Shown in pieces: positions 1 through 64,000 of a stretch of DNA of 64,000 bases. This DNA comes from Squalus acanthias. Taxonomy: Eukaryota. The position numbers and the translations under genes are program-made. The stretch covers positions 33,232,001-33,296,000 of the forward strand of contig CM059449.1 of NCBI GenBank assembly GCA_030390025.1, read 5' to 3'. A model generated the notes under the pieces. The model made no database searches and had not been told where the DNA came from. It was given only the letters and a program-made list of their open reading frames with translations. Positions within the stretch are counted from its first letter, which is position 1; each line of letters opens with the position of its first letter.

Positions 1-929
1 GATCAACACTCCCATGGTTCAGGGTGTAGTAATATAGCAGAGAGTGAGACTCTAGGACATAATACAAAAAAATCATTGCCGTATCAAATATCAGAAATGT
101 CAGTTTGCTAAAGAAATAGGGACAAAATAATGTATTCAGAAAAATGCGAGAAAACTGAATATTTTGCCATCGCTCCCGTGTTAAACTATTGCAGAGAAGG
201 CAAAATGACCCTTAATATTAAATCTTATCCTTTACAAGAATATTCCCATTTTCGAAATAAATGAAAAATGTGATGGTTCGAATAAATTACATCAGCTCAG
301 CTCATTTGTAAATCGTAACTTTAAGATTTTAGTCCCACGTCTGACCTGGGGATTCTTTGGTGAATTAGTGAGGAAGTGCACCCAGAATTATGGTACTAAA
401 CCATGCAGAATCCAGCCCTGGTGCGTGCGCAGTGATCTGCTCCCTGCCCGCTACTTGTAGCGACATTAAAATTGGCCTCAGATTTACTGAGCAAAAGAGG
501 GGAAAAAGCAGCTTGAATATATGCAAATTGGGGTTAAAGGAAGTTATCAAGTCCTTAACAACATTTTCCTCTCTGCCCACATTGTTACCGCCAGTTTCTG
601 ATCATGCCAGCAAAGTGGAACCAATCGGGAGGCAGATATTAAAGGAATCCTCAGTTGGTCTCAAATAAAATGCTGGAATATTTGGGAGATATGTTTCTTC
701 TATTATGTTGTGGGATTTCACTACTTAATCCATTTACAATGCTTGTACTGGCTGCTGAATATTTTGAACTGTTAATGGTCTTCTGGTAATTCCACTCTGG
801 CATGTAGTGAAGGGTCTGTTGTGATTGGAGGAGAGCCATGGGAAATGGGGAGGAAAGGATTAGTAGTGCAGCGGCTACTCTCAGGCGGTGCGAGGCTGTA
901 CAGACCGAAAGAGAGATGTGAAGCCGAGT

Positions 930-1340
930 CTGACCTTGGCAGTCCTGGTAAGGTCATTAAGATTCTTCCTGCAATGCAGACAGATTCATGGGGAAATGGA
1001 GTATAAATGTGTCTTGGGCGGCATAGCAGAATGGGCGATAGCGAATCAACAGCCAACTTGGCCCGCCGTCTGAATTTGTATTGGATTGAAGTCAATGGAA
1101 AAGAGAATTGGGCGATAGATCAAAACAGGCTGTCAATTGTCATCAGCCGCTTCCGGATACCAAGCACTTTATACCCAATGTTGCTGCCATTGGCTTGCTC
1201 ATCCACCTCTCGCCATTACTGCTGACTAATTTGACGGACCTATCGTTACACATTAGAGGAGACGAGGTTCTCAATACCGGTGGTAATTTGCTCTACAAGC
1301 GCTTCCACCGCTGCCCAGAGAATCGGAGGACACCTGACCA
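930..1340 (-). pseudogene. Degenerate Myb/SANT-like (NAIF1/MSANTD-type) DNA-binding ORF remnant, probably from a PIF/Harbinger transposon
   Basis: Minus-strand translation: (L)RFS / frameshift / AAVEALVEQI...*WREVDEQANGSNI [MITE 998-1176] SP*ICLHCRKNLNDLTRTAK|gt. This follows the RFS..LEALV..W..VA..VN..QCRKKFNDL pattern of Harbinger-associated Myb/SANT proteins. Several stop codons. Confidence 0.6.
998..1176. mobile_element. MITE with imperfect terminal inverted repeats, inserted in the Myb/SANT remnant
   Basis: Ends GGAGTATAAATGTGTCTTGG and CCAAGCACTTTATACCC; AAT duplicated on both flanks (995-997, 1177-1179); central ATTGAAGTCAATGG motif shared with the MITE at 24152 and partly with that at 50921. 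Confidence 0.65.
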
Positions 1341-1909
1341 TGTCATGCAATCTGCTGCTCCAATAAGTCGCTCTCCATTAACCATCCTTGAAAAGTGAAC
1401 TTTCCCTTTAAGGGACTGGAGACTGCCTTTAAATCAAAAGGCCTTGGCGCTCATTTCCTGTAAATGAAGCCGGGTCACGAAAATTATACTGTCCCCACCA
1501 ACTTTATCTTTCGCATGGGCGGACAATAGCTTGCCCTCCCACCAGAACTATCCCGGAATCTCCAGGAATTAGAGATTAATCTCCTGGACACAGCTGCGAG
1601 AAACTCGGGAAAAAGATAACAGCAACAGCACAACAATCACAATTATAACAATATTGGAGCTGGGGACAAAAGGCGGGTTGACTGGGCTGGAGGTCATGTG
1701 ATGAAAGCTCCTGGAATGAGTCCAACCAGAGTTGGCAACACGTCGGTCTGAATCACCGCACAAATCCCCATCTATGATTGAGGAACATTACTTCAGACCT
1801 GCAGTAAATCACCGGCACCTTTCTTAAGCGTCCAGCGCCACACGAGCCCCTATCGTCACCTCACCATGTTAACCAACACAGGAGCTCCCCCAGGGCATCC
1901 GCAAGGTTC

Positions 1910-2368
1910 GAAGCAGTCAGTGTAACCCGGGCTAAGCAAGAGGGCAGTCGGTTTATACGGGACTAAATAAGAGGGCAGTCGTTGTAACCCAGACGAAACA
2001 AGAAGGCAGTCAGTGTAACCCGGACTAAATAAGAGGGTAGTCAGTGTAAACCGGACTAAACTCGGGACCGTCAGTGTATCCCGGACTAAACATGGGGCAG
2101 TCGTTGTATCCCGGACTAAACACGGGACAGTCAGTGTAACCCGGACTGAACACGGGACAGTCAGTGTAACCCGGACTAAACACGGGACAGTCAGTGTAAC
2201 CCGGATTAAACACGGGGCAGTCGGTGTATCCAGGACTAAACACGGGGGCAGTCGGTGTATCCCGGACTAAACACGGGGCAGTCGGTGTATCCCGGACTAA
2301 ACACGGGGCAGTCGGTATACCCCGGACTAAACACGGGGACTTTCAGTCTAACCCGGACTAAACACGGG
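1910..2368. repeat. 30-bp minisatellite, about 15 copies (GGGCAGTCGGTGTATCCCGGACTAAACACG)
   Basis: Visible tandem periodicity; produces the repeated PVFSPGYTDC ORFs in the track. Confidence 0.95.
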
Positions 2369-2445
2369 CCCAATATGTTATTCTCGATGGCGGTCATGTC
2401 GTGCAATAAAGAATATAGCCGCAAAATTCCTGTCATTTGACTTAC

Positions 2446-2497
2446 CAGGAACCACCTGTTGAAAAAAGTAAAGGCTCAGTAAAACAAAGAGGAACAT
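2446..2497 (-). CDS. Probable signal-peptide (leader) exon 1, MFLFVLLSLYFFQQVVP+G, phase-1 intron; rest of gene not found in window; possibly MHC class I-like or another IgSF gene
   Basis: Minus strand aaacATG TTC CTC TTT GTT TTA CTG AGC CTT TAC TTT TTT CAA CAG GTG GTT CCT G|GTAAGT: 52 nt, hydrophobic core, consensus donor, promoter motifs directly upstream. Confidence 0.6.
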
Positions 2498-2554
2498 GTT
2501 TCAGCGAGTCGCTCAGTTAAAACCCTGCACAGCAAGACGGGAAGGTTTTGTAGA

Positions 2555-2790
2555 TGTCCGAACCCCGCCCACATTATTCTGTTTATCTCGTTCAGTGAAA
2601 CTCATTCTATCCAATAAGAAATAAATCACCTCCCGTCACTGGGGAGGGAATCTCTGGCTCTATTCCCAGCATTAGGAACTGCGGGCAGAATTGGATTAGA
2701 AAAGAACACACTGGTCAAAGGAAAAGCCTTGAAACTGGAGGAAAACTGGGACACAAATTGAAAGCACCGGCGCGAATATTTCCCACTGAA
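2555..2790 (-). promoter_or_regulatory. Candidate promoter of the leader exon: GC box, ISRE-like motif, inverted CCAAT, NF-kB-like motif
   Basis: Minus-strand GGGCGGGG (2563-2570), AGTTTCACTG (~2593-2602) and ATTGG (2611-2615); plus-strand GGGAATCTCT (2646-2655). Confidence 0.45.
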
Positions 2791-3374
2791 CCTGATCGGT
2801 AGTGATTATAGAACTGTTAAAAGCAGCAGCAATCTCCAATCCTGTGTTTGCACCTTATCAGAACAGGTGCAAAGCTCACTGGCAAATACAGCCTAGCCCG
2901 GTTAAGGTCAATGAAAGGCCAATCACAGACTGTGTGATAGAACGTTTACAAGCTACACAATCTGAAAATTCAACCTTCCTCCCTTTCAGTGGCGGTGTAA
3001 ATCTATCTGCTGTGAACAGATTGAGGCTCTGCTAAAATAGTGAAAAGAGGAATTTCAGACCAAGCTACAAATATTCTTTTTCATTGGTTCTTATCACTCG
3101 CTGGACCGCTGTACATTTTCTCCCTAAAATTACTGTTGACAAAATTAGTGTGACATGTTATTGTCCCCTGCTGTAACACAATTGATAACCCACTTGTTTT
3201 AAACAGGCTGCACCATTAAAATCACAGGCAAAGGAATGTTATACCAACATGTTAATCATTTCACCTCCAACATCCCCAATATTAATCTATGAACAAGAGG
3301 AGGCCATTCAGCCCCTCGAGCCTTTTTCCAACATTCAAGTAGATCATGGCTGATCTGTATTGTAACTCCATCCA

Positions 3375-6300
3375 ATCATGGAATGATACAGCACAGACGG
3401 AGGCCATTCGGCCCATTGTGCCGGTGTTTGCTCTTTGGTAGAACGAGCCAATGATTCCCACTCACCTACTCTTTACCCATAGATCTATATTTCTGTTTTC
3501 CCTCTAAGTATTTGTCCAATTCAAATTTCAAAGTTCCTGTTAAATCTGCTTCCACCACACTTTCATTCAGTGAATTCCAGATAACAACAACTCGCGGCAT
3601 AAATAGTGTTTCCTCATGTTGACTCTGGTTCTTTTGCCAATTAGGGTAAATCTGTGTCCTTTGGTTACCGACCCTTCTGCCACTGGAAAAAGTTTCTCCG
3701 GATTTATTCTATCAAAATCGTACATGATTTTGAACACCTCTATCAAAACTCCTCTTAACCTTTTCTGTTCTAAGGAGAAAAACGGCATCTTCTCCAGACT
3801 CACCACATAATTAAAGTCCCTCACCCCTGGTACCATTCTAGTAAATCTCTTCTGGACCCTCTCCAAGGCCCTGACAAAATTTCCTAAAATTGGTGCCCAG
3901 AATTGAACACAATATTTCAGCTGAGGCCCAATCATTGTTCTATAAATGCTGCGCATAACACTCGTTGCTTTTCTACTCTATCCTCGATTAATAAAGCCAA
4001 TGATCCAATCTGTTTTAACAGCATTCTCCACTTGTCCTGCCACCTTCAAAGGTGTGTGTAAATACACCTCATGTTCTCTGTTCCTGCAGCCCCTTTAAAT
4101 TGCAGCATTTAGTTTTATTGCCTCTCCTCATTCTTCCTACCAAAATGTATCACTTCTGTGCTTCAAATTTAATCTGCCATGTATCTGCCCATTTCACCAG
4201 TCTGTCTATATCTTCCAGAAGTCTGTTACAATCCTCCTCATTGTTCACTACATTTCCGAGTTTCGTATCATCTGCAAACTTTAAAATTCTGTCCTGTATA
4301 CCCAATTCTTGGTCATTAATAAATATCAAAAATAGCAGTGGTCCTAATACCGTCCCCTGGGGGACACCACTGTATACTTCCCTCCATTCTGAAAAGCCAC
4401 CATTCACCACTACATTCTGCTTACTATCCCTTAGACTATTTTGTATCCATACTGCCACTGTCCCTATAATCCTATGGAATTTAATTTTGCTAACACGTGT
4501 ATTATGAGCTACTTTGTCAAACTCCTTTAGAAAGTCCATATAGACAACATCAACCCTCGTCAACCCTCTCCGATACTTGCTCAAAGAACTCGATCAGTTA
4601 GTCAAACACGATTTGCCTTTAACAAATCCGTGCTGCCTTTCATTTATTGGTCCATACTTTTGCAAATCCTATTTAATGGTGTCCCGGATTATTGTCTCTA
4701 AAAGTTTCCCATCACCGTTAGGCTGACTGGCCTTCAGTTGCTAGGTTTATCCTTCTCCCCCTTTTTAAACAGGGGCGTAACATTTGCAATCCTCCATTAC
4801 TCTGGCACCACCCCCATATCTAAAGTTTGTGGCCAGGCCCTCCGCAATTTCCACCCTTTCTTCCCTCAGTAACAATGGATGCATCCCATCTGGAACAGGT
4901 GACTTTTCTACTTTAAGCTCTGCAATCTTTTAATTATCTCTTCTTTATCTATTTTTTATCTTTTCCACTATCACTATTGCCTCCTCCTTCACTAATACGT
5001 TGGCAGCATCCTCTTTTCGAGTGAAGACAGATGCAAAGTATTCATTTATTATCTCAATTATGTCCCTGCCTCCAGAAGAATATGTCCTTTGTTTTCCTTC
5101 CTTTGACTACCCTTTTACTCTTTACATGTTTTGAAAATACTTTTGGGTTCCCTTTTATGTTAGCTGCTAATCTATTCTCATGCTCTCCCTTGGCCCTTCT
5201 TATTCCTTATTAAGATCTCATCTTTTCTATCTGAATTCAGCTTGGTTCCCTACTGTATTATGAACCTGACATTTGTCATAGGCCCTTTTTGCAGTCTCTT
5301 TTTAATCTTTATGTCTTTAGTCATCCAGGGGGATGGAGCTTTGGATGCCCTTCCTTTCCCTCCTTGATGGAATGTGTCTAATCTTTACCGCTCTTTGAAG
5401 GCCTCCCAATGTTTAATTACGGTTTTGCCTGCAAATGTTTGATTCAATCCACTGGACAAGATTCCTTTTCAACTTACTGAAGTTACCCCTTCTGCAGTTA
5501 AGTATTTATATGCTTGATTGTTCCATTTCCATTGCCATAACTATTCTAAAGTTAATTATATCATGCCCACTGTTCCCCAAGTACTCCCCCAGTGAAACAT
5601 TCTCCAGTTGCTCAGAACTAGATCCAGCTCTCTACCTCGTTGGGCTCGAAACACACTGATTAAGAAAGGTCGTTTGTACAGATATCAGAAATTCCCAACA
5701 CCGTATTGCCCTTTACTCTTTTATTATCCCAGTCTATATTAGGAAAATTGATGTCCCCCATTATCACTACTCTATAGTTCTTTAATTTTTCTGTAATTTG
5801 CCTGAAGATCTGCTCTTCAATCTCCTTACCACTATTTGGTGGCCTGTAGTATACACCCAATAGCGTAATAGGTCATCTTCTTTAACGCTAACCCAATAGA
5901 TTCTGTCTTTGACCCCTCAAGTTCACCATCCCTCTCCAGTGCTACGCTAGTTTATTTGATCAATACTGCCACCCCTCCTTTTTTTCCTTCCCTATCTTTC
6001 CTGAATCCCATGTGGTGACTTGTGCCTGCAGTTCACCAACTTTATTTACCAAGCTACGTCCATTTATGCACGTAGAAACATAGAAGATAGGAGCAGGAGT
6101 AGGCCACTCCAAATCCATCTTAGACTGCCTTATATTTGCCCTGTCTTATGACCCCTATTTCTGAACTATCCTTTACTCTAGTGCTATCAGTCTCTCCAAG
6201 TCCTCTGTGCACCTTTTCTCTCCTCTCTAATGTTTCACCCACGTGCCCATCCTCCCGCCAACTTAGTTTAAACCCTGCTCCACAGAACTAGTTATCCTTC

Positions 6301-6660
6301 CCACAAAGACATTGATCCCAGCACTGCTGAGGTGTAACCCGTCCACCTTTAATAGGCTCCCCCTGCCTCAGAACTGGTTCCACTGCCTCTGGAATCTGAA
6401 GTCCTCCATCCAGCATCATTTTTCACACCATGTGTTAACCTGTCTTATCCTACTATTATTATACTCACTAGCACTGTGGCACTGGAGGAATCCAAAGATA
6501 ACTACCTTTCAGGTCCGGCTCTTTAATTTTCTTCTGAGCTCTGAAACTCTGTCTGCAGGACCTCAGCCCTTTTCCTTCCTGCGCCATTGGTTCCCACATG
6601 GACCATTACATCTGGCTGTTCCCCTTCCCCGCTCAAAATGTTCTGCACCCTCTCAGTGAT
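3375..6660 (-). mobile_element. Degenerate, nearly full-span CR1 LINE (3' UTR, RT, endonuclease, ORF1 esterase end)
   Basis: ORF fragments VDVVYMDF...GVPQGTVLGPLLF...KFADDTK (4150-4584), GVYYRPPNS...MGDINFP (5660-5860), DGLHL-type ORF1 end near 6270-6350; CR1 tail at ~3375. Confidence 0.9.
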
Positions 6661-6661
6661 G

Positions 6662-7875
6662 TACCCGCCTTAGTTCCGTAACCGTTAATAACCTTGCCTA
6701 ACAAAAATCTATCAATCTCAGTTTTGTCATTTTCAATTGACCCCTAGCCTCAACAGCATTTATGTGGAGACAGTTCCAGATTGCCACTAATCTTCATGTG
6801 AAGAAGTGCTTTCTGAACTTCGCCCCTGAATGGTCTAGCTCTAATTTTAATGTTATGCCACCTTGTTCAATACTCCCACCAGGTGAAATAGTTTCTCTCT
6901 ATCTACCCTGTCAAATCATTTAATCATCTTAAACACCTCAGTTAGATCACCCGTTAATCTTTTATGGTCAAGGGAACACAAACCGAGTCTATGCAACCTC
7001 TCCTCATAAAGTAATTCTTTTTTGCTTCGTTATCATTCTGGAGAATCTGCATTGAATCCCCACCAAGGCTAAGATATCCTTTCTGAGGTGCGGTGCCCAG
7101 AAGTAAACGCAATACTCCAGATGGAGTCCAACCAGAGTTCTGTACAGCTGGAACATAACTTCCCCCCTTTGTATTCCATCCCTGTTGAGATAAAGGCCAA
7201 CATTCCATTAGCTTTTAAAAATATATATTCTACCTGTCCATTAGCACTTAGTCATTTCAGTACTTGGATCCCTAAATCTCTCTGCTCATCCACAATTCCA
7301 AGCTTCTCGATCTCTGATCTCTCTTATTTAGATCCAAAGTGGATGGCCTCACATTTCCTCAATTTGATGTCCACCTGCCACAGTTTTTCCCACTAACTTA
7401 ATCTATCAATGTCCCTTTGCAGCTTTCTGCTCCCATCCACACAATTTACTGTGTGAAATAACTTGGTGTCATCAGCAAGCATGGATATATGACTCTCTAT
7501 TCCTTCGTCCAAATCATTTATAATTATAATGAAAATCTGAGGCCCCACTTGTCACATCCTACCAATTTGTGTACAGATCCAATATCTCTAGTCTCCGTCT
7601 TCTACCTCCTATTCAATTCTCTAGCCAACCCAATAGGATGCCTCCAATTCGGTGCACTTTCATTTTTGTTACCAGTCTACTTTGTGGAACCTTGTCGAAT
7701 GCCTTCTGGAAGTCCATATCAATAACATCCATAGGCAATCCCTTACCTACCATGTTAGTTACCTCCTCACATAATTCACCCAGCCTCATTAGACATGACT
7801 CACCATTTACAAATCCATGCTGGCTCTCTTTGATCAGCTCATATTAGTCCAGATACTCAATCAGTCTGTATCCGA
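6662..7875 (-). mobile_element. Degenerate CR1 LINE ORF2 fragment (RT and C-terminal region)
   Basis: Reverse-complement similarity to the intact CR1 ORF2 at 36001-38499 (QHGFVNG, DFQKAFDKV regions). Confidence 0.85.
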
Positions 7876-8984
7876 ATAGCAAATTTCTGCACGTAGCGTT
7901 CACAATATTCACAGAAAATACAAATCTACAGTATAAAAATGGGTGTTCACTGCAAGAAATACCAGCTAGCCTTACAATCTTCATCAGATTATCTCGGCCT
8001 TGTTTAATTGCCAGTTTGTTTTTGAGCCAAGACCTTACCCTACATATACTCCAGCAAAACCTTCATTGTACCCTTGGATGAGTGGAGGTTTTTTTTCTAT
8101 ATCAGTTGAAAACCATTGTTGCAGATGATATCTCCGATCATAATGTTCTCTGTACACGGCCAGGTGAGGCCAAAGGATCTGAGGGTCAAGCATCGTGACG
8201 TCGTGGCTAACGCTGCATTGTGTCTCTTGGAGGACGAGGACAGTTATGTCCCTGAGCAGGGCAGGAATAGGAAGCGCAGTTTCGCCAGCTTTTATTCTGA
8301 AATGTGCTCAGGCCGTACAGTTTTGCAGAATTGGTGTTTAACAAGGCCTTAACAGGGCGAACACAATTTACATACAAATTGGGACTCTTGCAGTCAACAG
8401 CAAAGAGACTTTCATCCCATTAATTTGGACTGGATATCAACTGAGCATCATGGGATAAAAAATAATTGTAACACTCACTATTCCTGCATACATAGATTTG
8501 TATTTCATAACTGCAATTTATGGCCATTTTCTGCATAAGAATCTGCAGTGAGGCATCTGGAAAACTACCAAACAACACAATAAAATCGAACTGGAGACAG
8601 TACTTTGAACAGTCACGAATCAGTTTAACTTTTTATGGTATCGTGCTATCAGTCAATGTATTGATTTTGTTGATGAGGACTCACATGATGTCACTGATTA
8701 ACCAGTGCTGGCTGTTGGACTTTGTACCAAGAAATCTTTACCTCACTGTGATATTTCCTTGTCAGGAACGTTGAATTTTTTGCATTTGCTTACACAAATA
8801 AACTAACATCTAAAATTATATTTCCACGCTGATTCTTATATGTTTAGAATTTGAATAAAACCAGTTCCAGTTGAATCCAGGAACAACTTTTTCAAACAAA
8901 GTATTGTGAGAATGTGGAACACTGTGCCCAGAAGTTCACAGACACAGAATTAATGCGGTGCTTAGAAAAAAGAAATAGCGACTT

Positions 8985-9995
8985 CATCTCACCCCATCAG
9001 CATATACTTCCATTCCTGTCCATGTGCTTATTTCGCTTCCCCTTTAAGGGTTCAATGCTATTCGCCTCATCAACTCTACGTGGCAGCAAGTTCCACATTC
9101 TAACCACTCTTTGGGTAAAAAGGTTTCCCCTGAATGCTTTACTGGATTTACTAGTGACTATCTCATATTTATGGACCCTGGTGTTGGAATCCTCCACAAG
9201 TGGAAACATCTTCTCTACCTCTACCCCATCAAACCCCTTCTTAATTCGAACAGTCCTCTATCAGGTCACCTCTCAGCCTTCTCTTTTCCAGAGAACAGAG
9301 CCCCAGCCTGTTCAGTCTGTCCTGATAGTAATAACCTCTCAGTTCTGGTATCATCCTTGTCAATCTTTTTTGCAGCTTCTCCAGTGCCTCTATATCCTTT
9401 CTGTGATATGGAGACCAGAAGTGTACGCGGTACTCTGTGTGAGGTCTAACCAACGGTTCTGTACAAGTTTAACATAAATACCCTTTTTTACCAATTCTAC
9501 TCCTCTAGAAATTAAGCTCAGTGCTTTGTTTCCATTTTTATGGCCTTATTAACTTGCATTGCTACTTTTAATGATTTGTGAATTTTTACCCCAAGTACCT
9601 TTGCTCCTCTACCCATTTAGATTCTTATTTCCCAAAGATTATCTCGCCTCCTTATTCCTACTACCAAAATTCACCACCTCACACTTATCTATATCGAAAT
9701 TCAGTTGCCATTTACACACCCATTCTACAAGTTTATGAACATCTTCTTGTATTGTGTCGTGGTCTTCCTCAGTAATAAATATAACCCCAATTTAGCGTGA
9801 TCCGCAAGTTAAAAAATTGTACAAATCGTTTATTTAAATATTGAACAGCATTGGCCTCAGCACTGATCCCAGTGGAACACCACTTCCCACCTTCCACCAA
9901 TCTGACTAACTACCTTTAAAAACTATTAACTGTGCTCTGTTTTGTAGCCAGCTTGCCATCCATTCTGCTACTTGTCCCTTGACTCCTTAAGTTCT
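8985..9995 (-). mobile_element. CR1 LINE 3' fragment
   Basis: ORFs 9241-9453 (VRPHTEY...WSP...KDIEALEKLQKR...RGDLIE) and 8997-9209 (FTQRVVRMWN). Confidence 0.9.
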
Positions 9996-12900
9996 GAGGG
10001 GGTGGGAGAGAGAGTAGTGCAGGGGAGTAACAGTGTGGAGAGGTGACGGAGTGGACAGAGTGGAGGGGGGAGTGAGAGAGTGTACGGTGGAGGGAGAGTG
10101 GAGAGGTGGAGTGGGAGAGTGGAGGGGAGGGGAGAGTGGAGAGGTGGAGTAGGAGAGTGGAGGGGACGGGTGACAGGAGAGAGTGGAGGGGAGGGAGAGA
10201 GTGCAGGGGAGGGACAGTGTGGAGTGGAGGGAGAGAGGAGTGGGAGAATGTAGAAGGGAGGGTGAGAATGGAGGTAAGGTGAGGGGAGAAGGAGGGAGAC
10301 GGAGAGGGAGAGATTGGAGAGGGCATGGAGGGGAGAGGGAGGGGTGGGAAAGAGCGGAGCAGAGGGGGAGGGAGAGAGCTGAGTGTAGGGGAGGAACAGA
10401 GTGGAGTGGTGAGGAAGGGGAGAGGGAGCTGGCGGGAACAGAGTGGAGTGCAGGGGACGGAAAGAGTGGAGAGGGAAGGGAGGGGAGGGGGAGCGGGAGA
10501 GTAGAGAGGGGAGGGATGGAGAGGGAGAGGGAGGGAGAGAGCGGAGGGTAGGGGAGGAACAGTGTGTACAGGGGAGGGAGAGGGAAAGTGAGGGCAGGGA
10601 AGTGAGTGGAGGTTTGTGGAGGGTCGGAGTGGAGAGTGGAGGGAGGGGAGAGGGAGGGGGAGGGAAGACAGTGGAAGGTGGGAGAGAGTGGTGAGGGGAA
10701 GGAGGGAAAGGTAGGAAGAGTGCGGGAGTCGAGGGTAGGGGAGGGACAGAGTGGAGATGGGAGTGTAGGGTAGGGAGAGGGTGGGAGAGGGCGGAGGATA
10801 TGGGGGCAACAGAGTGGAGAGTGGATGGAGGGGAAGGACACAGTGGATAGGGGAGGGAAGGGAGGATAAGGGAAGAGAGTAGAGGGTAGGAGAGAGTGGA
10901 GAGGGAAGGTAGGGGAAAGGGAGGGGGAGGGAGAGAGTGGAGGGATGGGAAGTACAGAGTGGAATGTGGAGGAAGGGGACTGAGGGAGAGGGAGAGAGTG
11001 GAGAGTGGGAGAGAGTGGAGAGGGGAGGGAGCGCAGAGGGAGGGTGAGGGAGCGAGTGGGGGTTGGAGGGGGGAGAGAGTGGTGACAGTAGGGAGGGGAG
11101 AGGGAGAAGGAGGGAATTGAGTGGCGGGGAGCGGAGCCAGAGATTGGAGAGTGGAGGGAGGGGTTAGGGAGTGTGAGGGAAATTGTGGAGGGTGGGAGAG
11201 AGTGGAGAGGGGAGAGATGGGAGTGGGATGGGTGGGAGAGAGTGGAGGGGAGGGAGAGAGCAGAGGGGAGGGAGAGAGTGGAGTGGAGGGTGGGAAAGAG
11301 TGGAGCAGAGGGTTAGAGTGGAGGGGAGGGAGAGAGTTGAGTGGTGGAGAGAGTGGAGGTGTGGGAGAGACTCGAGGGGGGAGAGAAGAAGGGAAGAGGA
11401 GAGTGAAGGGAGGGTGACAGAGGAGAGGAGGAGTGGGAGAGTGAAGAGGGAGGGGGAGGGGTGCCAAAGTGGAGGGGATGGAGAGACTCCAGGGGAGAGT
11501 GCGGAAGGAAAGGGGAGAGTGACGTGAGGGAGAGACAGGAGAGGAGGAGGGCAGAGTAGAGAGGTGGAGTGTGAGAGTGGAGGGGAGGGGAGAGTGGAGG
11601 GGGAGGGAGACAGTTGAGGGGGGAGTGGGGGGGAGGGAGAGAGTGGAGGGGGAGGGAGAGCGTGGAGGGGGAGGGGAGAAAGTGGAAGGAGGAGGGAGAG
11701 AATGGAGGTGGGTAATAGATTGGAGAGGTGGATTGGGAGATTGGCAGGGAGGGGAAAGAGGAGAGATGGAGTGGGAGTGTGGAGGGGAGGGGAGAGTGGA
11801 GACGTTGATTTGGAAATTGGAGGGGAGGGGAGAGTAGAGTGGTGGAGTGGAGAGTGGAGGGGTGGGGAGAGTGGAGGGGGAGAGAGGGCGTGGAGAGGTA
11901 GAGTTGGAGAGTGGAGCGCAGGGGAGAGGGGAGAGGCGAGGGAGATAGAGGAGAGGGGATGGTACAGTAGAGGGGAGGGGAGAGTGGAGAGCGAGGCAGA
12001 GAGTGGAGATGTGGAGTAGGAGAGTGGAGAGGAGGGGTGACAGGAGAGAGTGGAGGGGAGGGAGAGAGTGGAGGGGAGGGAGAGAGTGGAGGGGACAGGA
12101 AAGTGTGGAGTGGAGAGAGAGAGTGGAGGGGAAGGTCAGGGACAGATTGGAGAGGGAAGGGAGAGGGTTTGAGGGGTAGGGAGACAGTGGAGGGTAGGGT
12201 AGGGACAGGGTGGAAAGGGGAGGGAGGGGAAAGGGAGGAGGAGGGAAGTGAGTGAAGAGTAGGGGAGGAACAGATTGGAGAGGGCATGGGGTGGAGCGGG
12301 AGGAGGTGGGAAGAGAGTGGAGGGTGTGAGAGTGTTGAGAGGGGTGGGAGGGGAAAGGGAGGGAGAGAGCGGAGGGTAGGGGTGGAACAGAATGGAGGGG
12401 GGAAAGGAGGGAGGAGAGTGGAGGAAAGGGGTGGGACAGCGTTTTGAATGGAGGGAGGGGAGGCTGAGGGCAGAGAGTGGAGGTTCGGAGAGAGTGGAGA
12501 GGGGAGCGAGGGGAAGGGAGGGGGAGGGAGTGAGTGGAGGGTACGTGAGAGATGAGTGGAGAGTGGCGGGAGGGGAAAGGGAGCGGGAGGGAAGAGAGTA
12601 GAAGGTAGGGGAAGGACAGAGTGGTGTGGGAAGGGAGGGGAGAGTGACGGGGAGGGAGAGATTGGAGTGTGGGAGAGAGTGAAGAGGGGAGGGAGGGGAG
12701 AGGGAGAGCGAGGGAGAGACTGGAGGGTGGGGGAGGGACAGAGAGGAGACTGGAGGGAGGGGAGCAGGAGAGGGTGACAGTGGATAGGGGAGGGAGGGAA
12801 GAGGGAGAGGCTGGAAAGAGAGTGGATGGGAGGGGAGGGACCAAATGGAGGGGAGGGGGAGGGAGAGAGCAGAATGTAGGTGAGGAACAGTGTGGAGAGG

Positions 12901-15900
12901 GTAGGGAGGGGAGAGAGTGGAGGCAGGAGGGAGGCAGTGGAGAGGGCAGGGAGAGTGGAGAGGTAAAGTGGGAGAGTGGAGGGTAGAGGAGAGCGTAGAG
13001 CTGGAGTGGGAGAGAGGAGGGGAGGGGAGAGTGGAGGGGGAGAGAGAGAGTGGAGTGGAGGGTGGGAAAGAGTGGAGCAGAGGGTTAGAGTGGAGGGGAG
13101 GGAGAGAGTTTAGGGGTGGAGAGAGTGGAGGTGTGGGAGAGACTCGAGGGGAGAGAGAAGAAGGGAAGAGGAGAGTGAAGGGAGGGTGACAGAGGAGAGG
13201 AGGAGTGGGAGAGTGAAGAGGGAGGGGGAGGGGTGCCAAAGTGGAGGGGATGGATAGACTCCAGGGGAGAGTGCGGAAGGGAAGGGGAGAGTGACGTGAG
13301 GGAGAGACAGGAGAGGAGGAGGGCAGAGTAGAGAGGTGGAGTGTGAGAGTGGAGGGGAGGGGAGAGTGGAGGGGGAGGGAGACAGTTGAGGGGGGTGTGG
13401 GGGGAGGGAGAGAGTGGAGGGGGAGGGAGAGCGTGGAGGGGGAGGGGAGAAAGTGGAAGGAGGAGGGAGAGAATGGAGGTGGGTAATAGATTGGAGAGGT
13501 GGATTGGGAGATTGGCAGGGAGGGGAAAGAGGAGAGATGGAGTGGGAGTGTGGAGGGGAGGGGAGAGTGGAGACGTTGATTTGGAAATTGGAGGGGAGGG
13601 GAGAGTAGAGTGGTGGAGTGGAGAGTGGAGGGGTGGGGAGAGTGGAGGGGGAGAGAGGGCGTGGAGAGGTAGAGTTGGAGAGTGGAGCGCAGGGGAGAGG
13701 GGAGAGGCGAGGGAGATAGAGGATAGGGGATGGTACAGTGGAGGGGAGGGGAGAGTGGATAGCGAGGCAGAGAGTGGAGATGTGGAGTAGGAGAGTGGAG
13801 AAGAGGGGTGACAGGAGAGAGTGGAGGGGAGGGAGAGAGTGGAGGGGAGGGAGAGAGTGGAGGGGCAGGAAAGTGTGGAGTGGAGAGAGAGAGTGGAGGG
13901 GAAGGTCAGGGACAGATTGGAGAGGGAAGGGAGAGGGTTTGAGGGGTAGGGAGACTGTGTAGGGTAGGGTAGGGACAGGGTGGAAAGGGGAGGGAGGGGA
14001 AAGGGAGGAGGAGGGAAGTGAGTGAAGAGTAGGGGAGGAACAGATTGGAGAGGGCATGGGGTGGAGCGGGAGGAGGTGGGAAGAGAGTGGAGGGTGTGAG
14101 AGTGTTGAGAGGGGTGGGAGGGGAAAGGGAGAGAGAGAGCGGAGGGTAGTGGTGGAACAGACTGGAGGAGGGAAAGGAGGGAGGAGAGTGGAGGTAAGGG
14201 GTGGGACAGCGTGGTGAATGGAGGGAGGGGAGGCTGAGGGCAGAGAGTGGAGGTTCGGAGAGAGTGGAGAGGGGAGCGAGGGGAAGGGAGGGGGAGGGAG
14301 TGAGTGGAGGGTACGTGAGAGATGAGTGCAGAGTGGCGGGAGGGGAAAGGGAGCGGGTGGGAAGAGAGTGGAAGGTAGGGGAAGGACAGAGTGGTGTGGG
14401 AAGGGAGGGGAGAGTGACGGGGAGGGAGAGATTGGAGTGTGGGAGAGAGTGAAGAGGGGAGGGAGGGGAGAGGGAGAGGCTGGAAAGAGAGGGGGTGGGA
14501 GGGGAGGGACCAAATGGAGGGGAGGGGGAGGGAGAGAGCAGAATGTAGGTGAGGAACAGTGTGGAAAGGGTAGGGAGGGGAGAGAGTGGAGGCAGGAGGG
14601 AGGCAGTGGAGAGGGCAGGGAGAGTGGAGAGGTAAAGTGGGAGAGTGGATGGTAGAGGAGAGCGTAGAGCTGGAGTGGGAGAGAGGAGGGGAGGGGAGAG
14701 TGGAGGGGGAGAGAGAGAGTGGAGGGGAGGGAAAGAGTGGATGGGGGAGGGAGTGAGTGGATGGGAGATTGGAAAGGTGGAATGGGAAAGTGGAGGGGAG
14801 GGGAGATTGGAGGAGAGGAAGAGAGTGGAGAGGTGGAGTTGAAGAGTGGAGTGGAGGAGAGAGTGGAGAGGGGTGTGAGAGAGTGGAGGGGGAGGGAGAG
14901 AGTGGAGGGTGGGAGAGTGTGGAGAGGGTAGGGAGGGGAGAGGGAGGGGTGGGACAGTGCGGACGGAGGGGTAAGGAGGGAGCTGAGTGCAGGGGAGGAA
15001 CAGAGTGGAGAGGTGTGGGAGGGGAGAGGGAGGTGGAGGGAAGATGGTGGATTGCAGGGGACGAACAGAGTGGAGAGGGAAGGGAGGGGAGGGGGTGGGA
15101 GTGAGTGGAGAGGGGAGGGACGGGGAGGGTGAGGGAGGGACAGAGCGGAGGGTAGGGGAGGGACAGAGTGGAGAGTGGAGGGAGGGGAGAGGGAGGGGAG
15201 GGAAGAGAGTGGAGGGTGGGAGAGAGTGGAGAGGGGAGGGAGGGAAAGGGTAGGAAGTGTGAGCGAGTCGAGGGTAGTGGAGCGACAGAGCGGAGAGGGG
15301 AGAGTGGGGGAGGGAGAGGGAGGGAGAGTGCGGAGGATATGGGGGGAACAGAGTGGAGAGGGGAGGGAGGGGGAGGACAGAGTGGATAGGTGAGGGAAGG
15401 GAGGGTAAGGTAAGAGATTAGAGGGTGGGAGAGAGTGGAAAGGGGAGGGAGGGGAAAGGGAGGGGGAGGGAGAGAGTGGAGAGTATGGGAGGGACAGAGT
15501 GGAGAGGGGAAGGAGGGGAAAGGGAGGGGTAGGGAAGGGAGCGTTGTGGAGGGGAGGCACAGAGTGGAATGCGGAAGGAGGGAAGTGAGGGACAGGGAGA
15601 GAGTGGAGGGTGGGAAAGAGTGGAGAGGGGAGGGAGGGGAGAGGGAGGGTTAGGGAGAGTGTTGAGAGTGGAGTAGGAGAGTGGAAGGGAGGGAGAGAGT
15701 GGGGGGAGGGAGAGAGTGGAGGGGAGGGAGAGTGTGGAGGGGAGGGAGATAGTGGAGGGGAGAGAGAGTGTAGGGGAAGGGAGAGTGTGGAGTGGTGGAG
15801 TAGGAGAGTGGAGGGAAGGGAGTGAGTGAAGGGGCGGCGGAGAATGGAGGGGAGGGAGAGGGAGGGAGAAAGTGGAGGGTGGGGTAGAGTTGAGAGGGCA

Positions 15901-18900
15901 GGGATAGGAGAGGGAGAGGAGTGAAAGAGCAGAGGGGTGGGGGAGGGGGAGAGCGGAGGATAGGGGAGGAACAGAGTGGAGAGGGGAGGGAGCGGAGAGG
16001 GAGTGGGAGGGAGCGAGTGGAGGGTGGGAGAGGATGGAAAGGTGCAGGAGAAATTGCAGACGGTGGAGTTGGGGAGTGGAGGGATGGAAGGGAGAATGGT
16101 GTGTAGAAGCGAGTGGAGGGGAGAGAGAGAGTGGAGGGGAGGGAGAGAGTGGAGGGGAGGAGAGAGAGGAGTGGAGGGAGAGAGTGGAGGGGATGGAGAG
16201 AGTGGAGGGGAGGGAGAGAGTGTAGTGGAGGGAGAGAGTGGAGGGGAGAGAGAGAGTGGAGGGGAGGGAGAGAGTGGAGGGGAGGAGAGAGAGGAGTGGA
16301 GGGAGAGAGTGGAGGGGAGGGAGAGAGTGGAGGGGAGGGAGAGAGTGTAGTGGAGGGAGAGAGTGGAGGGGCGGGAGAGGGTGGCGGGGAGAGACAGAGT
16401 GGAGGGCAGGAAGAGCATGGAAGTGTGCGAGAGACTCGAGGGGGAAGAGCCAAAGGGAAGTGCAAAGTGAAGAGAGGGAGAGAGAGGAGAGGAGGAGGAG
16501 GAGAGTGAAGAGGGATGGGGGAGAGTGGAGATGTGGGAGAGTGGAGGGGAGGGAGAGACTCAAGGTGGGTGTGCGGAAGGGAAGGTGAGAGTGAAGGGAG
16601 GGAGAGTAGGAGATCTGGAGGGGAGAGTGGAAAGGTTGAGTGGGAGATTGGAGGGGGAGGTAGAGAATGGAGGGGGAGGGAGAGTGGAGGGGGAGGGAGA
16701 GTGGAGAGGTGGAATGGGAGACTGCAGGGGCGGGGAGAGTGGAGAGGTGGAGTGGGAGAGTGGAGGGGAGGGGAGCGTGGAGGGGGAGGGAGAGAGTGGA
16801 GTGGGGGGAGTGAGAGATTGTAAGGGAGGGAGAGAGTGGAGTGGAGGGAGGTAGAGAGTGGAGTGGAGGGAGGGAGAGAGTGGAGGGGAGGGAGAGAGCA
16901 GAGGGGAGGGAGGGAGTGGTGTGGAGGGAGGGAAAAAGTTGAGCAGAGGGTTAGAGTGGAGGGGAGGGAGAGAGTGGGGGGGTGGGAGTGAGTGGAGGTG
17001 TGGGAGAGACTCAAGGGGAGAGCAGAAGGGAAGAGGAGAGTGAAGGGAGGGAGAGAGATGAGAGGAGGAGGGGGAGAGTAAAGAGGGGAGGGGGAGGGGT
17101 GCGAGAGTGGAGGGGATGGAGAGACTCCAGGGGGGAGTGCGGAAGGGAAGAGGAGAGTGAAGTGAGGAAGAGACAGGAGAGGAGAAGGGGTGAGTAGAGA
17201 GGTGGAGTGGAGAGTGGAGGGGAGGAGAGAGTGGAGGGGGAGTGAGACAGTTGAGGGGAAGCGAGTGCAGGGGGTGGGATAGAGTGGAGGGGGGAGGGTG
17301 AGAGTGGAGGGGGAAGGGGAGAGAGTGGATGGAGGAGGGAGAGATGGAGATGTAATGGAGAGTGGAGAGGTGGATTGGGACATTGGAGGGGAGGGAAGAG
17401 CGGAGAGGTGGAGTGGGAGAGTTGAGCGGAGGGGAGAGTGGAGAGGTGGATTGGGCGATTGGTGGGGAGGGGAGAGTGGAGAGGTGGAGTGGGAGAGTGA
17501 AGGGGAGGGCAGAGTGGAGGGGGAGGGAGAGAGTGGAGAGGTGGAGTTGGAGAGTGGAGTGGAGGGGAGAGGGGAGAGGCGAGGGAGATAGTAGATAGGG
17601 GATGGGAGAGTGGAGGGGAGGGGAGTGTGGAGGGTGTGGAAGAGACTGGAGATGTGGACTAGGAGAGTGGAGAGCAGGGGTGTCATGAGAGAGTGGAGCG
17701 AAGGGAGAGAGTGGAGGGGAGGGAGAGCGTGGAGAGGAGGGAGAGAGTGGAGGGTAGGGAAAGTTTGGAGTCGAGAGAGAGAGTGGAAGGGAGCGGAGGG
17801 ATTGATTGGAGATGGGAGGGAGGGGGATGAAGGGGGAGGGAGACAGAGAATAGTAGGGGAGGGACAGAGTGGAAAGGGGAGGCAGGGGAAAGGGAGGGGA
17901 GGGAAGAGAGTAGAGAGTAGGGGAGGAACAGATTGTAGATGGCATGGGGTGGAGCGGGAGCAGGAGGGAAGAGAGTAACGGTGGGAGAGTGTTGAGAGGG
18001 GTGGGAGGGGAAAGGGAGGAAGAGGGAAAGAGAGGAGGGTAGGGGAGGGAAAGTATGGAGAGGGGAGGAAGGGGGAGGGAAGAGAGTGGAGGGAAGGGTA
18101 GGGACAGAGTGGCGAGGGGAGGGAGGGGAGGGTGAGGAAAGAGATTGGAGGGTCAGTGAGAGTGGAGAGGGGTGGGAGGGGAAAAAGAGCGGTAGGGAAG
18201 AGTGTGGAATGTAGAGGGTGGGCAGAGTGGTGTGGGGAGGGAGGGGAGAGTGAGGTGAAGGGAGAGAGTGGAGTGTGGCAGAGGGTGGCGAGGTGAGGGA
18301 GTGGAGAGGGAGGGCGAGGGAGAGACTGGAGGGTGAAGGAGGGACAGAGAGGAGACGGGAGGGAGGGGAGAGGGAAGTGGTGAGAGTGGATCTGGGAGGG
18401 AAGGAAGAGGGAGAGGGAGGAAAGAGAGTGGAGGGGAGGGGAGGGACAGAGTGGAGGGGAGGGACAGAAAGAGAGCAGAGAGCAGGGGGAGGGCAACAGC
18501 GGAGGGGGGTGGGAGAGTGGAGAGATGGAGTGGGAGAGTGGAGGGGAGAGGAAAGTGGAGAGCTGCAGTGGGAGAGTGGAGGGGAGGGGAGAGTGTAGGG
18601 GAGGAACAGTGTGGAGAGGGGAGGAAGGGGAGAGAGTGGAGGCAGGAGGGAGACAGTGGAGAGGGGAGGGAGAGTCGAGAGATGGAGCAGGAGAGTGGAG
18701 GGGAGAGGAGAGTGGAGAGCTGGAGTGGAGAGCTGGAGTGGGAGCGAGTAGGGGAGGGGAGAGTGGAGGGGGAGGGAGAGAGTGGATGGGAGATTGGAGA
18801 GGTGGAATGGGAGAGTCGAGGAGCGGGAAGATTCAAGGGGACGGAGACAGTGGAAAGGTTGAGTGGGAGAGTGGAGGGGAGGAGAGAGTGGAGGGGCGAG

Positions 18901-21172
18901 GGAGAGAGTGGAGGGGAAGGGTTAGAGTATCGGGGGAGGGAGAGAGTGGAGGGGGGAGGGAGAGGAACGATGGGAAGTTTTAAAGTGGAGGGGGAGGGAG
19001 AGAGTGGAGGAGGGAGGGAGAGAGTGGATGGGAAGGGTTGGAGTGGAGGGGGGAGGGAGAGTGTGGATGGGGATAGAGAGAGTGGAGGGGGCGGGAGAGT
19101 GGAGAGGTGGAGTGGGAGAGTGGGGTGGAGGGGATAGTGGTGACATGGAGTGGGAGAGTGGAGGGGAGGGGAGCGTGGAGGGGGTGGGAGAGAGTGGAGT
19201 GGAGGGAGTGAGAGAGTGGAGGGGAAGAAGAGAGTGGAGGGGGAGGGAGAGTGGAGAGGTGGAGTGGGAGAGTGGAGGGGAGCGTGGAGGGGGAGGGAGA
19301 GAGTGGAGCGGAGGGAATGAGAGATTGTAAGGGAGGGAGAGAGTGGAGTGGAGCGAATGATAGAGTGGAGGGGACGGAGTGAGTTGAGGGGAGGGAGAGA
19401 CTCGAGGGGGAGTGCAGAATGGAAGAGGAGAGTGAAGGGATGGACTGGAAGGAGAGGAGGAGGGGGAGATTAAAGAGGGGAGGGGGAGAGTGGCGTGGTG
19501 GTAGAGTGGAGGGGAGGCAGATACTCCAGGGGGGAATGCAGAAGGGAAGGGGAAAGTGAAGTGAGGGAGAGAGAGGAGAGGAGGACTGGAGAGTGGAGAG
19601 GTGGAGTGGGAAAGTGGACGGGAGGAGAGAGTGGAGGGGTAGGTAGACAGTTGAGGGGGAGGGTCAGAGTGGAGGGGGGAGGGAGAGTGTGGAGGGGAGG
19701 GAGCGAGTGGAGGGGGAGGGGAGAGAGTGGAGGGAGGAGGGAGAGTGTGGAGGAAGGAGGGAGAGAGTGGAGGGCGATGGAGAGTGGACAGTTGGATTGG
19801 GAGATTGGGGGGCAGAGGTGGGGGGAGAGGTGGAGTGGTAGAGTGGAGTGGAGGGGAGCGGGGAGAGTGGAGAGGGACGGAGAGAAGGAGAGTGAGGGAG
19901 TGAGTTGAGAGGTGGAGTGGAAGAGTGGAGGGGACGGGAGAGGGGATTGTGGAGGGCGAGAGAGAGTTTAGATTGGAAGTAGAGATTGGAGAGTGGAGGG
20001 GAGGGGAGAGGGGGAAGGGGATGGAGAGATTGGAGGGGGTGGGAGAGAGTGGGGGGGGAGCGAGAGTAGAGAGGTGGAATGGGGGAGTGGAGGGGAGGGG
20101 AGAATGGAGTGGTGGAGAGGGAGAGTGGAGGGGAGGTGAGAAGGGAGTGTTGGAGTGGGAGAGTGGAGCGGAGGGGAGAGTGGAGGGGGGAGATTGGAGA
20201 GGTGGAGTGGGAGAGCGGACGGAAGGGGAGAGGGGACAGTGCAGGGAGAGATTTGAGAGGTGGAGTTGGAGTGTGGAGGGGAGGGGAGAGGGGACAGTGG
20301 AGGGAGAGATTTGAGAGGTGGAGTTGGAGGGTGGAGGTGAGGGGAGAGGGGACAGTGGAGGGAGAGATTTGAGAAGTGGAGTTAGAGGGTGGAGGGGCGG
20401 GGAGAGGGAGAGGGGAGAGAGAGAGTGGATAGTGGATGGGAGAGTGGTGGTAACAGAGGGAGTGGAGCGTGAGGAAAGAGAGTGCAGCGGAGGGGAGGGG
20501 AGAATGGTGGGAGAGTGGGGGAGGTAGAAAGTTGAGAGGGAGGGAGAATTGGGGTGAGGGAGAGGGTGGAGGGAGAGGGAGTGAATGGGGAGGTGACAGA
20601 TTTGAGGGGAAGGGAGTGGAGGGGAGGGGAGGGAGTGAGCGCAGAGGGAGGGGTCGGGGATGTTTGGTGGGAGGGGAAGGGAGTTCATTGAGTGAGGACG
20701 GGGAGAGTGTTGAGAGGGAGGGAGAGAGTTTCAGGAGGGAGAGGAAGCAGAGGGGAGGGAGAGAGTGGTTTGGAGGGAGAGATTGGAGGGGAAGGAGTGG
20801 GAGGGGAGGAAAAGAGCGGAGGGGCGTGAGAGAGTGGATGGGGTGGGGACAGATTGGATGGGAGGGAGAGGAGGAGAGCGAGGGGAGGGGTCAGAGGGGA
20901 GGGAAGGGTGGGGAGTGGAAGAGTGTGGGGGGAGGGCAGGGAGAGAGAAGTGGGGAGGGGAAGAGGAGTTGGAGGCAGCTGGCAGAGAGTGGAAGGGATG
21001 GGAGGAGGAGAATGGAGGGTAAGAGTGGAGGGGAGAGAGAGTGGAGGAAGCGGAGTGAGGGGGAAAGATTAGAAAAGGGAGGGAAAGGGAGTGAGGGGAG
21101 AGAATGGAGTGGGGAGGGAGGCAGCGGAGTGGAGGGGACAAGGAGAGAACAGGAAGAGAGTGGATGGGAAGA
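9996..21172 (+). repeat. 11.2-kb polypurine (G/A-rich, GGAGAGTGGAGGGGAG-like) complex satellite with internal kb-scale duplications
   Basis: Very C-poor plus strand; landmark strings recur at offsets of about 1770 bp (e.g. GACGTTGATTTGGAAATTGG at 11801 and 13572). Confidence 0.95.
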
Positions 21173-21469
21173 AAAATTCCTTCATCTGGTACTATACAGG
21201 AGGCAGTGACCCAGTTATTGTAAAACGTTTAAGGGCTCCATAAATACCAAGGGGATTGTTTTATAAATGCATCAGACCGGTATACACAGCCGGAATCCAG
21301 AAAAACATTGGTCAAAATAATATCACCGGAAACTGATGTTAAAGCGGTTTACTGAGTCCCTTGTTCCCTGATTATCTCTCCACTCAGGCTGCCTGACCTG
21401 CTGAATACCTCTAGGAATTTTTGTTTCTACTCAGATATCCAGCATCCACAGTATTTTCTCCTGGAATTT

Positions 21470-21830
21470 ATCCCTTGTTTACTGAGTCATGTAACTTTTA
21501 CAGTCTCCCTCAGACCAGGACCTGCAATGTATCCCTGGTTCACTGAGTCCTGTAACTGTTAGACTCCATCAGAGCAGAGCCTGGAATGTACTCCTGGTTT
21601 ATTGAGTCCTGTAATTGTTACAGACTCCCTCAGACCAAGGTCTGAAATGTATCCCTGGTTTACTGAGCCCTGTACCTGTTACAGAGTTCCTCAGACTAGG
21701 GCCTGGAATGTATCCCTGGTTCACTGAGTCCTCTAACTGTTACAGACTCCCTCAGACCAGGGCCTGAAATGTATCACTTGTTTACTGAGTCCTGTGCCTG
21801 TAAGTGTTACAGGGTCTTTGACTTACTTCT
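21470..21830. repeat. ~61-bp minisatellite, about 6 copies
   Basis: ACTGAGTC-like anchor recurs at ~21481, 21542, 21601, 21662, 21723 and 21784. Confidence 0.9.
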
Positions 21831-21844
21831 CTATCTGTTCACGT

Positions 21845-23190
21845 CTCTCATTCTCATCTCTCTCTCTCTCTTTCTTTCTACCTGTGTCTTTGACTCGTTT
21901 CCTTCATCTTTCTCGCTCTCCGTGCCTGTCTCTCTTTCTTTTTATCTCTCTCACTCCCCCTGTCTTTCCCTATCTCTGTTCTTGTCTCTCTCGCACTCTC
22001 TGTCTCTCCTTCGCTCTGTCTCTGTCTCGGTCTCTCTTGCCCTCTCTCTCTCTGTCTGTCACTCTCTCTGTCTGTCCCTCTCTCTCTCTGTGTCTCTCTT
22101 TACCTCTCTCTATGTATCCTGTATCTCTTTATCCATATCTCTCTGACTCTCGCTGTCTCTCTCTATCTCTGTGGTTGTCTACATATCTCTCTCTGTCTCT
22201 TTTTACATCGCTCTCTCTCTCTGTCTGTCTCTCTGTGCCTCTCTCACTGTGTCTTGTCTCTCTGTCGCACTCTTTCGCTGTCACTCTTTCCCTCTCTTTG
22301 TCTCTGTCTCTCTTTACCTCTCTCTCTCTTTGACTGTCTATTTTTCCCTCTCTGTCTCTTTCCTTCTCTCTCTCTTTCACTCTCTTTCTCTGTCTCTCTT
22401 TCCCTTTCTCTCTCTCTCTGTCTATCTCTCTTTCGCTCTCTTTCTCTGTCTGCCTTTCCCTTTCTTTATCTCTCTCTTTCCCTCTCTCTATGTCTCTCTT
22501 TCACTCTCTCTCGCTCTGTCTCTCTTTCGCTCCCTTTCTGTCTCCCTTTCCCTCTCTCTCTCTCTGTCTCTCCGTACCTCTCTCTCTCTCTCTCTCTGTC
22601 TCTCTTCACTCTCTCTCTATGTACCTGTCTCTCTTTCTCTTTGTCTCTCTCACTCTCCCTGTCTTTCGCTATCTCTGTTCTTGTCACTCTCTCTCTCTGT
22701 CTCTGTCTCTCTTTCCCCCTCTCTCTGTCTCAGTCTCTCTTTCCCTCTCTCTCGGTCACTGTCTCTCTTTACCTCTTTTTCTCTGTCTCGCTTTCCCTCT
22801 CTCTCTCTGTCTCTCTTTACCTCTCTCTCTCTCTCTGTCTTTCTTCCCCTCTATCTGTGTGAATCTTTTATTCCCTCTATCTGTGTGTCTGTCTCTCTTT
22901 CGCTCTCTCTCTCTAGCTCCCTTTATGTCTCTCTGTGCGTCTGTCTCTCTTTCACTCTCTTTCTCTGTCTGTCTTTCCCTCTTTTTCTCTGTCTCTCTAT
23001 CCCTCTCTCTGTGTCTCTCTTTCGGTCTCTTTCTCTGCCTCTCTTTCCCTTTCTCTCTTTCTCTGTCTCTCTTTCCCTCTCTCTCTCCATCTCTGTCTGT
23101 CTGTCTTTCACTTGCTCTCTCTATGACTGTCTCTCTTTCGCTCCCTTCCTATGTCTCGCTTTCCCTCTCTCCCGCTCTCTCTCTCTCTCT
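21845..23190 (+). repeat. 1.3-kb polypyrimidine (CT/CTGT-rich) low-complexity tract
   Basis: Degenerate (CT)n/(CTGT)n composition with internal block repeats. Confidence 0.95.
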
Positions 23191-23239
23191 TAACCCTCTT
23201 TACCCAGGAGATAGAAATAAGCTTTTAAAATGCAGCTTT

Positions 23240-24070
23240 TTGCCAGTTTCAGTTACACTGAAACAGTTGTGAACCCGAACCGACTGAGCCGCTTTCCTGC
23301 CGGAGTCTCGCCGCTGGGCTCTGGGTCACTCAGGGGTCAGGTCGGGACTGGGCTCGCAGTTATACTGACACTTCCGTACCCGCGTCCCCCTCCTGCTCAA
23401 CAGAGCGAACATAAAAGCTGACGCAGTAACTGAGCGGTAATATCAGGTTGTCCGGACACTAATGGACATCATCTAATATAAGCAGAGTGAGAAGCGAGTC
23501 TGAGAAACAGGATGGAGCTTCCAAACCCGCTTCATCGCTTCACTTCCGCAAACACTGTCTAGTTTCCCTGTGTGAAACACCTGATGCGACCAACAGGCTT
23601 GCCGGTTACAGTCTAAGATCAGAGGGTGAGCCTGGAGACATTCAACGAGGCATCGGGAACCGGCTACTCACCAGACATGGCCGCTTGTAGGCGGGAGAAA
23701 CTCAGTACAAGTGACAGAAACATGTCGTCCCTCCCGTCCGCCCGCCGTCTCTCCCAGTGACAGGCCAAGACTGAGCGCCTTGAATGAAACCGAGTCCAGC
23801 TTCACTCACAAGTGGGCAGTGCGGGAGCTCACCGTCCAATCGCAGTAAAGATCCGTCACTGGTTGTTCATGGCTGTCTCTGAACCGTGAGCAGCACCGAA
23901 ACTGACTCACAGTGCAAGGCCTGCGCCATGTGGCCATGGAAAACACACGCCGAGCAGTTAGAAATATGTTTAAAACAGCGCTCCGGGGGTTATGTTGTAT
24001 AATTGATAACAATGAATATATTGCCTGAATCTAGCGGGAAACGCCCTCGTTGCCGCAGAGAGTCGAGTCA
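23240..24070. promoter_or_regulatory. CpG-rich candidate promoter / first-exon region
   Basis: Local CpG enrichment; ETS-like CACTTCCG (~23369, 23541), CCAAT (~23836), ISRE-like AGTTTCAGTT (~23245) and GAAACTGACTCA (~23898); minus-strand GCGGCCATGTCTG|GTGAGT at 23666-23684. Confidence 0.45.
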
Positions 24071-24151
24071 TAAACTATTCAGCTTGTTGAACCTCAATAC
24101 AGTGAACCACCGAAGTTCATATCACGGCAATTAAACCCTTTCTCACCCCGT

Positions 24152-24337
24152 GGGCCAATTTTAACCTAACCCGCCCGGCCGAAAAACTAACGGGAACTGG
24201 GGCAAAACTGCTTTTACACCGCGCCCAATTTTACTCTCCATTGAAGTCAGTGGAGAGTAATATTGCGCGGGAGCGGGAAAGCAGCGTTCCACCCGCCCCG
24301 TGGTATCCCGCCCAGCCACTTAGGATAAAATTGCCCC
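24152..24337. mobile_element. Palindromic MITE
   Basis: TIRs GGGCCAATTTTAACCTA / TAGGATAAAATTGCCCC; central hairpin TTACTCTCCATTGAAGTCAGTGGAGAGTAA. Confidence 0.75.
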
Positions 24338-26019
24338 AAACTGCGGCTGTCGTTACAGCAGCAGCGTATGGGCTAAAGTATATATTTTTTAAGTTCCAGC
24401 TTACTTTACACTTCAACTGACGTTATTTTGTGCTTCTGCGATGTAAAACCAAACTGTAAAATATAAAGTCAAAGTACTGTGTAAAAATAAGGACCGAATG
24501 TAGTGACTTTCAAATGGGGAATGAATTATTCTAGGAAAACAACAAATGCTCCAACCATCTCAATTTGTCCACTTCCTAAATTATCCTAAAACTTCGTATA
24601 TAACTATGAATTACATAAAACCAAAGGTTTATATCAGTAAGGAGAGAAGGAATGAATTACAGATAGATGGAGATGAATGATGTCTGTGCGCCTTGGTCCC
24701 GCTTTCCCCAAATCTCGAACCCACCTCACTGGAATAATGCACTCGGTGCTAAATGTTCACTAGAAGGGAAATCAGGTGGGTTCTGGAAATGGTGTGGCGG
24801 CCTCTCCATCTGGTTTTACTCTTTTTCCGCCCAGGTGAGGCTTAACATCCAGGCGGTAAAGATGGAAATCTGCCCTTTGTTCATCAACTTGTGTGCAATG
24901 CCAGGCAAGGTCAACAGTGACATCAGAAGCACCGGTTTCTTGTTTGCGTTTTCACAGTTTGGGAACAGAACTCTACCCTTGATGTGTGGGTAGTGAAACA
25001 AGTTGCAACAGTTTGTTGTGAATACGCACAATATTCCTTCAAGGTGGGCAATTACAAAATGTTGCTTTGTTGGTATTTTCCATCTCCAACAAAGAGTAGA
25101 TGTGTCCCTCTGATCTGTGTTGAGGTTTTTATTTCATCCAAGGCTGCGACCAGGTGGGATGTGGGATTAGAATTAACCCCCGTGTTATGGGCTGGCAGAT
25201 CCCAGGTACACAGTGCTGGTCGATACTGAGTGACCAGCCGCTGGAAGATCCTTGTGCACCTATGTTGGATCTGTCGTTGCTGCGATGCACTGCCCCTCAG
25301 AGTGGAATATCCCGCTTACTCTCATTCTACGGGCTCGCACCTGAAAAGTGTTCTCATCAGAGAAATGGGAGAGGTCGCAGGCACCCGCAGAACTCTGTCT
25401 CAGAATCAGGTACCACCTCCCCTAGAGGAGGGCGAGCTCACAAAATGAGAGGCAAATTCAGAGAGAAAGTGTAAAAACCAAACCAGGAAAAGACGTCTAA
25501 TTGCATTTATCCCAGCAAATATTTAAGTCTTTTTAAGCTAGACTGTCCCACTAATTTGTCTAACTTTCCCATGTTCCCACTTTCCCAAAGACTCGCATGT
25601 TCCCATGGGTGAAATTGACATTTTATCCATTTACTAGTCTGTATATTAAGACATCAGCATTTTACAATTTTATTTTTCAAATAAGTGCCATTGTTTTTGT
25701 GACACGTATATAACTGTGGGCCCCAAGAATGATTCACGTCTGGAGGCTCTTCCTCTTGTAGTTTCACTTCCTCTGAAAGAATTAGCATTGCAATTGAAGA
25801 ACTTCCTCAATTCAAGATTCTGTGGAACTTCCAAGTTCCCTGAGAGCACAACAGTCATTTCATGAGCACTTTAAACTGCAAATTTATTTCTTTGTGTTTC
25901 TGTTATTGTATATTCGTACAGAACCAAGTTTGAGATCATAGTGAATCCAATTACTCCACCGATACCTAGTGCTCTGCCGTGAATCCGCCAAGCTTCTGCA
26001 TCCGTGCTGTCTGAACCGA

Positions 26020-27265
26020 TTACATGGAATTACATGTTAGAATCTTCAACACAGGAACAGGCCATTCGCCTCACTGGTCTATCTGGTGTTTATACTCCAC
26101 AAGGGTGTTATCCTAAACGTATTAATGCTTCACACCCTGCCCCTATATATCCCTATATTCCCTCCTCCCTCAGGTATACATCAAGCTCATTCTTAAATAT
26201 AGCAATGCTCTCTGCTTCAACCATTCCACGTGGCAGCGAGTTCTAAATTCTCAGCATTCTGTGTGTAAGGAAATGCCTCCGAAATTCTTTACTTATACTG
26301 TCAGTGTCTACAAGAAACCAGCCCCAGCCCAGTCCAATCTTTCCTGAAAGTTGTGTCCTCTCAATTCTGATAACTTCCTAGCAAATCTTTGCTGTACATT
26401 CCCCCGTGTTTCAATACCCCTTTTGTAGCATGGAAACCAGAACTGCCCACAGTCCTCCAAGTCTGGTCTAACCAAGACTGTATATAATGTAACATGACCT
26501 CCCAGTTTTATGTTAAATTCTGCTAGAAATGAACCCCAGTACTTTTTTGCACCTTTTTATGGTCTTATCAGCTTTCGTCGCTACTTCAAAGGATTTGCGC
26601 ATCTATGTTTCCGAGTGCTGTTTGCTCCTCCACCACATTTAGTTTCTTACCTTCCAAGGAATAATTAACTTCCTTATTCCACTTACCAAAATGATCCACC
26701 TCACACTTCGCTATATTGAATTTCATTTGTCATTTATCTGCCCACTCTGCCAGCCTGTTTGTGTCTTGTATTTTAGTGCAGTCTCCACATTATTGGCTGG
26801 ACACCCAATTGGTATGGTGTGCAAATTTCGACACCAGGAGGGAAACACCTCCCAGGAAATGTCTAATGGATGGCTGATCACTAAATTCAAAATCATCCCC
26901 CATACATCGAAACTCTGAGTCCAAATCATTGATGTTTAAGGTGGATAACAGTGGTCCCAGCACAGATCACCCCGGACCAACACTTCCCATTTGCCGTCAG
27001 GTTGGGAAACTTCCCTTATCACCCACCGTCATTTTCTGTATTCTAACCATCTTTCAATTCATTCTGATACGTGACGTCTGACTCCACAGGCTCTGACCCT
27101 TGCCATGAGCTTCTTATCGAGTACGTTATGGAAAGCCTTTTGATGATTATCACACCTACGGCATTGCCCTTGTGTATTCTTTCCATTAATTCTTCAACTT
27201 ATTCAATAAGGTTGGTTAAACATGGCCTTCCTTTTACAAATCCATGCTCACTATTTTATATTATA
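26020..27265 (-). mobile_element. Old, degenerate CR1 LINE fragment
   Basis: CR1-type tail (ACAGGAACAGGCCATTC ~26050) and RT-region similarity (reverse QHGFVKG at ~27225-27250). Confidence 0.8.
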
Positions 27266-27734
27266 TTCTCCAGGGGAAATTGGTCTTGGGCCCAGCGCAA
27301 AACATGTGATGGTGAAGTGACTGCAAAACATTTAATTTAAGTGGCATGAAGTGGGGTTTCCAAAAATTAGTAAATTATATATTGCAACCTGTATACTTCT
27401 AGCGTTTGATAATCAAGTGAAATGTTTTGAATTGTAATTCTTCTACTGAATTCAAAGTTGGCAATTGGGAAACAGGCGTCTGATCCGAACTCACCCCGTT
27501 CCCGCCGGTTTAGGTTAAACATACCCTCACACGTTCTCCTTCCTTTAATTCATCATCTGAAAGCAATATATGTCAGAAGGACGTAGATAATTATGAACAC
27601 AGATTTGTATACTCAGGCTTCGTCTGATATTCTATCCTGCTCATCAACTTCCTGATATGTAATTTGTTTGCCCCTATCTATAGCAACAGTGACCCTGGAT
27701 ATTATGACAGTGATTCTGTGGGGAGACAAGAGAA

Positions 27735-28107
27735 GCTATGATTGTTCTACTTCGAGTAGAGATGGTTAAGCTGTAATAGACATGATCAAAATCATGAAGG
27801 GTTTTGACAGAGTAAACAAGGAGCAACAGTTTCCAATGAGAGAAGGGTCATGTAACCAAAGGACTCAGATTTATGGTAGTTGGCAAAAGAACCACAAGTG
27901 AGATGAGGAGAGTTTATTTTACGCAGTGAGTTGTTGTGATCTGGCATGCACTGCATGAAAGGGTGGTGGAAGCAGATTCAATTATAACTTTCAAACGGGA
28001 AATGTATAAATACTTGAAGGGAAGAGAATTGCAGGCTTTGGGGAAAAAGCAGGCGATTGGGACTAATTCAATAGCTCTTTCAAAGAGCCGGCACAGGTTA
28101 GATTGAC
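27735..28107 (+). mobile_element. CR1 LINE 3' fragment, cut off at the candidate LTR
   Basis: KIMKGFDRV and FTQ.VV.IW similarity followed by 3' UTR GCTCTTTCAAAGAGCCGGCACAGG. Confidence 0.8.
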
Positions 28108-29737
28108 TGTGAGGGGATAATTACAACTCCTAGCGCTTTCGGACTACCCCAGATCAGGCGTATTCCCAAGACGTTTACCTTCAACTAAAGTTAGCTGTAG
28201 CCGGATCCTATAAGACGCTTAATTGGGCCTGGAGGTCACACTACCTCTCCCTAAAGGAAAGAAACGGCCTGAAGATGCTATCATCCTCCGGATAGCACTT
28301 TTAACAAGTTTAACTAGACTGCAATCTTCCGGATATTATGAGGGTACGGAAAACCCCCAGAATTCTGCTACTCCTCCCTGAAGAGTGTACAGAAATTGAG
28401 TTTGTGAGATTGATACAGAAATACTCTTTGAGACAATTTTAAAAATATATAGATTTATTAAAGAACCGACATCTAGTTAACAGCTGGTATGGCAATCGCA
28501 ACTTTAACCGTTCAAAATACAGATAGATTACATTTCTTATCAAAGATCCTCATTCTCAAATCTTAACTTCGTTACATTTCCACACTTCTACTTATTTCTT
28601 AATCCAGAATATCCACCAAAATCAAATATCTTGATTACCCGAGTCTCAGAGTTGAAAACTTACAGAGCGTGCCTGTGAAGTTGAGAAATGCTTGCCCTTC
28701 CAGCGACTTCTCACTTTTCATCTGACAAGCTCTTATTTTTATACACTTTTTTAGTGGTACTTTCTTTGAAGTTTCCTGCTGATGTAAGCTAATTATCTTT
28801 AGTGATTCTTTATTGAATTATTTTCTATTCTTACTGTCATTTCAGCTGCCAACTTTTAGGATTATTTTTTTACCTTTAGGTGTTTCAAAAACTATCATTA
28901 AATGGTTATTGTCGATTTATCTTTTTAATGCCATTCTTAGGAAGTCTTTCTATTGAATTCTTAATATCACTTAACTGCTTGTACGCCAGACGTCGTGACT
29001 CTGTGGTGTTCCACGTTCAATACAAACGCAATGTAATTGTTTGATGTCATCTATTGATATTATATTTCCAAAGCCTCTCTGTAGGTATATTTTACAACTT
29101 GTAAATTGAAAACACTTCTCTTAGGGTGTTTACTTGTTTTCTTGCTATCTCAATTGGTTACATATTTAATCGTGTTTCCTGTTTCTAAGTTTAACATAAA
29201 ACTATTTTATGGGAGGTATTTCTTTTACTTGATGTCATTTTTTCAAAGGCACTAGGTTTTTTAATGTTCTGTGCACCTGTTTGACGTGTTAGATTTTAAC
29301 ACTTTACTTGGGCATTGCTATTGTTTTGTTCCAAATTCTAGACATTCTGGAAGCACCAATGGTTTGCTTCAATAGGGGCTTTGTCTCTGTATTTACAAAC
29401 AATTTCCCATTTCAAAGCTTGTTTTCACAGCTTTGTGTTAACAAACCATCTTATCTGCGAAGCCTGTATTGTGCCTGCAGCCTGTGTCGCCGAGGCTTTT
29501 CCAGACTTTTAAACACAGTATGTCTTGTATTAATAATATAAAAAATCTCTTTATAGGATTGAGTATTTTTCTGAAATATGGCTATTCCATTACAACTGAA
29601 TGACCTCCTCCTATGCAGTAAGCTTCCATTATTGTTCACGTCATGAATTTCGTTGTGCTATTGATTATGTACATTTTAGCTCATCTCAGATTATATCTGA
29701 CGGTGTCCCAATGGTGTGACACAGTGCTTACCTGACA
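28108..29737 (-). mobile_element. Candidate solo LTR (1630 bp) with spumavirus-like U3-R-U5 layout
   Basis: TG...CA ends with imperfect inverted repeat (TGTGAGG / CCTGACA); flanks TGAC and TAAC (3/4 TSD match); minus-strand TATAAAAA (28743-28736), splice donor GTAAGT (28663) and AATAAA (28459-28454). Confidence 0.55.
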
Positions 29738-30411
29738 TAACTTTAATTTCAAGACTTCACTACAAAACTTACACAATCCGTTCTTTATGTTCCGCCTAAA
29801 TGAAGCTTTGTCATGTTTGTGTATGAAGCAACATGTTATGGACATCTAATTCAGCCCCTATTTATCAGTCCTATAGATGCAGCAAAGAGGTATCATTAGG
29901 AACCCCAAATGGATTATTTCATTCACATTCGATGGATGTGGGTCAGATGTTCCTGTCTCTGCACCTGGGAGCTGTTGAATTGTCTGTTGCAGTGAATACA
30001 TGAAAATCTCCGATGGAGTAGAGCGCTTTCCCCAAACGGAGCTTATGATTGTCCAACCATTCCTTTATATGGAGGGAAGATTGGGCAGACGTTTTTATAG
30101 TGTGTGCGCTTCCCCGCCCAAAGTTGAACTGAGATGTGATTTCAGATTTCAGTAGTTATTGTAACTAAGGATGTCTACAGATGGAAAAAAACTGAGAGTG
30201 AAGACACTGTAGATTAGATCTAGTAGCTTTCGGTTAGGCTTGAGACAGACACGAAGAATGATCAAGGCACAAGTGTCATTAATTAAATGATTGTTAACTG
30301 TCTGTAAACTACAATTATTCATCAAATATGCAAATTAACTGATACTAAATCAATAAATCAGTAACTGCAAGCGCATAATACAATGCTATGATTTGTTCTT
30401 CCTTTGTGAAC

Positions 30412-30720
30412 GACTCTGGCAAGCCAGCATTTATTTCCCATTCCTTCTTGCCTTGACTGCATTAAGAGCCAGCTATGTTGGGTGGGATATAATCACTTGT
30501 AGGCCAGACCAGATAGAGAGTGCCAGGTTTCCTTTTCTGTAAGACATTTGTGAAACAGTTCGGATTTTATGATAATCCGCCGGCTTCCGTGGCCATTTTT
30601 CTTGGTGATAGCCCACAAATGATAAGATTTACTGATTTCAATTTTTCAACTTCACATATTGGAATTTGGACTCAACACCTCTGGGATGCTCATCCAGTAC
30701 TATCGTCACTAGGCTACTGT
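30412..30720 (-). mobile_element. Degenerate tRNA-derived SINE (same family as 51325-51665)
   Basis: Reverse-complement similarity to the head and tail (GGCAATAAATGCCGGCCTTGCC) of the 51325 copy. Confidence 0.6.
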
Positions 30721-31290
30721 ATTATCACCCTCACTCGTTCTGGAACATTGCTAATAAATTTACAGGACGCTGCTTTCATTGTTCTCCGGTACAGCTGAAA
30801 GAATAGGCAACAGTAAATAATAGAATTCAACTGGGATTGCATGCTGTGCGTTTCACCAGGTGAATCCAGGGGGATATTTTTTACAAATCAACTTATTGAA
30901 CTGAGGTTCATCTGCTGTAACGTTCTGGAAAATTGCGGTTTCTGATTCCGTGGAAACTGGCTACAGTAATTGTCAGTTCCTCACAGTAACTGGTGTCATA
31001 GGAATTCACCATTCACTGCTTCCTTGGAACCGTTATGTACATATTGCTGTCATAATAGTCTATCTCACAGACATCCACAATCTCCATTTTACTATAGTCC
31101 GGAAGATCAGCAATCCCATGATTCAGTGTGTAGTGATGCATCAAAGAGTGAGAATATAGAACACCATAACATATTGGAATAACATCAAGTGTTACAAACA
31201 CCAGTTCACTGAACAATTTATGCAAGAGTCTAAACTTATATTCTGACATCAGAAATATTTAATTCGTGGAAATTAAGACACTTTTCCTGA

Positions 31291-31449
31291 NNNNNNNNNN
31301 NNNNNNNNNNNNNNNNNNNNNNNNNNNNNNNNNNNNNNNNNNNNNNNNNNNNNNNNNNNNNNNNNNNNNNNNNNNNNNNNNNNNNNNNNNNNNNNNNNNN
31401 NNNNNNNNNNNNNNNNNNNNNNNNNNNNNNNNNNNNNNNNNNNNNNNNN
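31291..31449. other. Assembly gap (run of N)
   Basis: 159 N bases. Confidence 1.
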
Positions 31450-31622
31450 TATGTCATCGATGACGACGAACACCTTGCTAAGGCCATCCCCACGCCTCCA
31501 CTACTCGCCTTCAAGCAGCCGCCTAACCTCAAAAGTACCATCGTTCGCAGCAGATTACCCATCTTTCAGGAGAACAGCAACCAAGACACCACACAACCCT
31601 ACCACGGCAACCTCTGCAAGAC

Positions 31623-31979
31623 ATGCCAAATCAGGAACACAGTACATACTCATGTGACTCGGCCAACGTTGTCTACCTGATACATTGCAGTAAAGGATGC
31701 TCCAGAGCATGGTACATCGGCGAGACCATGCAGACACTGAGACAACGTATGAACGGACACCGCGCAACAATCGCCAGGCAGGAGGGTTGCCTCCCAGTCG
31801 GGGAACACTTCAGCAGCCAGGGGCATTCAGCCTCGGATATGCGGGTAAGCGTTCTCCAAGGCGGCCTTCGAGATACACGACAGCGCAAAATCATAGAGCA
31901 GAAACTGATAGCCAAGTATCGCACTCATGAAGATGGCCTCAATCGCGATATCGGGTTCATGTCACGATACAGAACGTGA
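31623..31979 (+). pseudogene. PLE GIY-YIG endonuclease domain (fragment)
   Basis: VVY...YIG motif, conserved R, H, E and GLN residues. Confidence 0.88.
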
Positions 31980-32199
31980 CTTGACATCATGGCCGGTCTT
32001 CCCAGGTGTTTTTTTTTTTAAAAGACTAACACAAGAACCTACACAAATTGACAGGATATGCAGCCAGCAGGTGGTTTGACACGTTGGACCCCCTGGGACA
32101 CATCTCATTTTCTTGGCTGTGCTCTTTGATGTAGGGAAAGATTTGAATATATTTTGTCTGTGTTTAAATTGTGAATTCTGGGAGATTCTCTCACTGCTA

Positions 32200-32245
32200 A
32201 CTTACCTGACGAAGGAGCGAATTGCTCCGAAAGCTTGTAAAATTA
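32200..32245 (+). ncRNA. Minimal type I hammerhead ribozyme (PLE-associated)
   Basis: TTAC-CTGACGA-A-GGAGC-gaatt-GCTCC-GAAA-GCTT-GTAA: catalytic core, stem II, palindromic AGCT stem III, stem I TTAC/GTAA. Confidence 0.8.
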
Positions 32246-32874
32246 AATAAATCTGTTGGACTATAACCTGGTGTTGTGCGACTTCTCATTTCTATATATA
32301 TATATCTATCTAACTATCTATCCAGGGTTTATTTTTGTAAATAAATCACACTGAAATTATGCAATCTGGCCACGTGGGTCCCACAATTCACTCAAACATC
32401 TTTGTGTGTGTTGTTTTTCAATCGCGGTTGTCTTAACATTCTTTTGTCCACAATAAGAGATTAAATTTTAAAACGTCAACTATTATATTTTACATTAGAT
32501 TCATTAATTCTATCCAGTAAAATGCCTTTAGCTTCATCCTCAAACTGTCTACCTGAAGGCCTCATCCTGTTTCAGGTGCTTGGTCTTTGAGTTGAATAGA
32601 GACGGTTCAATCTGGGATAGTTCACAAGGCCGAATTTCCCAGCATACACCTGTAGCATTCAGTGAGCAGGGATGTTTTTTTTTACATTTTGCCAGGTCTT
32701 TCTCAATGATGTTTCCTAAACTAATATTGAAGAAACCTGGAGGACCAGTGCCAAGTTTTATTGTGGTAAAACAGAGGTTGACATTTGCTGTATAAGAAAT
32801 GGCCATTGTGCCCATTGCAACTCATCACTCCGGGGCCAGGACTGTCCCAATAGATTCGAACTGCATTGGGAATA

Positions 32875-34831
32875 CCGCCAATGATTACCATTCGTGCTTT
32901 CCTACTGAGGAAATCATCGTAGCTTTCATCATCCTTGAGGAAAGTTGTTCCTAATGTTTGTTTTCAACTTCCAAGCCACTCATATAGATCGGTGTCTTCT
33001 GACTTACTTTAAACTGTTATTATGCACTCTTGAAAGTAAATTTAACAGACTGAGATTAAAACTCCCTGTGGGATAGTAGAAACCCAAACACAGCGATGTG
33101 AAAACATCTTGAGGGACCGTATGACCCCTTATCACACTGATACGAAATCACCCTGTGGGACAGTGTGGCCTCATAACACACTGATATGAAATAACCCTGT
33201 GGGGTGGTGTGATCCTATAACACACTGATATGAAATCACCCTGTAGAGCGGTGTGACTCCATAACACACTGATATGAAATCACCCTGTGGGGCGGTGTGA
33301 CCCCCTTAAAACGCTATTACGAAATTACACTGTGGGTCGGTGTGACCCCTTAACACACTAATACGAAATCACCCTGTGGGGCGGTGTGACTCCATAGCAC
33401 ACTGATATGAAATCACCCTGTGGGGCGGTGTGACCCCTTAACACACTAATACGAAATCACCCTGTGGGGCAGTGTCACTCCATAACAAACTAATACGAAA
33501 TCACCCTGTAGGGTGGTGTGACCCCATAACACACTAATACGAAATCACCCTGTGGGGCGGTGTGACTCCTTAACACACTGATATGAAATCTCCCATTCTT
33601 CGAGTTCCTGTTTTGAACCTAGGCGCCCCAGTGAGAGTTTTCAATCTTTCTGTTTCACGCCACCACATTTCTCACACAAAAAGACGCGATCACAAATATC
33701 TTATGGCTTTCGGCCAAGCAAGACCAAGGAAATGTCTTGCTGGAGCCCACCTACCGAAACATCCCACTCTAACTTAACTGAGGATTTAGTACTGCTCCAT
33801 ATTGAAGGCAGGTTGGAGGAAATGCTCAGGGAAGCACGGACACAGAATGTAGGCTGAAGGGGACTTCAATGTCCACCGCCAAATGTAGCTCAGTAGTCTC
33901 TGCACTGGTAAAGTTGGGGCACTTCTACTGGACCGAGAATTTCTGTACCTGGTAAGATTGTGGTGCTGATTATTGAATACAAATTCTGTTAAAGGAATAA
34001 TACTTTTACATGGAACTGTGCCCTTTAAAATATAGAGCGGAGGTTCTCCATTGCAGTTACTACACCGGCGGGGTCGAGTCATGGTGTGGATCCACGGAAT
34101 GAAGGCAGACGGGAAATGTGTCTTGTTAACAGCTCATGTCCTGGGACATGGAATATTAGACATTACATATTCGCTGCAGTATGTTTGTTCGTGACTTGCT
34201 TTGCTGTTATGGAGCAAATTGCAAAGGTTTCAAGGATTTCCAGCTGTCTTCTCACGGTTGGATCACTGAACGTGTGGAACTGTGCATCAAGTAACGGAAA
34301 CAGCTTTGTTGAAGGGACGCGGGTGTCTGTCCAATTCGCCGATGCTAAAGCCGCAAAGTTCCCTTTTTTGTCAGTCAGAGTCTAGCAGTGTTAGCAGAAA
34401 GTCCCTGCAACTAAACCGCAAGCGATAACACATATAGTACAGAGCACATTGCTTAAAGCATCCACAACATGTTACACAGTCGGATCACGGCATCGACCAT
34501 TCCGAGTCCAGCTCTCATTACATCCATTGTGTATCCAGAGTGACTTTAAGTACAAGTCGAAAATGACAATGTTATTCTAAATGATGAATTCACTTTCTTC
34601 CGCTTTCTTTCAGTATTTTCAGACTCAGTTTTGTTAAAATAGAATACTGGGAAAATCCAGCGGATCCAGTAAATTGGAAAGTTACATTGGGAAACTATTC
34701 GATACGCCATTCCTCTATCGGGATGCGCAAGAGACAAGAATTGGAGGCGCGCAATTATGTACATACAATAAAGGCAGTGTTTTTAAACGTTTCTGGGACT
34801 AGATAACGGTGTTCAACAGATGTGATATTTT
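32875..34831 (+). repeat. Left arm of an inverted duplication (partner 62528-64000+)
   Basis: Colinear reverse-complement match; paralogous ORFs 34086-34385(+) and 63010-63273(-). Confidence 0.93.
33134..33590. repeat. 44-bp minisatellite, about 10 copies (CACACTGATATGAAATCACCCTGTGGGGCGGTGTGACCCCATAA)
   Basis: Unit starts at 33177, 33221, 33265 and onward. Confidence 0.95.
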
Positions 34832-35795
34832 GATCGTCTTCCATGAAGACAGGCACCAAGTATTTCTTTAATTTCTCTGCCATTTCCTTATTCCCCCTTA
34901 TAATTTCTCCTGTCTCAGCCTGTAAGAGACCAACATTTACTTTCGCTAACCTTTGACTTTTTATATACCTGTAGAAATGTTACCGTCTGCTTTTATGTCT
35001 CTCGCTAGTTTACTCACATTTTATATTTTCCAGTTCTTTATCAATTTCTTGGTCATCCTTTGTTGAATTCTAAAATCCTCCTAATCCTCAGGCTTACTAC
35101 TCTTTTTGGTAACATTATAAGCCTCTTCCTTTGATCTAAAAATATCTTTAACTTCGCTTGTTAGCACGGTTGTACCACTTTTCCTGTGGGGTTTTGTGCC
35201 TTAAAGGAATGTATATTTGTTGTAAATGATGTATTAATTCTTTAAATGCTAGCCATTGCTTGTCTACCATCATATCTTTTAATGTAGTTTCTCAATCTAC
35301 CTTAGCCAAATCGCCCCTCTTAACTATGTAGTTTGCTTTTTTAGATATAAGACCCTATTTTCGGAGTTAACTAAATCACTTTCGAACTCAATGTAAAATT
35401 CTATCATGTTATGGTCACTCTTCGCTAAACGCCCCTTTACTACACGGTTATTAATTAACCCATTCTCACTGCACAATACTAAATCTAAAAGAATCTGTGC
35501 CCTCGTTGGTTCCTCAACATACTGATCTAGAAAACTAACTTGCACACATTCCATGAATTTGTCCTACACACTATTACTGCAAATTTGTTTTGCCCAGGCT
35601 ATATTTATATTAAAGTCCCCCATGATTACTGTATTACCCTTGTTACATTAACCTCTAATTTCCTGATTTATAATCTGCCTTCAATGCAAATACTGTTTCG
35701 GGGCCTTTAAACAACTCCCACCAATGTCTTCTGCCCCTTGCTGTTTCTAAGCACCACCCAAATTGATTCTACTTCTTGATTTTCGGAGCTAAAAT

Positions 35796-38732
35796 GGCTG
35801 CATGGTGACAATGCCTGGGAATTAAACATACCAGGTTATTTAACGATCAGGAAGGACAGGCAGGAAGGAAGGGGAGGTGGGGTGGCTATGTTAATAAAGG
35901 AAGGAATCACTGTAATACAGAGTAATGATATTGGGTCAAAAAATCATGATAATGAAACAGTTTGGGTGGAGATAAGGAATAATAAGGGGAAAAAACACTA
36001 GTGGGCGTAGTCTATAGGCCTCCGAACAGTTGCAACTCTGTTGGACGGAGTATCAATCAGGAAATAGTTGAGGCATGTAATAAGGGAACATCTATAATTA
36101 TGGGGGATTTTAACTATCATATTAATTGGACAAATCAAATGGGGCAGGGCTGCCTTGAGGATGAGTTCATTGAGTGTATTAGGGATGGGTTTCTTGAGCA
36201 GTATGTAACTGAACCGACCAGGGGGCAAGCAACCTTAGATCTGGTCCTGTGTAACGAGACAGGATTAATTAAAAATGTCCTAGTAAAGGATCCCCTTGGA
36301 ATGAGTGACCATAACATGGTTGAATTCCATATTCAATTAGAGGGTGAGAAGGTTGGATCTCAAACAAGCGTGCTAAGCTTGAATAAAGGAGACTATGAAG
36401 GTATGCGAGCGGAATTGAGTAGAGTGGATTGGGAAAATAGATTAAAGGGTAAGACGACACATGATCAGTGGTGTACATTCAAGGAGTTATTTTACAACTT
36501 CCAAAAAAAATATATTCCACTGAAAAGAAAAGGGTGTAAAAGAAAGGACAGTCATCCGTGGCTAAGTAAAGAAATTAAGGATAGTATTCGACTAAAAACA
36601 AGGGCATATAAGGTAGCGAAATCTAGTGGGAGGACAGAGGATTGGGAAAACTTTAAAAGGCAGCAAAAAATAACAAAAAGATTGATTAAGAAAGGGAAGA
36701 TAGATTATGAAAGTAAATTAGCAAAAAATATAAAAACAGATAGTAAGAGTTTTTATAGTTATATAAAAAGAAAAAGGGTGGCTAAAGTAAATGTTGGTCC
36801 CTTAGAGGATGAGACCGGGAAATTAATGGTGGGAAATATGGAGATGGCAAAAACACTGAATGAATATTTTGTATCAGTCTTTACAGTAGAGGACACTAAG
36901 AATATCCCAACACTGGACAAACAGGGGGCTATAGGGGGAGAGGAGCTAAACACGATCAAAATCACTAAGGAAGTGGTACTCGGTAAAATAATGGGACTCA
37001 AGGCGGATAAATCACCTGGACCTGATGGCTTACATCCTAGAGTCTTGAAGGAAGTGGCGGTAGGGATTGTAGATGCATTGGTAATAATTTTTCAAAACTC
37101 CCTGGATTCCGCTAAGGTCCCGGCAGACTGGAAAACTGCTAATGTAACACCCTTATTTAAAAAGGGCAGTAGACAGAAGGCTGGTAACTATAGACCGGTT
37201 AGCCTAACATCTGTGGTAGGTAAAATTTTGGAGGCCATTATTAAGGAAACAGTAACAGGACATTTGGATAATCATAATTTAATAGGACAAAGTCAGCATG
37301 GTTTTACGAAGGGGAAGTCATGTTTGACAAATTTGCTGGAGTTCTTTGAGGAAGTAACATATAGAGTGGATAAAGGGGAACCAGTGGACGTAGTGTATTT
37401 AGACTTCCAAAAGGCATTTGACAAGGTGCCACACAAAAGATTATTGCTTAAGGTAAAAAATCACGGGATTGGGGGTAATATTCTGGCATGGATAGAGGAT
37501 TGGCTATCTAACAGAAAGCAAAGAGTTGGGATAAATGGTTCATTCTCAGACTGGCAATCAGTAACTAGTGGTGTTCCGCAGGGGTCAGTGCTGGGTCCCC
37601 AACTCTTTACAATCTATATTAACGATTTGGAGGAAGGGACCAAGTGTAACATATCAAAATTTGCAGATGATACAAAGATGGGAGGGAAAGTAGTGAGTGA
37701 GGAGGACATAAAAAACCTGCAAGGGGACATAGACAGGCTAAGTAAGTGGGCAGAGATTTGGCAGATGGAATACAACACTGGAAAGTGTGAGGTGATGCAC
37801 TTTGGCAGGAAAAATCCTAGAGCAATTTATTATCTTAATGGCAAGAAACTGGAGAGTACTGAAGTGCAAAGGGATCTGGGGGTCCTGGTGCACGAAACTC
37901 AAAAGGTTAGTATGCAGGTGCAGCAAGTGATTAAGAAGGCAAATGGAATGTTGGCTTTCATTGCTAGGGGGATAGAATATAAAAATAGGGAGGTATTGCT
38001 TCAGTTGTACAAGGTATTGGTGAGACCGCACCTGGAATACTGCATACAGTTTTGGTGTCCTTACTTAAGGAAAGACATCCTTGCTCTCGAGGCAGTGCAA
38101 AAAAGGTTCACTCGGTTAATCCCGGGGATGAGGGGGTGGTCATATGAGGAGAGGTTGGGTAGATTGGGACTCTACTCATTGGAGTTCAGAAGAATGAGAG
38201 GCGATCTTATTGAAACATATAAGATTGTGAAGGGGTTGGATCGGGTGGATGCGGGGAGGATGTTCCCGATGACGGGTGAGACTAGAACTAGGGGACATAG
38301 TCTTAGAATAAGGGGCTGCTCTTTCAAAACTGAGATGAGGAGGAACTACTTCACTCAGAGGGTGGTAGGTCCATGGAATATGCTGCCACAAAAAGCTGTA
38401 GAAGCTACATCATTAAATAAATTTAAAACAGAAATAGACAGTTTCCTAGAAGTAAAGGGCATTAAGGGTTACGGGGAGCGGGCAGGAATTTGGACATGAG
38501 TCTAGGTTCGGATCGGTCATGGCCCTGTGGGTAGTGGAGCGGGCCCAGGGACCGTGTAGCCGGATTCTGCTCCTATTTCGTGTGTGCAATTCTGTTAGAT
38601 GCAGGAGATGGTTCTATGATAGATAGTAGATTGGCGGTTAGGATCAGATCAGCCATGATCTTATTGAATGGCGGAGCAGGCTCGAGGGGCCGATTGGCCT
38701 ACTCCTGCTCCTATTTCTTATGTTCTTATGTT
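35796..38732 (+). mobile_element. Young 5'-truncated CR1 LINE with near-intact ORF2 and 7-bp TSD
   Basis: CTAAAAT at 35789-35795 and 38733-38739; TTCTTATG-repeat tail. Confidence 0.95.
36001..38499 (+). CDS. CR1 ORF2 (partial APE endonuclease plus reverse transcriptase), 832 aa open; endonuclease sequence continues upstream to ~35796 across a 1-nt frameshift in an A-run near 35990
   Basis: YRPP, MGDFN, SDH endonuclease motifs; KSPGPDG, NYRPVSL, QHGF, DFQKAFDKV, GVPQGSVLGP and FADD RT motifs. Confidence 0.95.
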   Translation: MGVVYRPPNSCNSVGRSINQEIVEACNKGTSIIMGDFNYHINWTNQMGQGCLEDEFIECIRDGFLEQYVTEPTRGQATLDLVLCNETGLIKNVLVKDPLGMSDHNMVEFHIQLEGEKVGSQTSVLSLNKGDYEGMRAELSRVDWENRLKGKTTHDQWCTFKELFYNFQKKYIPLKRKGCKRKDSHPWLSKEIKDSIRLKTRAYKVAKSSGRTEDWENFKRQQKITKRLIKKGKIDYESKLAKNIKTDSKSFYSYIKRKRVAKVNVGPLEDETGKLMVGNMEMAKTLNEYFVSVFTVEDTKNIPTLDKQGAIGGEELNTIKITKEVVLGKIMGLKADKSPGPDGLHPRVLKEVAVGIVDALVIIFQNSLDSAKVPADWKTANVTPLFKKGSRQKAGNYRPVSLTSVVGKILEAIIKETVTGHLDNHNLIGQSQHGFTKGKSCLTNLLEFFEEVTYRVDKGEPVDVVYLDFQKAFDKVPHKRLLLKVKNHGIGGNILAWIEDWLSNRKQRVGINGSFSDWQSVTSGVPQGSVLGPQLFTIYINDLEEGTKCNISKFADDTKMGGKVVSEEDIKNLQGDIDRLSKWAEIWQMEYNTGKCEVMHFGRKNPRAIYYLNGKKLESTEVQRDLGVLVHETQKVSMQVQQVIKKANGMLAFIARGIEYKNREVLLQLYKVLVRPHLEYCIQFWCPYLRKDILALEAVQKRFTRLIPGMRGWSYEERLGRLGLYSLEFRRMRGDLIETYKIVKGLDRVDAGRMFPMTGETRTRGHSLRIRGCSFKTEMRRNYFTQRVVGPWNMLPQKAVEATSLNKFKTEIDSFLEVKGIKGYGERAGIWT

Positions 38733-38805
38733 CTAAAATCCTTTCTCTCTGTTGTCTTTATCCCATCCTTTATTATCAGGGCTATCCCTATTCCTTTACA
38801 ATTTT

Positions 38806-40163
38806 AGCCTAACATCTGTCATTGGGAAAATGCTGGAGGACATTATTAAGTATGTAGCAGCAGGACATTTAGAAAATCATAATGCAATCAAGCAGAGTCA
38901 GCATCGTTTTGTGAAAGGGAAATCATTTTTGACAAATTTGCTGGAGTTCTTTGAGGATTTAAGGAGCAGGCTGCATAAAGGGGAACCAGTAGATGTAATG
39001 TATTTGGATTTCTGGAAGGCATTCGATAAAGTGCCACACAAAAGGATACTGCACAAGATAAGAGCTCACGGGGTTGGGGGTAATATATTAGCATGAATAG
39101 AGGATTGGCTAACTAACAGAAAGCAGAGATTCGGGATAAATAGGTCATTTTCAGTTTGGCAAACTGTAACTAGTGTGGTGCCACAGGGATCAGTGCAATA
39201 ATTGGATGAAGGGACCGAGTGTAATGTAGCCAAATTTGCTGAGGATACAAAGATAGTTGGGAAAGCAAGTTGTGAGGAGTACACAAAGAATCTGCAAAGC
39301 GATATAGATACGTTAAGTGAGTGGGCAAACATTTGGCAGATGGAGCATATTGTGAGGTTATCCACTTTGTTAGCAAGAATAAAAAAGCAAATTATTATCA
39401 TAATGGAGAGAGACTACAAAATCCTGCAGTACAGAGGTATCTGGGGGTCCTTGTACATGAAGCACAAAAAGTTAGCATGCAGGTACAGCAAGTAATTAGG
39501 AAGGCAAATGGAATGTTGGCATTTATTGCAGGGGGGATGGAGTATAAAGGTAGGGAAGTCTTTCTACAACTGTACAGGGCCTTGGTCAGACCACACCTAG
39601 AGTACTGCGTATAGTTTCGGTCTCCTTATTTAAGGAGGGATATACTTGCATTGGAGGCAGTTCAGAGTTGGTTCACGAGGTTGATTCCAGAGATGAGGGG
39701 CTTGTCTTATGAAGAAATGTTGAGCAGTTTGAGCCTATTCCTATTGGAGTTTAGAAGAATTAGAGGTGATCTTATTGAAACATATAAGATTCTAAGGGGG
39801 CTTGACAGGGTAGATGCAGAGAGGATGTTTCCCCTTGTGGGGAATCTAGAACTAGTGGGCATAGTTTCAGAATAAGGGGTCGCCCATTCAAAATGGAGAT
39901 GGGGAGGAATTTCTTCTCTCAGAGGGTCGTGAATCTTTGGAATTCTCTACCCCAGAGAGCTGTGGAAACTGGGTCTTTGAATATATTTAAGGTGGAGATA
40001 GACAGATTTTTGAAATATAGGGGAGTCAAGGGTTATGGGGAGCGTGCAGGAAAGTAGAGTTGAGGCCAAGATCAGATCAGCAATGATCTTATTGAATGGC
40101 GCAGCAGGCTCGAGGGGCCAAATGTCCTACTCCTGCTCTTATTTCTTATGTTCTTATGTTCTT
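38806..40163 (+). mobile_element. Degenerate 5'-truncated CR1 (RT to 3' tail), nested in the older CR1
   Basis: Frameshifted RT fragments (38752-39875), CR1 3' UTR and TTCTTATG tail; ATTTT on both flanks. Confidence 0.9.
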
Positions 40164-40702
40164 ATATTTTGCCTATCTCTTCTAAAAGTTAAGTATCCTG
40201 GATTATTTAGTTCCCAACATTGGCCACTTTGCCACCACGTCACCGTTATGGCTATTAGATCAGATAGAGTGCCTTTAGCTTTAACTTATTTCTATTTTTT
40301 CCTGGTCACCTCCGTCACTGATGCCTTATTACCTTTGTTACTGTCTCTGTCCCTTCCTGATCCACTCTGCTTATTTTGAGCCAAAATTCTACGCGGCTCT
40401 GGACCCTTGACATTTCTCTCACTGCTTTTAAATTACTCTTTCCTGAATCCTCCCACACTCGCTTCATTAGTTCAAAACCCTATCTACTGCCCTTGTTATT
40501 CAGTTCGCTAGGACACTGCTCCCAGACCAGTTTAAGTGGAGCCGGTCCAAACAGAACAGCTCCCTCTTTCCCCAGTAATGTTGCCATTGCCCCATGAACT
40601 GAAACCCCTTCCTCCCACAACACTCTTTGAGCCACGCATTTAAAACTCTAATCTATTTGTCCCTATCCCAATTTGCGCGTGGCTCAGGTAACAATCCAGA
40701 TA

Positions 40703-41461
40703 TTATTGCCTTGAGGTTCTGCTTTTTAATTTGGATCCTAGCTCCTCAAACTCCCTCAGCTGAATATAATTCCTAGTTCTACCTGTGTCCTTGGTTCCTA
40801 CGTGGACCACGACAACTGGATTCTTCCCCTCCCACTCCAAATTCTTCTCCAGCCACGAGGAGATGTCTTTAACCCTGGCACCAGGCAGGCAACAAAACCT
40901 TCGGAACTCTCGGTCACGGCTGCAGAGAACAGTATATATCCCCCTGACTATACTGTCCTCTAACATAACTGCATTCTGTTTCACAACCCCCAGTTGAATG
41001 GCCTCCTGCACCATGGTGGCATGGTCAGCTTGCTCATCCATCCTGCATGATTTTCCCTCATCCACACAGGCAAAAAGAACCTCATACCTGTTGGACAAGG
41101 GCAAACGCTGAGGCTCCTTCAGCACTGCAACTATTGTCCCCTTACCTGCCTTAGTTGCAGTCACACCCTCCTGTCCCTGACCACTAACCGGACCTGTACC
41201 ACTACCTAACCTAAGGGGTGTGACTGCCTCCGTGATCAAACAGTCCAGGTAATTCTCCCCATCCCTGTTGCCCCGCAATGTCTGCACCACAGACTCCAGC
41301 TCAAAAAATCTAAGCTGAAGTTCCTCAAGATGCAGGCACTTACTGCAAACATGGTTGTCCGGGATCGCAATGCTCTCCACAAACTCCCACATGCTGCAGT
41401 TGCGGCACACCACCTGCACTGCCATCCCTACATGAACGTGTTGTGTTAAATTTAATGTCAT
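40703..41461 (-). pseudogene. CR1 ORF1 (zinc finger, coiled coil, SGNH esterase), truncated
   Basis: CRNC...CSKC, LSNRYEVL, EDSIVRG (degenerate GDS), CCLPGARV, VVVHVGT. Confidence 0.85.
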
Positions 41462-41689
41462 TAAGTTTTTATTTAGATAACTTAATTTACAGTTTAGTTT
41501 CTTAAATAATTACTTGATCTAGATTTAGGTAAGGTTACTGAAGTAAAATATCTACTTGTAACACAAAGCACTACAAGTAGTGTAGCCAAAAGCAACATCT
41601 CCTTCCCTCCCTTCTCCGAATTCCCACTCTGTCCAAATTCCCAAATAAACGACTCTGTACAAGTCCACCCCGTTTAATCCCGCACTGTA

Positions 41690-41845
41690 TAATGTTCAAA
41701 AGCCTCTGAGTGACGGAATTTCTCCTCATCTCAGCCCTAAATGGCCGAGCCCTTCTCCTGAGAGTGTGCTCCCTAGTTCTAGACTCTCCAGCAAGGGGAA
41801 ACAATCTCTCAGCATCTATCCTGTCAAGCCCTCTCAGAATCACTC
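41690..41845 (-). mobile_element. Short CR1 3' ORF2 fragment
   Basis: ILRGLDRIDAERLFPLAGESRTR in ORF 41571-41873. Confidence 0.8.
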
Positions 41846-42399
41846 TTCCTCTGCTACCCAGTGTTAGTACCAAGCACAGGCGAGTCAGGTATTTGCCGTT
41901 GGACGCAGAGTAAAGCTCCCTCTACCACCTCATTAAAGTTCCTCAGTTCCAACCTCGGAGGAGCGCACCCTCCTACATCATTGTGCAATGTTCTAATCCC
42001 TTTGGTTCAAACTACATCCATTTGTTCCAATAAGTCAATGTTCAAGTTACAGTAAACATTAGTTAGAGTACTTTTATTCTCAATGTTATAATAAACAAAA
42101 TACTTACTTCCATGCTTATCTGTAATGCATCACATATGCTATTTACCAAAAACAAATACTGTATTAAGTCTGGGAATGAACAGCACACATTGGAATCTAG
42201 TGACTGACTGTGGCTTTAATTGTATTCAACTGTAAAAGGCGTACAACATCGTACACGGTGCAGTCATTGTGTATAAAGTAATTCAAAACGATACACGGTG
42301 CACTTTCAGTCATTATAAAATCAGGATAAAATTCATTAGGTGTAAATCAACACAAAGCCATAGAGAGGATGCTTCCATTTGGTGCAATATCAGATCAAA

Positions 42400-42840
42400 A
42401 GATTCCAGAGAGAGAGCGGGAGAGAGAGGAAAATAAATAAACGAGTGAAGAATTCTAGAATCACAAAAGAGAAAGAGGAAAATGAGACAGATTTATGTAA
42501 AAGAGAGGCGAGGTGGTGAATATAAGGAGAGGAGAGACAAGCGGGGGTGAGAGTAGCGGAGAACAAAGGCGGGGAGAAGAATGTAGAAGAGAGGGCTGGA
42601 GAACAGAAGAGACGAGAGAGGAAAGTAGACGAGAGCAGAGGAGAGCAGAAGAGTAGAGAGCTTAAAGTAGAGAAGAGGACAGGAGCAATGGTAGGAGAGG
42701 AGAGGAGAGGAAAGGAGAGAGGAAAGGAGGAGAGGAGAGGACAGGACATGGAGTAAAAGAACACCGCATGGAGTGAAAGTAGAGAGAGGGCTGGTGTAAA
42801 TGAGAGGAATAGAAAGAGATAAAGTGAACAGAAGTGAATG
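42400..42840 (+). repeat. AG-rich low-complexity tract
   Basis: Purine-rich GAGA/GGAGA composition. Confidence 0.8.
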
Positions 42841-43494
42841 AGATGTAAATTGCGTGTCTCAGATATTCCAGTGAATGCGGTGCTAGATTCGGCGGGTCCT
42901 GCTCCAGGGGCTAGAGGATCACCTGGGCCCAGCCAACCCAAATCTCCCACTAATTCCAGATTCTCACCTGCTCCAAATTTGTTGAAAACCGCCGATTTAC
43001 TGCCAACTCCACATCTGTTATAACCTCCAGATCCACCACCAGATCTTTTCTCATTGTACGTCATTGGCTTTCAATTTAACCTGGCATCTGGAACTTAACA
43101 GGGACGAGAGGTTGGTGATGAATCAGCAGCATTATACGAATCGACAGATTGTTAAATAATCAATTTGTCTGATGTAACAATTGTTAATTAGCTGTTACAA
43201 TATCATGATTGGAACCTATGCAGTCACTTGTTTTTGTTGGTGGTGACCTATTCTGCCTTGTCTTCTGACTGCTTATAGTGAGCGCCCCCTCGGGGATGTC
43301 GTTAGTGTTACAATGGCAAGCCCAATCCACACCTCCTTGTATCTGCTGTGCGGTGCAGGTCTCTAAATGTAGTGAGAAGATGTGGACCGGGCCTCTGGTG
43401 CTCTACTCTAAACCTAGAAATTCATCTCGGGCGATGGCGCAAAATGGGTGGTGTCTGATCGGCCGCACGTTATATGCAGCACCTAATATTACAG

Positions 43495-46330
43495 TCATAG
43501 AATCATAGAATGGTTACAGCATGGAAGAAGGCAATTCAGTCGTCGAGTCCGTGCCGACTCTCAGCTAATCCCACTCCCCTTCCCTTTCCCTGTAGAACTA
43601 CATGTTTTTCCTTCAGATATTTATTCAACTCACTTTTGAAAGATAAGATTTTAACTACTGGATGCGTAAAATAGCTCTTTCTTCCATGGTCTGTCGTTCT
43701 TTTGCCAATCAACTTAGATCTGTGTCCTCTGATTCTCGACGGTTCTGCCAATGGGAACAGTTTCTCTCTATCAACCCTGTCCAGACCCCTCATGATTTTG
43801 AACACCTCTATCAAATATCCTCTTAATGTTCTCTGCTCCAAGGAGAGCAACCGCAGCTTCTCCAGTCTATCAACATAACTGAAGTCCCTCATTCCTGGAA
43901 TCATTCTCGTAATTTTTTTCTGCACCCTCTCTAAGGTCTTCACATCCTTCCTAAAGTGTGGTGCCCAGAATTGGACACAGTACTCCAGTTGGGGCCGAAC
44001 CAGTGTTTGTACAGTTTCATCATAATTTCCACACTTTTGTACTCTATATCTCTATTTATGAAGCCCAGGATCCCCTAAGTCTTTGTAATTGCTTTCTCAA
44101 CCTGCCCTGCCACCTTCAACGATTTATGCACACATACCCGCAGGTCTCTCTGTTCGTAAACCCCCCTTAGGGTTGTACCATTTAGTTCATATGTCCTCTC
44201 CTCATTCTTTCTACCAAAATGCATCACTTCTCACTTTTCAGCGTTAAATTTCATCTGCCACATATCCATCTACTCCACCAGCCTGTCTATGTCTTCCTGA
44301 AGTCTATTACTCTCCTCCTCGCTCTTCACCATACTTCCAAGTGTTGTAAAAATGCAAATTTTGAAATTCTGCCCTGCACACCCACGTCCAAGTCATTAAT
44401 ATATATCAAGAAAAGCAGTGGTCCTAGAACAGACTCCTGGGGAACACCACTGTATACCTTCCTTCAGTCCGATAAACAACCGTTCACCACTACTCTCTGT
44501 TTCCAGTCACTTAGCCAATTTTGTATACAAACTGCCACTATTCCTTTTATTCCATGGGCTTCAATTTTGCTGGCAAGCCTATTACTGGCATTTTGTCGAA
44601 CGCTTTTTGGAAATCCATGTACACTAGGTCAACCACATTACCCTCATCAACCCTCTCTGTTACCTCAGCAAAAAACTCGATGAGCTTTGTTAAATACGAT
44701 TTGCCTTTAACAAATCCGTGCTGGCTTTCCTTAATTAATCCACCCCTATCCAAATGACTTGATTTTGTCCCTGATTACTGTTTCTGAAAGCTTCCCCACT
44801 AACGACTTTAAACTGACTGGCCAGTTGTTGGGTTTATCTTTACACCCTTTTTTGAACAATGGTGTAAATTTTGTAATTCTCCAGTCCTCTGGCACCACTC
44901 TCGAATCTATGGAGGATTGGAATATTATGACCAGTACCTCTGCGATTTCTACCCTCAACACCCAGAGTATCCTAGGATGCATCCCATCTGCTCCTGGTGA
45001 TTAATCTACTTTAAGTACTGCCAGCATTTCTAATACCTCTTCTTTATCAATGTTTATCCTATCATGTGTCTCCAGTACCTCCTCCTTCACAATGTCTATG
45101 GCAGCATCCTCTTTCTTGATGAAGACAGCTGCAAAGTACTCAATTCGTACCTAAGCTATACCCTCTGCCTCTATATGTAGGTGTCCCTTTTGATCCCTGA
45201 TCGGCCCCTCCCCTCCTCTTACTACCCTTTTACTATTTATATGGCTACAAAAGACAGTTGGATTACCTTTTTATGTTGGCTGCAATTCTATTCTCATATC
45301 TTTCCCACTATTTGGTGATCTATAGAATACACCGAGTAGTGTAATGGCACCTCTAATATTTCTTAACTTTAGCCATATAGATTCTGTCCGTGACCCCTCC
45401 AGGATATCCTCCCTCTTCAGCACTGTAACATTCTCCTTGACCAATACTGCCACACCACCTCCTATAATTCCTTCCCTATCTTTCCTGAACACCTTATAAG
45501 CAGGAATATTTAATACCCAATATGGCCCTTTTTGAGCCAGGTCTCAGTTATTGCCACAACATCATATTCCCATGTGGCTATTTGTTCCTGCAGCTCACTT
45601 ACCTTGTTGATTACGATTCGTGCGTTCACATACATACACTGTAAACTCATTAAAGACCATCCTGTATTCTCTCTTAGTTGGACCCCACCTAATACCTTAT
45701 TATTTCTTTCTTCAGTGCTCTCTGCCTCGCCCAATTCTTTGAGCACTTTATTTCCCCTTACTAATGTTACATCCTGGTGCCATCCCCTTGCCAAATTAGG
45801 GTAAACCCTCCCCAACGGAACTAGCAAATCTCCCCGCAAGGATGTTGGTTCCGGCCCTGTTGAGGTGCAACACGTCTGGCCTGTACAGGTCCCACCTCCC
45901 ATAAAACCGTTCCCAAAGCCCCAGGAATCTGAAGCCCTCCCTCCTGCACCATCTGTTCAGCCACACATTCATCTGCTCTATCCTTCTATTTCTATACTCA
46001 CTCGCACGTGGCACCATGAATATTCAGGAGATTACCTTTGAGGTCCTTCTTATTAATCTCTTTCCTAGTTCCCTAAAATTTGACTGCAGGACATCATCCC
46101 TCATTCTGCTCATGTATTTGGTACCAATATGGACCACGACCTCTGGCTGTTCACCCTGCCCCCTCAGAATGTTCTGCAGCCGCTCAGTGGCATCCTTAAC
46201 CCTGGCACAATGTAGGCAACACATCATCCTAGAGTCACGTCTGCGGCCGCAGAAACGCCTCTCTGCTCCACTAACTATCGAATCCCCTGCCACTATTGCT
46301 CTCCCACTCTTTTTCCACACCCCCTGTATC
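43495..46330 (-). mobile_element. Degenerate CR1 LINE spanning 3' tail to ORF1 esterase
   Basis: ORFs 43536-43943, 44547-44982, 45271-45902 (RT and endonuclease), 46024-46407 (AGDSIVSG...VVVHIGT) and 45796-46017 (DVLHLN). Confidence 0.92.
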
Positions 46331-46524
46331 CATAGAGACCCCAGTATCTGCCACATTGTCTTTGATGTAATGTTTTCCAGACTGACCTGTTTGGACAACA
46401 TCCACACCTTTGATTGCCGTGATTATCTCTCTGCCGAGGTGTGATAAATGGCAGTTGGAAAGAGTAACTGTAATCATCTGGCAGTGTTATCTGACTATGT
46501 ATGCTGTGACTATATTCATCTCTT

Positions 46525-46606
46525 CACTTCACCTGATGAAGGAGCAGCGCTCCGAAAGCTTGTGATTTCAAATAAACCTGTTGGACTATAACCTGTTGTT
46601 GTGTGG
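46525..46606 (+). ncRNA. Second minimal hammerhead ribozyme / solo PLE terminal fragment
   Basis: TCAC-CTGATGA-A-GGAGC-agc-GCTCC-GAAA-GCTT-GTGA, followed by a TGTTGGACTATAACCTG tail shared with the 32200 copy. Confidence 0.8.
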
Positions 46607-47179
46607 TTAGTTTTCCACATTGTCGGATAGATGCCAGTGTCGTAGCTGTACTGGAACAGCTTGGCTAGAGGCTCGGCTAGTTCTGGAGCACAAGTCTTCA
46701 GCACGATAGCCGGGTTGTTGTTGGGGCCCATAGCCTTTGCTGTATCCAGTGCGCTCAGTCATTCCTTGATATCACGTGGAGTGAATCGAATTGAATGTCG
46801 ACTAGCATCTGTGATGGTGGGGACAGCAGGAGTCGGCCGATATGACTCATCCACATGACTCTTCTGGCTGAAGATGGTTGTAAACGCTTCAGCCTTGTCT
46901 TTTGCACTCACGTCCTGGGCTCCACCATCATTGAGGATGCGGACATTCATGGAGCCTCCTCCCCCGTTAATTGTTTAATGCTCCACCACCATTCACGACA
47001 GGATGTGGCAGGACTGCAGAGCTTTGATCTGATCCTTTGATTGTGGCGTCGCTTAACCCTGTCTATAGCATGCTGCTTCCAATTTTTTGCATACTTGTAG
47101 TCTTGTGTTGCAGTTTCCCGAGGTTGGCACCTCATTTTTAGGTACGCCTGCTGCTGCTCCCGGCATGCTCTTTTACATT

Positions 47180-48680
47180 CATAGAATCATAAAAATAGAC
47201 AGCACGAAGGAAGCAATTTCGGCCCATCGTGTCCGTGCCGTCCAACAAAGAGCTATCCAGCCTAATCCCACTTCGCAACTCTTGATCCGTAGCCTGCAGG
47301 TTACAGCAATCCAAGTGCAAATCGAAGTATTTTTTAAATGTGGTTAGGATTTCTGCCTCTACCACACTTTCAGCCAGTGAGTTCGAGAACCCCACAATCC
47401 TCTGGGTGAAGACATTTCCCCTAAAATCCCCTCTAAACCTTCCACCAATTACTTTAAATCTGTGCCCCTTGGTATTTGATCCCTCTGCTAAGGGAATTAG
47501 GTCCTTTCTATCCACTTTATCTAGACCCCACATAAATTTATACACATCAATAAGGTCTCGCCTCAGCCTCCTCTGTTCCAAGGGAAACAAACCCAGCCTA
47601 TCCAGTCTTTCCTCATAGCTAAGATTCTCCCAACAACATCGTTGTAAATCTCCTCTGTACCTTCTTTAGTGCAATCACATCTTTCTTGTAATGTGGTGAC
47701 CAGAACTGTACGCAGTACTCTAGCTGAGGCCTAACTAGTGTTTTATACAGTTGAAGCATAACCCCCCTGCTCTTGTATTATATGCCACGTCTAAAAATGG
47801 CAAAAATTCCGTATGCCTTGTTAACCACCTTATCTACCTGGCCTGCTACCTTCAGGGATCTGTGGAAATGCACTCCAAAGTCCCTTTGTTCCTCTACACT
47901 ACTCAGTCTGCTACCATTTAATGTGTATTGCCTTTCCTTGTTTGCCCTCCCCAAATGCATTACCTCACACTTCTCCAGATTGAATTCCATTTGTCACTGT
48001 TCTGCCCACCTGACCAATTTATTGATATCTTCCTGCAGTCTACAGCTTCCTTCTTCAGTATCAACCACACAGCCGATTTTAGTATCATCTGCAAACTTCT
48101 TAATCATACCCCCTATATTCAAGTCTAGATCATTGATATATACCACAAAAAGCAAGCGAGCTCGAACTGAGCCCTGCGGAACCCCACTGGAAACAGACAT
48201 CCAGTCACAATAACAGCCATCAACCATTACCCTCTGCTTCCTGCCTCCGAGCCAGTTTTGAATCCAACTTGAAACTTTTCCCTAGATCCCACGGGCTTTT
48301 AACTTCTTGCCCAGTCTGCCATGTGTAACTTTATAAAAAGCCTTGCTAAAGTCCATATACAATACATCAAACGTACGAGCCTGATCGACCCAACTTGTTA
48401 CCTCCTCAAAAAATTCAGTCAAGTTTTTCAGACACGACATTCTCTTAACAAATCCGTGCTGACTATCCTTGATTAATCCGTGTCTTTCTAAATTAAAATG
48501 TATCCTATTGTTCAGAATTGTTTCCAATAACTTTCCCACCACCTGACTGGCCTATAATTACTCGTTTTATCCTTTTCGCCCTTTTTAAACAAGGGTACCA
48601 CATTAGCAGTCCACCAGTCCACCGGCACCACACCTGAAGCCAGAGATAATTGGAAAATGATGGTCAGGGCCTCTGCTATA
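47180..48680 (-). mobile_element. 5'-truncated CR1 LINE
   Basis: ORFs 47138-47590, 47778-48227 (GVPQGSV...KFADDTK) and 48282-48542; AGAATCAT-type tail. Confidence 0.92.
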
Positions 48681-48962
48681 TTGAACCAGGGTTGGTCCGC
48701 TGGCTTGATGGTAATGGTAGAGTATAGGATATGCCAGGCCATGAGGTTTCAGATTGTGGTGGAACACATTTCTGCGGCTGCTACTGGCCCACAGCGCCTC
48801 ATGGATGCCCAGTTTTGAGCTGCGAGATCTGTTCTGAATCTATCCAATTTAGCACGGTGGTAGTGCCACACAACTCAATGGAGGCCGTTCTCAGTGTGCA
48901 GACGGGACCTCGTCTCCACAATTACTTTGTGGTAGTCACTGCTATCAATACTGTCATGAACT

Positions 48963-49163
48963 GACATGAGGATGAGTTCGGATCGGTCAAGGCCCTGTGT
49001 TTGGCGGAGCGGGCCCAGGGGCTGAATGGCCGGGTCCTGCTCCTACTTCTTGTGTTCTTTAGATTTGAGGTTAGGATCAGATCAGCCATGATCTTATTGA
49101 ATGGCGGAGCAGGCTCGAGGGGCCGATTGGCCTACTCCTGCTCCTATTTCTTATGTTCTTATG
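48963..49163 (+). mobile_element. Very short young CR1 3' UTR insertion
   Basis: Last ~94 nt identical to 38637-38730. Confidence 0.9.
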
Positions 49164-50524
49164 AGCAGATGCATCTGCGACAGGTAGATTGGTGAGGACG
49201 AGGTCAAGTAGGTTTTTTCCTCGTGTTGGTTCTCTCACGAGCTGTCACAGGCCCAGACTGGCAGTTATATCCTTCAGAACTCGGCAAGCTCGGTCAGTAG
49301 TGGTGCTACCGAGCAACTCTTGGTGATAGACATTGAAGTGCCCCACCCAAAGTACATTCTGTGCCCTTGCTACTCTCAGTGCTTCTTCCAAGTGGTGTTC
49401 AACATGGAGGAGTACTGATTCATCAGCTGTTGAAGGGCGGTAGGTGGTAATCAGCTGTCGGTTTCCTTCACCATGCTTGACCTGAAACCATGAGACTTCA
49501 TGGGTTCCGGAGTCAATGTTGAGGACTCCCTAGGCCACTCCTTACCGACTGTATAACACAATGCCGCCACCCATGGTGTGTCTGTCCTGCCGGTGGGACA
49601 GGACATACCCAGGGTTGGTGATGGATGGAGTTCAGGACTATCCCAGAAAATGTGGCATGAAAGCTTTACAATAAGGCAATGCAGAGACAGTGGGCATCAT
49701 TCAAACAGCGGAATATTAATCTACAGCCTAGAAATATTCCCACAAGTAAATGTAGATCACCAAAAGCTGGAATTCCTAGAATGTGTAGTGAAATAAAAAT
49801 TTAAATGAGAGTTGATAAAGCATGTGACATTTCGAATGTAAGAGGAAATCATACTGAAAAAAACAGACGGGAAAAAAAGATTTGAACTGGTAATAGAAGT
49901 CTGAAGGAAGACTGGCAGTTAAATAGTAAAGGTTCTTAGGAACAGATTAAAAAAAACAAAATAATGGTTAAATAAAGGGAAGGATACAATAAATGGAAAA
50001 TGAAATAATCTTCTAGAGGATGATAGAATGGCAGAGATATAATAGAAACCAATATTCAGCCCCAATGTTCAACAAGGAATGCGATAGAGGGAGAGAAAGG
50101 ATATAAGAGGAGGACATGGGTCGTTTGGATTGGTCGTGTGACAACTTCTGGAAACAGAAAACAGGACAACATTGAGCAAAACCTGAAAGTTGTGAGCTAG
50201 TAATGGAGAACAAAAATCAAACTGTAAAAAGCAAGCGCTGTCAACCAAATGTAATAGTTATTTGAGGACAAAGAAGTGGCAAATTTACTTTGACAGTCCT
50301 GTGTGCGTTAATGGGTAAACACCTCTGTAAAGTTGGCGCAGACAGGAATATAGGGCAAATGGGTTAAAGTCCATCGGAGTGTTTCACTGATCAGGAGTTC
50401 CACCCTCCTAATAGCCAAAAATCATTTCTAGTAAAAGCAGCTGCCTGATCTGTTTGTTTAAAAGACCGTAAATAATGTCAGTCATTGTATAACCTAATTG
50501 TCTCACTTGGGATTTCTCTCAGAT

Positions 50525-50531
50525 ATAAATA
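50525..50531 (+). promoter_or_regulatory. TATA box of the GPCR gene
   Basis: TATAAAT about 85 bp upstream of the ATG at 50612. Confidence 0.55.
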
Positions 50532-50611
50532 AAGGATTGGATTGAAGCGGCTTCATCTTCTTGTCAAACTGAGCTGTTGCCTCCAGCACCGGCATCGTGT
50601 GACTCAAAGAG

Positions 50612-53273
50612 ATGGGTCCACCAATCCTTGCCCAGATTGAAGCGGTTTACTACCCGATTCTCGCAGTGTTTGGTGTTCCTGGTAAGTCATTACCATCAGT
50701 TGTCAATGTCACTCGGGGTTTACCTGTATCACTGCTCTAGTTGATTCTGTGAGATGTTTGTTTTCACGTGCTTGTTTCTACTGGGATAAATTAAATGTCA
50801 CGACCTTCTACTGAAACCTTAATGCAATAACGTCACAGAAATTCAGAGGGAAGCTACAATTGTCTCTGCAGTTTCAGCACCAACAATTTTAACAACTTTC
50901 ACCACAGTCTCGCAGTACTGGGGGTGGAATAGATCTTCGGCAGCAGCTCGAGACCGGCTCATAGCGAATCCGAACCTGTTTCACTCCGCGCCCAATTTCT
51001 TTCCCATTGAAATAAAATGAAAAGTAATTCGGGCGCGGTCTGAATGTGCTGCCAATTCACTATCGCCAGTTTAGCGCTACCGTCGGAGACCAAATTCACC
51101 CAGAGTCAAAAAAGAAGAAACTGGCAGGGAGAGAGAGAGAGAGAGAAAGATAGAGAGCGACAGAGTCAGAAATATAAAAAGAGATTAAACAAAAGAGGCA
51201 GAAAAGGAAGAATCAAAGAGACAGAGGGTATACTGAACTTTGCTCGCCAGGTGTAAAACTGGTGCTCGCGAGCTGACAGCTTGTTTGAAAACTCGCTGGA
51301 TTATTTTTCCATTTGCTTCAAAGGACTTTGGTTTTGCTCCCGGACTAGGAATCCAGAGACATGGACCAATGTTCTAAAAATCGTGTGTTCAAACCCACCA
51401 TGGCTGATCGAGAATGTGAATTCAGTTAAAAAATACATGGATATAAAAATAAATGTAGCATTCATAAATTGACCAGGATTAATAAAGAGCCAACTGATTC
51501 ACTAATATCCTTTAGAGAAGGAGCTTGCCGTCCTGAGCCATCTGGCTTTTACGTGACTCCAGTCCCACAACAACTGCCCTCTGAAGTGGTCTAGCAAGTC
51601 ACTGAGGGCAACTAGGGATGGGCAATAAATGCCGGCCTTGCCCGCGATGCTTACATCCTGCAACTCAAGTAAAATATACACATTAAAGATAACTGTGCTT
51701 TAACCATTGAATTATTGTTTTCTCTCTATTGCCACGTCTCGCGGTCTGCCAACTTATGCCTGAACCTCGGGCTTCCTTTCTTTACATAATTGACTGTTTC
51801 TTCTTAGTCCACTTTTCCTTCACCCTGGCCAAGATGGATAACGGGTTGAGATGCCTTCTGAGACTCTCCAAAGAATCTCAGAATCCTTGACCCCTATTCT
51901 TACACTCCCTTTTAATGTTCCCATCCCTTTTATTTGAATTCTACCACTTTGCCTTCTCCAAAACCCGTCCCAGTTTGCAGCTCAAGCTGTGCTAGTGAGT
52001 AGACCTGGGAGTTAAGAGCGCACTTCAGGTTAATACTGTACATTAAACCCTCCCTCATAGCCATTCTGGCCTAAGATACCCTGATAGAAAAATGCCAGCT
52101 GAAGAGAGACAGAGACAGAGAGAGAGATGATTAGAGCGACACATAAATAAACTAAGACATAGAGAGAGGCAGGAGAAAGGCAGATCGTGAGCAACACAGA
52201 GGGATGGTCAGAATCAGTGACAGATATAGAAATACAGAGTCCGAGAGAGAGCATGAGTTGAGTAGTAGAAAATATGTGCTGAAATTTGATAAACTGTCAT
52301 TACCTGCCGGCCATTTTGTTTTGACTATAATGATTAATTTAATTTTCCCTCTTTTATTGCAGCGAATTTATTCACAATTGTAATTCTCTCCCGTGGAAAG
52401 TGTGGTCTCTCCACATGTATCACTCGTTACCTGGTGGCCATGGCAGCAGCAGATCTACTGGTCCTGATATTTGATGTAATTCTGTATGAGATTCAGCAGA
52501 TTTATTTCCCACATTCATTCCTGAACTACACTCTGATCTGCAGTCTCAATCTCACACTGATATTTGCTGCCATTGATTGTTCCATCTGGTTAACAGTCGC
52601 CTTCACCTTTGATCGATTCATCGCCATTAGTTGCCACAAGCTGAGAGTCAAATATTGCACCGAAAAAACTGCGGCTTTGATTATAACAACGGTGTGTGGG
52701 TTGAGCTGTTTACTAAACATTCCAGTTTACTTTGTAAACGAGTCTGGTGAAATAATTGATAACATACAATGGTTCTGTGTTGTAAAATCTGCCTGCTACA
52801 CCTTGCCCATTTGGATAGCTTACTTCTGGTTTCGCAATATTTTAACCCCTTTCGCTCCATTTGTGTTGATTGCACTGCTCAATGCGCTGACCATCAGGCA
52901 CATTGCACAGGCCAGTAGAGTCAGGAGGGGACTCCGAGGGAGTATGACGGGTGAGAGTCACAAAGATCCAGAGATGGAGAACCGAAGGAAATCCATCATT
53001 TTACTGCTCGCAATTTCAGGCAGTTTTATCCTGCTATGGGTAGTAAGTTTCCTCTATGAAATATGCATAAAATTTACAGATACTTATTTTTTCCGAACAG
53101 ATTACGCAGATCCTTTTACCGTCATGGAACACAGTGGATATATGCTCCAGCGTTTGAGTTCCTGCACCAACACGGTTATTTATGTAGTGGCCCAGACGAA
53201 ATTCAGAGATACGATAAAGAATGTGATTAAATTTCCCTTTGCTCAGATGATTAAGTTAATTAAATTAAATTAA
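50612..53273 (+). CDS. GPR139/GPR142-like orphan class A GPCR, two exons (50612-50681 and 52363-53273), 326 aa
   Basis: Exon 1 MGPPILAQIEAVYYPILAVFGVP+G|GTAAGT; acceptor TTTTATTGCAG; exon 2 NLFTIVILSRGKCGLSTCITRYLVAMAAADLL...SIWLTVAFTFDRFIAI...DPEMENRRKSIILL...SSCTNTVIY. The join is in frame (70+911 nt) and gives seven hydrophobic segments. Confidence 0.92.
50921..51101. mobile_element. Palindromic MITE in the GPCR intron
   Basis: GGGTGGAAT / AAATTCACCC ends; internal CCGCGCCCAATT...AATTCGGGCGCGG inverted repeat as in the 24152 element. Confidence 0.7.
51325..51665 (+). mobile_element. tRNA-derived SINE in the GPCR intron
   Basis: B-box-like GTTCAAACCC (~51387); tail GGGCAACTAGGGATGGGCAATAAATGCCGGCCTTGCC. 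Confidence 0.65.
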
Positions 53274-56200
53274 ATTAATAGGACTACGTTTAAACCATGA
53301 CTCCCCAGTCCCAATAACAACCAAAGCTGGTTCTCAGAACCTACAATACAAATGGCTGTGGGGCTCAAATGGCTCTGGTGAGTTGTGACAGTTTAAATGC
53401 TGCCGCCTGTCGGTAAATGTCCTCCACAACAGAGCAAAAACCTCATCACGAACACTTCAATACTAAAGATGGCAGATTTGGGGATCTGTCAATGAGCAGT
53501 CAGAAATTTGGCCATGAATTCTAGTAACCACAGTAACCAGAAGCTCTTATTGTTGAAAATGACGATTTGAAAACATATTTCCTCTTCCCTAAGCCTTTCA
53601 ACTCCCTGACTAGGTTTGGGATCAGTGAGTGACGATTGCTGTTCCATGCCACACTCAACTGGACAGTGTCCTGGTTGAGCCATCACAGTGAGTGCCGACT
53701 GACCATTGGACAGAATTCTATTGCAGCCCCTCTACTGCTGCTCTTCCCCAGACCAGCTAACTCAGTTCAGACCAGGGTTTGAAGCTGGGATCTTCCTGAT
53801 CTGCATGAGGCAGAATTCCCACTTTGGTGCTCTGAGCAAGGCCCAGGAGCACAGATTGTAAAACCTTGCCATCATCTCATGATTCTACATCCACTATTTT
53901 AATGGATGAAAATCACAGTCTTGGAAGCCCCAGCCCGAATTTCCAATTTGGAGGCTGAGGCTCTGGGTCTGCTGTGTGGACTCGGTGAATCAGCCCTGAG
54001 ATGTGTATATGGTGGGTGATTAAAATAAGTTCAGTGATAGTAAAATGAACGATTTGTGAATATGAATAATTTCATCACGTCTCCCGGGAATGTCCCAAAA
54101 TGCTTCAAGTGCAAATATTTGGACGCATTCAGTGTTTTTATATATATAGACGTCTATCCTGTACACATCGGGATATCACACCCAGGGCAGCTGGAGGGTT
54201 GACATAATAGGAATCAGATTGAGGGGAGAAACGAAGGCCAGGCTTCCTGCTCCTACTTGTACTAAGCATCTCTGTACGTCTGATGAGGTCTGATTGATCG
54301 GAACTGGCCTCCTGCACTTGAATATCCAACTGAAACTTAAGTCTCTTAATTGCCCTTGTGTAGCTGTGGCCACAATGGATGTTGGCAGATTAGAGAGACG
54401 TGGGGTCAGATTATTATTTTTACTGCCTGGTTTGCACGCCACTTACACAACCCACCTGATCTTCCTGATTTATTTCAATGGATGTGTAATGCCAAGTCAG
54501 TAAAGATGAAAAATGATCCATTAGGTTTCTCAAATTTCCGATGGTCACACTATTTACACAACGTCCATGACAGGGTTGGAATGATTTAAATGTTGCCGGT
54601 GAGAAAAAAATTAAGCAACAGTTTCTACAGTTTCGCTTGCTATCGACTTCTTTAATTATGTCATGTTACCCAAGAGTTTAAAATCCGCTTCACTCACAGA
54701 AAATATGTCCCACCTGTTCTTAACACAATTTTGTTTGGGATGTTCAATTGGTCTCGGGGCAGTTTCTTTCAAGAGAGCAGCTCTGTTCAAATCCATACAT
54801 GCTGTGCGATTTGTTCACGGTTGCGGCTGCTTGGCTGATGTTTCAATTTTAACAGAGATTTATTAATTTATGAAACTTCAGAACATTTATTATCGGTATT
54901 TCCATATCCGAGCAAATTGCTTTGCATCGTTTCCAGAGAGTAAAGTGGGCAGATTACCTACTCCTGTGTCTGGGCCTAATTAATCAACTGGACATCATGA
55001 ATACATGGAAACAGGCAGAGAGCAGTAAATGCCCAGAGTGGATCCTGCTCAATTTGTTCTCCATTTAAATCAATGAGCAGATATTCGCGTGAGTCCATTA
55101 GGGGCGTGTGCTCCTCCTTCCCCAATTTTCCTGTGCTCACTGTTCTGAACAATCCAACAGTTCCGGGCTCAGGGACAGGAAAATCCAGCGTTGCCTGTCT
55201 GGAGCAGTTTGAGAAAGATAACTCCCATATTTGATGAGAAAATATTAGAACTGTTATTACCTAAAATATTAATTACAGTACATTTTTACCAGATTGCAAA
55301 CGAATTATCAATTTCCACAACTCGATACAACTGCTGTAAATGTGTGTTACATTATTGCTGCTGTTCGCTTCTTTTAATAATGGTTGATAAATCTGTTTGG
55401 CGATTAAAGCTAAAACAATGCTTGTTGTCGTCTTCTTCGGTCACTTTACAATGACAAGGAGGATCCCACTAATTTACAAGATAGATAAAATAAATCGATA
55501 CCTCTCACTTCATTCTTTTTGAGATGATGTTAAATTGCTGCCCTTTAGTAACCAACAAGTGGAAATAAGTTCTTCTGATTTATCTGATCCAAACTCTTCA
55601 TAAATTTAAACTCCTCTATCAGCTCATCACTCAACCTGTTACCTTGATTCCTTATATGAAAAGCTAAGGCTGATCACAAATATAATCTAAAATATCGAAA
55701 AGCCGCTCTCCCTTTGGTTTAATACATGGAGAGCCAAGAATATTCTTCAAGTGAAGCAAAGGTAGACGTTTGGAGCTTTAATGGGCCAAAGTAGGCAGAT
55801 ATAATGCAATTCCAATTTTAATGTACTGCATTATTCTCTCAATTTTATATTCTATTATACATTTTGATATCTATATTTGTATTGCAAAACATGGAGTGTA
55901 AAATCGGACGGGAGTATTACATCTACCGATTTGCTATCGCCCATTTTGGGCTACGTCAAAAACCGATTTCACCCCCATTTAACTCTCTTTAGTCTGGGTC
56001 CTCAGTCTGAGTTCTCCGTGTGTTTTTCTGTGCCGCTGTTCTCAGCACATTTACCCACGTCTGTGTGTCAAACACAAATATCGACTGATGGGGGTTGAGA
56101 AGCGGACGTGCCTGAGAACAGGGCGTGAAAGGTTCAATTTCGACAGTCCAGAAACAGTGACCTGTGAGGGACATTTACCTCATGTTATTAAAAGTAGAAT

Positions 56201-56409
56201 TAAATATTCCAGCTGCAGCAAGGTTGCCACAATGGGCCAAAAGCTGACCGGCAGCGAACAGGGCTGACATGGTTGAAAATTGCCTGCTGAATCACTGATC
56301 AGCGGGGTCAGGACCAGGAGTGGGCACCCAAATAATAAAAATGATCATATACATATGAAGTCAATGGAGAAGATATCAGGCGGAGTGTAGAACGGCTGAC
56401 CATTCTATA

Positions 56410-57100
56410 TCAGATTGACTCTGGAATCTGAAGTAAAATATGAAATTTGCGGTTAACACCAAATTGGGTGGTATGGTTAACACTGGGGAAGACAGCGAAA
56501 TAATACAAGAATACGCTAACAATGTTGGGGAATGGGCGAGTAGATGGCAAATAAATTTTAATATAGATAGTGTGAGAGGGTGATTTCTGACAGGAGCAAT
56601 AAGAAGGCCACATACTCCTTACAGAATAAGCGTCTAAATGGAGTGGAGACGTAAGTGGATCTGGGGGCACAGCTTCCCAATCATTGCAAGTAGCAACTCA
56701 GATTATCAAAGCCATAAAAAGTGCAAACAAAGCACTGGGTTTATGCTAAACGTATTTAGAACATTGGTTGGACCACACTCTATGTTACAAATGTCTATAG
56801 AAGCAATGGAGAAAGTGCAAAAAAGATTTACAACGATCATATCAGAATTCAGAGGGTGCAGATATCAGGAAAGACTGAACAGGCTGGGGTTCTTTTCTCT
56901 TGAAAAGGGAAGGCTGAGGGGTGACCGAACAGAGATCTTTAAAATTATGAAGGGGTTCGATAGTTTAGATGTAGAGAATAAGTTTCAACTAGTAGGTCAG
57001 TGGGAGGAGTCCCATGTGGAGCATAAATACCAAAATAGACCACTTGGGTTGAACGGCCTGTTTCTGTGCTGTAAATTCTGCGTAATTCTATGTAATATGA
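56410..57100 (+). mobile_element. Old degenerate CR1 3' fragment
   Basis: EKVQKRFT...RLNRLGFFSLEKGRLRGD in ORF 56638-57144. Confidence 0.8.
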
Positions 57101-58734
57101 GTTCAACTTGTCAAACCTCAGTCAGAATAAGCATAGGTTACTGAGTGCCAAGTCGTCAATGCCCAATCCAGAAAGTAAATCGTCCACTAACAATTCTTTA
57201 TTGACTTCAAAATAACAACGTTCTCTGTTAGAATAATTTAAGATGATTTAAAAAGTAATTCTATCCCAACATTCCATTCTTTAATCATTTTAGTGGTAGA
57301 GCAAATGTGGCAGAAAGGGAACTTAATCTTATCTCTACATATGAGCAACAGTTCTAGGGAAAGGAGTAAACATTTGGCTGAAGCACTTACTGTATTATAA
57401 ACAAAGCTTATAGCACAGAGACAAAGACTGAATAGATTAGTTGCTGGGTAAACACGTACGTATTCCTTAAGCACAACCCAAGGTGATATTATGGTGTAAG
57501 AATAGAACTAGGTCCCCTTCAACTTCAGGGCGTTCAGGAGTGTCAGGAGCAATGCAGCCGCACGGAGGCTGGGCGCTGCTCACTCCGGGACTTGTGCGGT
57601 TCTCTGACATCAGACAGCTTTCTCGGTGGTAGGCGGATTCTGGGAATCAACTTGTAATATTTGCAAATCCTTCAATATAAGTGGAAGACCAAATCAGTCA
57701 CTGTAATAACGCTTGTTATTATAAAAAAAACACTCGTCCGTGAATCATAAGCGGAGTTATTTTCGCCGGACTATCGACGCTTTGTTGCGACGATAACCAC
57801 CAATAAATATGCTAACATGCATTAATTAAATTTAAAACTTGATTATAAAAATAATTAGTAGATATCATTTTTCATTAATAGGGTCACCAGCAATTTAAAT
57901 CGGAAAATTTGATAGAGTCTTTAACGAAATGAATAACAGGTTATAAAGGCGATTCAGAGTATCGCCGAAATTCAGCATTAACTGGGTTGCTGATTTTAAA
58001 ATTATAGCTCAGATCAGTGACTAATGCAAATTTGTGAGAATAAAAGACGATTGATTGCTTAGATAGACAGAAACCTTAGAGCATTAGATAGCCAGTCTGT
58101 TGAACATATTAGAGACTAGGGGTTAGAAACTGGTATCCGTTTTAAGCCCTTGAATATATAAATTTGGGGCCTAACACTTGTTAAAGGTTCTTTTCCAAAA
58201 TGTGATCGTTGCGTGCGGGGCAGGCTTTGGACCTGCACGGCTTTGGATTTTTCAGCGGCCCCTGGGGCCACCAGGGTACCAGAGAGGTAAGTAATTAATT
58301 TTAATTAAATAAAAACCCTTCCTGGAGAGCCAGGAGGAGCAGGACTGTTCCTCGCTCCAGAGTGGTTCCGAAGTTCACTGCCATTCCCTGTTCGGCCAGC
58401 CCGCGATGACCTTCATTCCCTCCAAGCCACTAGAACTTGACACCAGTAGCCCGGGGATGAGCAGCAGGTATCTGAAGATCGCAGGTCTAATTTGAACGAG
58501 GCCCGAGGCCAGATTTCGATCGTGTCTCAGGACCACCTTGTCTGGTGCATGTATCTTTCCCAGTGGGTTATAATGACTTTGTTCGATGGTGTAAAACAAG
58601 TTAGCAGCCCCTCAGGTTCCACATGTACGGTGACAACAGCCAGCACAACCTCACCACTACCACTCTCGGCACCTTCATTCACTCTGATTCGGCACACTGC
58701 TTGTTCGACAACCATTACGGGGTGAGCAGAAATT

Positions 58735-59000
58735 TACTCCATTTAAATATTGGTTAGACCAAAGCCATCGTCTTCGGTCCCCACCACAAACTCTGTTCCA
58801 TGGGCACCATCTCCATCTCACTCCCTGGGCATTGTTTGAGACTCAACAAGGCCATTCGCAACCTTGGTGTCATATTTGACCCCGAGATGAACTTGCGACC
58901 ACAAATCAGCTCCATCATCAAAACTGCTTACTTGCACCTCAATAATTTCGTCCAACTCCGCTCCTGCCTCAGCTCATCTGCTGCTGAAATCCTCATCCAG
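58735..59000 (+). mobile_element. L2-type LINE RT C-terminal fragment
   Basis: TKAIVFGP...IRNLGVIFDPEM...KTAYLHL...LRSCLS...AEILI. Confidence 0.75.
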
Positions 59001-60232
59001 TCAGCGCGAACGCATCGAACTTCCGCTTTTTTTTCAGGTTTCCCCGTGAGGGTAAGTCCCTGGCAGCTGCACCGGGAAAAAGCAGATGCAAGGCCTACTT
59101 TTAACAAGGTAAGTGGTGAATTAAGTGAAATTTTAACATTTTTTCGACAGGTTTATCTTTCTTAAATAGTTTAAAGAAAGGCAAGTTTATTTTTAGCCCC
59201 GTTAAAAACTGTAATTGATTTTTTCAAAAATTTAAATTTTTGTTTAAAAAAGTTAGTTTATGTAACTTATAGTTATTTCAAAAATGTGAATTTTTAAAAA
59301 TTTATTTGAAGTTTTAGTTAGGTTTTGGGGCCGATCTTTAGTCATAGATTTGACAGGTCTTCCTGTCAAATCTATGAATGGAGATTTCCTGCTCGGATTG
59401 GCTCTCCATGGCCCACGTGATCCCAGGGGACGCTTCGAACTAACTGCGCCCCTGGGTAACGCAAGCTCTGCACACCGGCAGCTGGAGGATGCTGAGGATC
59501 GGAATCGTAAGCGGGCCAACAGCACGACGGCAGGCGCGCTAGGTAAGTGAAGGTCGGTTGCTTGCACCCGCGGTAAGCCTCTGACCCCAATTTCTGGCCC
59601 CATGTCTCTTGGAACCGTGCAATGCTTGCGTCACCCAGAGACGCAATTAGTTCGTGCGAGCTCTGGGATCACGTGATTCGGTTAGAGCCAATGGCAGCAC
59701 ACCATCTTTCATTCATAGTTTTGACAGGAAGACCTGTCAAAGCTATGAATACTACATCCCCCCAAAAGAACAGCTGAACCTCAATTAAATTAAAAATAAG
59801 CCATCACATTAATAAAATAAGTATAGTTAAATAAATTAACCACTTCAAACAAAAAATTAAATTTTTGAAAAAATTTAAAATCTTTTTAAAGTTATAAAAA
59901 AGTCTCTAAAAAAGATAAACCTGTTGAAAAATTTTTAAAATAACACTTAATTAACTACTTACCTTGTTAAAAGGGTGTCATATGCCTGCTTTTTTTATGT
60001 GTAAAATCTTCAGCACTTACCTGCGCGTTCAAAGCTGAAAAAATAACAAAGTGCACTGCGTGCGCACAGCCTGTAGCACGCACGCGGTTCACTTAGGAAC
60101 CGCCCCCTTTTCAATTCACGAAGTGCCGGTTTCCCGCGCATGCGCAGTGCATGCAGGAAACCGGCAATTGGAGATCTAATACGCGAGAGTACACAGTGCG
60201 TACTCTCGCGTATTAGGACTAATTTTCGGGCC
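59000..60232. mobile_element. Two related non-autonomous DNA-transposon fragments in inverted orientation, hairpin-rich
   Basis: 59095-59385 is a diverged reverse complement of 59705-59975; TIR-like ends AATTTCTGGCCC (~59600) and AATTTTCGGGCC (~60232). Confidence 0.65.
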
Positions 60233-60235
60233 ATA

Positions 60236-60505
60236 AATCAAACAAGAAATTCAGAAGAAGCTTCTTTACTCAGAGAGCGGTGAGAATGTGGAACTCGCTA
60301 TCACGTGGAGTGGTTAGGGCGAATAGCATAGACATATTTAAGGTGAAGCTACTTAAGTACATGAGGGAGAAAGGAATATAAGGATATGTTGATAGGGTGA
60401 GATGAAGCAAATAGAGTGGGAGGAGGCTGGTGTGGAGCATAAACACTGGCAGGGGCCAGATGGGCCGAATGGCCTGTTTCTGTGCTGTAAACACGATGTA
60501 ATGCA
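60236..60505 (+). mobile_element. CR1 3' end fragment
   Basis: FFTQRAVRMWNSL followed by a CR1-type 3' UTR. Confidence 0.85.
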
Positions 60506-61237
60506 ACACGTGAAGTAAAGTGTTCGGTGTTGTAGTTCGTGACGGGCCCAAAGCGTACTTTATATAATCCAAGAAACCTAACTATCAGCTAATTTTTCAT
60601 TTTCATGAATTTATTTTCTTATTGCTAACCAGAATGATTTCAAATAAACAACAACTTTATATCTCCAGCTCTGTTTCTCACTATCACCGATTTGAAATGT
60701 ACGGTTTCGAGAATGTTTCTATTGTTTTGGGGTGGGGATGAATTATTTGTTCTCTCCTATACCGGAGGCAGTGACTCACGGTGGAGTGCACAGGAACCAA
60801 CTGACATCGGATAGAACACCTTTCAGTCTGAGTTTCATGGGGGAGCCCAGACACTGAGTCTTGGTTTGCTGGTAAAGTTCCTCTCCCGCACAGGGGTCGC
60901 ACTGGCCATTTATGATGCGACTGGAAGGACTCTTCATACTTGTATTGAACAAGGAATTCCGTCCTTACTTCCTGGCCTCGCACGGTGCCCAGACCGGCAA
61001 GTTCAAGGATTAAAACACAGGCGGGGGCGGGAGGAGGGGTAAACGTGTTAGATATACCTGTGGATCTTTGAGCTTTCCCGTGAATGAAGTACCCCTTTAA
61101 ATAATATTAAATCCACCTTCCGTAATTGGTACAATGCAGCCAAGTTAACAACAAACTTTAATAATGATAAATTTCCCATAAAATCGGCGTTCAAACATTG
61201 ATATAAGTCAGGGGTTATATAAACCGAACAAAATTAT

Positions 61238-62527
61238 TAGAGTTTTTTGAGGATGTAACTAGCAGGGTAGATAAAGGGGAACCAGTGAATGTAGTATATT
61301 TGAATTTCCAGAAGGCATTCGATAAGGTGCCACATAAAAGATTATTACACCAGATTAGGGCTCATGGGGTTGGGGGTAATATAGTAACATGGATAGAGGA
61401 TTGGTTAACAGACAGAGAACAGAGAATAGGGATAAACAGATCTTTTTTCAAGTTGGCAGGCTGGAACTAGTGGGGTGCCGCAGGGATCAGTGTTGGGGCC
61501 TCAGCTATTTACAATCTATATTAATGACGTAGATGAACAGACCGAGTGTAATGTTTCCAAGTTTGCTGATGGTACAAAGCTAGGTGGGACAGTAAGCTAT
61601 GAGGAGAACACAAAGTGTCTGCAAAGGCACATAGATAGACTAAGTGAGTGGGCAGTAAGGTGGCAGATGGAGTATAATGTAGGGAATTGTGAGGTAGGAA
61701 GAATAGAAAAACAGAATACTTTTTAAATGGTGAGAAACTTTCAAATATTGATGTTCAGAGAGATTTGGGTGTTCTCGTGCAAGAAACACAGAAAGCTATC
61801 ATGTAGGTACAGCAAGCAATAAGGAAGGCAAATGGCATGTTGTACTTTATTGCAAGGGGGTTGGAGTTTAAGAGTAAGGAAGTCTTGCTACAATTGTACA
61901 GGGCATGGTGAGACCACACCTCGAGTACTGTGCACAGTTTTGGTCTCCTTATCTAAGGAAGGATATACTTGCCTTGGAGGCGGTGCAACGAATGTTCACT
62001 AGAGTGATTCCTGGATTGAGAGGGCTGTCCTATGACGAGAGATTTTTTAGAATGGGCCTATACTCTCTTTAGTTTAGAAGAGTGAGAGGTGATCTCATTG
62101 AAACATTCAAGATTCTGAATGGGATTGACAGGGTAGATTGAGAGGTTGTTTCCCCTGGCTGGAGTGTCTAGAACTAGGGGGCATAGTCTCAGGATAAGGG
62201 GTCGGCCATTTAAGACTGAGATGAGGAAGAATTTCTTCACTCAGAGGGTTGTGAATCTTTGGAATTCTTTGCCCCAGAGGGATGTGGATGCTGAGTCTTT
62301 GAGTCTATTCAAGGCTGAGCTAGATAGATTTTTTGGACTAAGGTGAATCAAGGGATATGGAGATCGGCCGGAAAGTGGAGCTGAGGTCGGTGATCAGCCA
62401 TGTTCTTAGTGAATGGTGGAGCAGGCTCGGGGCGCGGGGCGGGGGGCGGGGGGCGGGGGGAGGGGGGGAGGTGCGGCGGTGGCGTATGTCCTACTCCTGC
62501 TCTTACTTTTTATGTTCTTATGTTTTT
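61238..62527 (+). mobile_element. Degenerate 5'-truncated CR1 (RT to tail)
   Basis: ORFs 61285-61726 and 62146-62346; TTATGTTCTTATG tail. Confidence 0.92.
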
Positions 62528-64000
62528 AAAATATCGCATCTGTTGAATACCGTTATCGGGTCCCAGAAACTTTTCAAACAGTGCCTTTTTTATGTACATA
62601 GCTGCGCTCCTACAATTCTGGCCTGTTGTGCATTCCCGATACTGGAATGGCGGATCCGAATAACTTCCCAATGCAACGTTCCAATTTATTGGATCCGCTG
62701 GAGTTTCCAAGTATTCTATTTTAACAAATCTGACTCTGAAAATACCGAAAGAAAGCGGACGAAAGTGAATTCACCATTTAGAATACCATTGCCATTTCCG
62801 AGTTGGAGTTAAAGTCCCTCTGTATACATAATAGATGTAATGAGAGCTGTGCACGGAATGGTCGATGCCGTGATCCGACTGTGTAATATGTTGTGGATGC
62901 TTTAAGCAATGTGCTCTGTGTTATATTTGTTGTCGCTTGCAGTTTATGTGCAGGTACTTTCTGCTAACACTGCTCGTCTCTGACTGACAAAAAACGAAAC
63001 CTTGCGGCTTTAGCATCTGCCGAACTGGACAGACACCCGCGTCCCTTCAACAAAGCTGTTTCCGTTACGTGCTGCACAGTTCCGCATATTCAGTGATCCA
63101 ACCGTGAGAAGACAGCTAGAAATCCTTGAAACCTTTGCAATTTGCTCCATAACAGCAAAACAAACCATGAACAAACAAACTGCAGCGAATATGTAATGTC
63201 TAATATTCCATATCCCAGGACTTGTGCTGTGAACAAGGCACATTTCCCGTCTGCCTTCATTCCGCGGATCCACACCATGACTAGACCCCGGCAGTTTAGT
63301 AACTGCTATGGAGATCCTCTGCTATACATGTTAAAGGGCACAGTTCCATGTACCATTAATATTCATTTAACAGTATTTGCATTCAATAATCAGCACCGAA
63401 ACCTTACCAGGTAGGAAAATTATAGGTCCAGTACAAGTGCCCCAACTTTACCAGGGCAGAGACAACTGGGCTACAATTGGCGGTGGACATTGAAATCCCC
63501 ACTTAGCTTACATTCTGTGTCCGTGCTTCCCTGAGCCTTTCCTCCAACCTGCCTTCAATATGGAGCAGTACTAAATCCTCAGTTAAGGGAGAGTGGGATG
63601 TTTTGGTAGGTGGGCTCCAGCAGGAGCTTTCCTTGGTCTTGCTTGACCGAAAGCCATGAGATATTTGTGATAGATTCTTTGTGCGTGAGGAATGGCGTGG
63701 TCTGGATGAGAAAGATTTGAAACTCTCACTGGGGGACACAGGTTCAACACAAAACTGGAAGAATGTGAGATTTCATATCAGTGTTTTATGGGGTCACACC
63801 GCCCCACAGGGTGATTTCAGATCAGTGTGTTACGGCCACTTTCAAGAGTGCAGAATAGCAGTTTAAAGTAAGTCAGAAGACACAGATCTAGGTTAATGGC
63901 TTGGGAGTTGAAAACTAATATTAGGAGCAACTTTTCTCAAGGATGATGAAAGCTACGATAAATTCTTCAGTAGGAAAGCACGAATGGTAATCATTGGCGG
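62528..64000 (-). repeat. Right arm of the inverted duplication (runs off the window)
   Basis: Reverse complement matches 34831 back to 32875. Confidence 0.93.

Follow-up and report, generated by a model that had tools for sequence, protein, structure and literature searches.

The 64,000-nt stretch of Squalus acanthias DNA analyzed here (hereafter the window) contains at positions 28110-29594, on the minus strand, the solo long terminal repeat (LTR) of what is almost certainly a foamy-like endogenous retrovirus (ERV). As an LTR it is nothing out of the ordinary, being one among thousands and belonging to a known kind. Taken as a whole, we consider it quite probable that a high-copy foamy-like family is represented here, which spread inside cells without env and likely produced its Pol as a readthrough Gag-Pol fusion.

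Element Boundaries and Insertion Site

A sequence-only reading of the window had described a long non-coding LTR, read on the minus strand, that interrupts the 3′ tail of a CR1 LINE. This description holds, and the element is multi-copy, while the ends given there, 28108 and 29737, disagree with the copy boundaries. A search of the own 3.7-Gb, CR1-rich genome with this 1630-bp block, in which 40 of 4,987 candidates were scored, yielded 41 matches; independent copies match element positions 3 to about 1487 only, setting the LTR to 28110-29594 with a length of 1485 bp. The former ends were dropped, the additional 143 bp being the CR1 tail right of the LTR plus flanking DNA up to 29737. Two matches spanning positions 1-1630 arose by segmental duplication of the entire locus, with flanks of 95.8-97.5% and LTRs of 97.3-97.6% identity; since these duplicates share the LTR together with its flanks, the insertion is older than the duplications. 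Contig C26 carries three copies of the surroundings of the LTR (window locus, L002, and L003), which are about 96-97.5% identical.

With the corrected ends, the LTR has TG...CA termini and is flanked by the target-site duplication (TSD) ACTG at 28106-28109 and 29595-29598 (plus strand). The proposed TSD length of 4 bp was therefore right, its 3/4 match (TGAC/TAAC) giving way to a perfect ACTG/ACTG; the 6/7 terminal inverted repeat turned out to be a chance resemblance absent from the element, whose true ends have TG/CA in common. A scripted comparison of 27 other loci (L004-L030) found an exact 4-bp duplication at 17 and one with a single mismatch at two, an exact 5- or 6-bp duplication at none of the 27, and eight unscorable loci (5′-end variants, insertions, and one proviral LTR). 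The portion of the CR1 3′ end left of the insertion (27713-28109, plus strand) matches CR1-type tails at other loci. It is interrupted at 28109 and continues at 29596 with the remainder of the same tail (29596-29633, plus strand), both flanks matching adjacent positions (643-752 and 765-802) in L012. The TG...CA ends, the short TSD, and the presence of the same sequence bounding an internal region elsewhere characterize a solo LTR, which would have formed through LTR-LTR recombination of a provirus residing in the CR1 tail.

Elsewhere in the window, an 11-kb degenerate purine-rich (G/A) tandem array (10048-21047) is followed by a CT-rich array (21926-23190), and an 837-codon open frame at 35986-38499 has the appearance of a CR1-type LINE polymerase. 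A 311-codon open frame at 52338-53273 apparently encodes a single-exon seven-helix receptor, presumably GPR139-like.

Anatomy of the LTR

On the minus strand, the TATA box TATAAAAA (28736-28743), the candidate splice donor GTAAGT within the predicted R region (28658-28663), and the poly(A) signal AATAAA (28454-28459) begin at 28743, 28663, and 28459, exactly where the sequence-only reading had located them. Among these motifs, the poly(A) signal shows the best conservation across copies (31/31 close and 36/37 distant alignments; 99.6th percentile of LTR 6-mers), followed by TATAAA (30/32 and 25/31) and the donor (25/31 and 22/33; 82nd percentile). GTAAGT lies 80 nt downstream of the TATA start, and the spacings of about 80 and 205 nt are repeated in several env-less subfamilies. 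The TATA-donor-poly(A) order, a pattern chosen after the fact, also appeared in 19 of 1,000 dinucleotide shuffles. As judged from the TATA position, the predicted U3 (28714-29594, minus strand) measures about 880 nt once the ends are corrected, instead of the ~1 kb suggested before; the predicted U5 (28110-28438, minus strand), delimited by the poly(A) signal and the LTR end, comprises about 330 nt. From the CRE-like motifs reported earlier, ACGTCA (29287) and both copies of TGACATCA (29042-29049 and 29230-29237, minus strand), putative sites which we take to be CRE/AP1-like, are situated within the LTR, while TGACGT near 29640 falls outside.

In foamy viruses, the major splice donor is located about 50 nt into R. 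The motif proposed as such a donor is indeed present in the window LTR, but carries less weight than originally claimed, being replaced by non-consensus GTAGTG, GTAGTC, or GCGGTC in all four env-bearing LTRs examined. Great LTR length, likewise put forward as a foamy trait, was dropped as a mark, as one env-bearing copy has an LTR of only 1069 bp with its TATA at LTR position about 410; for the same reason, the long U3 of the window LTR looks like a later trait of its subfamily. Contigs of seven out of eight listed runs, whose RNA origin is a guess, cover the LTR and internal parts of copies L031 and L092, none of the listed joints or loose ends being placed at the donor. The contigs of two runs from different studies (X2 and X5) both skip 993 gag bases (L092:914-1908), a gap of the same size as a deletion in genomic copies.

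Proviral Relatives and Family Identity

Copies with paired LTRs, which the sequence-only reading had recommended to look for, were found. Provirus L031 is composed of LTR, primer binding site (PBS; TGGCGCCCAACGTG, starting two bases past the 5′ LTR), internal region, polypurine tract (PPT) with a GGGGG|TG junction, and a second LTR, flanked by an ATCT duplication. We assume TGGCGCCCAACGTG to represent a tRNA-Lys PBS. The family thereby displays the tRNA-Lys PBS, GGGTG PPT-LTR junction, and 4-bp TSD of FLERV and ERV-Spuma elements, the three features listed as marks of foamy-like fish ERVs (PMC5210030, section 3.4). Neither RT nor env nor central gag is present in L031, whose entire 3.6-kb interior is matched by six further copies. 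For its integrase (IN), the score was 137 bits with foamy IN compared to 31 with HIV IN; the RT supplied by related copies, carrying YVDD, reached 288 bits against foamy RT compared with 119 for Ty3 and 105 for the MLV type. Family RT is 46-52% identical to named foamy Pol. Within family copies, three Pfam models exceeded their cut-offs, i.e., Gag_FV_central (PF20672; 50 bits, cut-off 30), Spuma_A9PTase (PF03539; 26 bits, cut-off 21), and Foamy_virus_ENV (PF03408; 59 and 36 bits, cut-off 27), and no CCHC motif (Cys-His box) was found in the 525-codon gag. Gag without Cys-His box, A9 protease, and Env hence are of the Spumaretrovirinae type.

The RT tree was calculated from a 34-row subset of 95 rows, leaving out 61 near-duplicates or extra outgroups and dropping P0011 and P0023 as too short; a quick 95-row tree gave the same foamy grouping. 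The family groups with mammalian foamy viruses (eight foamy rows) at 100/98 and is joined by a second lineage of the same genome (L105/L106) at 91/91. Five teleost-type or unnamed rows, not proven to be FLERVs, are sister (100/98) to the clade of family and foamy viruses. Class-I-like and Gypsy-like rows, the latter unnamed and identified by their Pfam content, are placed outside at 100/98 and 100/100 in this tree, which includes neither a BEL row nor a named lokiretrovirus. An integrase protein search for longer relatives and a search for relatives in viral contigs and metagenome contigs returned none. A gene model of Scyliorhinus torazame (P0038) contains a foamy-like RT piece (52% identical) fused to PR/SET-type Pfam domains and may be a misannotated insertion.

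That the LTR instead derives from a Gypsy, BEL, class I ERV, or lokiretrovirus element is extremely improbable. The 4-bp TSD and Lys PBS also occur outside foamy viruses (PMC5210030, section 3.4), and an in-frame gag-stop-pol arrangement is, according to the accessible parts of PMC8278194 and PMC13517186, typical of gamma/epsilon viruses and the class III element XtERV-S. Against such an origin stand the three spumavirus-specific Pfam domains above cut-off, an RT and IN much nearer to foamy viruses than to Ty3, MLV, or HIV, and the exclusion of the class-I-like and Gypsy-like rows from the foamy grouping, a named lokiretrovirus not being among the rows. A grouping of the RT with Metaviridae or Belpaoviridae, as expected of Ty3/Gypsy or BEL members, was not found, and the foamy Gag, protease, and Env hits would argue against a lokiretrovirus as source of the family, lokiretroviruses being characterized by a non-foamy Env and an RT placed as sister to all retroviruses sampled (PMC7947760). 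The original assignment to a foamy-like ERV rather than Gypsy or BEL is consequently borne out by the Lys PBS, TSD, integrase, RT, Pfam hits, and RT tree.

Copy Number, env Loss, and Probable Germ-Line Spread

Exact LTR 3′ ends number at least 4,716 genome-wide (control 6) and matches to the LTR end plus PBS at least 95, the two values originating from different patterns and each being a lower bound. The 5′ 22-mer of the window LTR subfamily occurs 263 times. The env TM region was detected at 7 loci (36/36 candidates scored) versus 142 RT matches, and env SU/TM in none of nine fetched RT-bearing family copies. In an alignment of 24 rows, one being the query itself and two uninformative, 14 env-less copies run unbroken over the point where env-bearing copies break; most copies have one env deletion in common.

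Selection was assessed among 31 env-less copies by comparing variants common to at least three copies with singletons. Omega amounted to 0.27 for shared variants versus 0.81 for singletons in PR-RT (p 7e-7), 0.19 versus 1.01 in connection-RH (p 6e-4), and 0.30 versus 1.03 in IN (p 3e-5). The env remnant showed no depletion of amino acid changes (1.04 versus 0.78, p 0.79), the purifying signal in gag was not significant (p 0.14-0.54), and an off-frame control gave 1.16. Purifying selection is observed on pol only. Based on the common env deletion in conjunction with this selection, amplification by retrotransposition within germ-line cells from an env-deleted founder is very probable. An env-bearing foamy-like virus would have entered the germ line, where one copy would have lost most of its env and the descendants likely multiplied by retrotransposition within cells. 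Gag- and RT-deleted derivatives, the kind bearing the window LTR type, were likely copied in trans, solo LTRs arising by recombination.

A window-type solo LTR is nested in pol of an env-bearing copy (L055:4094-5532), and nested LTRs are likewise seen in other copies; by virtue of this nesting, the window-type LTR is the younger one. Eight LTR pairs differ by 2.3-4.8%, corresponding to 23-48 Myr at the rate given in the accessible text of PMC10699275 and to 53-110 Myr at that of PMC4422223.

The gag-pol Junction

The gag ATG is in frame with the junction codon at a distance of 525 codons, and pro-pol continues in the same frame. Counted by eye among 100 listed of 143 genome matches, the junction codon is TGA in 80, TGG in 16, TGC in three, and TAA in one. 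CGA and CAA were absent from these listed matches, by which CpG decay was ruled out as source of the TGA. Among the fetched copies covering the junction, 23 of 32 read TGA, these 23 including the oldest (basal) subfamily and the single env-bearing copy, out of seven, with a preserved junction. Sense codons at this position have been propagated, TGG mostly within one clade (support 97) and TCA in a pair (99). Several members of the TGG sub-clade (L072, L074, L079, and related copies) also exhibit a central gag deletion, the combination of both leaving a shortened Gag segment that reads in frame into Pol.

The protease Asp is positioned 29 codons beyond the TGA. Between stop and Asp, an in-frame ATG is absent from 27 of 32 copies and occurs in the other five at four different places, whereas named foamy Pol starts with a Met 20-24 residues ahead of the Asp in 8/8 cases. 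In Spumaretrovirinae, pol is read in a different frame from gag and begins at a separate start codon. This arrangement was not found in the family, the frame being shared and no ATG conserved; because of this, we file the family as foamy-like and not as a canonical spumaretrovirus. The junction context is UGAAGG. A 9-pair hairpin directly following the TGA did not reach significance, with z between -1.4 and -1.9 over 30 nt and between about 0 and -0.8 over 100 nt, and is closer to the stop than the known readthrough stimulators, which start at +12 to +16 according to the available portion of PMC13517186. The 600 nt preceding the junction contain a single AG with a pyrimidine tract, at -419.

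A second, distant foamy-like provirus is present as a single copy (L105/L106 at G000:C10, near 78.18 Mb), its RT being 47% identical to family RT and sitting on a long branch of the RT tree (91/91 with the family). It has a perfect foamy-type PBS (TGGCGCCCAACGTGGGG) and LTRs that are 99.7% alike (2 differences in 968 aligned bases). A 572-codon frame in gag position, TGA-CTAG, and a 1148-codon pol frame follow each other, all in frame, with the protease Asp as the sixth codon past the stop; UGA-CUA is the Sindbis readthrough context, as described in the accessible part of PMC13517186. The env position is occupied by frames of 708 and 109 codons, accompanied by two further frames of 333 and 108 codons. 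The gag- and env-position frames gave no match to foamy Pfam models or to solved structures, and the 333- and 108-codon frames had no Pfam or PDB match, the 333-aa frame also lacking a usable Atlas hit.

Comparison with Known Elements

In common with mammalian foamy viruses (PFV/SFV, FFV, and EFV), the family possesses the Lys PBS, GGGTG PPT-LTR junction, 4-bp TSD, YVDD RT, A9-type protease, Gag central domain without Cys-His box, and foamy-type Env, as well as a long LTR with TATA, candidate donor, and poly(A) signal in equal order. In contrast, its gag and pol share one frame over a TGA with no Met before the protease Asp, it comprises thousands of endogenous, mostly env-less LTRs, and no long ORF succeeds env in its degraded env-bearing copies (a gap to the 3′ LTR of about 0.5-0.7 kb in the five examined). 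Between env and the 3′ LTR, Spumaretrovirinae have the accessory genes tas/bet; their further hallmarks are an internal promoter, late reverse transcription, budding that depends on Env, and Pol packaging that depends on RNA.

Foamy-like ERVs of cartilaginous fish are already known from the accessible texts on elephant shark (CmiFLERVs, PMC5512871) and small-spotted catshark (ERV-Spuma.0-Sca, PMC10699275); with shark elements published, the window LTR is not a new kind. Compared by description, all of these are endogenous foamy-like elements of cartilaginous fish with ages of tens of Myr. ERV-Spuma.0-Sca likewise has its gag (1538-3796) and pol (3920-6865) annotated in one frame (PMC10699275 Table S4), whereas its 866-bp LTRs and reported grouping with ray-finned fish elements set it apart. 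Terms for readthrough or splicing are absent from the accessible main texts of PMC5512871 and PMC10699275. The FLERVs of ray-finned fish (AciFLERV and DrFV), as portrayed in the available parts of PMC5210030 and PMC5512871, share the Lys PBS in most cases, the GGGTG junction, and the 4-nt TSD, but differ by large genomes, accessory genes, and Gag and Env without foamy homology. In the RT tree, the unnamed teleost rows are not part of the clade formed by the family and mammalian foamy viruses; two of these rows apparently possess a Met of their own. A single in-frame UGA between gag and pol is also found in XtERV-S (class III; PMC8278194), SSSV, and ZFERV (PMC13517186), with SSSV UGAAGA and frog ERV UGAAGU resembling the UGAAGG of the family according to the accessible part of PMC13517186; by Gag, Env, or Pol, these elements are not foamy.

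Synthesis of Pol

The junction is most simply read as a readthrough site. With one frame across a single TGA and no conserved start codon before the protease Asp, the gene layout suggests that Pol is probably made as a Gag-Pol fusion, ribosomes passing the in-frame TGA. This would be unlike mammalian foamy viruses, in which Pol is derived from a spliced RNA and not from Gag-Pol, as stated in the accessible parts of PMC9143442 and PMC7828637. Counting against readthrough are the single env-bearing witness, the insignificant hairpin close to the stop, the in-frame ATG of five copies between stop and Asp, the propagated sense codons, a Gag without significant purifying signal (expected of a cis-acting Gag), and, regarding L105/L106, its single copy, its gag and env frames without foamy match, and its long branch.

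The canonical foamy route, i.e., a spliced RNA from the R-region donor with a non-AUG start or an AUG in a short upstream exon and the TGA as plain gag stop, is unlikely. It is in line with the splicing of pol in all mammalian foamy viruses (accessible parts of PMC9143442 and PMC7828637), with GTAAGT 80 nt past the TATA being retained in env-less subfamilies, where no env remains for it to splice, and with two teleost foamy-like gene models (P0004 and P0005) whose Met starts precede the Asp by 23 and 32 residues. It is opposed by the missing conserved ATG from stop to Asp, the lone pyrimidine-tract AG at -419, and the description of spumavirus pol in a frame other than gag (PMC8278194, accessible part); furthermore, the protease N-terminus of L105/L106 must be encoded upstream of the stop, so splicing alone yields no protease. 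Even less probable is an ancestor with a continuous gag-pol frame or a nearby frameshift, in which case the TGA would be a nonsense change spread by defective copies. While the propagated TGG and TCA codons fit this scenario and the single-copy L105/L106 offers no sisters to compare its TGA with, the TGA is present in the basal subfamily and the env-bearing copy, CpG decay does not account for it among the listed matches, pol is under purifying selection in TGA-bearing lineages, and the L105/L106 stop is set in a leaky CTAG context between LTRs differing at merely 2/968 positions.

Provided that Pol is made by readthrough, we lean toward the view that the spliced, Gag-independent Pol of Spumaretrovirinae is not universal in the foamy clade, in which an env-less retrotransposon family thrived. 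For this case, a later origin of spliced Pol is a possible but less favored version, the alternative being that it was given up in this branch. If the Met starts of P0004 and P0005 are real, readthrough would be a reversal and not ancestral, gene-model starts being unreliable. We found no literature report of readthrough in a foamy-like virus, start/stop maps in the figures and Supplementary Note 1 of PMC5512871 possibly having a bearing on it. The accessible texts of PMC5210030, PMC5512871, PMC3386198, PMC12690878, PMC7947760, PMC10699275, and bioRxiv 2020.12.18.423569, the supplements of this preprint possibly being relevant as well, contained nothing on foamy-like viruses under readthrough terms.

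The common env deletion and the selection on pol depict a foamy-type element multiplying without an envelope. In parallel, two distant foamy-like lineages of one genome, both arranged as gag-UGA-pol, provide a short, testable junction for the question of when Gag-independent Pol arose.
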